A DNA stretch of 31,750 nucleotides from positions 12,254 through 44,003 of the forward strand of contig CAZUFC010000036.1 in assembly GCA_964619725.1 (NCBI GenBank). Direction: 5' to 3'. This document shows positions 1 to 31,750 of this stretch, in pieces. The notes below the pieces were generated by a model. The model saw nothing but the letters and a program-made list of their open reading frames with translations. It was not told the origin of the DNA and ran no database searches. Origin of the DNA: an uncultured bacterium. Its GTDB lineage: Bacteria; CSSED10-310; CAZUFC01. Within the stretch, counting starts at the first letter, position 1, and each line of letters opens with the position of its first letter. The position numbers were made by a program, and so were the translations under genes.

Positions 1-1
1 A

Positions 2-136
2 AACGGAGCATTGATCAAAAATGGGTCTTTTGAGGTTACATTTTTTTCCGAATATCCCACCATTTTGTTTCGATTTCGATACCGATTACTGAAACAAACT
101 GTCGAAAGTCTTGAAAGAAGCGTGACCCCGGTTTGA
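2..136 (+). CDS. possible 3' end of a CDS entering from the left edge (NGALIKNGSFEVTFF...ERSVTPV*)
   Basis: Frame 2 is open from base 2 to TGA at 134-136 and converges on the next gene. Too short to assign a family. Confidence 0.3.
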   Translation, partial: NGALIKNGSFEVTFFSEYPTILFRFRYRLLKQTVESLERSVTPV

Positions 137-201
137 TCAGTGCCGGTATTGGAAATATTTATACAGCTTTACGCAACAGCGGATAGCATGAATATTTTGC
201 A

Positions 202-2001
202 TCAGCGGACAGGTCTATCGACTTCATACACGACCATGGTTTCATCGCCGCAAATCGTGTTGTCCACCAGCTTTACACTGTATATGGGATTCAACCGTAA
301 TTCTTCATTTTCCAGGTCAGGATGCCAGTCCGGAAAAATCGCCAACAGCCGGGGAAATTCATTTTCCCGGAAATATCGTCTTATCGCCGATCCCCCGTTT
401 CCGCTCGTTTTCTTGTAACGAATGATCTCAGGAGTCACTATACCCTTCAGATCGATAATTTTTCGCTCAGAAAAATAGGCTATGGCTCCGATGTCGTCTA
501 CCGCTATGACGGCATCCGGTGACGTATTCCGCTTAAGGAATTTTCCGATGTCGACCTGCATCTGATCTATATTTTTCACGTTTAAAACGTACAGGTCCCT
601 CAGGAGGGCTGTATTCACAATGGACACTCCTGCCAGACATACAGCGGGAATTAGCCATTCATATTTTTTTCCCTGAAAGAAATACCCCGACAGCAATCGA
701 ATGCCGATCGCCGCCATGCTGACGCACAGGAGCATATGAATGAACGGCAACCGGGCGGCCGTATCGGAATTGGTCGGATTCAATCCGAAAATGCTCCAGA
801 AATCCATACCCCTCCACAAGGCATAGAAAGATGAAACGGACAATAAGCCTCCAATCGTGAGAGAAAAAATTCCCGATCCTTTCGAAGTCGCCCGTCCGCT
901 CTTCAAGTAATTGTTCAGGCCTGATGAGGCGATGACAAGGATGAGCGGCGAAAGCAACGTATAATAGCGTCCCCACTGAAACGCGGGATGACCGTAAGGC
1001 GCGACCGCTCCCCGCAGATAAACATAAAACGCGACAGTTACGGGTATTACAAGCTTTCTGCCCTTTGTTTCCGGATCATTCCTCCATTCTTTTATGAACC
1101 GGCTGAAACCGTACATCATAGGCGCTGCCAGAAGCAGATTGTCGAATATAACGTAAATGGGAAGCAGCAGAAAATCCTTGAACGGATAATAAAAAAATGA
1201 CCTTAATAATTCAGCCGGGCTTCCCGACCGGATTCCAAAAATAAGCCCCTTCGTGCCCGATTTTGCCGCTAATGTCGTCGGATGCCAGTCGCCCGTCATA
1301 TAATTCATCGCAAGCATCCCTGCCAAAAGCGGAATGACGAAAGCCGCTGATCCCGCCATATACGACTTCCATACTTCCAACACTCTTTTTCTCCTCATGC
1401 CGACCAGATACTCTGTAAAAACCAGCGCCGGTATCAGCGATGCGCATTCCGGGCGACCCGCAGTCGCTAAAAATATTAAAAATCCCGCTCCTACAAGTTT
1501 CCATATCCTCTCGCAGTCCCACGATAGATAACGCTCCAATGCCCATAAACTCAATACTACATACAAAAGCGACTCCATCCCGGATAAACTCGACCACACC
1601 ATCCTCGCAGTAAAAATGACTATTATAACTGACATATTCCGGACATCTCCGTCTATCCCAAAATAACCGATGAGCCTCACCGTTAATATTATATAGCCGA
1701 AATATAACGCTATGCCCCATAACTGAGCTGCCAGGATGGGACCACAGGAATGAAACATCGAAAGAATAAAAACCCACAAGGGGGAAGTCGATCCGTAAAC
1801 CGCACCCGCACCTCCGTAACTGAAACCCTCTCCACGGTGTATACTCCGCGCGAAGACAAGGTGTATCCATGAATCATCCAAAGGAAATCCTCCCGCACCG
1901 CCTGTAATCTCATATTGACCCCAATAATAATACGCCAAAGGAACTACGCCGATTAATATCAATAATCCTGATCTTATACCCTTCTTCATTACGGGTTTCA
2001 T
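202..2001 (-). CDS. polytopic membrane protein, putative GT-C-fold glycosyltransferase
   Basis: About 12 hydrophobic segments; acidic DD motif in the first extracytoplasmic loop (FPLDDSWIH...GSTSPLW); SLSGMESLL and GRPE motifs; soluble C-terminal domain with IAVDDIGAIAYFS..IIDLKGIV. Start moved to ATG 2001 (GAGGGAG SD upstream); the ORF track starts at 2037. Confidence 0.7.
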   Translation of the reverse strand: MKPVMKKGIRSGLLILIGVVPLAYYYWGQYEITGGAGGFPLDDSWIHLVFARSIHRGEGFSYGGAGAVYGSTSPLWVFILSMFHSCGPILAAQLWGIALYFGYIILTVRLIGYFGIDGDVRNMSVIIVIFTARMVWSSLSGMESLLYVVLSLWALERYLSWDCERIWKLVGAGFLIFLATAGRPECASLIPALVFTEYLVGMRRKRVLEVWKSYMAGSAAFVIPLLAGMLAMNYMTGDWHPTTLAAKSGTKGLIFGIRSGSPAELLRSFFYYPFKDFLLLPIYVIFDNLLLAAPMMYGFSRFIKEWRNDPETKGRKLVIPVTVAFYVYLRGAVAPYGHPAFQWGRYYTLLSPLILVIASSGLNNYLKSGRATSKGSGIFSLTIGGLLSVSSFYALWRGMDFWSIFGLNPTNSDTAARLPFIHMLLCVSMAAIGIRLLSGYFFQGKKYEWLIPAVCLAGVSIVNTALLRDLYVLNVKNIDQMQVDIGKFLKRNTSPDAVIAVDDIGAIAYFSERKIIDLKGIVTPEIIRYKKTSGNGGSAIRRYFRENEFPRLLAIFPDWHPDLENEELRLNPIYSVKLVDNTICGDETMVVYEVDRPVR

Positions 2002-2279
2002 GAAAATTGCTCCCTCACCATTCCCTCCTCCAAGCACTCACGTCCTAGCTGATTACCCCACTTATCACCCTTACCTCGTTCACTTATCTTGTATCTCCCC
2101 TGCCCTTAAACTCTCCTCGACTTGTAAAGCCTGAACATGTCCTGAACTATATTATCAGATTCCCAACTCATATTCATTTCTTTTCTCTTTGAACTACGAA
2201 TTAAACGCAACCCATTTTTGATCCTTCCCCAATTTTTTTCAGTTTTTTTCATTCAAATTTTTTGGTGACCAAGAATCAA

Positions 2280-2325
2280 ATACAACATACAGCGGCGCTC
2301 CCGAATAAAGCACAACATATTGAGA
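2280..2325. promoter_or_regulatory. tandem NrdR-box-like sites
   Basis: ATACAACATACAGCGG (2280) and GCACAACATATTGAGA (2310), 30 bp apart, resemble the acaCwAtATaTwGtg consensus. The second matches the core; the first has one core mismatch. Confidence 0.35.
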
Positions 2326-2387
2326 CATTCTTCATTTTCACATGTAAAATTATTTACCATACGCCAACTTGAATATTAAAAAAAAAT

Positions 2388-2416
2388 TTGATATTTATTA
2401 TTTTTGGAAATACAAT
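2388..2416 (+). promoter_or_regulatory. sigma70-type promoter for the PilB/GspE-like gene
   Basis: TTGATA-17 bp-TACAAT with an A-tract upstream, about 75 bp before ATG 2490. Confidence 0.6.
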
Positions 2417-2489
2417 TGAAAGGGGGTAGTCGGACTGGACGAGGGTAACGGACTCCGAAAAAAACAAGGCTCTGAGGAAGAAAAAAAAC

Positions 2490-4046
2490 ATGGTTTTTTT
2501 TAATCAATCTTTGGAAAAAATCGATTCTAAACTTCTTAAATTGGTGCCCAAAGGTGTGGCTTTGAGATATTGCGCCATACCTGTATCGCGCAAGGGTAAG
2601 GCGCTGTTGACGGCGATGGCTGACTGCGACAACAGGCAGCATTGTGAAGATTTAAAGAATATGACCGGTTTTGAGATTCACACTTTAACGAGCATCCGTC
2701 GCAAAGAGGTGGTAAATGCGATTATCCGTCATTATGAATTAACGGAAGATGAGGAGACGGATTTAAGGACGAAATGGGGTAATTCTGAGAACAAGCCGTC
2801 TGATTCACTTGTTTCATCGCTTGAGAACAACAATGTCGAAGATTCGAATTTATCGTTAGTGTTGGACGAGCCTTTTACGGAAGAAGGTGAGGATACAGCG
2901 AAATCTCTTTTCACGGAATTCATCAACAGAGCGTTTAAGAATCAGTATGAGCAGGTTATAGTTGATATCAAGCAAAGCGAGTGTATCCTCAGTTATCGTA
3001 AATTCGGGATATTATTTCCTGAACGGAGGTTATCGTCTTCAGGCGGGGAAACGTTGTCGGTTTTTTTAAGAGAAACGGCAGGAATGAGTCCACAGAATTA
3101 CGGCAGACCAGAACGAACGGAGATCAATTTTAAAACAGGCGATGATGAGGTGAAAGCGGGCATACTGAGCATTCCCACGGCATCGGGCGAGCAGTTCGTG
3201 ATCAACATGCCTTTAACTGTAGAAATGCCGGAAAGTCTTGAAGAGCTTAACATGCCGAAGGAGAGCATCAAGCATTTATTGCGCAGTTCCGGCAAGCGTC
3301 GCGGCCTGATCATATTTTCCGGTCCCCGCGGCAGCCAATATTTATTGACATTAAGGACTTTTCTAAAGGTATTTCCCCGGAAATGTCGTGAAATACACGT
3401 AATAGACGGTGAAGACCGTTTTCCTGAGAACGGGATATATTTTACGACGATCAAGCAGAACCATCATTTCAGTTTTAAAGAATACTATGAAAGCGGGTTA
3501 TATAGGGTTCCCGACATTTTAACGGTGATAAATCCGAATTTCGATCATTTTGACGGAACATTGCTCAAAGCTTCCCGTGAACGGCTGGTATTGGCGGCAT
3601 TCGAATCGAAGGATGCGGCGGAATCATTAACCATGACGGCGTGCGCCCCCCATTCCGACCACATATTCTATGAAATTCCGATAACGATATGTTCTCAGAC
3701 GGTATTAAGAACGCTGTGCAAGTTCTGCAGACAATCGGTAGAAGTGAAGCCTCGTATTCTAAAAGCTCTGAACCTGCCGACAGATGCATCATCCAGCCGT
3801 AAATTCTATCGCTCCACACCCGACGGATGCGAGAAATGCCGTGGAACCGGATACTCGGGTTATGTCATCCTGTATCAGTTTTTGCCGGTTGATGAGAATC
3901 TGAAAGAGATGGTAATCAACGGAGCGTCTCCATCTGCGGTGAGAGCCTTTATCCGTAAAAGCGGCGTACCCGATTTCAGAGAAACCGCACTTCAACATTT
4001 TCTTTCACGGGTGACCTCGCTGCATGAGGTGCTTCGGGTATCCTGA
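2490..4046 (+). CDS. PilB/GspE (T2SS/T4P secretion ATPase) family protein with degenerate catalytic motifs
   Basis: N-terminal T2SSE_N-like domain (VPKGVALRYCAIPV...AMAD); RGLIIFSGP; tetracysteine LCKFC...GCEKCRGTGYSG; C-terminal VTSLHEVLRVS. Walker A reads GPRGSQYL and Walker B reads PDILTVIN. SD GAGGA. Confidence 0.85.
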   Translation: MVFFNQSLEKIDSKLLKLVPKGVALRYCAIPVSRKGKALLTAMADCDNRQHCEDLKNMTGFEIHTLTSIRRKEVVNAIIRHYELTEDEETDLRTKWGNSENKPSDSLVSSLENNNVEDSNLSLVLDEPFTEEGEDTAKSLFTEFINRAFKNQYEQVIVDIKQSECILSYRKFGILFPERRLSSSGGETLSVFLRETAGMSPQNYGRPERTEINFKTGDDEVKAGILSIPTASGEQFVINMPLTVEMPESLEELNMPKESIKHLLRSSGKRRGLIIFSGPRGSQYLLTLRTFLKVFPRKCREIHVIDGEDRFPENGIYFTTIKQNHHFSFKEYYESGLYRVPDILTVINPNFDHFDGTLLKASRERLVLAAFESKDAAESLTMTACAPHSDHIFYEIPITICSQTVLRTLCKFCRQSVEVKPRILKALNLPTDASSSRKFYRSTPDGCEKCRGTGYSGYVILYQFLPVDENLKEMVINGASPSAVRAFIRKSGVPDFRETALQHFLSRVTSLHEVLRVS

Positions 4047-4524
4047 CCTTTGGGATCGGCAATGTGCACCGAGGGTTCCCGGATATTCCGATGTCTGTTG
4101 CGTACAGCGTTGTTTCAGATTCAACGTGCATCGGCAAAGTCCCCACAAAGGTTTTAATAACTTCATTGGTCCAAGGGATAAGATCGAATTCAAGCATCGA
4201 ATTTCCATAACCCAACTTCGGCTGACATTACAAAGAATTTGATGAGGGCTTAAAGGATTACGCGGTTCAATTTCAGCCGGACAGCACTTCATTCGCCTCT
4301 TATCAGGCTGTAAAAAAATTTATGCACTCAGCAATACCTTACGCACTTTACGGGAAAAAAGCTTGTCCCGTAACTTATTAATTTCCTTCCGCAATCGGCG
4401 TTTGTTCGATAATGAACCGGCTCGCTGACAATATACTCAGCAAAGGTTTCAGAAATATGCAATCATGGGTGAATTTCGAACAGAGAGGCGATCCGCATTC
4501 GAAAATCCCTGTGAGCGGTCACTT

Positions 4525-4540
4525 CGGCATGCAATTTGCT
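4525..4540 (+). promoter_or_regulatory. sigma54 (-24/-12) promoter
   Basis: CGGCATGCAATTTGCT versus consensus TGGCACG-N4-TTGCW, with exact GG-N10-GC spacing; 40 bp upstream of ATG 4581, which has a GGAGG SD. Confidence 0.6.
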
Positions 4541-4580
4541 TCCAAATACTTCGACAATTTAACTGTTTTGGAGGTTAGGT

Positions 4581-5828
4581 ATGAAGAGAAGTATTATTCT
4601 GACGTTGATGCTGCTCTCAGCGTCCAGCATATCGGTTTCGGCCGATGCTGAATTGCCGTTCTGGAGCGCCGGGGACTGGTTCCAGGTAAATCAGGTTTTT
4701 ACTGCCGAAGGCCTTGCCGAGGAAGTTGAGTTCGGTTTTTCGCTGGATATCGCTTCGTGCCGGTGGAATGTCGATGCTGTTGCAACAGAGAATATTCCGA
4801 GTTGCGGCGTGAGTTATGAGGTGTATAACATTGGATTTTCCAATTGCGGTGTAAGCGGAACGGGTACGATCGACATAGGGCTGGGCGACATTCCGATCGA
4901 ATTGCGCAACGGCGTTGTAAACGGTCATATGTATTGCCGTACTGAAGATATTTCGCCTGTTCTTTTTCTCATTTCTGCTCAGGGAGAATTATGGGGGAAC
5001 CTGGGCGGCGGATTCGTAGAAATAGGGACTCTGACCATGAATGACGTTCAGATGGAATTTTGTCCTTACATGCAGGATTTCGTATGGCCGCTTTATGCTG
5101 GTGCGACCTGGGACATGAATTTCACGATGTACATAACGGGAGACGTGACTGCCGAAACCACTCTGGGCGACTTTTCCTTTCCTCTGGACGAAAGTCAGTC
5201 CTTCAGTTTCAGCGGCGGCTGCACAGGCATGGAAACGGTCAACGGCTGTGAGTCGTATAAAATCGTAATGAACAGCAACCAGGGTCCGGGTCAACTGGTG
5301 CACTACTATTGTCCGGAGGATATACTCTGGTATGCTCTGAAAACGATATCAGATTTGTATTTTGAAGGCGACGGAGATGATTATTTCGATCTTCAGGAAT
5401 TAACCTGGAACGTAACTGACGCTTATCATGCGAGTCAGCCGACACCGACGCCGACTTCCACGCCGACGGATTGCACCGTAGCCGTGGACCTGGATATTTC
5501 GCAGGACACCTTTTATCCCGGGGACCTTTTCCTTTTGACGGCTTATATCTCCAATGAAGGACCCGACACGTACGACGACCAGCCTTTCGCCGTGGTCCTG
5601 GATGTTTATGGAACGTATTTCTTTTATCCCGGATGGACCGGCATGTTTGACTATACCCTGATCGATCTTGGGATTGAAACACGGGAATTGGAAATACTGA
5701 ATTTCACCTGGCCGCAGGAACCAAGTTCAGGCTCCGGCATAATATTCTACGGCGCGGTTTTGACCAATGATTTCTTAAATATTCTCGGTGAATTCGATAT
5801 GGTCGTTTTCGGATGGAATTATCCATAA
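4581..5828 (+). CDS. secreted acidic protein: signal peptide, unknown beta-rich domain, Pro/Thr linker, conserved ~120-aa C-terminal domain
   Basis: MKRSIILTLMLLSASSISVSADA signal peptide; PTPTPTSTPT linker (5439-5468); C-terminal domain aligns by eye with the end of the 19455-21809 protein. Confidence 0.85.
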   Translation: MKRSIILTLMLLSASSISVSADAELPFWSAGDWFQVNQVFTAEGLAEEVEFGFSLDIASCRWNVDAVATENIPSCGVSYEVYNIGFSNCGVSGTGTIDIGLGDIPIELRNGVVNGHMYCRTEDISPVLFLISAQGELWGNLGGGFVEIGTLTMNDVQMEFCPYMQDFVWPLYAGATWDMNFTMYITGDVTAETTLGDFSFPLDESQSFSFSGGCTGMETVNGCESYKIVMNSNQGPGQLVHYYCPEDILWYALKTISDLYFEGDGDDYFDLQELTWNVTDAYHASQPTPTPTSTPTDCTVAVDLDISQDTFYPGDLFLLTAYISNEGPDTYDDQPFAVVLDVYGTYFFYPGWTGMFDYTLIDLGIETRELEILNFTWPQEPSSGSGIIFYGAVLTNDFLNILGEFDMVVFGWNYP

Positions 5829-5856
5829 AAAGATAATTCGCTGCAACGTCGATCAA

Positions 5857-5904
5857 GCGCCTGCCCGCGATTTTTCCGGCTTAACGCGCTAGCGGACAGG
5901 CGAT
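5857..5904. repeat. imperfect palindrome with ends related to the family-A element
   Basis: GCGCCTGCCCGC...GCGGACAGGCG inverted ends in a convergent intergenic space. Confidence 0.4.
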
Positions 5905-5942
5905 CATTAAGGCGTTGAACTGTCTGAAAAGACTGTGTTCCA

Positions 5943-6009
5943 ATAATTAGTGACTGTCCAGCATTAAATATTGAATCGTGATTCGAGTTTGCGGACAGTC
6001 ACTAATTAT
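5943..6009 (-). repeat. palindromic MITE/REP-like element, family A (best-preserved copy); may also act as a bidirectional terminator
   Basis: Perfect 17-bp inverted repeat ATAATTAGTGACTGTCC / GGACAGTCACTAATTAT. The reverse-complemented interior (AAACTCGAATCACGATTCAATATTTAATGCT) closely matches the copies at 10788 and 25773. Confidence 0.85.
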
Positions 6010-8375
6010 CAGCCTACGCTGTGCTTTATGGCTATGCTGGCCTGGTTTCTTAATGTCTTTAAATAACTCAGCAGACTGTCGCTTATCTTATAGTTCTTCT
6101 GTTGAAGGTCCGCGTAAAACAGACCCACCGGAACATCTCTTACTACCAGCGGATACAGGATAAACGAAGGAGCGTTTATCGATCTCTTGTACCACAGAGG
6201 TATATCCTTTCTTATTTCAGGATCATCCGCGTCTTTTATGAAATAATCTTTTCTCTGGATGACTGCTTTATTGAATATATCCCTCTTGCCTTCGATATCG
6301 AAAATGAATTTTTTGATGACTCTGTCAACATCATTTCCATAGCCTAATCGCGCTTTCATTCTCGTCCGGGAGGCATCCAACATGCAAAACACGACCCGAT
6401 CGAATCTGAAACCTCGAAAAATCGTCTCCAGAATCATGATCATAACATCGTTCAGATCGAAATCGTCCATTAATATGTTCGTTATTTCCTGGATTCCGCT
6501 CAATAATCCCTTTAACTGCCCCTCCTCTTGCGTTTCCGGTTTTATTTTTTCGTCCGGCTGTTTCTCGGCGGGTTTCTTCGCTATTTTCTCCTTTTCTTCT
6601 TCCGTCGCTTCATCCACCGACTCAAGAACTGAAGGATCGCTATTAAGGCGCTTTATAAACCGGCTCTGCTTCACATCAATGTTCATGATATGGGAATATT
6701 CCTTCAATTTTTCCGTAGAAGAATCAATCAGTTCTCGTATTTCGCCGTCAGAGATTTGAATGCTCTTTTCAAATCTGTTTCTCAAATTCAGAAGCGCATC
6801 GTCTTTCGCCGAACCGGTTTTATTCTGAATAATATCGCACAGTTCATTCGAAAAATTCGTCACGGTTTTCAACGCATCCAGCTCAGATGCGGGTTTATCG
6901 ACTTCGCCCCCCCGCAGCCGGCTGGTAGCCTCGGTTATCATATCAGGGAAACGCCAGGCCTTGAGAACAGCTTTTCCAAGTTCTTCGTAGGAAACGCCGA
7001 GAACAGCTCTGGCCGCAAAATTTTCTTTGACTTTCCCGCCTGATGTTTTCTTTTTTATTTTTTCGTATTCATCCGGAAGATAGAAAATGATCACGAGTTT
7101 TCCCAGATTATAGAGCATAGCGCAGATAAAAACTTTTTCTTTGATATTCAATTTTTGAGATTCAGCAACGTCTCCGGCGATTATGCCGCTCATAAAGCAT
7201 TGCATAGCCGTATCCTGAAGATCAACGACCGATTTTTTGTCCCTTAGATGATCGAACAGTATAAGGCTGGCAGCGGCCATTCTGACGTTTTCAAATCCCA
7301 ATACCACTACAGCCCTTGATATGGTGGCGATTTTACCGGAAAACTGTCCGTAAAAAGCTGAATTGACGAGTTTCAGGAGTTTTGTGGTGAGAGAATAATC
7401 TTTCAAGATGACATTGGCGAGCTGTGAGGCTGAAATAAATTTTTCTTCCGCTTGAAACACATGCTGATTGATTTGCACTATCGATTTGACGAATCCCGGG
7501 AAATGCTTCTCAAAGTTTATCCTGCGCATTAACCTTTCCAGGTTCTCCTCCGATTCGTCCACAGCCTGACTTTTACTTCCCTTCTTGCCGACGGACCTTT
7601 TCCGGCTGTATTCAGTGAGTTCTTTTTCTAATTGCTCTACCGAACTGAACCGTTCGCCCCGCTTCCTGTTCAGAGCTTTCATCACGATTTCATCGATCAA
7701 CTCATCCGCCTGATCATTTATATGTGAAGGCGGGTCCAACTTTCCTCCGCTCGCTGCAACGCTCCTGGCCCCATTATCCCTTTGTATCGGACAGGCAGTC
7801 AGCATTTCATAAAAAAGCTCCCCCAGCGACAGAATGTCCAGGTAAGTCGCAGCTCTATCATCGCTCTGCTCCTGGCTTGACACCATTTCCGGTTTTAAAC
7901 CAGTTGATCCGGAATTCAGATAAAAAACGCCTAAATCCATAATTACCGGTATACGGTCTTCTTTCAGTATCACCTTGGATGCATCCAGGCGGCCGTGTAC
8001 TATACTCTTTTTATGAATTGAATTCACTGCGCGAGTGATCGATTGCATCAATTCCATCGCCTGATGCAATTCCAGCTTGCCCTTCCGCCTGATATGATCC
8101 CGTACGCTCATCCCTTTTACATATTGAAAAATTATATAGGGCCGTCCTGACTCTTCCCCGATTTCATATATCCTGTTGATGTAAGGATGTTTTAATTCAG
8201 TCAGATTGCCTACCGGCTGAATTTTATTGCCTTTTGCTGAATCCCCGTGAATGCTCGCCCCGTTAAACCTTTTTATCAGTACCTTTTCTTTCCGTTTCGA
8301 GTCCATTCCGAGACTCAAAGACTCTCCAGCATGACTTTCAAGACTTTTGAGAATGGTAAATTGTTTGAAATGCAT
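6009..8375 (-). CDS. Ser/Thr-kinase-like (probable pseudokinase) - HDOD - GAF signalling protein
   Basis: Kinase subdomains VLIK, LKHPYINRIYEIG, PYIIFQYVKG, DLG, DILSLG, RFSSVEQL; HDOD motifs LANVILKDYSLTTKLLKLVNSAFY, ISRAVVVLG, WRFP; C-terminal GAF-like domain (YPLVVRDVPVGLFYAD). Start set at ATG 8375 (TAAGGA SD); the ORF track starts at 8522. Confidence 0.85.
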   Translation of the reverse strand: MHFKQFTILKSLESHAGESLSLGMDSKRKEKVLIKRFNGASIHGDSAKGNKIQPVGNLTELKHPYINRIYEIGEESGRPYIIFQYVKGMSVRDHIRRKGKLELHQAMELMQSITRAVNSIHKKSIVHGRLDASKVILKEDRIPVIMDLGVFYLNSGSTGLKPEMVSSQEQSDDRAATYLDILSLGELFYEMLTACPIQRDNGARSVAASGGKLDPPSHINDQADELIDEIVMKALNRKRGERFSSVEQLEKELTEYSRKRSVGKKGSKSQAVDESEENLERLMRRINFEKHFPGFVKSIVQINQHVFQAEEKFISASQLANVILKDYSLTTKLLKLVNSAFYGQFSGKIATISRAVVVLGFENVRMAAASLILFDHLRDKKSVVDLQDTAMQCFMSGIIAGDVAESQKLNIKEKVFICAMLYNLGKLVIIFYLPDEYEKIKKKTSGGKVKENFAARAVLGVSYEELGKAVLKAWRFPDMITEATSRLRGGEVDKPASELDALKTVTNFSNELCDIIQNKTGSAKDDALLNLRNRFEKSIQISDGEIRELIDSSTEKLKEYSHIMNIDVKQSRFIKRLNSDPSVLESVDEATEEEKEKIAKKPAEKQPDEKIKPETQEEGQLKGLLSGIQEITNILMDDFDLNDVMIMILETIFRGFRFDRVVFCMLDASRTRMKARLGYGNDVDRVIKKFIFDIEGKRDIFNKAVIQRKDYFIKDADDPEIRKDIPLWYKRSINAPSFILYPLVVRDVPVGLFYADLQQKNYKISDSLLSYLKTLRNQASIAIKHSVG

Positions 8376-8806
8376 AAGAATCCTTATGATGTTTTCATTG
8401 ATTATTCGAAATGAGAAGCTTTTGTCCCAATCAACCAAAAAAGTGAAGAACCTGTATGCAGCGGCTGTTTCAAGCTGTCGCATACCGCTCTCCGGGTTAA
8501 CGCCGGAGCGCTTAGTCTCCATTATAAGAAGATTGAGATTTGAATCAATATCGTTAAGGATTTTTTTGCTTCAAAAGATGGAAAACGTTGTATCTATCTG
8601 GTTTTATTATGTTTTATTCTGACTGGAAAAGTAAAATCATGGGGATGATCGCTGTGAAATGACGGCATGCCGCGGATTTTGTTTTAAAGCCTGTTGGCGA
8701 TTCAATTTTGAGGACCTATAATATGTCTGAAAGAGTGGTTCCGATGTTTGAAAGCCGGATTTCGGAGCCGCGCTGGAGGACGTTAAGGCATGAGGATGAA
8801 GCGAAG

Positions 8807-9997
8807 ATGAAAAAAAGCGATGTTGAATTGTCTGTCGTTATAGTTAATTACAATACGGGTGATTTATTGGAAAATTGTCTTGTCAGTCTTACGAAAGAAC
8901 CTATATATAAAGATGAAATGGAAATTTTCGTGGTGGATAATGCATCATCCGACGGCAGCGACGAAGTTGAATCTCTGGCCCTGGAAAATTTGGAATTAAT
9001 CAGGAATAAAGAGAATGCCGGATTCGCACGCGCCAATAATCAGGCGCTCAAGTTATGTTCAGGACGCTTTATACTGCTCTTGAATCCGGATACGATCATC
9101 TTTCCCGGCGCTCTGACGAAAATGACCGCTTTTCTTGACTCAGAAAAGTCCATAGGGGCAGCCGGCGCCGTGACCTGGCTTGATGAAGAGAAAAGCCTGG
9201 AAGTCTGTACTTTAAAACTGCCGCGTCCGGGGTCCGCGTTCTGGGCTTTCACTCCTTTCAGAAGGCTGAAGAAGGCTGAAAAAATGCTGCAAAAATCCTG
9301 GAAGATCGATCATGAACTCTTTCTGAAAAAAAATGATGCCATAGAAACGGAAGGACTCGGAGGCGCCTGCTTCATGTTGAGACGGGAAGCGTTCCGGTCA
9401 ATAGGACTCCTGGATGAGCGGTTTTTCATGGGATATGAGGATACTGACTGGTCATATCGATTGAAAAAGGCCGGGTGGGGTACGGCTGTTCTGAGTTCCG
9501 CGGAAATTGTTCATTATTTCGGACAAAGCAAGAAAAAAAGAGCTTCTGTCGATTCCGATCTTTATCATTGGGACACGGGATTATTGCAATTCCTGAAAAA
9601 ATATTATCCGCCCTATCGTCTGGCGCCCTTTATTCTTTCCATGAAAACTGCGGATATTCTTGCAGGCATTGCCTCAAAAATAAAATACCCTCGACCCGAA
9701 AAACCGGCGATATTTCCTTCCGAACCGCAAAAAAAAATGGAATCGGTTGAAATTAAATGGCAAATTACGAACCCTGAAAATCCCCCGTACAAATACATCT
9801 TTGAACTTTCCAACAGCCCCGTGTTCTTTGATAAATTCGGCAGAGTGATCTCCGACTGGTCGATTCGTCTGCCGGCCACCCTGTTGAAAAGATTCTCCGC
9901 AGGATTGTATTACTGGCGAGTCTTCGGTTTGGCGGAAGACCTTACCGTATCCGAATCGCCTCTCGATTCAGGACTGTTAAATGTGGACGGTCGCTGA
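8807..9997 (+). CDS. glycosyltransferase family 2 (WbbL-like) with a C-terminal beta-sandwich-like extension
   Basis: LSVVIVNYN, VVDNASSDGS, NAGFARANNQ, LLLNPD, GLLDERFFMGYEDTDW, IVHYFGQS. Start at ATG 8807 (GAGGA upstream); the ORF track starts at 8708. Confidence 0.9.
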   Translation: MKKSDVELSVVIVNYNTGDLLENCLVSLTKEPIYKDEMEIFVVDNASSDGSDEVESLALENLELIRNKENAGFARANNQALKLCSGRFILLLNPDTIIFPGALTKMTAFLDSEKSIGAAGAVTWLDEEKSLEVCTLKLPRPGSAFWAFTPFRRLKKAEKMLQKSWKIDHELFLKKNDAIETEGLGGACFMLRREAFRSIGLLDERFFMGYEDTDWSYRLKKAGWGTAVLSSAEIVHYFGQSKKKRASVDSDLYHWDTGLLQFLKKYYPPYRLAPFILSMKTADILAGIASKIKYPRPEKPAIFPSEPQKKMESVEIKWQITNPENPPYKYIFELSNSPVFFDKFGRVISDWSIRLPATLLKRFSAGLYYWRVFGLAEDLTVSESPLDSGLLNVDGR

Positions 9998-10163
9998 CCC
10001 AAAAAACGGCTTCCGTCTCTCAACTCTAAACCTGCGATAAATCCTCTTCCAATAAAAAATGACTTTACTCGCCAAAGCCGCAGGAAATATCTTTGCTATC
10101 CCTGCTCACATTTTTATCGCAAATTTTTCAGTTTACAGTCAATAAACGGAAACCGTCAGCTTT

Positions 10164-10394
10164 TTAATCCATACTGTGAGGCAGCAATGCGATCTCTCTT
10201 GCTCGCTTTATGGCTCTAGCCAACTTGCGCTGATGAACCGCGCATGTCCCAGAGATTCTGCGGGGGATTATCTTTCCTCTCTCTGTGACGTAATTGGAAA
10301 GTATATCCACGTCTTTATAATCAATAAAATCCATATGATTTACGCAAAATCTGCAAACTTTACGTCTTCTAAAGCCCCGGCGTCTCCTCCTCAT
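10164..10394 (-). CDS. rpsR: 30S ribosomal protein S18 (Zn-binding C+ form)
   Basis: CRFC...[54 protein letters not shown]. Confidence 0.98.
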
Positions 10395-10461
10395 ACTCGT
10401 AACCTCTTTCGACTGTCTTAAAGTAACAATGAGTTATTCAGCAGTAATTTGATTTTTGCTG

Positions 10462-10692
10462 TTATTCAAGAATTTCAAGGATATAACGTTTTTTCCTTTT
10501 CATTCCAGCGTTGTTTAAAATCGTTCTGATGGCGGAGATGGTATTACCTTTTTTCCCGATGATCTTACCAATATCTTCTTCCGCTACCCTCAGTTCAAGC
10601 ACATTCGTGTGTTCGCCGCTTATTTCCGATACTTGCACACGATCCGGATTATCAACAATTTTCGTCGCTATCAATCTCACCAACTCTTGCAT
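10462..10692 (-). CDS. khpA: KH-domain RNA-binding protein KhpA (YlqC/UPF0109)
   Basis: [10 protein letters not shown]...[28 protein letters not shown] with a GxxG loop; SD AAGGAGG. Confidence 0.93.
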
Positions 10693-10747
10693 TCTTTCCT
10701 CCTTGTCGTTGTCGATTCAATTCAGCATACAATCAATCGCCGATTAG

Positions 10748-10776
10748 CTTATATCATCATAACCGGCCGATGTCAA
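10748..10776 (-). promoter_or_regulatory. sigma70 promoter for khpA-rpsR
   Basis: TTGACA-17 bp-TATAAG on the minus strand, with an extended TG motif. Confidence 0.75.
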
Positions 10777-10787
10777 CAAAATAACTC

Positions 10788-10848
10788 TAATTAGTGCCTG
10801 TCCATAAACTCGAATCTCGATTCAAAATTTAATGCTGGACAGCCACTT
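10788..10848 (+). repeat. palindromic MITE/REP-like element, family A
   Basis: TAATTAGTGCCTGTCC...GGACAGCCACTT ends; interior near-identical to 5943-6009 (reverse) and to 25773-25830. Confidence 0.85.
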
Positions 10849-10850
10849 GG

Positions 10851-10993
10851 GTTTTTGATCCATAAACGGGCGAATTTATCTTAAGTCAAGGAAGGCAAGG
10901 ATTTGCGAGTCAGGGGTATTGCTTATACGTTGACTGAGCAAATCCGCAGCCTGACGCACTATTAGGGGAAATTCGCCGTTTATGGACAAAAAC
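10851..10993. mobile_element. ~143-bp MITE-like element, family B, folding as one long imperfect hairpin
   Basis: Terminal inverted repeats GTTTTTGATCCATAAACGGGCGAATTT / AAATTCGCCGTTTATGGACAAAAAC; nested stems GTCA/TGAC, GGATTTGC/GCAAATCC, AGTCA/TGACT, GTAT/ATAC; no ORF. Confidence 0.65.
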
Positions 10994-11032
10994 TAATGAA
11001 GGCAGTAATCAAAACGGGCTAGTAAAGCAAAT

Positions 11033-14017
11033 TTAAAGCGTTTTGAGTATTCTCAACTGGATGACGGAGTTTCCTTCTCCGCCCTCTTCATTAGGAGCAT
11101 TGAACCCGTAGCCGAAATCGAACTGGACGAGGAAAGCCCAGGGACCCTGAAAGCCTCCGCCGAGACCAATGCCGAAACAATTCTTCCAATCCCCCGGATA
11201 TTCCTTGATATAAGCGTCATCAAGAAAGAGTTCAAATCTAAGGAAATCCGAAAATACCCATCCGAAGGAGCCTTTCAAAAGGCCGGCGGATTCAGCGCGT
11301 AAAGTATTGGCTCCGTAGCCGTGAATATAATTCTGGAAGAAACCGAATTGATGAGCGCTGAACCTGTCCAGATTTTTTCCTGAAAGAAACGCTCCTTCAA
11401 ATTTCAGACGCTTGAAATTCTTCATAAGGAAACTCCTGGTCACTTTGAGGCCATATTTATTGAACGAAGCGTCAGTATCGTTCAAGTCATCTTCCGGTCC
11501 CCATTCAGCCCAAGGCTCCCGGTTGTGCACCTCCGCCCAGGCTTTGGCCACGAATCCCCAACGATCGAATTCAATCGTCGCTCTGCCGATATGATCAATA
11601 TGATCCTCAGGCATTCGATAATTTTCTCCGGTATCTTCATTTTTTTGAACCGCCGAATAGGCAGCTTCATAGGTCAATTTCAATTTCCAGTCGACCTGGA
11701 AGGGCATCGCGATATTTATATTAGCCGTCAGAGGCAATATGTCCAGGGTTTCTTTTTCTCTGACTTCGCCTTCCACGAAGTATTTATCGGTCAAGGGAAC
11801 GGCGAAGGCAAGCACGTCCGAGCCGACTTCCAGTTTATTGTTCCACAGGGAGTGATTATACAGGTTCAAGGTTAACAGAGCGCCGGCGAACAGGAGATTC
11901 ATATGAGTTTTCGTATCGAAGAGGTTGAAATCGTAATAATTGAAACCAAGCAAGGGCAGGGGAAAATCCTGTGCCTGATCAGCGATAACGCCCGTCAACA
12001 GGAACTTGAGCGAATCCTCCGTATCATCCCTTAACACTCTTTTGCCTTTCTTTTTATCCAGATATCTCAATCCTTTCTCCGTATCCCTCATCATTCGGTG
12101 TGAACTCTCATATGCCATTGTTCTTTTTTCATTAAAAGGTTCGCTGTTGATTGCGTAATTGTGAAATTGGGTTTTTCTGTCCAGGACAGTATTTCTGCCT
12201 GCGGTAGTGAAAATCTGCTGTCCCGTTATCGTCGCCGGTAAAACATAGGTTTTATTCTGTGAGGTCGTGAGTCGCTTGAAACGTTCTGTTTGCCTGCTTG
12301 ATATCACGGGAGGTTCCAGGCCCAGTTGAACAGTTTTGAGTTTCAGCTTCCGATAATCATTGCGGCTGATCCATATTTTACCTTCATACAGCCTGGTCAA
12401 CGTTTCTGATACAGGTTTAAACGCAATGATCCAACAGGCCTCCCCGTCAATATCCTCCTCACCCTCCAGTGAATATTCATAATGTTCGTCCAAAGTTATA
12501 TCCAGCGGAACAGCCTGAACTTTTTCCGGCTGCAGCATGGGCAAATCCAGGCAACGGGCCCCTCTCCATCTCACACCGTCCAGGTAAAATTCTTTCTGTT
12601 CCCAATCAGCGCCCTGTCCTCTTTCATAAAAAAAAGAACCGTCTATCGCCAATTCATAACTCATTTCCAGCGCCGGTATCTTTAAGTAAAGACTCACCGT
12701 CCCATCGCAGAAATAATGCTCCAGACTCGCCTCCTGCAATGTTTCCACCGCCTGGTAACGCGTTATTATCTCCTCAGCCGTCACACGTTTTTCTCCCGCC
12801 ACTTCTACCGTGAAAGCCACCTTTTCCTCGGAAACGGCTGAGTAAGGATCGTAACGTAAAATCAGCGGAGTTCTCGAAACCGGCACATTGCGAATGAAAG
12901 CAGCGTTTAATTTATCGTCTCTGTGAAAAAACAAATCCGTCATGGTTATGTCGTTCGCCAGGTCGTATATCACAGGCGCTTCTACGTCCGACGTATCGAT
13001 AAGGCAGCGCGGAACAGTCGAATATGAACCGCTTTCATCATAATAAACCGCCAGATAATTCAACTTCTTCAGATCAAAAAATGTTTCAAATCTTACATGC
13101 TTCAATCGATTACCCTTTTCATCCAGAAAATAAAAACGCTCCTCCGGAGGTTCCTGGGGAACAATCTGCGGAGAAAAAAAACGGTTCAACCTGTCCAGAA
13201 AATCAATTCTTTCGGTCAGTCCTTCTTCTTCGATGCTCTCAGTAAATCTTTCCAGTAAAACATTAGAGCGTCGCTCATTCGCATGAAGGAACTTCTTGTA
13301 AAATTCCGTTTTTGTTTCGAAAATGAAATCCGCCAGGACCAGGAAATCTTCCGCCGCTTCTCCAGGAATACGCTCAAAGGATTCCCCTGCCTCTCCCGAT
13401 AAGTAAATCCCTTCATAGTAATTCTTGAACTCCGGCCCCATATTCATCACTCTTTCATAATGATCCTGGTCTATGTCTGCCGCGATGATTGCTTTTTCAT
13501 TGAAACCCTTCAGCAATACTGATGTTTTCTTCAAGAAAAAAAGGGCATCCCGGAGACTCAGTTCATTCGGAAAGGGAACCACATATCCGCCGGGCAAGTC
13601 GCCCCAGTATTCGACCAGCCTCTCCAGTCCATCCAGCCATGCCGATGCGTATTCTTCAACGGAAGCGCCGTTGAGATATTCCTTTCGGGTTATTTTGAAC
13701 ATCTGAAGTATCGAAAGAATCTCCCTTTCTTCCAAAAAGCGCCGGAAATCCCGGTTCATAAATGCTTCAGGTTTTCCCTCCCAAACGACAAATACCGGTT
13801 TTGACTCTTCCGACCCTTTATTGAAAATCCTATCTCTATAACTCTTTTCGAAGTATTTCGAATATTCGATAAAATTCTCTGCTTCAGCCGTAAAACCAAT
13901 ATAAGTCGTAAGATTGAGATTTATGGCGGCATTTTGGGAGTCGTCTGCCGCATCAGCAATGCCTGCAAGCGACGAAAAAAACAGCAATCCAATGCAAAAT
14001 TCCCGGAAACATCTCAT
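11033..14017 (-). CDS. large exported protein, probably outer-membrane: N-terminal alpha/beta domain, LolA/MucB-like central domain, C-terminal beta-barrel
   Basis: Signal peptide ending IADA; YEYSLEGEEDIDGEACWIIAFKP...YEGKIWIS..DY motif resembles LolA-like sorting domains; last ~330 aa show alternating aromatic/Gly strands (FGIGLGGGFQGPWAFLVQFDFGYGF). Confidence 0.65.
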   Translation of the reverse strand: MRCFREFCIGLLFFSSLAGIADAADDSQNAAINLNLTTYIGFTAEAENFIEYSKYFEKSYRDRIFNKGSEESKPVFVVWEGKPEAFMNRDFRRFLEEREILSILQMFKITRKEYLNGASVEEYASAWLDGLERLVEYWGDLPGGYVVPFPNELSLRDALFFLKKTSVLLKGFNEKAIIAADIDQDHYERVMNMGPEFKNYYEGIYLSGEAGESFERIPGEAAEDFLVLADFIFETKTEFYKKFLHANERRSNVLLERFTESIEEEGLTERIDFLDRLNRFFSPQIVPQEPPEERFYFLDEKGNRLKHVRFETFFDLKKLNYLAVYYDESGSYSTVPRCLIDTSDVEAPVIYDLANDITMTDLFFHRDDKLNAAFIRNVPVSRTPLILRYDPYSAVSEEKVAFTVEVAGEKRVTAEEIITRYQAVETLQEASLEHYFCDGTVSLYLKIPALEMSYELAIDGSFFYERGQGADWEQKEFYLDGVRWRGARCLDLPMLQPEKVQAVPLDITLDEHYEYSLEGEEDIDGEACWIIAFKPVSETLTRLYEGKIWISRNDYRKLKLKTVQLGLEPPVISSRQTERFKRLTTSQNKTYVLPATITGQQIFTTAGRNTVLDRKTQFHNYAINSEPFNEKRTMAYESSHRMMRDTEKGLRYLDKKKGKRVLRDDTEDSLKFLLTGVIADQAQDFPLPLLGFNYYDFNLFDTKTHMNLLFAGALLTLNLYNHSLWNNKLEVGSDVLAFAVPLTDKYFVEGEVREKETLDILPLTANINIAMPFQVDWKLKLTYEAAYSAVQKNEDTGENYRMPEDHIDHIGRATIEFDRWGFVAKAWAEVHNREPWAEWGPEDDLNDTDASFNKYGLKVTRSFLMKNFKRLKFEGAFLSGKNLDRFSAHQFGFFQNYIHGYGANTLRAESAGLLKGSFGWVFSDFLRFELFLDDAYIKEYPGDWKNCFGIGLGGGFQGPWAFLVQFDFGYGFNAPNEEGGEGNSVIQLRILKTL

Positions 14018-14265
14018 ATTTCACCTGTATTTTTATCGTGTAATCATCACTGAGTTTCAGTACAATTCCTTTTTATTGTTAAGACGTTACGAATCGCCGG
14101 CGCGAGTCTTCGAGCGTCCGGTGCATCCGCTTGTTATGCGGAACCCCACATAACAGGAGCTCATCACTTAAAACTCATCTCTCCTTCGCAAGACAAATCT
14201 GTTTCACGGGTCCTGAAATCATGAGCGATTCAGAAGAGTTTCGTCATTATTGCGCCGGTATCCTG

Positions 14266-15285
14266 CTATTGAAGTCCTTTCAGGTATTTGTAGTAATCGG
14301 AATCCACGCTCATGATAAGGGTAGTATCTTTAGACAGGGTGGTGTTGTAGGTTTCGAGGGTTTTATAGAAGGAGTAGAAATCCGGGTCTTTCTCGTATGC
14401 TTCAGCATATATTCTGATGGCTTGCGCATCAGCATCGCCTCTTATTTTTTCGGCTTTTTTGTAGGCTTCGGAATATATCTGCTTCAGGTCTTTTTCCCGC
14501 TTGCCTATCCAGCGCTCTTTCATGCCCTGGCCTTCGGATCTGTATTTTTCAGCAACCTGCATCCTCTCAGAAATCATTCTATCGTAAACTTTTCTTCTTA
14601 CATTTTCCACGTAATTGATTCTTTTTATCCTGACATCCACAAGGTTTATTCCATATTTGGGCATCATTTCCTCAGCCTGCTCCTGTATCAAGTCCATGAT
14701 TTCGCTTCTTCCCATTTCAATCTCTTCCGCCTCAGCATAAACCAGACCTTCTTCTTCCGTTTCCTCAACAGTTTTTTCAACTTCTTCCAGGGATTCCCCC
14801 TCATTGTCTGATTCTTCAAAGGATTTCTTTTCTTCTGAGAGGTCCGCGCTTATCAGCATGGGTCGATTGGAATTTCTGACAACCTCGATGAGCCTATAGC
14901 TCGTAATCGCGTCACGGGCGGCTGAATCGATGATATCGTCCAGTCTGGCGTGAGCGCTCCGTTTCGAGCCGACGGACTGCAGAAAGAGTAAGGGATCAAC
15001 GATGCGCCAGCGTGCGAAGGTATCAAGATAAATGAATCTTTTGTCTTTAGTGGGTATTTCGCTGGGATAACCGTCCCATTCCAGCAGCCGTTTTTCAAAC
15101 TTGTTCACCTTTTGGATAAAGGGAAGCTTAACATGCAGTCCCGGTTGATCGATGACGCCACCTACCGGTTTGCCGAACTGAGTGATGATGACCTGTTCCG
15201 TTTCGTTTACGATATAAAACGCCCCATATCCGACAATGACGACGAGGACGATAATGATCGGTATTACGGCTTTCATTGCGTTCAT
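14266..15285 (-). CDS. hflC: FtsH protease modulator HflC
   Basis: N-terminal TM; IITQFGKPV..PGLHVKLPFIQ, RWRIVDPL, DVRIKRINY, VYDRMISER, IRGDADAQA, DPDFYSFYKTLE; overlaps the hflK stop by 4 bp (ATGA). Confidence 0.97.
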   Translation of the reverse strand: MNAMKAVIPIIIVLVVIVGYGAFYIVNETEQVIITQFGKPVGGVIDQPGLHVKLPFIQKVNKFEKRLLEWDGYPSEIPTKDKRFIYLDTFARWRIVDPLLFLQSVGSKRSAHARLDDIIDSAARDAITSYRLIEVVRNSNRPMLISADLSEEKKSFEESDNEGESLEEVEKTVEETEEEGLVYAEAEEIEMGRSEIMDLIQEQAEEMMPKYGINLVDVRIKRINYVENVRRKVYDRMISERMQVAEKYRSEGQGMKERWIGKREKDLKQIYSEAYKKAEKIRGDADAQAIRIYAEAYEKDPDFYSFYKTLETYNTTLSKDTTLIMSVDSDYYKYLKGLQ

Positions 15286-16274
15286 TGCTGAGTCCCTCCT
15301 TTCTCCTTTAACTCACTCACATTCAGCAGCTTGAGCAGCCCTTCGCCGGTATCGTCCACCAATATTTTTTCGCCCATGTTCGGTATGACTTTCTGGAGAG
15401 TCTCAAGGAAAATTCTGCGTTTGGTTATATCCTGGGATTTTCTGTATTCGGTATAAATCGCTTCGAACCGTGAAGCATCGCCTTGAGAGCGGTTCACGCG
15501 GTCCAGCGCATAACCTTCCGCTGCCTGAACCATCTTGTTCGCCTCGCCTCTGGCCTTCGGTATGGCCTTATTGTAAGCCTGCTTGGCCTGGTTGATCATT
15601 TTCTCTCTTTCCTGCTTGGCCTGGTTGACTTCGTTAAACGAAGGCTTGACCGGATCGGGCGGATTAACGTCCTGAAGTTTCACAGTCAATATTTCTATCC
15701 CGGATTTATATTCATCTAAAATATCCTGCATGGACTCCTGAACAGCCACGCCGATCTCAACGCGGCCGACCGTCAATACTTCACTTACGCCTCTGTCTCC
15801 TACCACTTCCCTCATTACCGATTCGGATACGTCACGGATCGTGTCTTCCACGTTCCTGACGCGGAAAAGATAATGCACAGGGTCCTTGATTTTATACTGA
15901 ACGATCCATTCCACGTCCGTTATATTCAAATCCCCCGTCAATAATAACGATTCGTCGCTGTAATCCTTCCTGGAATAGGTCGTCTGCACTCCCGCTGAAA
16001 TTGTCCTGAAACCGAACTCCTCCTTATGAATCCGATCGACTTTTACCTTGTCCACCTTTTCAATATTGAACGGCACCAGGAAATGCAGCCCCGATTCCGT
16101 CGTCCGAACATATTTTCCCAATCTTCTTACCACTCCGACTTCATCAGGTCCCACCGTATAGAAGCTGGTAAAAATCAGAATCAAAGCGATAATCACAATA
16201 ATTATCGGCACCACCAACTTCTTTGAATTCGGGGGTAACTGAAAATCCTGCGGAGAAATGTTCTCCAAATTCAT
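15282..16274 (-). CDS. hflK: FtsH protease modulator HflK
   Basis: GVVRRLGKY, LLTGDLNITDVEWIVQYKI, LQDVNPPDPVKPSF, IPKARGEA, AEGY, GDASRF; SD AGGAGGT. Confidence 0.97.
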   Translation of the reverse strand: MNLENISPQDFQLPPNSKKLVVPIIIVIIALILIFTSFYTVGPDEVGVVRRLGKYVRTTESGLHFLVPFNIEKVDKVKVDRIHKEEFGFRTISAGVQTTYSRKDYSDESLLLTGDLNITDVEWIVQYKIKDPVHYLFRVRNVEDTIRDVSESVMREVVGDRGVSEVLTVGRVEIGVAVQESMQDILDEYKSGIEILTVKLQDVNPPDPVKPSFNEVNQAKQEREKMINQAKQAYNKAIPKARGEANKMVQAAEGYALDRVNRSQGDASRFEAIYTEYRKSQDITKRRIFLETLQKVIPNMGEKILVDDTGEGLLKLLNVSELKEKGGTQQ

Positions 16275-16549
16275 CCATACCTCCTGTTTTTGCGGTTATT
16301 GTTAATTCCACGCCTGTTTTTGCTGACTCTTCGATACTAGTGAGACCTCACGGCTTCGCCTTCATCTGCATCATGATTGCAAAAACTCGCTCATATCGTT
16401 TCTTACTGCCGGCGCCGATTAGTAATCATTAAATGCTTATACCTTCAGAAATGCGAAATCCAAAATCCCACAATTCCCCGTCATGTTATTTCAAGAAAAG
16501 AAAATTTGCAAGTTGAGCCCTGAATCGAATAATTTCAAGCCGCCGCATC

Positions 16550-16594
16550 TCCATATACTCGAATTACGACCAAAATTTTGCCGCTGGACAGGCG
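16550..16594 (+). repeat. degenerate family-A element
   Basis: TCCATATACTCGAATTACGACCAAAATTTTGCCGCTGGACAGGCG aligns with TCCATAAACTCGAATCTCGATTCAAAATTTAATGCTGGACAGCC. Confidence 0.6.
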
Positions 16595-16616
16595 TTGACC
16601 GCAGACCTGCTTTCGG

Positions 16617-19073
16617 TCATTCCTCACCGCCTTCAGGAACAGACGGCGAAACCGTTCTTTCCGGGATGACCGCAGGATAACCCTCTTCGACAGCAGATTC
16701 ATTTTTCGGCGCTTCGTCATCCTCCCCTTCTTCAAGATTCCGGGGAGAAGGTTCTTTATCCGGAACAGGAGTTTCCGCATCAGTAAATTCTCCCGGGATA
16801 ACCGTATGTTCGGAAGGCGGCATAATAGCGGGAACCGACGGGACATCCGTCGGCGCCGGCGTAGGCGGTTTTTTCCTTAATTTTACCGATCCGCTGAAAA
16901 CTTCTTTTTGCAGCAGGCAGACCTTCCGGTATTCACGGATAAAATCGAGAGGAGCGCTCAGAACTTTACGGGTTCTGTCGACTCTGAATAAAATCGATTC
17001 GGCTCTTTCGTCGAATTCTGCATTGAAAGTCAGATACTCCCCGTCAAACTTTTTTTCACCGGGCAGAAATTCCGTTTCATAACCCGCCGGCGGTTGAACC
17101 ACGGCATCCCAAATATCAACCGTTTTATGCGGCCATTGAAATCCATGCATTCTATCATCAGAATTCTTACAATCCCCTTCCTTGAAATATGGAAGACTCA
17201 ACTTCAAAATTCCTTCCTCAGAAAAATCAATCAAGCCCTGAACATCGTAAACGATGATGCATGTAAAACCATTCTCGCCGTTATCCGCTTCAACAATCTC
17301 GCATGTGCTGATCTCCGCATCCGGAACGAAACCTCCCATCAGCTCACACATCTCAGTTTTCAAGCGCTCCTGCCCATAACGCTTCCATTCTTCATACTCA
17401 TCGGCCCTGCTGCCCGAAAATTCAATCCGGGAACTCACATGAACGCTTCCGTCAACAGACGGAAATATATAATCCGTGGTTTTGACGGTATCCGTTTCCG
17501 CTTGACGTTCGGGCAATCTCTGAGGCCCTGGTTGCCCGTCATAGGGAGACAGCGCATCCGCGTCCTGAAACCAGTCCGCGATGCGCATACAATCAGAAAC
17601 GGTAGGTTCTACAGTTAAAAAGAGCGGTCGTTCCGTCAAATCAATTTTCACGCCGGCATTAGTAAAATAAACGATGGCTGGAACCCCGGAACTGATCCTT
17701 CCCTCATCTCGCGGCCTTGCATAATATAATTCCGAAGGAACGTCATTATCACGCAGCAATTTGAAAAGTAAAAAGCATTTGTCCAGAACATTGCCCCGGC
17801 CCGATTCCAAAATTTCCTGCGGCCGTCCCGGCACATAGCCTGACTGATTCAAAGGCACCGGCACGGTATCCACGGCCGAAGCAACATACTCATATATCTT
17901 CCAGACTCGCTCCGCTTTCGATATCTTTTTCCATTCTTTCCTGATTCCTTCATCTTTCAGCTCTATATCTTTATCCAGAAGCCCATCCATTAATCGACGG
18001 TACAGTTGACCTATCTCTTCCCATTCTTTCCGTAACGCAATCCTCAGTCGAGGCGCGCTATCGCCTAAAGGCAGCATGTCCGCTTCCACTTCCACCGGCG
18101 CAAAAGGCCCGCCTGTCCAGGCATATACCGTCTTTCCCGCTTCGCTCCTGTCAACGCTCATCGCTACACCCCTTCCCCCTTTGTCCAGGCGATACGACGT
18201 CTTCATTCCCTCTGGAACGCTTAACGATACCTCAGACCTGTTGATGATCACTTCCCTCTGAAACGTATACTCAAAAAGAAAAGGTCTTACCGTCTCGAAT
18301 GGAGCTGATTTAATTTTTATTATGATTTCCGTCAATACACCTTCGCTCAGCCTGGGAAAATCGATTAATATTTTGTGCAGCTTATTATACCGGGGATACT
18401 GAGGATACATGCCGGAATACGAAATCTGATCTCTCGGGACAAGTGAATTGCTGCCGTCTTCGTGGATGATCCTGACCTTCTCCACTTCGGCAGTTTGAAA
18501 ATTAGGAAAATAAAAAAAGACGGCATGCGAACATTCAGGAGCCGCAGGATCCAATACTTTCCTGACGATCCGCCGACGATGTACCCTGCTCGCATCCTCC
18601 TGAAACTCTATATCATGCTCCTCGAATATCAGTACATAAGGCATGCCAGGATAATTCGAGGAATCGTACCTGTTCGACCACTGAAGAAGCAATTCTTCCG
18701 AAGGATTCGTCAATCCCATGAAACTCTTGCGAAATAACTTTGCAGATACCGTTTCCGCTTGCTTCTTTTCTGCCTCTTTTTCACTTTTTTCCACAACATC
18801 AGGCAACGCTTCCTCAAACATCTCCGGTTCTTCGGTCTGAGATTCGACTTCTTCAGCCTGCGGTATGATCCTTTTTATGTTGTCGCTTTCAATATATTCC
18901 ACTCCGCCGTCTTCAAGCTCCACTATGAGTTTCCCTTCGCTGAACGCTGATATACTTCCCTTGTAACGTCGTCCGTCTTTCAGCTCGATGACGTCGACGG
19001 CCGTAACGGCTCGAATCGCAGTTATCGCCAGCAATAATAAAACGCTCCAATTCAATAATTTACATTTTTTCAA
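16617..19073 (-). CDS. exported DUF3857 / transglutaminase-like / DUF3858-type protein with Pro/acidic tail
   Basis: TTG start with GGAGG SD; signal peptide; small N-terminal beta domain (DVIELKDGRRYKG); DUF3857-like region (HRRRIVRKVLD...IDFPRLSEG); core IYEYV...PQEILESGRGNVLDK; low-complexity C-terminus. Confidence 0.75.
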   Translation of the reverse strand: MKKCKLLNWSVLLLLAITAIRAVTAVDVIELKDGRRYKGSISAFSEGKLIVELEDGGVEYIESDNIKRIIPQAEEVESQTEEPEMFEEALPDVVEKSEKEAEKKQAETVSAKLFRKSFMGLTNPSEELLLQWSNRYDSSNYPGMPYVLIFEEHDIEFQEDASRVHRRRIVRKVLDPAAPECSHAVFFYFPNFQTAEVEKVRIIHEDGSNSLVPRDQISYSGMYPQYPRYNKLHKILIDFPRLSEGVLTEIIIKIKSAPFETVRPFLFEYTFQREVIINRSEVSLSVPEGMKTSYRLDKGGRGVAMSVDRSEAGKTVYAWTGGPFAPVEVEADMLPLGDSAPRLRIALRKEWEEIGQLYRRLMDGLLDKDIELKDEGIRKEWKKISKAERVWKIYEYVASAVDTVPVPLNQSGYVPGRPQEILESGRGNVLDKCFLLFKLLRDNDVPSELYYARPRDEGRISSGVPAIVYFTNAGVKIDLTERPLFLTVEPTVSDCMRIADWFQDADALSPYDGQPGPQRLPERQAETDTVKTTDYIFPSVDGSVHVSSRIEFSGSRADEYEEWKRYGQERLKTEMCELMGGFVPDAEISTCEIVEADNGENGFTCIIVYDVQGLIDFSEEGILKLSLPYFKEGDCKNSDDRMHGFQWPHKTVDIWDAVVQPPAGYETEFLPGEKKFDGEYLTFNAEFDERAESILFRVDRTRKVLSAPLDFIREYRKVCLLQKEVFSGSVKLRKKPPTPAPTDVPSVPAIMPPSEHTVIPGEFTDAETPVPDKEPSPRNLEEGEDDEAPKNESAVEEGYPAVIPERTVSPSVPEGGEE

Positions 19074-19454
19074 ATTCTCCGCCTCCTTATCCGTTTAACT
19101 AAAAAATCGCTCCGTGATGCGAGCTATTATGCTTATAAAGAAATCCGGCCTTCAGAAATATTGTGCGGTGTTCAGCCCCCCTGAATCCCCTTGCGAGAAG
19201 AGGTATTTTTTTTATTTAAATTTAGCGTTAGATTTCCGGGTTTCGTAAAACAGTCCGCCATTTTTCCTCAAGCAGCGTCGGGAGCTCAGAACTTAAAAAT
19301 TATTGAACTGGGCTCCTGACCCATTGAATTTAGATAATTTCTTCAACAAGGCGAGTCGGCGCACAATTGCTCCTGTTCCAGTTGCCCCCTCAGTTCCTCG
19401 CTCGCCGGTTCAATGCCGTCTCTAATCATAAGGTTATGTTTTCTCTTCTGCGGA

Positions 19455-21809
19455 TCAATCAGCCAGAATGTCGAATTCGATTGAGTCCAGTTCTCCGATA
19501 AGCATCGCAGCTTCCATATCAACCATAGCGCCGTGAAAATACAGATCAGGCAAATCTTCAACCAGAGCGGGCATGCCGAAAGTTTGGAGTATAAGCAGCT
19601 CCATGGTCCCCGTGCCCAGGTCGATCTCTCTGTAGTCTATCATGCCCGTGGCGCCGTATGACGTCCAGCTTGGCCAGAAGAACAACTCTCCGTAAACATC
19701 CAGAATCACGAACAAAGGCACGTCCTCCATCGGGTCGCCCGGATTGCTTATGACGGCATTGACCCAGCAGTCGTCCCCTTCATAATAATGATTTGACGGC
19801 ATAATGAGCTGAACTCCCAATTCCAGCGTATCCTCCACCAGATTGTATCCCTTGCTCAAACTCGGATTAAAATTGTTTCTCGTATTGAATTCCTGTTCTC
19901 CCCCGGAATCGACCACCTTTTCTAATATCGTGTAAATCCTGTATTTGCCCTCCTCGGATACCTGCAACGTATTCCAGTAAACGGCTCTCTCGAAAACCGC
20001 TCCCCCGAAAGCTTCCACGGCAGGCAATTTTTCCTCATATATCAATGTCGAAGAAGAATATTGAGGATCATCCAGGATATTGTTCGGCGTTTCTTCAAAA
20101 TATACTTTCAATTTGGCTCCCGCTGCATCGCTTTCACCGAAATTCCTCACCTTGATGTTTATTTTAACTTTTTCTCCGATAAGGGCAGTCTGCGGAGGAA
20201 AAAACGCAATGTCCTCCCGGAATATGGTCAGATCGGGTTGAACGGTCCTGAATCTGCCGTTGATGCGGGCATCAGCCGAAGTGACGACGCCGGCATCCTG
20301 ATACCAGTCTCTGACGGCTCTCCAGCACTCAATTTCCGTTTCCAGGGGATTCTGAATTTCAATTGGATAGAATTCAGAAAGAGGATTATTATCCAGGATA
20401 AAATATTCAGCCCAGTTGACTCCAATTTTATACCATTCATCATCCTGCAGCTCTTCCCCGTTGATTAAAAAACTGATGAATGATTCCGATCCCGCATTGG
20501 GATCGATAATGATCTCCATCCCTGAATTATTGAAATAGTAACCCATCAGCGTCGATAAACCGAATACCGTTTTTAAATTCGTCCCCTGCACTTCACAGGA
20601 CCACAACTTCAGATTCTCGTCCGTATAGGGATCATATCCGTAAGGAAAAGACTCATAGGCGTTACTTGAATTGATGATTCCGACATCGATATTCTCGGCC
20701 ATAAAATTATCCGTGACCAGGACCGCATCAGCGTCATAACCGTTTGAATTCAATGATTCAAGAAAAATATCGGCATACAGATTTCCCATATTCGATTCAG
20801 TGTTGCGCACGAATAAATCAATATAACTCTCGCATATCGCATCATCAAACGGATAATCGTATTTCTCATTGATCGCTTCAATCTGCTCTTCAACCAAAGC
20901 CTTGACGTCCGCATCTTCTTCGACTTCCGGCAAAGTGAAGATCAACTGAGAATCATCAAGCAGCGTTTCGCCTGTATTTGAATTATAAGTCAAATCGACT
21001 CGCCCCAGGCACCGGTAAAACTCCCAGGCCTGGACTACCCAGGTAATTTCTCCCAATGGGTTCTCCACTTCTACAGCTTCTTCCAGAACAGTATGAGAAT
21101 GACCGCCTACGATCAGGTCTATTCCTGCAACGTCCGAAGCCAAATCCATATCGGAATATTCGCCGCTGCTGTTGAATCCCAGATGACTCAGACAAATTAT
21201 GATGTCGACGCCCTCCCCTTCCAGAAAAGAGACCATCTCTTCCGCTTTTTCTTCCGGGTTCGTCACTTCAACCGGTTCAAAAAACAGCGTGTAAAGAAAA
21301 GTCTCGGTAGTCAGCCCGAAAAGTCCGACCTTGAAGTCAGCGAAATTAAATATGACATATTCCTCAACCAGTGAATCCAGATTGCCGTAACCGTGAAAAT
21401 CCACATTGCTCAATAAAACAGGATAGGTCGGAGATTCAGAAGCAAGTTTGTCCTCCAGAAAGTCGGGACGATACAGGTAATCATGGTTGCCTATGACCAC
21501 CGCATCATAATCAAGATATTCTTCATTCCTTAAACGCAGTTCCAGGGACCCCGACCCTGCGATATTATGAAAAAAGGTCCTCTCGCTCCAATCTCCCGCA
21601 TCCAGCAGGAGTACGTTTTCGGAAAGCATCCGCTCCTGCTCTATCAGGGTCGCCATGCGAGCCGCCCCGCCCCAGGCCGTTCCTTCTTCAGCCGCAGCCA
21701 GTCTCGTATGAGTATCATTGGTGTGGAGAATCGTCAGGGAATAATTTTCAGCCAGCGCCGCGCCGGCCAGGCAGAATATGGTTATAAACATTACTATCGC
21801 TTGCTTCAT
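19455..21809 (-). CDS. secreted 5'-nucleotidase/UDP-sugar hydrolase family metallophosphoesterase with CARDB-like Ig domain and conserved C-terminal domain
   Basis: ILHTNDTH, LLLDAGD, GNHD, LSHLG, IVGGHSH, ESNMGNLYAD; PDL...VKINIKVRNFGESDA...EFNTRNN (CARDB-like). Start at ATG 21809 (GGAGG SD); the ORF track starts at 21842. Confidence 0.9.
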   Translation of the reverse strand: MKQAIVMFITIFCLAGAALAENYSLTILHTNDTHTRLAAAEEGTAWGGAARMATLIEQERMLSENVLLLDAGDWSERTFFHNIAGSGSLELRLRNEEYLDYDAVVIGNHDYLYRPDFLEDKLASESPTYPVLLSNVDFHGYGNLDSLVEEYVIFNFADFKVGLFGLTTETFLYTLFFEPVEVTNPEEKAEEMVSFLEGEGVDIIICLSHLGFNSSGEYSDMDLASDVAGIDLIVGGHSHTVLEEAVEVENPLGEITWVVQAWEFYRCLGRVDLTYNSNTGETLLDDSQLIFTLPEVEEDADVKALVEEQIEAINEKYDYPFDDAICESYIDLFVRNTESNMGNLYADIFLESLNSNGYDADAVLVTDNFMAENIDVGIINSSNAYESFPYGYDPYTDENLKLWSCEVQGTNLKTVFGLSTLMGYYFNNSGMEIIIDPNAGSESFISFLINGEELQDDEWYKIGVNWAEYFILDNNPLSEFYPIEIQNPLETEIECWRAVRDWYQDAGVVTSADARINGRFRTVQPDLTIFREDIAFFPPQTALIGEKVKINIKVRNFGESDAAGAKLKVYFEETPNNILDDPQYSSSTLIYEEKLPAVEAFGGAVFERAVYWNTLQVSEEGKYRIYTILEKVVDSGGEQEFNTRNNFNPSLSKGYNLVEDTLELGVQLIMPSNHYYEGDDCWVNAVISNPGDPMEDVPLFVILDVYGELFFWPSWTSYGATGMIDYREIDLGTGTMELLILQTFGMPALVEDLPDLYFHGAMVDMEAAMLIGELDSIEFDILAD

Positions 21810-22036
21810 GATTCCGTTAACCTCCTGCTGATCATTCAACAAATGGGAATGTTATCCTCTGCAGATGCTACTAAATTCAAACCGGAAAATCAACAGTTTC
21901 GGAATGCCGATGCTCCGGTTACACTTCTTTCAGTGAGGACCGGCCCAACATACAACTGAGCGCGACAGATTTGATCCGGTTTTCGGGATCGTTCCGCCCG
22001 CTGTTAGACTTTTTTCAAAACGTTTGACGGTTTGTT

Positions 22037-22064
22037 TCGGGGTCGGGGTCGGAATCGGGATCGG
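22037..22064. repeat. short imperfect hexamer tandem repeat (TCGGRR)n
   Basis: TCGGGG TCGGGG TCGGAA TCGGGA TCGG in an intergenic region. Confidence 0.6.
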
Positions 22065-22255
22065 TTTCAGGTCGCAACAAAGTAATTACGTGGAGATATG
22101 TATTGTTCTGATCATATTTTCAAAGCCTTGTTATTATTTAAGGCTGCAAAAATTGTAATCTCAAAACGAGGATACTGATCGGAGTCCTGTTCTTAGAATG
22201 GACCCAAATCCGCCACTTTATTGATTCCCGCAAAGCGAGCGTCAATAAACGTCCT

Positions 22256-24313
22256 TTAATACAGCTTATATGTTTCCTTCAGTTGAGATAAACCCGTTTT
22301 GGGTCCGACGACGATTAGAACGTCATTTCTGGTCAATACTCTGCCCGGTTTGGGAATTTCCGTCGTTGTTTCTCCTCCGTGAGGCGGACGCAATGCCACA
22401 ATGCTTACGTCAAAACGCTTCCTCAAGTCCAACTCCTCGATGCTTTTGCCTGCCAGCTCTCCTACTACCGGAACCAGTATCACTTTATAGTCCTTCGGCA
22501 CATGGACATAATCGCTGCGAGGACGCTGCTCCTCCTTTGTAATGAAACGCAGTCCCAGGGTACCCTGACGGAGTATTTCCCTATTGTAAAGCCCTATTAT
22601 GTCCTGGTGAGTTATCGTGCCCATAAAACGACCCGTATCGGGTTCTACGACAGGCATCTCTTCGACGTCGTGAATTCCGAACTTGTTCATAGCATCCATC
22701 AGTGACGCATGCGGGCTGACGGTCGGTATGGATTGACTCATCAAATCCTCTGCTTTGAGCTCACACTGAATGCCCTTTTCATGAAATATCCGCATGAATT
22801 TATGGAAGGATATGGTACCCTTATATGTGGCTTCGTCATCAACGACGTGATGATCGATTTCCCTGCTGTTGACGATCTGATTGAAAACCGTTCTGAAAGC
22901 CATTTTGAGTTTCAACGTGGGAACGTTTATGTGCATCAGTTCCTCTACCGTATACTCGGTCATGATGGTGGATTCCAGTCCGACGTTCAATTTGATCCCG
23001 CGCCTGGAAAGTTTTTCCGTATAAATCGAATCCTTCTGCAACTGCTTGGCGATAAGCGTCGATACTATGCAGGCAAACATGAGAGGCAATATGATTTTAT
23101 AGTCGCCAGTGAGTTCGAATAAAATGATCATGGCGGTAACGGGAGCGTGAGTTGCAGCAGCCGTCATAGCTCCCATTCCGACTATGGCGTAGGCGCCGCT
23201 GGTAGCGGTGACGGCGGGAAAAAGGTAATTCATTAACGAGCCGAAGGCGCCTCCTGCCACGGCCCCGATGAACAGCGAGGGGGCGAAAATGCCGCCTGAT
23301 CCGCCTGCGCCTAACGTCAGCGACGTGGCCAGTATTTTTATGGGAATGAGTAAAAGCAGCAGGGTCAATTCAATATTGCCGTGCAGCGCCATTCCTATGG
23401 TTTCATACCCTACGCCGAAGACATGAGGAAAAAAACAGATGATGATGCCGACCAGGGCTAATCCTATAGGCGTTTTAAAGTATCCTGGAATTTTTACTGC
23501 TTCGAAAATATCTTCCATTTTGTAAACGCTTTTCGAGTATAAAACCGCCAGGCCTCCGATGATTATTCCAAAGATCAGGTATAAGGGCAGCTCCCATGGA
23601 CTTCTCAGCAGGTATGTCGGCACGATGAAAGCCGGAACGTCGCCAAGATAGTGCCGGGACACCACAGTGGCCAGGACCGATGAAACGACCAGAGGACTGA
23701 AAGTGTGCAAGGCGAAGTTACCCAGGATAATTTCCACGGCGAATAAGACGCCGGCGATTGGCGCATTGAACGTTGCGGCTATGCCGGCGGCCGCTCCGCA
23801 GCCCACCAGGGTCCTTATTCTCGCATGCGACAACTTCAGCGCCTGCCCTATGCTCGATCCCGCCGCAGAACCTATCTGCACAATCGGTCCTTCACGTCCC
23901 ACAGAACCGCCTGTTCCTATCGTTATCGCTGAAACCAGCGCCTTCCCTAAAACCAGTCTGGGTCTTATCCTCCCCCCTTTTAAAGCTATAGCCTCCATTA
24001 CCTCCGGCACCCCGTGTCCCTTCGCTTCCCTCACGAAAAAATAAACCAGGGGGCCGACTAAACAGCCGCCTATAGCCGGAATTAATATTTTCCAGTACCA
24101 GGCCATACCCTTCAACGCATCTATGACTTCCTCGCCGCCGCCTATAGACAAAGATTGCACGAAATCTATCAGAAACCTGAATCCGATGGCTCCGAATCCT
24201 CCGATAATACCGATTCCGGCGGATATTAAAATCGTGTATGTGTTCTGATGCAATTTGAAATAGTCCACCAGTCCGAAAAATACTTTGTTTATCTTTGAAT
24301 ATATCGGTCTCAT
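22256..24313 (-). CDS. CLC-family chloride channel/transporter with CBS pair and C-terminal TrkA_C (RCK_C) domain
   Basis: GHGVPEV, GGSVGREGP, AATFNAPIAG, GGIFAP, FELTGDY, SIYTEKL; two CBS domains; LAGKSIEELDLRKRFDVSIVAL (TrkA_C). Start at ATG 24313 (AGGAGG SD); the ORF track starts at 24337. Confidence 0.95.
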   Translation of the reverse strand: MRPIYSKINKVFFGLVDYFKLHQNTYTILISAGIGIIGGFGAIGFRFLIDFVQSLSIGGGEEVIDALKGMAWYWKILIPAIGGCLVGPLVYFFVREAKGHGVPEVMEAIALKGGRIRPRLVLGKALVSAITIGTGGSVGREGPIVQIGSAAGSSIGQALKLSHARIRTLVGCGAAAGIAATFNAPIAGVLFAVEIILGNFALHTFSPLVVSSVLATVVSRHYLGDVPAFIVPTYLLRSPWELPLYLIFGIIIGGLAVLYSKSVYKMEDIFEAVKIPGYFKTPIGLALVGIIICFFPHVFGVGYETIGMALHGNIELTLLLLLIPIKILATSLTLGAGGSGGIFAPSLFIGAVAGGAFGSLMNYLFPAVTATSGAYAIVGMGAMTAAATHAPVTAMIILFELTGDYKIILPLMFACIVSTLIAKQLQKDSIYTEKLSRRGIKLNVGLESTIMTEYTVEELMHINVPTLKLKMAFRTVFNQIVNSREIDHHVVDDEATYKGTISFHKFMRIFHEKGIQCELKAEDLMSQSIPTVSPHASLMDAMNKFGIHDVEEMPVVEPDTGRFMGTITHQDIIGLYNREILRQGTLGLRFITKEEQRPRSDYVHVPKDYKVILVPVVGELAGKSIEELDLRKRFDVSIVALRPPHGGETTTEIPKPGRVLTRNDVLIVVGPKTGLSQLKETYKLY

Positions 24314-24351
24314 TCTCTCTTCAACCTCCTCGCCCAAAATTCACGTCAGCA

Positions 24352-24380
24352 AAGATAATCCTCGTTTTTTTGCATGTCAA
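24352..24380 (-). promoter_or_regulatory. sigma70 promoter for the CLC gene
   Basis: TTGACA-17 bp-TATCTT on the minus strand, about 40 bp before ATG 24313. Confidence 0.6.
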
Positions 24381-24387
24381 CCATCCG

Positions 24388-24535
24388 GCGCCGCTCTATA
24401 AACCCCTTTCTATGTTCAAATTTTTTAGCTGGACAGGCGCAGCGGATTCTGATCCATCACGCGGCACGTAACGATTGTTGCTTGAAGCAAGCAAATCAAA
24501 GATTTGTGAAGGAGGAGCCCCTGTCATACAGGGTC
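24388..24535 (+). repeat. degenerate family-A + family-B composite remnant
   Basis: TTCAAATTTTTTAGCTGGACAGGCGCAGCGGATTCTGATCCATCACG aligns with the A/B junction at 10821-10868; followed by stems CAAATC/GATTTG and CCCTGT/ACAGGG. Confidence 0.5.
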
Positions 24536-24776
24536 TTTGCGTAAGCGGATTATTACTTATACGTTGATTTACAAATTCTCACTTGACGCAGCAGCATCAG
24601 AGTAAAATCCCCGCCTATGAACAGAAACCAGGTAATCCCGGAAATCAGAAAATATTCCTGATTCCTGTTGATCCCCTCATTGAAATGTGGCATCATCTTG
24701 CGACGAAAATGAACTGTCCTTCTGATGACTAACCGGCGCACCGCCGACTGGTTCGACTGTTACAAAGGAGTTTACG

Positions 24777-25742
24777 TTGGAAAATAAAATGAATGCTGAT
24801 GAAAAAACGATAAATTTCGGTTTTGTCTTTCCTGGTCAGGGCTCTCAAAAAGTAGGCATGAGCAAAGAACTGTGGGAAAGCTTCGATATCTGTTCAAAAA
24901 CTTTCGAAGAAGCGGACGACACACTGGGATTCTCTCTCAGTCGTCTGTGCTTTGAGGGTCCGGAAGACAAATTGATGCTGACGGAATATACTCAACCCGC
25001 CCTCCTGACGGCCAGCATAGCGGCCTATCGCGCTCTGGATATTGTTCCCGCTGCCGCTGCCGGTCACAGCTTAGGCGAATACAGCGCCCTGACTGCAGCA
25101 GGCGTCATTTCCTTCAGCGATGCCTTGAAAATAGTGCGTTTGAGAGGACGTTACATGCAGGAAGCCGTCAATCCGGGCGCCGGCGCCATGGCCGCTTTAC
25201 TGGGCGCTGAGCAGGATGAAGTCGAAAAACGCTTGCTTGATTACAACAGTCATAACCAGGGAAGTTGCGTGGAACTGGCGAACATCAATTCGCCCAAACA
25301 ACTCGTTATTTCCGGCTATCACGATGACGTTTTTGCAATGGCCGACGAAATTAAAGCCCTCAGAACCGTTATGCTGCCCGTCAGCGCACCCTTTCACTGT
25401 TCCCTGATGAAACCCGCTGAAGAAAAACTGGCCGCCCAAATCGAAAAAATACCATTTAGCGATCCCCTATTTCCCGTATTCTCAAACGTCGATGCCCAAC
25501 CCGTAACTACCGCCGAACAAGCCCGGAAAAACCTCATACTTCAAGTTACTCGACCGGTGAAATGGAAAGATTTAATCGAAAAAATGATCCGGGAATTCAA
25601 CATTAACAAGTTGCTTGAAGTCGGTCCGGGCAATGTGCTTTCAGGACTCCAGAGACAAATCGACCGTTCTGTTCCGATAAAAGCTTTTTCCATGCCTGAT
25701 CAGTTGACGGGAATACGCCATTTTCTGGAAACATGGTCCTGA
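24777..25742 (+). CDS. fabD: malonyl-CoA:ACP transacylase
   Basis: FVFPGQGSQKVGM, TQPALL, catalytic GHSLGEYSAL, RGRYMQ, LPVSAPFHCSLM, EVGPGNVLSGL. TTG start with AAAGGAG SD (alternative ATG at 24789). Confidence 0.97.
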   Translation: MENKMNADEKTINFGFVFPGQGSQKVGMSKELWESFDICSKTFEEADDTLGFSLSRLCFEGPEDKLMLTEYTQPALLTASIAAYRALDIVPAAAAGHSLGEYSALTAAGVISFSDALKIVRLRGRYMQEAVNPGAGAMAALLGAEQDEVEKRLLDYNSHNQGSCVELANINSPKQLVISGYHDDVFAMADEIKALRTVMLPVSAPFHCSLMKPAEEKLAAQIEKIPFSDPLFPVFSNVDAQPVTTAEQARKNLILQVTRPVKWKDLIEKMIREFNINKLLEVGPGNVLSGLQRQIDRSVPIKAFSMPDQLTGIRHFLETWS

Positions 25743-25772
25743 TATAAGGGTCTCCCACCTTATGAATACGAG

Positions 25773-25850
25773 TTAGTGTATGTCCACAAACTCGAAGCCC
25801 GATTCAAAATTTAATGCTGGACAGCCACTTGGGTTTTTGATCCATAAACG
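25773..25850 (+). repeat. family-A element plus left end of family B
   Basis: 25800-25850 is identical over 51 bp to 10818-10868. Confidence 0.9.
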
Positions 25851-26091
25851 AGTTAGAATTGCGCCTGCTCCTCTTATCTTCCCTCCCGACGACGACCGGG
25901 CGAGCATAGGGTGACTTTGGACAAACGGAAATTGAGCGAATAGAGACGAAAAAACTTGTATCAGAGGCAGCATTTGGAGTAATTTGTAATGTCTGTTCTC
26001 TCCGGGAGCAGAGGAAGGAATGAATATCCGGAGAATATTTCCGTCGCTATGAATCGGAAAAAATTCAAATGTGCTTTACAGAGGAACCGAG

Positions 26092-27888
26092 ATGATCAAA
26101 TTCAGATATGTCACAGTCGCAGTCGTGATGATAATGAGCATTTTCCTGTCGTGGGCTGTGCTGGGCGAAATGAAGCAACTGGAAGGAGCTTCGCCGAAGG
26201 AAGCAATCAATGTAATACTCATATCCCTGGATACGCTGAGGGCCGATTATGTAGGAATATACGGGAACCCGGAGCCGCTGACGCCGTTTTTGGATGAGCT
26301 TTTGTCAGAAAACGTATGGTTCAGGGACTGTATCGTTCAGGCCCCCTGGACGCTTGCTTCCCACATGAGTTTATTAACATCTCAATACCCCAACGTACAT
26401 AACGTCAACCTGGCGGAAGCCAAGCTTGCGGAAGGCAAAAAAACGCTGGCTCATTATCTGAGCGAATACGGATATTATACGAAAGGAATTATCAGCAATC
26501 CTTTTTTGAGTCATGGATTCGGTTTTCACCGGGGATTCGACGCCTACAATGACGCGGGCAAAAAACACGGTTATCAGAGCACGCAACAATTTGTTCAGTG
26601 GGTGGAAGGCGCGCACAATAAAAATCAGCCGTTTTTTCTTTTTCTTCATTACAATGATCCGCACATGCCGTACCAGGCGCCGACGCCGTTCTATAATCTT
26701 TTCGACAGAGAATACGAAGGATCGGTGTCCGGGTCGAGAAACGACATAGTGAAGTATGTGCGACGGCCCATAGAGGAACGGGACCTTCAGCACATCAGGA
26801 ATCTTTACGGCGATGAGGTCCGGTATCTCGACAACCAGCTCTACCAGGTTTTCTGCATATTAAAAGAACTGGGCCTGTATGAAGACAGCCTGATAATAAT
26901 GACTGCGGATCACGGAGAAGAATTCAAGGAACACGGAAAGCTGGAACACAATCAGACCCTTTACGAAGAATTGATACGATCGCCCCTTGTCATTAAATTT
27001 CCTGAAAAAATGAACATCCGGCCGCGCATGATATCACGCCAGGTCAAAAACATAGACCTCCTGCCCACGATATTGGACGTCGTCGGAGCTCCCATACCGG
27101 AAGATTCCGTGCAGGGACAATCCCTTCTTCCGTTAATACTTGAGGAACCCGGAACGGAAAATTTCAATCACATGATTTTCTCCGAAAGCGCCAACACGCA
27201 CAAAGTATCGATTCGCAGCGAAAATTGGAAATATATTTACGATCGACGATATGACCAGGAAGAATTATACAATCTGGAAACGGACCCGGAAGAAAGACAA
27301 AACCTTATTTCATCCGAACCTGAACTGGCCGCGGAACTTTCCGAACTGGTAAATAATTACATGATGCAGGCTCAGAGCGGCTGGCATCTGAGGACGCGTT
27401 ATCCTTTTAACATACGCGGAGTTCTGAGGACGACGGGACGTTTTACGCCTGTAAAGGCTTTTACGATTGAAGAAGATGATTCATTGGAAGTTTCCGGGGA
27501 CCAGAAGGAGATTTTTTTCAATTTCAAAAGTGAAAAAAGAGCCGACACTCTGGACGGAATCGATTTCAATCTTCTGCCGTCCGATGCTGCACTTGAACTG
27601 GAAATCCTCGACGCCGGGGACCTTTCGATATCATCCGCGCTTTCCAGAATCTATATCGGCAGCCGGTACGCAAAACCGTCGAAGCATCCCGTTCCATTGA
27701 CTGGCGAACGTCTTACCGCAGACCCTCTAGTCGATATAACCGATCTGATAATCATTACGAAAAGCCGAAGGGGAAAAATTCCCGGTCTTTACATCTGGAA
27801 ATTGCGCGACAGGGAGCAGAAAATTCAATGGGCCGACATAGATCAAAATACTCGCCAACGACTGGAAAGCCTCGGTTATTTCCGGTGA
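26092..27888 (+). CDS. membrane-anchored or exported sulfatase-like hydrolase/transferase (alkaline-phosphatase superfamily, Thr at the nucleophile position)
   Basis: NVILISLDTLRAD, TPFLD, QAPWTLASHMSLLTS (no CxPxR), FLHYNDPHMPY, TADHGEEF, LYEELIRSPL, ELYNLETDPEE; N-terminal hydrophobic segment; ends RQRLESLGYFR. Start at ATG 26092 (GAGGA SD). Confidence 0.9.
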   Translation: MIKFRYVTVAVVMIMSIFLSWAVLGEMKQLEGASPKEAINVILISLDTLRADYVGIYGNPEPLTPFLDELLSENVWFRDCIVQAPWTLASHMSLLTSQYPNVHNVNLAEAKLAEGKKTLAHYLSEYGYYTKGIISNPFLSHGFGFHRGFDAYNDAGKKHGYQSTQQFVQWVEGAHNKNQPFFLFLHYNDPHMPYQAPTPFYNLFDREYEGSVSGSRNDIVKYVRRPIEERDLQHIRNLYGDEVRYLDNQLYQVFCILKELGLYEDSLIIMTADHGEEFKEHGKLEHNQTLYEELIRSPLVIKFPEKMNIRPRMISRQVKNIDLLPTILDVVGAPIPEDSVQGQSLLPLILEEPGTENFNHMIFSESANTHKVSIRSENWKYIYDRRYDQEELYNLETDPEERQNLISSEPELAAELSELVNNYMMQAQSGWHLRTRYPFNIRGVLRTTGRFTPVKAFTIEEDDSLEVSGDQKEIFFNFKSEKRADTLDGIDFNLLPSDAALELEILDAGDLSISSALSRIYIGSRYAKPSKHPVPLTGERLTADPLVDITDLIIITKSRRGKIPGLYIWKLRDREQKIQWADIDQNTRQRLESLGYFR

Positions 27889-27925
27889 TTTCATCAGCAA
27901 ACTGTAAAAGAAATAACGATTAGGG

Positions 27926-27954
27926 TTGACAGGAACGCTTTCCGGGAGTAAAAG
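27926..27954 (+). promoter_or_regulatory. possible sigma70 promoter for sat
   Basis: TTGACA-17 bp-TAAAAG in the 217-bp gap before sat. Confidence 0.45.
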
Positions 27955-28105
27955 AATCTTCCTTGCTCATCGTAAGATTGATGCAGGGTATTTTGATCAA
28001 TTAATCGAGATGTCGTCGAGGTTCGATTTCACCTGGAAAGAGAAGATTCACGGATCGAATCGCGACGATGATAATTTTAATTTTTCGTATTTTGGGGAGG
28101 TTGTT

Positions 28106-29257
28106 ATGCTGATCAGGCCTCATGGAGGAAAGCTCGTTAATCGGATGGTTACGGCGAGAGAGAAAGAAGAATTAATGAATCAATGCAGCGATTTGGTTCA
28201 AATTTCTTTGTCGGATGACAAATTGAAAGAAGTCAGGAACATCGCTCACGGCGTTTTCAGTCCCCTGGAAGGTTTTATGACCCGTTTGGACCTTGATCCC
28301 GTCGTCACCGACAGCAGGCTCTCCGACAATAATTATTGGACGGTGCCGATACTGCTGGCCGTCGACCGGAATCTGGTCGAAAAACTGGAAATGAACTCAA
28401 AAGCGGCGCTGACCGATTCTGAAGGAAAAATCTACGGGGCATTGACCATTGAAGATATATTTGAATACGACAAGAAGAAAATGGCCAAAAGCGTGTTCGG
28501 AACGGAAGATGCCGAACATCCCGGAGTAGCTAAAATTTATGGTGAAGGCGATTATTACATCGGCGGACCTATCGACCTGTTTGAAGCGCCTCCCACGCCT
28601 TATGACGACAATTACCTCTCCCCCAGGGAAACCCGTTACCTGTTCAACCGCCTGGGCTTCAGAACAGTAGCCGCCTTTCAGACGAGAAATCCTCCTCACA
28701 GAGCACACGAATACCTCCAAAAATGCGCTCTTGAAGTCTGCGACGGTTTGTTCATTAACCCTGTCATCGGAAAGAAAAAAGTGGGCGATTTTACCGACCA
28801 TCTCATTCTTAAAACTTACAGAAAACTGATCGAAGCGTTTTATCCGAAAGATAGGGCCGTTCTCAGCATACTTCCCTGGGAGATGAGATACGCGGGTCCC
28901 AAGGAAGCTATTTTCCACGGCATCGTCAGAAAGAATTTCGGCTGCTCGCATCACATTATCGGTCGCGATCACGCGGGAGTCGGCGATTATTACGGCACAT
29001 TCGACGCGCAGGAGATTTTCTCGGAGTTTCCCGGACTTGAAATCGAACCCCTGAAATTCGAACACTCCTTTTATTGCGTAAAGTGCGGAAATATGGGAAC
29101 GTGCAAAACCTGCCCCCATCCCAATGAGGACCACGTTAATCCCAGCGGAACGAAAATCAGAGGCGTCGTTACCGAAGGCGCTGAAGTGTCGCCCAAGATA
29201 ATGCGTCCGGAAATAGCCGGAATTATCGCTTCAGACGATGACCCATTTGTGAAATGA
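28106..29257 (+). CDS. sat: sulfate adenylyltransferase (ATP sulfurylase, Sat type)
   Basis: PHGGKLVNR, FSPLEGFM, HPGV, FQTRNPPHRAHEY, MRYAGPKEA, GRDHAGVG, Zn-site CVKC...CPH, SGTKIR. Start at ATG 28106 (GGGGAGGT SD); the ORF track start at 27926 is too long. Confidence 0.98.
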   Translation: MLIRPHGGKLVNRMVTAREKEELMNQCSDLVQISLSDDKLKEVRNIAHGVFSPLEGFMTRLDLDPVVTDSRLSDNNYWTVPILLAVDRNLVEKLEMNSKAALTDSEGKIYGALTIEDIFEYDKKKMAKSVFGTEDAEHPGVAKIYGEGDYYIGGPIDLFEAPPTPYDDNYLSPRETRYLFNRLGFRTVAAFQTRNPPHRAHEYLQKCALEVCDGLFINPVIGKKKVGDFTDHLILKTYRKLIEAFYPKDRAVLSILPWEMRYAGPKEAIFHGIVRKNFGCSHHIIGRDHAGVGDYYGTFDAQEIFSEFPGLEIEPLKFEHSFYCVKCGNMGTCKTCPHPNEDHVNPSGTKIRGVVTEGAEVSPKIMRPEIAGIIASDDDPFVK

Positions 29258-29399
29258 GACGGATGTATGCCGGATACTAAAATGCGGAAAACAATTCACA
29301 ATGAATGATTCACGGAGCTCTTTCAGAACCATCAGGTTAAAAAACTTCAAAAACAGCCGCTGAATCGTCGAACGCATTGTCGCACCGGAATAAACAGCC

Positions 29400-30797
29400 A
29401 TGACCAGAACTCAAAAAAAACTCGTAGTAATAGGACTCGACTGCGCTTCCCCCGAACTGATCTTTGAAAAATGGATCGATGACCTGCCCAATTTCCGCAG
29501 ATTGATATCCTCAGCCGTATACGGTCGCCTGAAAAGCACTATCCCTCCCATCACTATTCCCGCCTGGGCATCCATGCTGACGGGCATGTCGCCCGGACAC
29601 CTGGGCGTATACGGCTTCCGGAACCGCCGATCACATAAATACGGCGATGAATCCTTCGCCGTATCAAGCTCCGTCAGATACCCCATGATCTGGGAACTGC
29701 TGTCCAATTTCGGAAAATCTTCCGTCGTGATCGGCGTTCCCCAGACTTATCCGCCCAAACCATTCAACGGCAAACTCGTTTCAGGTCTGCTTACGCCGGG
29801 AAATCAGGCGCCTTATACGCATCCCCTCAGCCTTAAACAGGAACTTGAAAATAAATTCGGCGACATTATCTTCGATATCGATCACTTTCGTGAGCTGGAC
29901 AAACGAAAACTGGCCGAAAGAATACGTGAAATGTCCGATCAGCGTTTCGCCCTGGCTGATTACCTGATGCAAAACAGTAAATGGGATTTCTCGATCTTCG
30001 TCGATATGGGTCCAGACAGACTCCACCACGGATTCTGGAAATACATGGATGAAACTCATCCCAAACATAACCCGGACTCGCCTTTCGCAGACATCATTAA
30101 GGATTACTACAAACACCTGGACACACTGATCGGCAATCTCACCGCTCAACTCGATCCCGATACCGCCGTTATTATCGTATCAGACCACGGAGCCCAGGCC
30201 ATGCACGGCGGAGTCTGCCTCAATGAATGGCTGAGGAAAAAAGGTCTTCTGACCCTTAAACAGGAACCTGAAAAACCTTCCCCGCTCAATTTCGATATGA
30301 TCGACTGGAAAAATACGAAAGCCTGGGGTTACGGCGGATACTGCGGTCGGATTTGTCTGAACGTTGTAAATCGAGAACCTGAAGGCACTGTTGAGCAGCA
30401 GGACTTCGAAAAAATGAAAAATTCCATCGCTGAAAACCTGATCTCTATTAAAAGACCGGACGGCTCTCCTATGAACAACAGGATTTTCGATCCGCGAAAA
30501 ATTTACTCGCCCGCCAACGGAATACCCCCGGACCTCATCGTCTACTTCGATGACCTGAAATGGCGCTCCGTCGGCAGCGTCGGGACAGACTCAATCTATA
30601 CCTTCGAAAACGACCTGGGCCCCGACGACGCAAACCACTCCGAATACGGCATCTATATACTCCATTCGCCTCATTTCAATAAATCAGTATCGCACGAATC
30701 AAACCTGTTGAATATTACGCCGACTATTCTTCAGTACTTCAATCTGCCCTCGCCGGACAGACTTATAGGTCAACCTATAACGGCAGATTTCAGATAA
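29400..30797 (+). CDS. cytoplasmic alkaline-phosphatase-superfamily protein (NPP/type I phosphodiesterase-like, COG3379-type)
   Basis: VVIGLDCA, LKSTIPPITIPAWASMLTG..PG..GVYGF, DRLHHGFW, IIVSDHG, DDANHSEYGI, ITPTIL; no signal peptide. Confidence 0.9.
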   Translation: MTRTQKKLVVIGLDCASPELIFEKWIDDLPNFRRLISSAVYGRLKSTIPPITIPAWASMLTGMSPGHLGVYGFRNRRSHKYGDESFAVSSSVRYPMIWELLSNFGKSSVVIGVPQTYPPKPFNGKLVSGLLTPGNQAPYTHPLSLKQELENKFGDIIFDIDHFRELDKRKLAERIREMSDQRFALADYLMQNSKWDFSIFVDMGPDRLHHGFWKYMDETHPKHNPDSPFADIIKDYYKHLDTLIGNLTAQLDPDTAVIIVSDHGAQAMHGGVCLNEWLRKKGLLTLKQEPEKPSPLNFDMIDWKNTKAWGYGGYCGRICLNVVNREPEGTVEQQDFEKMKNSIAENLISIKRPDGSPMNNRIFDPRKIYSPANGIPPDLIVYFDDLKWRSVGSVGTDSIYTFENDLGPDDANHSEYGIYILHSPHFNKSVSHESNLLNITPTILQYFNLPSPDRLIGQPITADFR

Positions 30798-30877
30798 AAT
30801 ATTATGAACGTAAATCTCATCACTGAAAATATTCTTCATTTTCAACAAAAAACACACCCTTGAAGGAGGTTGTCATC

Positions 30878-31492
30878 GTGGAACACCCCGGATTCACTCT
30901 TTGGTTCACAGGATTACCCTGCTCAGGAAAAACCACCCTCGCCGATCACGTCGCTGATCGACTGAAAAAGCTGGGAATGAATATTGAACGCCTGGACGGA
31001 GATATCGTCCGTAAAGGTCTTACCAGGGACCTCGGATTCTCAAAAGAAGACAGAGACATGAACATCGAACGAGTCACCTTCGTGGCCAAACTGCTCAGCA
31101 GGAACAATGTGGGCGTTCTGCTTTCCTTCGTCTCCCCTTACATTAAAGCCAGGGACAACGCCAGAAAAGAATGTACCAATTTTATCGAAGTATTCGTAAA
31201 AGTTTCCCTGGAAGAAGCGGAAAAACGTGACGTCAAAGGTATGTATAAAAAAGCCAGGCAGGGAATCATAAAGGATTTCACGGGCGTCGACGACCCCTAT
31301 GAAGAACCGCCTCGTGCCGAAATCATCGTGGACACCGACGTCGAATCCCTCGAGGAAAGCTCGGATAAAGTCGTTGATAAACTGAAAGAATTAGGTTTCA
31401 TACCGACTGAAGAAGCAGACGTCTTTTCTAAAGAAGAAGAAGAAACAATTAAAGCAAGACTCGAAAACCTGGGATACCTGGATCGGAACTGA
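30878..31492 (+). CDS. cysC: adenylyl-sulfate (APS) kinase
   Basis: WFTGLPCSGKTT, LDGDIVR, DLGFSKEDRDMNIER, RDVKGMY, FTGVDDPYEEP; GTG start at 30878 with AAGGAGGT SD; extra C-terminal tail. Confidence 0.98.
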   Translation: MEHPGFTLWFTGLPCSGKTTLADHVADRLKKLGMNIERLDGDIVRKGLTRDLGFSKEDRDMNIERVTFVAKLLSRNNVGVLLSFVSPYIKARDNARKECTNFIEVFVKVSLEEAEKRDVKGMYKKARQGIIKDFTGVDDPYEEPPRAEIIVDTDVESLEESSDKVVDKLKELGFIPTEEADVFSKEEEETIKARLENLGYLDRN

Positions 31493-31535
31493 ATCAGTAA
31501 GCGCCTGTTCATATTGTCGCGTCCAGACAGAAATT

Positions 31536-31750
31536 TCAGAGCCGGCCAGGAACTGCTGTTTCGCAAGGAGCATCTGGAATTAAAAGGTGTTCGAACTTCA
31601 CATCCGTAAGCGATTCAAGGCCCGGTTCCAATGTAATCGGCTGAAGGATATCTCCATAGTTCGGACGCACAGCCTGGGAGCGGGGGATTGTTTTTCCTTG
31701 AGGTTTTTTGAGCGATTGCTGGATTCTCGTCAAACATTTCACAATTACCC
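31536..31750 (-). CDS. possible 3' end of a CDS entering from the right edge, unknown function
   Basis: Minus-strand frame is open from the window end to the stop at 31536 and converges on cysC; no recognisable motif. Confidence 0.35.
   Translation of the reverse strand, partial: VIVKCLTRIQQSLKKPQGKTIPRSQAVRPNYGDILQPITLEPGLESLTDVKFEHLLIPDAPCETAVPGRL

Follow-up and report, generated by a model that had tools for sequence, protein, structure and literature searches.

Why do two unrelated secreted proteins of an uncultured bacterium end in the same domain? The question was raised by a window of 31,750 nucleotides (the whole stretch of DNA that was analysed), in which the original prediction, made from the letters alone, had seen a candidate protein sorting or anchoring system. 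The window belongs to a 9.17 Mb assembly, labelled G000 here, which is CSSED10-310-like; its relatives bearing a name are CSSED10-310, and all data come from MAGs. In the text available of PMC8248873, CSSED10-310 is a diderm phylum, sister to Acidobacteriota. Below, "module" denotes the shared C-terminal domain of about 117 aa. The two genes comprise the following features:

4581..5828, plus strand: copy-1 gene, 415 aa, with signal peptide, beta-rich cargo of unknown function, Pro/Thr linker and Ig-like module (ORF list, profile match)
4581..4643, plus strand: Sec-type signal peptide of copy 1, about aa 1-21 (sequence reading and home-made rule)
4650..5435, plus strand: cargo domain of copy 1 (Atlas cluster comparison)
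5439..5468, plus strand: Pro/Thr linker PTPTPTSTPT, aa 287-296 (sequence reading)
5475..5825, plus strand: module copy 1, aa 299-415, 117 aa, a predicted eight-strand Ig-like beta-sandwich, CARDB/GH66-N-like, with a Pro-x-Trp insertion after the C-C' hairpin (profile, fold model, fold comparison)
19455..21809, minus strand: copy-2 gene, with signal peptide, 5'-nucleotidase, CARDB and module (ORF list, Pfam/NCBIfam)
21750..21809, minus strand: Sec-type signal peptide of copy 2, about 20 aa, with AALA at its end (sequence reading and home-made rule)
21090..21734, minus strand: Metallophos, copy 2 (Pfam)
20412..20807, minus strand: 5_nucleotid_C, copy 2 (Pfam)
20082..20240, minus strand: CARDB, copy 2, an upstream domain separate from the module (Pfam)
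19458..19820, minus strand: module copy 2, 121 aa (alignment to copy 1)

Two secreted proteins with one terminal module

As predicted, the two proteins end in one domain. Copies 1 and 2, which lie 13.6 kb apart, share 46 identities over 117 positions (39%, E 2e-20), and the residue pattern quoted for them is present. Both N-termini are signal-like, in agreement with the proposed Sec signal peptides, and that of copy 1 would be cut after VSA or ADA. The listed ORF of copy 2 (19455-21842, minus strand) opens with TTG at 21842, and its likely start is 21809. The PTPTPTSTPT linker lies before copy 1 as described; a Pro/Thr linker is absent from copy 2.

Pfam and NCBIfam searches with the whole copy-1 protein matched nothing. 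Its cargo domain is closest to an Atlas cluster of archaeal hypothetical proteins (0.91), and the scores against DUF3108-like clusters (0.84-0.86) are a lead only. Four paralogs of this cargo occur in G000, all with the module at the end. A scan for promoters and terminators around copy 1 gave results at chance level only. The 21-kb stretch containing copy 2 occurs twice in the assembly. The copy-2 protein also has a 5'-nucleotidase paralog, C40:22837 (28% over 732 columns), in which the module is N-terminal. Since these two proteins are related, the same cargo type bears the module at opposite ends.

The module family in the genome

A profile search of the 76,915 six-frame ORFs of G000 found the module in 228 of them (core profile, E ≤ 1e-3), and 217 of the about 6,100 genes called in the genome bear it. 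The expectation of many copies per genome is therefore borne out, and the possibility that these two were the only copies is refuted. Reversed ORFs of G000 gave no match (first-round profile, E ≤ 0.01), which puts the count well above chance. A pattern scan with the single domain returned 2 loci only. Judged by their sequences, the module copies are old and diverse. Their median identity is 27%, and only 3 pairs among 209 copies are more than 90% identical, so that duplication cannot account for the copy count.

In 218 of the 227 matches of the first-round profile (about 96%), the module ends within 10 aa of the stop codon; this profile took in linker columns, and one of its matches was to a linker only. 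Five ORFs carry a non-terminal module: directly after the signal peptide in C153:3829 and C40:22837, internally in C179:522 and C104:5774, and both internally and terminally in C112:3106. In a tree of 76 module copies, most of which lacks resolution, the non-terminal copies of G000 are interspersed with terminal ones.

Most carriers are probably exported. According to a home-made rule (not SignalP), which replaced a laxer rule with a 50% background, Sec-type signal peptides occur in 163 of the 201 carriers of at least 300 aa, compared with 624 of 2360 other soluble proteins. No carrier of this length is polytopic, and a Tat motif was found in 0 of 206 carriers. Seventeen carriers shorter than 250 aa have no signal peptide and are probably fragments. 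In 150 of 216 carriers, the 30 aa preceding the module contain at least 4 Pro-Thr/Ser dyads. The cargo forms 101 clusters among 203 proteins, and the search thus returned what had been foreseen, mostly signal-peptide proteins with diverse cargo. Sixty-four of 150 listed family proteins were scanned, and 24 of them have a Pfam match at 1e-8 while 40 have none. The matched cargo consists of M14, M6, C1 and trypsin-like peptidases, deiminases, phosphatases, endonuclease I, GH15, VWA, and Kelch and BNR propellers. Other cargo types seen on the module are C25 and S8 peptidases, peptidyl-arginine deiminases and adhesin-like proteins.

Sequence and predicted fold of the module

The module is, as far as sequence comparison can tell, absent from every domain library searched, and searches of open-access full texts found no description of it. 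Copies 1 and 2 have no Pfam or NCBIfam match at E ≤ 1, and no match of 42 G000 members and 34 wider aligned members reaches E 0.02. The original reading had seen none of the features of T9SS, dockerin, SLH, PEP-CTERM and LPXTG proteins, and our searches agree with it. TIGR04183 and PF18962 match neither copies 1 and 2 nor the 42 plus 34 members; dockerin (PF00404) and SLH (PF00395) gave no Pfam match and the model is all-beta; and the combination of motif, transmembrane helix and basic tail (PEP/IPTL/LPXTG type) is absent, with a hydrophobic tail in 0 of 228 carriers. A characterised Pfam family such as a CBM was looked for as well, and no catalogued CBM family matches the module. The gathering score of CARDB (PF07705) is not reached, one of 34 members matching at E 0.095.

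In the AlphaFold2 model the module is an eight-strand beta-sandwich (pLDDT 97.5). Its best fold match is the N domain of GH66 dextranase 5axg (Z 10.5, rmsd 2.6, 102 aligned). Other matches are RbmA (Z 9.6-10.0; rmsd 3.0 and 104 aligned at Z 10.0), CARDB 3idu (Z 9.5-9.8, rmsd 2.6-2.8, 97-99 aligned), the carbohydrate-binding domain of Wzt (Z 8.6-9.1) and a porphyran CBM (Z 7.8). For this predicted structure the top matches are effectively tied, are of a generic Ig level, and include non-binding domains. A viral fold library likewise gave generic Ig matches only. The T9SS CTD is absent among the fold matches listed, and a likeness to it may still exist. Sequence-level PDB matches to LDL-receptor repeats and arrestins were weak and were dismissed as chance.

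The best conserved residues are G16-D17, N27, L42, P52-x-W54, F77-x-W79-P80 and a terminal F-G-aromatic. The Pro-x-Trp insertion is presumably a family-specific element, judged against the CARDB pattern. Phe, Trp and Tyr make up 17.4% of the module and 11.5% of the cargo. With its acidic character (median net charge -13), the module is less likely to bind directly to anionic LPS. No conserved cleavage motif was found preceding the module.

Distribution across bacteria

Eleven of 14 genomes of the phylum have 59 to at least 148 module matches. No module was found in the other three, G001, G002 and G004 (96, 87 and 93% complete), with a wider profile too (11 candidates per genome scored). Among 387 genomes from outside the phylum, 8 have matches: G053 with 85 copies, G371 with 82, G108 with 15, G057 with 6, G066 with 4, two genomes with a single match, and G221 with 94 (E ≤ 0.05). 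The wider profile, partly built from outside genomes, raises G108 to 30 and G066 to 16. The proteins that cluster with these are labelled Ca. Coatesbacteria (family f47, with 82-94 matches per genome), Nitrospinae (G108) and Ca. Tectomicrobia (G066).

The outside copies are judged to be true homologs. They align with the G000 family at a profile-profile probability of 99.7% (E 1e-25, 113 columns), and a model of an outside copy (pLDDT 91) has the identical strand order. The module is therefore not phylum-specific and, on these comparisons, it is expanded in at least four lineages beyond the phylum; the earlier idea of a lineage-specific tag is not borne out. In a representative library 2,885 proteins match the module (E ≤ 1e-3), and it stands at the end in 154 of 159 fetched. 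Twenty fetched outside loci include 4 proteins with an N-terminal module and 4 with tandem copies. Thus the predicted C-terminal position holds for most carriers, and it fails for the five G000 ORFs above and for 4 proteins in the outside loci with N-terminal or internal modules. In G221, two or three copies are present in 4 of the 8 ORFs of at least 3000 aa versus 4 of 69 shorter ones (p=0.003), and this preference of tandem copies for giant proteins is what avidity would predict.

The module and other C-terminal tails

Three kinds of tail recur in G000: the module (228), a tripartite tail of Pro motif, transmembrane helix and basic residues (170), and another folded domain, here the second module (33). 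The choice-of-anchor X motif matches its homologs in G057, 1 of 3 above cut-off. Three membrane tails scanned have no NCBIfam match at 1e-5, and a short exosortase is present in 14/14 phylum genomes. No protein in G000 carries both the module and a membrane tail. C28:34971 has the second module internally together with a divergent terminal copy of the Ig-like module. For 37 of 203 carriers, a paralog (at least 70% mutual cover, at most 50% identical) ends in a membrane tail or the second module. S8-type homologs from the module-less genomes mostly have membrane tails (14 ends fetched, 7 readable to the stop, 6 of these 7), and those from G057 have the second module at the end (6/6). Because the module and the membrane tail are mutually exclusive, paralogs swap tails, and module-less genomes use membrane tails, the module appears to fill the slot of an anchor.

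The composition of the cargo is consistent with this. Cargo with less than 7.5% Lys+Arg is the rule among carriers (186 of 199) and tail proteins (150 of 153) and rare among lipoproteins (1 of 25) and proteins that lack a signal peptide (44 of 1710); the remaining signal-peptide proteins have a bimodal distribution, 173 of 538 lying below 7.5%. We read the Lys+Arg-poor cargo of carriers and tail proteins as indicating an extracellular location; this signal is not independent, given that both groups share cargo families.

Secretion machinery

Secretins are found in 14/14 phylum genomes. G000 has a full type A T2SS operon on contig C26 (gspEFGHIJKLMD, then Big_1 lipoproteins) and a type B T2SS on C55 (a shorter gspCDEFG). 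GspD is above cut-off in G000; in the operon of G006, GspD, G and M are above and GspK is below. A GspC-like homolog, under the NCBIfam cut-off, is present in 10 of 11 module-rich genomes. Type A GspD occurs in all 11 module-rich phylum genomes and also in the module-less G001 and G004.

Outside the phylum, 30 of 387 genomes pass E 1e-70 for type A GspD, among which the 6 module-rich ones rank 1, 2, 3, 4, 7 and 12. A GspD tree was built from 44 sequences, including 24 of the 30 outside genomes and excluding G008. A clade of 22 members (SH-aLRT 99) takes in all 16 module-rich genomes on the tree. It also contains G001, G004, G098, G284, G188 and G019, which have no or one module copy, so the T2SS type would be at most necessary. 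No close GspD was found in six outside genomes whose module match is weak or low in copy number (11 candidates scored); one of these six is G314, with one good module copy (E 4e-16). RpoB identity to G000 is 43% for G053 and 52-54% for G098, G284 and G108; G059 and G089 (53-54%) have neither the module nor type A GspD. This control is rough, its scores being lowered by split matches. From these sequences, kinship accounts for the GspD likeness of G057, the closest outside genome by RpoB, and not for that of family f47. A T2SS route is favoured because one GspD clade contains every module-rich genome on the tree, including the RpoB-distant G053. A faster tree had placed f47 and the module-rich GspDs as sisters (89), a grouping that did not resolve with more rows and a better model.

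Two candidate partners were rejected. First, a TPR-secretin-cohesin protein occurs in 9 of the 11 phylum genomes rich in the module and in none of the 3 without it, but as a universal receptor it fails, not being found in the module-rich G053, G221, G066 and G108. Second, the Big_1 lipoprotein behind gspD is present in the module-less G001 and G004 too, and was not seen there in G053 and G221. A complex prediction for the module with the N0-N1 of type A GspD and the HR of the PDZ-less GspC of G000 scored 0.00 twice; it was a three-chain job set against a two-chain calibration, and it speaks neither for nor against such binding.

Possible function of the module

As the best explanation, with a probability of roughly 45%, we propose that the module is a folded portable Ig-like domain that is retained after T2SS export as a non-covalent surface tether. 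The unfolded chain would first pass through Sec, as the signal peptides and the lack of Tat motifs suggest, and would then fold in the periplasm. Passage of the outer membrane may use one T2SS subtype, gspEFGHIJKLMD with a PDZ-less GspC, as co-occurrence indicates. Finally, the Pro/Thr linker would space the module from the enzyme, and the module would bind a surface glycan or an anchored protein. It would thereby represent a non-covalent alternative to the exosortase-processed membrane tail on homologous cargo. In other bacteria, membrane-tail proteins (GlyGly-CTERM, MYXO-CTERM) surface via T2SS, according to the text available of the two sources (PMC11980579; bioRxiv 2023.06.07.544157). The N-terminal, internal and tandem copies argue for a retained binding module rather than a cleaved terminal signal, and the C-terminal bias in itself fits a signal equally with an anchor. 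As to the original proposal of an export or surface-docking tag, the docking part agrees better with the data than a cleaved export signal does, and export probably takes a known route, T2SS.

A less probable reading, though one to be taken seriously, sees in the module a portable domain dedicated to T2SS recognition, which would recruit soluble periplasmic cargo to GspC/GspD for release into the medium, with no anchoring. A folded signal can act at either end of a chain, and the co-occurrence with one GspD clade is consistent with such an address. The Ig fold of VesB and the Fn3 domains of PelI and Pel3 are precedents, as far as the available parts of the sources describe them (PMC12369372; PMC7949064). 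Moreover, of the 6 module-rich loci inspected, 4 (G000, G005, G006 and G007) have a carrier downstream of the type A T2SS operon and co-oriented with it, and an S8 carrier lies directly before the type B gspC-gspD in 3 of 8 (G003, G007 and G008). However, the operon-adjacent carriers belong to one large beta-helix family and are not mutual closest paralogs, that of G000 ranking 18th-28th, and the S8 link is missing in G000, G005, G009, G010 and G011; this synteny, involving genes of large families, is not independent evidence. Searches for a PDZ-bearing GspC found none in G006 and G013, and all three module-less genomes have it. VesB pairs its Ig signal with a membrane tail, but here 0 of 170 tail proteins have the module, so that tail proteins pass without it, and avidity more readily explains the tandem copies on giant proteins. 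The two readings are compatible with each other. It is similarly conceivable, and no more probable, that the module is the graftable address of one T2SS subtype, borne by hundreds of substrates in each genome and shared along with that subtype by distant phyla, a counterpart of the T9SS CTD, and possibly also a tether.

It seems unlikely that the module is CBM-like, attaching enzymes to a polymer or particle outside the cell and playing no part in sorting. Its aromatic richness would fit, as would RbmA, the Wzt carbohydrate-binding domain and the porphyran CBM among its fold neighbours and the Pro/Thr linkers, which are typical of CBM enzymes. However, the cargo (proteases, nucleases, phosphatases, glycosidases, deiminases and adhesin-like proteins) has no common substrate, its fold matches are of a generic kind, with non-binding domains scoring equally, and tail proteins would gain from such a module, yet none of the 170 has one.

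Least of all do we expect the export-tag side of the original reading in a T9SS-like form, in which a sortase would cleave off the module and an outer-membrane translocon would provide the passage: the Sec signal with a C-terminal Ig-like sandwich, the typical cargo (C25, M14, M6, C1 and S8 peptidases and peptidyl-arginine deiminases) and the TPR-secretin-cohesin pattern within the phylum, which any clade-specific gene would mimic and which breaks down in the four outside genomes, are set against PorV (PF19572) in 0 of 14 phylum genomes with a positive Bacteroides control, the N-terminal, internal and tandem copies, and the missing cleavage motif. The analysis lends no support to a T9SS-like route. 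SprA was found in 0 of 5 genomes, but the control likewise gave no match, as did the control for the Por_Secre_tail genome searches.

By the module, a few percent of all genes in several uncultured phyla can be recognised as encoding surface or secreted proteins. Should the tether reading be true, it points to a ligand in the cell envelope and to surface display by a second route alongside exosortase tails. T2SS substrates are thought, in the available text of PMC12369372, to share no common signal; if the T2SS address reading were true, the long-open selection of these substrates would become directly testable, with an explicit answer for these lineages. Under either reading, a portable module of 117 residues might find use as a tag for display or secretion.

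Comparison with known systems

Judged by sequence and architecture, the module works like several known address and anchor modules and fails sequence membership in each. It resembles the T9SS type A CTD (TIGR04183/PF18962, Por_Secre_tail) in that a Sec signal is combined with a C-terminal Ig-like sandwich on unrelated enzymes and adhesins, hundreds per genome. The type A CTD has seven strands and is cleaved by PorU, as stated in the available text of PMC4804311. In contrast, the module has 8 predicted strands in 117 aa, has no HMM match, is not accompanied by a PorV in the 14 phylum genomes, and also occurs N-terminally, internally and in tandem.

The Ig/Fn3 determinants of T2SS substrates, such as Vibrio VesB, Dickeya PelI or Pectobacterium Pel3, and the N domain of Klebsiella PulA, are also non-catalytic Ig-like domains on Sec-exported enzymes of T2SS-bearing diderms, at either end. 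However, these are single-protein determinants, whereas the module is one family on more than 200 proteins per genome, with a putative T2SS dependence, and unlike the Ig domain of VesB it never occurs with a membrane tail in G000. It shares with PEP-CTERM, IPTL-CTERM, GlyGly-CTERM and MYXO-CTERM signals (exosortase-type enzymes, T2SS) the position after a Pro/Thr linker and the cargo families. Unlike these tripartite signals, it would be soluble and folded, has no transmembrane helix or basic tail, and implies no processing enzyme.

Dockerin and SLH modules are portable at either end, occur in tandem copies and follow Pro/Thr linkers, and in these respects the module is like them and like RbmA-type FnIII domains. 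It differs from dockerin and SLH in being all-beta in the model, without duplicated calcium loops or helical repeats. Finally, CARDB and the N-terminal Ig domain of GH66 dextranase are the best fold matches, with shared G-D, N-x-G and W-P positions, which we take to be those of the CARDB pattern. The module is set apart from both by sequence, by its extra Pro-x-Trp insertion and by its expansion as a terminal module.

Genes and repeats around the two copies

Two genes flank copy 1, the first copy of the module.

2490-4046 (+): GspE/PilB-like protein, standing alone, with MshEN and T2SSE domains
6009-8522 (-): signalling protein with kinase-like, HDOD and GAF domain matches

Copy 1 starts 535 nt downstream of the former and is convergent with the latter. 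The Walker A position of the GspE/PilB-like protein reads GPRGSQYL, which we take to be degenerate relative to the consensus. Therefore, judging from its sequence, this protein may be an inactive c-di-GMP-binding paralog.

Window positions 10787-31750, including copy 2, recur on another contig of the same genome (C117) over 20,964 nt at 99.995% identity. The stretch was either duplicated recently or doubled as an artefact of assembly. The left end of this stretch is the site of a short repeat, found twice in the window (94% identity between the sites).

10791-10868: repeat of ~78 nt, first site
25773-25850: second site

With 305 matches of at least 50 nt in the genome, the repeat is possibly a MITE- or REP-like element. 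The window also carries a predicted sulfate-activation cluster, which perhaps serves sulfated glycans.

26071-31492 (+): consecutive genes for a sulfatase-family protein, sulfate adenylyltransferase, an unassigned protein of 465 aa and adenylyl-sulfate kinase

Secretion-related genes elsewhere

L114:2203-4578 (source genome contig C12) and L072:9545-11914: TPR-secretin-cohesin fusion
L105:5353-6282 (contig C4): PDZ-less GspC-like gene
C20:34724-43638: pilus/T2SS-like cluster

Upstream of the fusion lie a TPR gene and two genes resembling a sigma/anti-sigma pair; no gsp genes adjoin it. It is present in 9 of the 11 module-rich genomes of the phylum and in G057, a module-bearing genome outside it, and in 0 of the 3 module-less phylum genomes. 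In G053, also module-bearing and outside the phylum, a homolog of that TPR gene lies upstream of gspE of the type A (gspEFGHIJKLMD) operon. The PDZ-less GspC-like gene, whose alignment consensus contains the lipobox-like motif L-x-G-C, lies within the type A operon in the module-less G001 and in four module-bearing genomes outside the phylum (G057, G053, G221 and G066), and outside that operon in the module-rich phylum clade. The C20 cluster, with a pilin N-terminus apparently of FCB type, may be part of the 6.5% contamination of the bin.

Other C-terminal regions

C86:30048-33221: protein with cohesin-like end
C24:4113-9431 and C12:65667-67838: ORFs with second folded module
C34:1691-37966: ORF with membrane tail, 12,076 aa
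C134:13003-13455: exosortase

Eleven large secreted proteins of the source genome share a C-terminal region of cohesin-like appearance, one of them having Pfam cohesin and dockerin matches. A second folded C-terminal module (~115 aa, frequently tandem) occurs in 33 of its ORFs and also at loci L098-L103 of G057; it has a choice-of-anchor X-like motif and terminal residues W-P-Y-L-x-V, and secretin genes adjoin two of its carriers. Finally, 170 ORFs of the source genome bear IPTL-CTERM-like membrane tails, and a short exosortase is found once per genome across most of the phylum. Three membrane-tail examples, from the module-rich G005 and G006, had no NCBIfam match at 1e-5; these tails may constitute an uncatalogued subtype of sorting signal.

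Follow-up and report, generated by a model that had tools for sequence, protein, structure and literature searches.

What becomes of the PAPS that a bacterial sat-cysC pair would supply, when the two genes clustered with that pair encode members of the AP superfamily? The question is raised by four co-oriented genes at positions 26092-31492 of a 31,750-nucleotide stretch of DNA from an uncultured bacterium (the window), which Pfam and NCBIfam assign, in order, to a sulfatase-like protein, sat, an NPP-like enzyme referred to here as X, and cysC. An initial annotation had read these genes in the same way and had seen in them a candidate non-canonical sulfation pathway. It had also reported that no cysH, sulfite reductase, sulfate transporter, P-loop sulfotransferase or sulfatase-maturing enzyme lies nearby, and none was found among the 16 large ORFs of the window that were scanned.

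The Gene Cluster and Its Conserved Core

The cluster is bordered on the left by an interspersed intergenic repeat of 78 nt (25773..25850), part of the original description, which is 94% identical to 10791-10868 and has further copies at 5949-6008 (inverted) and 24385-24462 (degenerate). On the right, a putative convergent ORF on the minus strand (31536..31748), called as an open frame only, is partial, since it continues past the edge of the window, where the scaffold has a gap of N. All four genes between these borders lie on the plus strand. The sulfatase-like protein (598 aa; 26092..27888) begins at its true start, the ATG at 26092. The sat frame is open from a TTG at 27926, and the preferred start is the ATG at 28107, which is preceded by a GGGGAGG site; this placement yields a protein of 383 aa (28107..29257) and a gap of 218 nt between the sulfatase-like gene and sat. 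Sat is an ATP sulfurylase by its PF14306 (1.5e-50) and PF01747 (1.4e-87) domains and by an NF003166 score of 507 bits against a cut-off of 387, and CysC (30860..31492) is an APS kinase by PF01583 (1.5e-57) and TIGR00455 (212.5 bits against a cut-off of 138.7). Because the CysC family models stop near residue 181 of 210, the tail of this protein is an extension. X (465 aa; 29400..30797) is a cytoplasmic, NPP-like COG3379/PF01663 enzyme.

That the COG3379 enzyme is tied to sat and cysC is borne out, far above chance, by a neighbourhood survey of the best 80 loci of 570 confirmed X relatives, in which sat and/or cysC stands beside X on the same strand in 51. Within 8 kb of X, these loci hold both genes in 34 cases, sat only in 10 and cysC only in 7, always on the strand of X, in the orders sat-X-cysC (19), X-cysC-sat (11) and sat-cysC-X (4), and in eight of the 80 loci Sat and X form one open frame. 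The loci come from many phyla of both domains, ranging from Chloroflexota, Acidobacteriota, Verrucomicrobiota and Zixibacteria through Bathyarchaeota and Methanomethylicota. Among 121 sampled Chloroflexota genomes, CysC occurs in all 24 that are positive for the X family versus 42 of the 97 that are negative. The conserved core of the cluster is sat-X-cysC. The sulfatase-like gene, which the initial annotation had counted as a partner, is near X in just 6/80 loci, about the chance level for a large paralogue family, and its adjacency is not conserved.

Enzyme X

X matches PF01663 (3.3e-45) over residues 8-408, and the top Foldseek matches of its model are ENPP1/3/5/6 and the Xanthomonas NPP (E ~1e-15 to 1e-13, probability 1.00), to which it is 12-16% identical; there is no sequence-level PDB match. 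As had been proposed for both AP-superfamily enzymes of the cluster, a Thr occupies the position of the nucleophile: T52 of X, in a T-x-P context, is invariant in 20 orthologues, and so are D14, D206, H210, D262, H263 and H413. These six residues are putative ligands of two metals, and we take them, from the known NPP residues and not from a residue-level structural alignment, to be the probable equivalents of the NPP two-metal ligands. As in ENPP1-7 and the Xanthomonas NPP, the putative nucleophile of X is a Thr in T-x-P, and its invariant Asp and His residues would suit two metal sites; unlike those enzymes it is cytoplasmic and embedded in a PAPS operon, and it has extra conserved Arg-rich elements. 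Its conservation is high, with 45-50% identity across bacterial and archaeal phyla and 94 of 465 residues invariant in the 20 orthologues. Neither X nor the sulfatase-like protein matches PF00685 or PF13469, which places both outside the P-loop sulfotransferases.

The Sulfatase-Like Protein

The protein encoded at 26092-27888 has the sulfatase fold, matching PF00884 (3e-44), SGSH_C (1.3e-19) and, at E <= 1e-5, 70 solved sulfatase-family chains. Its parts, from the N-terminus, are a signal or anchor segment, the PF00884 core, a C-terminal domain rich in beta structure and an LGY tail. Its T87, invariant across 24 homologues, stands in the alignment where a solved sulfatase (chain 7oz8) has the Ser that is the precursor of formylglycine, and D47, D273, H274 and T87 are all invariant in alignment A2. 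The protein therefore has the PF00884 core, SGSH_C region and metal-site residues in common with type I sulfatases but differs at the active-site motif, where T87-L-A-S-H stands opposite S-T-P-A-R of 7oz8; since TLASH replaces C/S-x-P-x-R, formylglycine cannot form.

LtaS, EptA/MCR and OpgB are Thr-nucleophile transferases of the sulfatase fold that work through a covalent Thr intermediate, and the initial annotation had named LtaS, EptA and OpgB as known Thr-nucleophile members. The Thr and the fold are shared, but the protein has one N-terminal hydrophobic segment (a single helix, residues 2-31) in place of a five-helix membrane domain, and its NCBIfam matches are weak and partial, with 39.8 bits against a cut-off of 970 for LtaS and 20 against 561 for EptA. 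A multi-pass protein of the LtaS/EptA type was accordingly rejected.

A C-Terminal Tail Shared by CysC and Many Other Proteins

The CysC adjoining X carries a C-terminal tail (EEE..RLxxLGY) that occupies residues 182-210 (31403..31489; ...FSKEEEETIKARLENLGYLDRN) and, in a predicted complex, enters the active-site cleft of X. In three runs the X-CysC complex model scored 0.86, 0.86 and 0.80, the best control scoring 0.00; the runs had at least 77% of contacts in common and a partner pLDDT of at least 82. For scale, 116 of 157 solved complexes came up to this docking mark and 2 of 215 mismatched pairs did so, counts that are only roughly valid here because our own alignments were used. X contacts only CysC residues 182-210 in the model, with Y206 against I51, T52, G313 and Y314 of X and L204 against R207 and H210, and 18 of the 38 interface residues of X are invariant versus 94 of 465 overall. 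The invariant tail Tyr is thus predicted to sit against Thr52 and the metal site. Basic clefts may attract flexible acidic tails, and a peptide so placed may just as well serve as tether, plug or regulator.

The tail consensus, aromatic-S/T-x-EEE-x-I/V-x-x-R-L-x-x-L-G-Y, is found on 31 of 40 CysC proteins adjoining X, 13 of 32 paralogues, four of five sulfatase-like proteins, 3 of 80 X proteins and none of 44 Sat proteins. In the Chloroflexota sample of 121 genomes, an X-family gene is present in 14 of the 15 tail-positive genomes; the tail ends CysC in 12 of 24 X-positive versus 1 of 42 X-negative genomes having CysC. The extension was found on none of 18 CysC proteins from X-negative genomes. 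Against a role of X on the tail stand 7 of the 14 top-scoring X genomes of the Chloroflexota sample, without a tail match at E <= 0.001, and 31 of the 80 X loci, where no ORF with the tail occurs in the surrounding 8 kb.

In the window's genome the same tail ends 55 ORFs, among them the sulfatase-like protein (27832..27885; ...ADIDQNTRQRLESLGYFR; tail profile match E 2.1e-6), of whose homologues 23/24 finish with L..LGY followed by 1-3 residues. Where an ORF of this genome closes with the pattern L..LG?, the variable position is Y in 55 cases and something else in 1-4; the first aromatic position of the tail, unlike this Tyr, may be Y or F. Most of these tail-bearing proteins look exported, many with lipoprotein-type signals. 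In metagenomes, the tail also occurs by itself, as peptides of 41-45 aa whose genes come one gene after X, and X is the gene immediately upstream of cobW in 16 of the 18 metagenome loci with enough upstream DNA. What is new here is the tail of the CysC adjoining X, its predicted docking in X, and its spread through the genome and as free peptides.

The Fate of PAPS

The initial annotation had seen no cysH in the cluster, and the surveyed genomes agree: CysH (TIGR00434) is above its cut-off in none of 39 module-bearing genomes versus 8 of 14 control genomes, and PF01507 has no match in the window's own genome (90.9% complete) versus matches in 14/14 controls. Judged by gene content, then, PAPS in module-bearing genomes goes to sulfation and not to sulfur assimilation. 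Canonical sulfotransferases, which could use the PAPS, are present in 26/40 module-bearing genomes, and the window's own genome has canonical P-loop sulfotransferases on contigs C62, C37, C116 and C89, so that what the annotation had itself named as refuting its idea, PAPS use explained by genes elsewhere, is partly the case in this genome. PF13469 has no match in 14/40 module-bearing genomes, and 11 of these also lack PF00685 at E <= 0.01, leaving 11/40 without a canonical sulfotransferase. One of the 11 (L055) is a record titled complete genome. Elsewhere in the window's genome, on C230, a sulfate symporter adjoins a second cysC.

Proposed Sulfation of the Tail and Alternative Explanations

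The reading that we favour, tentatively and at somewhat less than even confidence, is that sat-X-cysC is a conserved module making PAPS for sulfation, in which X passes the sulfuryl group to the tail Tyr. Sat and CysC would make the PAPS and X would be the consuming step, physically coupled to the PAPS makers by Sat fusion in some lineages and by the CysC tail in its cleft. X would take the sulfuryl group from PAPS, probably via a sulfo-Thr52 intermediate, and put it on the invariant Tyr of C-terminal tails, whether of CysC, of COG3379 paralogues, of Thr-type sulfatase-like proteins (e.g., 26092-27888) or of the free 41-45 aa peptides. X probably hands sulfate on from PAPS, the acceptor is most likely the tail Tyr, and both the identity of the moved group as sulfate and that of the acceptor as Tyr are inferred. 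The annotation's word "carrier" for the destination of the sulfate may be apt, given the docked tail. NPP enzymes naturally attack phosphorus, not sulfur, which speaks against such a reaction; sulfate monoesters are monoanionic, as phosphodiesters are, and promiscuous sulfatase activity is known of NPP. Since most tail-bearing proteins of the window's genome look exported, X, being cytoplasmic, would have to act on them before they leave the cytoplasm, which also counts against the reading. If the reading is true, X-mediated sulfation of tail Tyr would be a new route of sulfation.

Two other explanations are doubtful, each about half as probable to us as sulfation of the tail. X may be a PAPS-dependent sulfotransferase for a lipid- or nucleotide-linked glycan unit, as proposed for Agl7, Agl30 and Agl31, with the CysC tail as a tether or regulator. 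Glycan genes do accompany X in places: an AglB/STT3 gene and a flippase at the Bathyarchaeota locus L076, an exosortase/EPS cluster at L022, GT2 and GT4 genes at L025 and L038, and a flippase and UDP-glucose dehydrogenase in a metagenome X operon. A tether filling the catalytic cleft would block catalysis, however, the invariant Tyr and free-standing tail peptides would be left unaccounted for, and the 45-50% identity and 94 invariant residues of X fit one conserved substrate better than variable glycans. That same conservation suits a nucleotide substrate, and X may instead assist the PAPS pathway as a hydrolase that draws its reactions forward or clears up after them (pyrophosphatase, PAP 3'-phosphatase or APS/PAPS phosphosulfate hydrolase), the true sulfotransferases lying elsewhere, as the canonical enzymes of 26/40 genomes and of the window's own would allow. 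Its NPP fold, with putative two-metal ligands and Thr invariant, is in keeping with this, and the Sat-X fusions resemble the sulfate-activating enzymes that some eukaryotes have fused to pyrophosphatase. NPP-type sites, however, prefer diesters, whereas PPi and PAP 3'-phosphate are monoester or anhydride substrates, and an enzyme that split APS or PAPS would run a futile reaction; the 11/40 genomes without a canonical sulfotransferase also stand against it, and tail docking and tail/X co-occurrence would go unexplained. At two archaeal loci, moreover, a DHH-family gene lies between sat and X, and as this family includes an archaeal PAP phosphatase (excerpts of PMC10322725), X is unlikely to be merely a PAP phosphatase there.

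It is less probable still that the tail is a pseudo-substrate plug or assembly motif of AP-superfamily clefts, or that what is put on or taken off its Tyr is a nucleotidyl group (AMP) instead of sulfate, with a regulatory link to sat and cysC. NPP enzymes do form nucleotidyl-Thr intermediates, many exported AP-superfamily paralogues, which cytoplasmic X perhaps never meets, bear tails, and so do three X orthologues themselves. Such a role would not explain why X is so strictly paired with PAPS synthesis (CysC in 24/24 versus 42/97 genomes) or why Sat-X fusions exist, and the AF2 model of the window's sulfatase-like protein places its own tail at low confidence, without confident docking, a result that also counts against the favoured reading. 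That the cluster activates sulfate for ordinary assimilation, the two hydrolases being unrelated and adjacent by chance, is very improbable: sat and cysC are common housekeeping genes and the sulfatase-like adjacency is not conserved, but the lack of a CysH match in the window's genome, and of any above cut-off in 39 module genomes, contradicts it, as do the recurrence of the sat-X-cysC order across phyla and domains and the fusions of Sat with X.

Relation to Known Sulfation Systems

Sulfation of the tail Tyr by X would be the reaction of the tyrosylprotein sulfotransferases (TPST and the bacterial RaxST), from PAPS to a Tyr of an acidic peptide; these enzymes have the P-loop sulfotransferase fold and transfer directly, and X matches neither PF00685 nor PF13469. 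Arylsulfate sulfotransferase (ASST) offers a ping-pong sulfuryl transfer via a covalent sulfo-enzyme, with aryl sulfate donors and outside the cytoplasm; it differs from X in its beta-propeller fold, its His nucleophile and its lack of PAPS use. As to the cellular place, RaxST modifies its peptide in the cytoplasm, before export (excerpts of PMC6637879 and PMC4646787).

The annotation's idea of an AP-superfamily sulfotransferase gains from published haloarchaeal genetics, while transfer by the window's own proteins is a proposal. Excerpts of PMC3892788 (Table S1) and PMC11980604 describe Agl7 (HVO_2046) of Haloferax volcanii, a sulfatase-like AP-superfamily protein, and Agl30 (VNG1056C) and Agl31 (VNG1057C) of Halobacterium salinarum, also sulfatase-like, as required for N-glycan sulfation; that such proteins are needed for sugar sulfation, which heterologous expression confers, also favours a glycan acceptor for X. 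They resemble the window's enzymes in being AP-superfamily proteins annotated as sulfatases yet adding sulfate, and their genes sit among those of glycan biosynthesis. By description and annotation they are sulfatase- or arylsulfatase-like and so differ from X, which is PF01663/NPP-like; this tells against the glycan reading. In the same excerpts no sat/cysC link, donor or tail is reported for them, that of PMC11980604 being without the word PAPS. One of the haloarchaeal proteins is described there as membrane-associated via an N-terminal segment and one as soluble, the same split as in the window's pair.

Sat, X and CysC Form a Conserved Module

Gene calls and family assignments confirm the four co-oriented genes described in the initial annotation: a gene for a sulfatase-like protein of the PF00884, Thr-type kind (26092-27888, +), sat (28107-29257, +; best start ATG 28107, with GGGGAGG in front), the gene for X (29400-30797, +), an NPP-like protein of PF01663 and COG3379 without a signal peptide, and cysC (30860-31492, +). 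Relatives of X are numerous, with 7967 of 8000 scored candidates matched, and the 120 best are 47-54% identical to it; those of the 120 with a named source come from Brocadiaceae, Acidobacteriota, Chloroflexi, Nitrospirota and Asgard archaea. Across 20 X orthologues, 94 residues are invariant, including T52, the putative nucleophile, and a set of Asp and His residues compatible with two metal sites. A sequence search of the PDB (E <= 0.01) returned no solved structure matching X, and the structures nearest to its AF2 model (pLDDT 89.9) are NPP/ENPP enzymes at 12-16% identity.

The genomic setting of X was surveyed by scanning a single genome for each species, which yielded 570 confirmed relatives; the best 80 loci were retained, and neighbours were sought within 8 kb of X by tblastn with the window's proteins. 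Among these best 80 of 570 loci, 34 have both sat and cysC, 10 sat only, 7 cysC only and 29 neither, the last group including several on cut contigs; APS kinase is encoded elsewhere in 27 of the 29 genomes without such adjacency. All of the sat and cysC neighbours share the strand of X, in the orders sat-X-cysC (19), X-cysC-sat (11) and sat-cysC-X (4), and in eight Anaerolineae-type loci (L019, L020, L021, L023, L026, L027, L031 and L036) Sat and X are encoded in a single open frame of approximately 860 aa. The sulfatase-like gene lies near X in only 6 of the 80 loci, and since sat and cysC recur, the conserved unit is sat-X-cysC rather than the four genes. The initial annotation had paired the PAPS genes with two AP-superfamily enzymes and called for neighbourhood statistics on both; the pairing stands for X, a COG3379 protein linked to sat or cysC on the same strand in 51 of 80 loci, and falls for the Thr-type sulfatase-like protein. 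The same association, without reference to position, emerged from 121 Chloroflexota genomes that were sampled separately and evenly: CysC was found in 24 of 24 genomes holding an X-family gene versus 42 of 97 without one (Fisher p 5.5e-8). Unpublished genomes (loci L049, L063 and L071, genome G107) are included; they shift the counts by one to three units at most, and none of the conclusions depends on them.

The Use of PAPS in Module-Bearing Genomes

The sat-X-cysC module, conserved and sometimes fused, occurs in organisms that lack PAPS reduction. CysH (TIGR00434) was found over the cut-off in none of 39 module-bearing genomes, with three weak hits, versus 8 of 14 controls; in the window's own genome a PF01507 search gave no match, while the same search returns matches in all 14 control genomes. 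By these searches the absence of cysH, noted initially for the window, extends to the window's genome and, over cut-off, to the 39 module genomes, and assimilatory sulfate reduction was rejected as the use of PAPS on this ground.

Many bacteria and archaea bear sulfated glycans and lipids without any known sulfotransferase. In the genomes at hand, PF13469 sulfotransferase matches occur in 26 of 40 that bear the module, and PF00685 matches (E <= 0.01) in 3 of the 14 that are PF13469-negative; PF03567 gave no match in those 14 genomes, a null that is uninformative because the profile was silent in every control as well. By PF13469 and PF00685, a canonical sulfotransferase was therefore not found in 11 of the 40 genomes, one of which is recorded as complete. 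In the window's genome the canonical sulfotransferase genes lie on contigs C62, C37, C116 and C89, and on contig C230 (L016:1533-5066) a gene for a Na+/sulfate symporter sits beside a second cysC, whose product bears the tail, at a locus that also encodes a B12-binding radical SAM enzyme. The place of the X family in a PAPS operon of organisms that do not reduce PAPS makes it a prime candidate for the missing sulfation step.

The neighbours of X were further characterized by a Pfam scan of 12 loci, covering 109 of the 202 ORFs picked for 15 loci. The three loci outside the scan were L032, L055 and L079; outer ORFs were also omitted, as was the X-encoding frame in most of the 12 (the fused sat-X frame in L020, and sat as well in L075 and L095). 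Among the ORFs scanned, a canonical sulfotransferase turned up in only 1 of the 12 loci, and additional COG3379 paralogues were also seen. A sulfate symporter is present in L018, genes for TauE-family permeases come after cysC in L076 and L081, and two archaeal loci have sat and X separated by a DHH-family gene (L025:2642-3691 and L081:1183-2181). In a Glassbacteria locus, a homologue of the RNA 2'-phosphotransferase Tpt1/KptA is encoded directly 3' of cysC (L038:9991-10638).

A Tyrosine-Bearing C-Terminal Tail

Alignment of X orthologues first drew attention to a C-terminal tail, as a few of them end in ...EEEEIRxRLExLGY, and the window's CysC and sulfatase-like protein end likewise. The tail is found on 31 of 40 CysC encoded next to X, 13 of 32 COG3379 paralogues, 4 of 5 sulfatase-like proteins, 3 of 80 X proteins and none of 44 Sat. 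Of the 3323 ORFs of 100 aa or longer in the 80 loci, 60 end in L..LGY followed by 0-3 residues, and these are spread over 49 of the loci. The CysC core itself ends in ...KLEELGY(L/I), the point at which archaeal CysC stop, and in bacteria the CysC encoded beside X continue past the core with a linker and a second RLxxLGYL; this extension was present in none of 18 CysC from X-negative Chloroflexota. In the 121-genome Chloroflexota sample, 15 genomes are positive for the tail profile and 14 of these have an X-family gene (p 3.5e-11), a co-occurrence that is partly trivial because some tails are borne by X paralogues. This does not apply to the CysC figure, where the tail is present in 12 of 24 X-positive versus 1 of 42 X-negative CysC-holding genomes (p 5.7e-6). 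Overall, the Tyr-bearing C-terminal tail travels with X.

In the window's genome, a 9.17-Mb draft in 344 contigs (47% G+C, 90.9% completeness, 6.5% contamination), L..LGY followed by 0-6 residues ends 55 of the 17,915 ORFs of at least 100 aa: 39 sulfatase-like, 11 COG3379-like, 3 CysC and 2 others, with an assembly duplicate counted in. The duplicate is a 21-kb stretch of contig C117 (3666-24629) that copies positions 23040-44003 of the window's contig, C36, at 99.995% identity; the window itself spans 12254-44003 of C36. Most of the tail ORFs begin with N-terminal signal or lipoprotein-like segments, lipoprotein-type signals being found on many, and a few are cytoplasmic; AP-superfamily proteins with the tail have thus undergone a very large expansion in this genome. 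At the Tyr position of the tail, ORF ends in this genome have Y 55 times and any other residue 1-4 times.

Tails also occur as free-standing peptides. Searched against 1.84 billion representatives, a 36-residue tail profile matched 871 proteins (E <= 0.001), with the match at the extreme C-terminus in nearly every one; many are CysC fragments, and many others are Met-start ORFs of 36-47 aa in which unrelated N-termini are followed by the tail. A metagenome scan with the tail peptides gave 50 loci, and 27 of these belong to a single lineage and have the peptide gene flanked by genes for a CobW/COG0523-type GTPase and UDP-glucose dehydrogenase. The fullest (L134:2600-8503; its 26 relatives fall within L117-L166) reads flippase, X, cobW, peptide (41-45 aa), ugd, orf85, sulfatase-like gene and COG3379 paralogue. 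In 18 loci at least 450 nt are available upstream of cobW, and X is the gene immediately before it in 16, the exceptions being L122 and L132. The GTPase is possibly a metal chaperone for X.

Four long proteins that score against the tail profile (P0241, P0259, P0345 and P0376) repeat an 'LQxRLKELGYF'-type segment 7-20 times internally; on reading, P0241 and P0259 show such repeats and look like peptidoglycan-binding domains. The tail resembles the first helix of such a domain, and CysC has a weak match to PF08823 (E 0.0043). As grounds for relating the tail to peptidoglycan-binding domains these proteins were set aside as look-alikes, their repeats being internal and those of a different, larger domain.

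Predicted Docking of the Tail in X

A complex of X and CysC was modelled with each protein supplied as its own alignment, and scored 0.86, 0.86 and 0.80 versus 0.00 in three controls. Among solved complexes 116 of 157 reach this mark, and among mismatched pairs 2 of 215, counts that are rough here because own alignments were used. The runs share at least 77% of contacts, with a partner pLDDT of at least 82. In the model, CysC touches X through residues 182-210 alone, which lie in the catalytic cleft: Y206 contacts I51, T52, G313 and Y314; L204 contacts D159, F163, R207 and H210; L201 contacts residue 73; and R200 contacts D159. X contributes 38 residues to the interface, and 18 of them are invariant, versus 94 of 465 in the whole protein. 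On the strength of model confidence rather than of measurement, the tail is thus predicted to sit in the active site of X. Such docking would explain the high conservation of X, whose ligand would be a conserved peptide, and would also explain why the tail Tyr is never Phe.

The Sulfatase-Like Protein

The sulfatase-like protein begins at its true start, an ATG, followed by one N-terminal hydrophobic segment, and has a sulfatase fold. Alignment with a solved sulfatase places T87-L-A-S-H where C/S-x-P-x-R is expected, and T87 is kept in 24 of 24 homologues, so the product of 26092-27888 is not a formylglycine sulfatase. Family scores and the AF2 model also ruled out membership of the LtaS/EptA group. 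In that model (mean pLDDT 82.5) the tail helix, 585-593, is of low confidence, so the model lends no support to docking of the tail in the protein's own active site. Its closest relative in the same genome sits on a different contig. The protein is best seen as one of approximately 38 tail-bearing, probably exported Thr-type paralogues, tied to X through the tail and not through conserved adjacency.

What X May Do with Sulfate

NPP enzymes have promiscuous sulfatase activity, and sulfate monoesters are monoanionic, as are the diesters favoured by NPP sites. From the module, the genomes around it and the modelled complex, we infer that X would use PAPS and hand its sulfate on, the acceptor most likely being the tail Tyr. 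Were the tail Tyr indeed the acceptor, protein tyrosine sulfotransferases would come in a second kind with an unrelated structure, and the post-translational modifications of prokaryotes would include a new one, with dozens of target proteins in each genome. It would also account for the 'sulfatase-like hydrolase/transferase' genes without a formylglycine motif, which number in the thousands. A bolder extension, which we consider improbable, has the tails serve as sulfuryl-carrier arms: X would load PAPS sulfate onto the tail Tyr, and the aryl sulfate would be a portable activated donor on CysC, on the free peptides of 41-45 aa or on exported Thr-type AP-superfamily enzymes, which would pass sulfate from their own or a neighbour's tail to envelope glycans. 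This would solve the problem of polymer sulfation outside the cytoplasm, where PAPS is absent.

Several other activities can be envisioned for the same genes. The tail may be a plug or an assembly motif, and X may be a hydrolase of PPi, PAP, APS or PAPS. X may also sulfate sugars directly, and the Pfam scan of 12 loci does place it in glycan or envelope settings, among them AglB with a flippase, an exosortase/EPS cluster and GT2/GT4 genes. Direct transfer has a precedent in print, since papers of 2013 and 2025 describe AP-superfamily 'sulfatase-like' sulfotransferases of haloarchaea, where Agl7, Agl30 and Agl31 are thought to act in this way (PMC3892788, PMC11980604); a term search of a 2024 review of polysaccharide sulfotransferases finds no mention of them (PMC11625862). 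For X itself, its sat/cysC setting and the tail, nothing was found among the papers listed in searches of open-access literature and bioRxiv, subscription journals being outside the scope of the search. Sulfate transfer by X, most likely to the tail Tyr, is the reading we prefer.

Other Features of the Window

A scan of 25700-31750 for promoters and terminators gave sites no commoner than in shuffled sequence and is therefore silent on operon structure. To the right of the cluster, a partial ORF (31536-31748, -) enters a scaffold gap, a run of N right after cysC that marks the window end at 31750. The upstream genes, which are unrelated to the finding, encode a Ser/Thr kinase with HDOD and GAF domains (6009-8522, -), a 994-aa protein whose sole match is weak and LolA-like (11033-14017, -) and a metallophosphatase/5'-nucleotidase with a CARDB domain (19455-21842, -). 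The repeat placed at the left border in the initial annotation is borne out as a 78-nt interspersed intergenic element, apparently of the REP or MITE type, with a GTCCA...TGGAC dyad; copies lie at 10791-10868, 25773-25850, 5949-6008 (inverted) and 24385-24462 (63%), and one of them is just upstream of the sulfatase-like gene, on the left of the cluster.

Follow-up and report, generated by a model that had tools for sequence, protein, structure and literature searches.

Introduction

The locus considered here raises the question of why an APS kinase (CysC) should end in a peptide typical of another enzyme family, next to a member of that family from which the same peptide is missing. It lies in the window, i.e., the whole stretch of 31,750 nucleotides analyzed (contig CAZUFC010000036.1 of an uncultured bacterium, assembly GCA_964619725.1), where sat, alkP1, and cysC form one unit. 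An initial annotation had described the CysC tail as a docking peptide supplied in trans to the tail-less AP-fold enzyme AlkP1, in a complex that channels PAPS. The reading favored here, to which we give somewhat better than even chances, is that a tail-less AP-fold enzyme receives, in trans, a portable tyrosine-bearing peptide. PAPS is made by many bacteria and archaea that have no recognizable consumer for it, and for AP-fold sulfotransferases such as Agl30 and Agl31 neither donor nor mechanism is stated in the available text of their description (PMC11980604); the tail links both problems. The operon itself has been published, as seen in the accessible sections of PMC8268124 and PMC4463584, and the tail is absent from the literature searched, which comprised open-licence PMC and bioRxiv. 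New in the present analysis are the genome-level complementarity of tails, a second subfamily without a tail (AlkP2), the carriers that are dead CysC or free peptides, and the Agl30/Agl31 ends.

Genes of the Window

The features needed for the argument are as follows.

26092-27888, forward strand: sulfatase-like AP-fold protein (PF00884, E 3e-44)
28106-29257, forward strand: ATP sulfurylase (Sat), whose gene opens the sat-alkP1-cysC unit (PF01747 + PF14306; PRK04149 over cut-off)
29400-30797, forward strand: AlkP1, tail-less NPP-fold enzyme (PF01663, E 3.3e-45)
30878-31402, forward strand: APS kinase (CysC) core, with an intact P-loop (GLPCSGKT) and the end KLKELGFI
31403-31423, forward strand: CysC linker PTEEADV, short and acidic
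31424-31492, forward strand: extra C-terminal tail of CysC, FSKEEEETIKARLENLGYLDRN, an acidic amphipathic helix with an LGY end

The CysC ORF spans 30860-31492, with a likely GTG start at 30878 preceded by GGAGG. The core matches PF01583 (E 1.5e-57) and TIGR00455 (over cut-off) and, with its P-loop, is that of an APS kinase. The tail comprises 22 residues; its tyrosine codon lies at 31475-31477 and the stop at 31490-31492. The C-terminus of AlkP1 is LIGQPITADFR, without an LGY tail, and the sulfatase-like ORF (26071-27888) ends DIDQNTRQRLESLGYFR (RQRLESLGYFR), its own LGY tail occupying 27838-27888. The three observations from which the initial annotation started, i.e., a CysC continuing past KLKELGFI through an acidic linker into a tail, a tailed sulfatase-like protein, and a tail-less AlkP, are all correct.

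The sulfatase-like protein scores below all NCBIfam cut-offs and is not classed as a formylglycine sulfatase, since it bears the Thr motif PWTLASH where formylglycine sulfatases have C/SxPxR. Its N-terminus is hydrophobic (hydropathy 2.4), paralogues are encoded on contigs C5 and C82, and it is probably just one among about 70 tailed paralogues and no specific partner itself. The sulfatase-sat-alkP-cysC region occurs in two copies, on C36 and C117, that are identical over 20,961 bases; it has probably been duplicated in assembly (contamination figure 6.5%). A promoter and terminator scan found 5 sites versus 4.5 expected, i.e., chance level. Elsewhere in the window are a protein kinase-HDOD-GAF fusion (6009-8522, reverse strand; Pfam), two SPFH/Band 7 genes in tandem (14266-16274, reverse strand), and a 994-aa ORF (11033-14017) with a weak LolA-like match only.

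Nature of the C-Terminal Tail

The tail lies outside the APS kinase family models. These stop at residues 158-181 of 210, the PF01583 match at 158 and that of TIGR00455 at 175, and in the AF2 model (pTM 0.80) the tail is a separate helix (185-197 of 204; pLDDT 89) behind a linker of lower pLDDT (71-81), which varies in length and sequence across relatives. L, L, G, and Y are invariant among 43 CysC tails. The best 120 CysC homologues include 75 tailed, 38 untailed (at most 184 aa), and 7 assigned to neither group, a list in which tailed matches are favored because the query is itself tailed. A second tailed CysC in the same genome (C230:2961-3602) is distant (39% identity) and has no AlkP on its 8 kb contig; going by the look of the sequence, it is flanked by a gene of radical-SAM type and one for a membrane protein.

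The tail motif, EEExIxxRLxxLGY, is that of AP-fold enzymes; the initial annotation had already called it a common terminus of this superfamily. Among 75 AP-fold ORFs of at least 350 aa in the same genome, a loose LxxLGY-type motif is C-terminal in 61 and internal in 10, with further domains or sequence after it; the motif-less ORFs are both AlkP1 copies and two others. The nucleophile motifs read in these AP-fold ORFs are Thr or Ser, with no clear CxPxR. A tail profile of 16 columns, built from database proteins and used with a score mark of at least 20, was matched by 102 of 34,843 closed ORF ends in 177 AlkP1 loci. These 102 are CysC, AP-fold enzymes, or small motif-bearing carriers, and such a selective distribution argues that the tail is not a product of chance. 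Of 8,109 ORFs of at least 150 aa in the genome of the window, 16 reached the same mark: 3 CysC, 12 AP-fold enzymes (11 from the AP-fold match lists and one on C100 with a PF01663 match), and 1 unexplained. The last is an 822-aa ORF (C204:7566-10034; tail score 21) outside the AP-fold match lists. The tail is thus a mark of about 70 AP-fold enzymes in one genome, mobile between unrelated proteins.

The native APS kinase also closes its last helix with a loose LxxLG[FY] (PDB 7yq0, E 2.8). That the tail is a copy of this helix is rejected on profile scores: with a profile of CysC tails only, the cis tails of AlkP1 score a median of 34.8 (n = 12), whereas the native last helix of CysC scores a median of 2.5-3.0 and a maximum of 16 (n = 38 and 75). 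CysC therefore bears an AP-enzyme tail. LxxRLxxLGY also occurs within peptidoglycan-binding repeats; assignment of the tail to a peptidoglycan-binding domain (PF01471) was rejected, since the tail lacks the full three-helix repeat; its single match is PG_binding_2 at E 0.08, with true repeats at E <1e-140. Pfam gave no over-cut-off match for the tail, three free peptides, and seven RHH-like carriers. Two PDB searches with tail profiles matched no AP-fold chain, and the tail-less AlkP1 had 2 weak sequence matches only in the PDB. The ESM Atlas returned only automatic PF01663 names. A tail is present on 12 of the top 120 AlkP1 homologues.

The tyrosine is nearly invariant. All 91 locus tails, whose selection did not depend on Tyr, have it, as do 226 of 228 protein tails, a set partly selected with a Tyr-containing profile; at the equivalent position of CysC's own helix, Phe occurs 19 times and Tyr 4 times (n = 25). 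This difference implies that the hydroxyl matters.

Co-occurrence of Tailed CysC and Tail-Less AlkP

If the tail serves AlkP1 in trans, tailed CysC should accompany tail-less AlkP1, as the initial annotation proposed. In a set of 261 genomes, 112 have CysC and 30 have AlkP1, all 30 of the latter with CysC. Tail-less AlkP1 is present in 24 of the 28 genomes with a tailed CysC (the 24 representing 20 families), and the remaining 4 all have a tail-less AlkP2. Among the 84 genomes with untailed CysC only, 78 lack AlkP1 and 6 have it. The Fisher p of 5e-15 for the association across the 112 genomes is an overstatement, as related genomes do not count as independent. The 28 tailed CysC were verified in fetched loci, and "untailed" mostly denotes the end of an HMM match; HMM coverage alone misled on the tails of three genomes (G113, G107, G152), which were dropped after inspection. 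Tailed cysC and alkP1 lie on different contigs in three genomes (G134, G163, G187), and in G127 the two genes are convergent, the tail nonetheless being kept. One small phylum has a tailed CysC in 13 of 13 genomes.

Complementarity is seen in the opposite case. In 8 genomes, from about three or four lineages, AlkP1 bears the tail in cis; the CysC is untailed in all 7 of those with a CysC match, 1 having no match. Per locus, 171 non-redundant complete AlkP1 loci were compared (2 duplicates and 4 cut-off loci having been dropped from 177), 161 with a tail-less and 10 with a tailed AlkP1. A dedicated carrier of the tail is encoded in 63 of the 161 and in 0 of the 10; restricted to loci with full flanks, a carrier accompanies 33 of 96 tail-less AlkP1 and none of 7 tailed ones (p 0.09). 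Within the tail-less AlkP1 loci, 47 of 64 complete CysC genes are tailed and 17 untailed. Co-occurrence across genomes supports the proposed supply in trans; a strict one-to-one supply of tails per locus is rejected.

The tail is also wider in distribution than its presumed acceptor. The tail profile matches 59 of the 261 genomes. AlkP1 or AlkP2 occurs in 42 genomes, 38 of which are matched, and the other 21 matched genomes have neither; the closed genome G107 has neither enzyme yet 13 tail matches, and G113 has AlkP1 and no tail match. AlkP1 as the sole loader of every tail is ruled out by these 21 genomes.

Carriers of the Tail

Within the AlkP1 loci (n = 177), the tail is carried by CysC, P-loop-less CysC, RHH-like proteins, free peptides, and AlkP1 itself. 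Carrier types were additionally drawn from the best 150 of 608 matches obtained when 1.84 billion representatives were searched with a profile, a search biased towards short CysC fragments. The tail persists on degenerate or miniature CysC that lack a P-loop in 6 of 6 cases checked. PF01583 is still matched, weakly, by two of the P-loop-less carriers (L045 and L073), and four carriers of 93-97 aa were named CysC remnants from position and end alone. Retention of the tail after loss of the kinase shows that the tail itself is under selection. Free tail peptides of 42-44 aa are encoded in L130, L134, L141, and L169. The RHH-like protein of the operon is tailed in 11 of 12 cluster members, with RHH matches below cut-off. 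An AlkP remnant in L089 has the tail and lacks the catalytic motifs, and two proteins (P0261, P0286) are double-tailed. In three loci (L107:1596-2504, L112:6760-7518, L164:7457-8275), a CysC has an RHH-like segment ahead of its tail.

Further carriers adjoin other tail-less enzymes. In L383, a dead CysC-like ORF with a tail lies directly before AlkP2, the second tail-less subfamily. A tailed RHH-like protein of 64-68 aa adjoins tail-less PF01663 enzymes of 670-770 aa in L223, L317, L372, L376, and L377, and these loci are a separate module. DUF2061 membrane proteins with an LGY tail (L380:5812-6132, L381:5739-6044) are possible membrane-bound carriers. CysD proteins have a conserved GY[FM] C-terminus. 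A PF01507 protein (L386:8012-8920; G253 C19) ends QKLRSLGYM and adjoins a CysN-like GTPase and a tail-less AlkP2; here, the CysD end might act as tail donor. In L378:2391-3524 (G005 C18), an ABC ATPase with a TOBE domain ends LRMKLQSLGYIE (weak tail score, 16); a tailed RHH gene lies a few kb away.

Sat is fused to AlkP1 (~865 aa) in 13 loci, mostly of Anaerolineae/Chloroflexota, with a tailed CysC mostly next.

Sat-AlkP1 fusions: L022, L023, L025, L028, L030, L035, L040, L059, L062, L063, L088, L104, L143

A PHP gene, which we take to encode a pAp phosphatase, is present in 17 of the 177 loci, and a CobW gene, presumably for a metal chaperone, in 5.

Active Site of AlkP1 and Predicted Docking

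The residues T52, D14, D206, H210, D262, H263, and H413 are at 100% among 174 AlkP1 sequences; as in NPPs generally, we take Thr52 to be the nucleophile and the other six to be metal ligands. The model of a tailed AlkP1 homologue superposes on Xac NPP (Z 31, rmsd 3.1, 344 aligned residues, 16% identity), and together with the PF01663 match this places AlkP1 in the NPP clade, i.e., AP fold, Thr nucleophile, and six metal ligands. In the AF2 model of the homologue P0142, the cis tail has a pLDDT of about 76 and the linker of 61. AlkP1 furthermore has invariant arginines (R74, R164, R207, R317, R389), which are mostly absent from 67 other AlkP paralogues.

The complex of AlkP1 (99-row alignment) with the last 34 CysC residues (43 rows) and two Zn was predicted. 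It passed with a score of 0.83, as against controls of 0.55, 0.01, and 0.02; of 157 solved complexes, 116 reach the score mark, as against 2 of 215 pairs that are mismatched, a calibration that is only rough here, own alignments and Zn having been used. Contact agreement was at least 72% and partner pLDDT at least 68 in the complex runs. The 0.55 control retained the tail and exchanged AlkP1 for another protein, and by this prediction the tail helix is sticky. The predicted interface comprises AlkP1 residues 51, 73-74, 159-165, 207, 210, 311-314, and 405-408 and tail residues L25, L28, G29, and Y30, plus a D159-R24 pair; the AlkP1 contacts named are I51 (which adjoins Thr52), F73, R74, D159 to R164, R207, H210, G313, and Y314, Thr52 itself being outside the listed contacts. 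The predicted site is thus the catalytic cleft, with LGY placed next to Thr52, the nucleophile, and His210, one of the Zn ligands. Memory of a similar complex is unlikely because no AP-fold chain of the PDB matches the tail profiles.

Conservation of the AlkP1 interface residues is 70-100% within every one of four groups (174 sequences). The 67 other paralogues mostly lack the docking residues and keep the metal ligands and F73. The docking residues are equally conserved in 46 carrier-less loci and, for that reason, may serve the substrate. Taken together, binding of the tail to AlkP1 is supported, not shown, by the complex prediction. The claim of a docking peptide acting in trans accordingly gains from co-occurrence (24 of 28), complementarity (7 of 7), and the complex score, and loses its obligatory character to the 17 untailed CysC of 64.

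Proposed Role and Alternatives

The proposed mechanism is that the tyrosine-tipped peptide enters the two-metal cleft of a large branch of AP-fold enzymes. Most members of the branch would use a tail in cis, whereas AlkP1, usually tail-less, would take it in trans from a neighbor. In the window this would be CysC; in other loci, a tailed paralogue, a free peptide, an RHH protein, or a CysC that is dead would take its place. The invariant arginines of AlkP1 would bind activated sulfate (APS or PAPS), and the sulfuryl group would be moved via Thr52, with the tail tyrosine completing the site; tethering of CysC beside AlkP1 would be a side benefit. Tail and tail-less enzyme may be part of an undescribed hand-over of sulfate. 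In line with this reading, no PF01507 (PAPS reductase/CysD) match was found in the genome of the window (90.9% complete). Several findings stand against docking in trans. With a dedicated carrier in 63 of 161 tail-less loci, supply is not obligatory per locus, and 21 of 59 tail-positive genomes have neither AlkP1 nor AlkP2. Many tailed paralogues are apparently exported, according to a crude hydropathy test, and would be unable to reach a cytoplasmic loader. The tailed CysC on C230 has no adjoining AlkP, and the same genome has 4 PF13469 sulfotransferase genes whose products could use PAPS. The Sat-AlkP1 fusions count against a sulfotransfer role, and the syntenic archaeal enzyme TON_1705 hydrolyses PPi alone (PMC9653972, table), which counts against both.

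A stronger form of the same explanation is that AlkP1 sulfates the tail tyrosine from PAPS or APS and that the resulting aryl-sulfate peptide donates to glycan-modifying AP-fold enzymes. Given docking, the chances that the tyrosine is itself sulfated and passes the group on are roughly even; as a whole, we hold this form to be less likely than not. In its favor are a tyrosine that is not swapped for Phe, the free peptides and small carriers that adjoin tail-less AlkP sets (L130, L134, L141, L169, and L383, and likewise L223, L317, L372, L376, and L377), the double tails, and the AlkP1 arginines mostly missing from the 67 other paralogues; the C-terminal tyrosine shuttle of PatA is a precedent (PMC12148441, in the text available). 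The PHP gene, on its presumed role, and the pAp phosphatase of the archaeal cluster (PMC8268124, accessible sections) imply that pAp is made. It is contradicted by tailed enzymes in the 21 genomes that have neither subfamily and by the many that are probably exported, and no covalent geometry emerged. In its widest and equally doubtful version, AP-fold loaders would sulfate the tyrosine of a mobile LGY peptide, which may stand alone or form part of CysC, an RHH or DUF2061 protein, or the enzymes; with this aryl sulfate, misannotated "sulfatases" and "phosphodiesterases" would then sulfate glycans. If true, this would concern dozens of enzymes per genome, constitute sulfotransfer without a P-loop sulfotransferase, and make the tail a sequence marker.

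Less likely as the main purpose is the channeling put forward in the initial annotation, in which the tail tethers CysC to AlkP1 for direct passage of PAPS, or in which Sat, AlkP1 (as a pyrophosphatase), and CysC form a PAPS-making complex. The presence of CysC in every AlkP1 genome, the 13 Sat-AlkP1 fusions, the PPase activity of TON_1705 (PMC9653972, PMC4463584), and the passed complex prediction are in its favor. As a core purpose, channeling is not supported: carriers incapable of PAPS synthesis, i.e., P-loop-less CysC, RHH proteins, and free peptides, keep the tail; in addition, the predicted site is the catalytic cleft and no remote tether, and the motif occurs, unlinked to CysC, in 71 of the genome's 75 AP-fold proteins. 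Overall, we regard channeling as improbable. It is similarly unlikely that the tail does not dock into AlkP1 at all, being a self-associating tag or a helix packed on CysC, with the predicted interface an artefact. The sticky 0.55 control, the loose likeness to the last CysC helix, the high pLDDT of the tail in the CysC model, and LxxRLxxLGY in peptidoglycan-binding repeats would fit such an artefact, whereas the distance of the tail profile from the native helix, a distribution complementary to cis-tailed AlkP1, and carriers that repeatedly adjoin tail-less enzymes argue for docking. Least probable is a regulatory plug, in which a pseudo-substrate tail shuts a promiscuous hydrolase, or in which an RHH regulator or CysC senses its state: the predicted occupation of the active site, the RHH tail in 11 of 12 cluster members, and the activity of TON_1705 alone (PMC9653972) are consistent with it, and the conserved tyrosine and the tails of Agl30/Agl31 and about 70 paralogues suit a positive role better. 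Docking of a portable tyrosine peptide in trans hence remains the preferred reading.

Comparison with Known Systems

AlkP1 resembles Xac NPP (2gsn/7n1s) and ENPP1-7 in fold, Thr nucleophile, and two-metal ligand set, whereas identity between the NPPs and the AlkP1 type is 13-17% and AlkP1 has the extra invariant arginines. The ten best structural alignments to NPPs end at residue 460-462, before the tail.

DltX has a C-terminal tyrosine that serves as an acyl shuttle. The same has been described for PatA (PMC12148441, in the text available), and the LGY tail resembles both as a short terminal peptide, fused or free, with a near-invariant tyrosine, and would likewise move between active sites. 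The two differ in carrying acyl groups and in their MBOAT and SGNH folds; the likeness is an analogy, with no homology claimed.

Tails acting on another protomer are found in choline sulfatase (SmCS), SpAS1, and the PMHs, where the C-terminal tail of one protomer extends to the entrance of a second protomer's active site and activity depends on it (PMC5870055, accessible text). As described there, these tails act within homo-oligomers of formylglycine enzymes and never come from an unrelated protein; the PDB sequences of SmCS, SpAS1, and the PMHs gave no LGY-profile match.

Closer in kind are Agl30 (VNG1056C) and Agl31 (VNG1057C), the N-glycan sulfotransferases of Halobacterium salinarum, identified by deletion and heterologous expression (PMC11980604). 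Read off the primers in that paper, Agl30 ends HLEDLGYL and Agl31 LEELGYT; VNG1063H ends KELGYIE in a frame that we chose for its validation primer. Like the sulfatase-like protein of the window and its paralogues, Agl30 and Agl31 are thus AP-fold sulfatase-like proteins with a C-terminal LxxLGY, a combined trait that is an observation of the present analysis with no published definition. Their tail is in cis, whereas AlkP1 is tail-less. In the available text, PAPS has 0 occurrences, no donor is named, the tail is undiscussed, and both proteins are functional with C-terminal tags (PMC11980604).

The closest parallel to the whole unit is the archaeal cluster copG-sat-pApase-type I phosphodiesterase-cysC of Pyrococcus yayanosii (pych_17520-17560) and Thermococcus onnurineus (TON_1704-1707), described in PMC8268124 and PMC4463584. 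As in those accounts, sat, a PF01663-type gene, and cysC stand together as one unit. The archaeal cluster and many related loci also have genes for an RHH/CopG protein and for a pAp phosphatase, both absent from the unit of the window. In the accessible sections of both papers, no canonical sulfotransferase was identified for the archaeal cluster, and its middle gene is taken as a pyrophosphatase, with no tail or interaction mentioned. AlkP1 is presumed, by synteny alone, to be orthologous to TON_1705, whose pyrophosphatase activity is likewise given in PMC4463584. In the table of PMC9653972, TON_1705 hydrolyses PPi without a partner with a kcat of 2.1 and a Km of 18.8e-6 M, and classical pyrophosphatases have a kcat of about 1e3-3e4. 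The tail suggests that this slow activity of the syntenic archaeal enzyme was measured with its partner absent.
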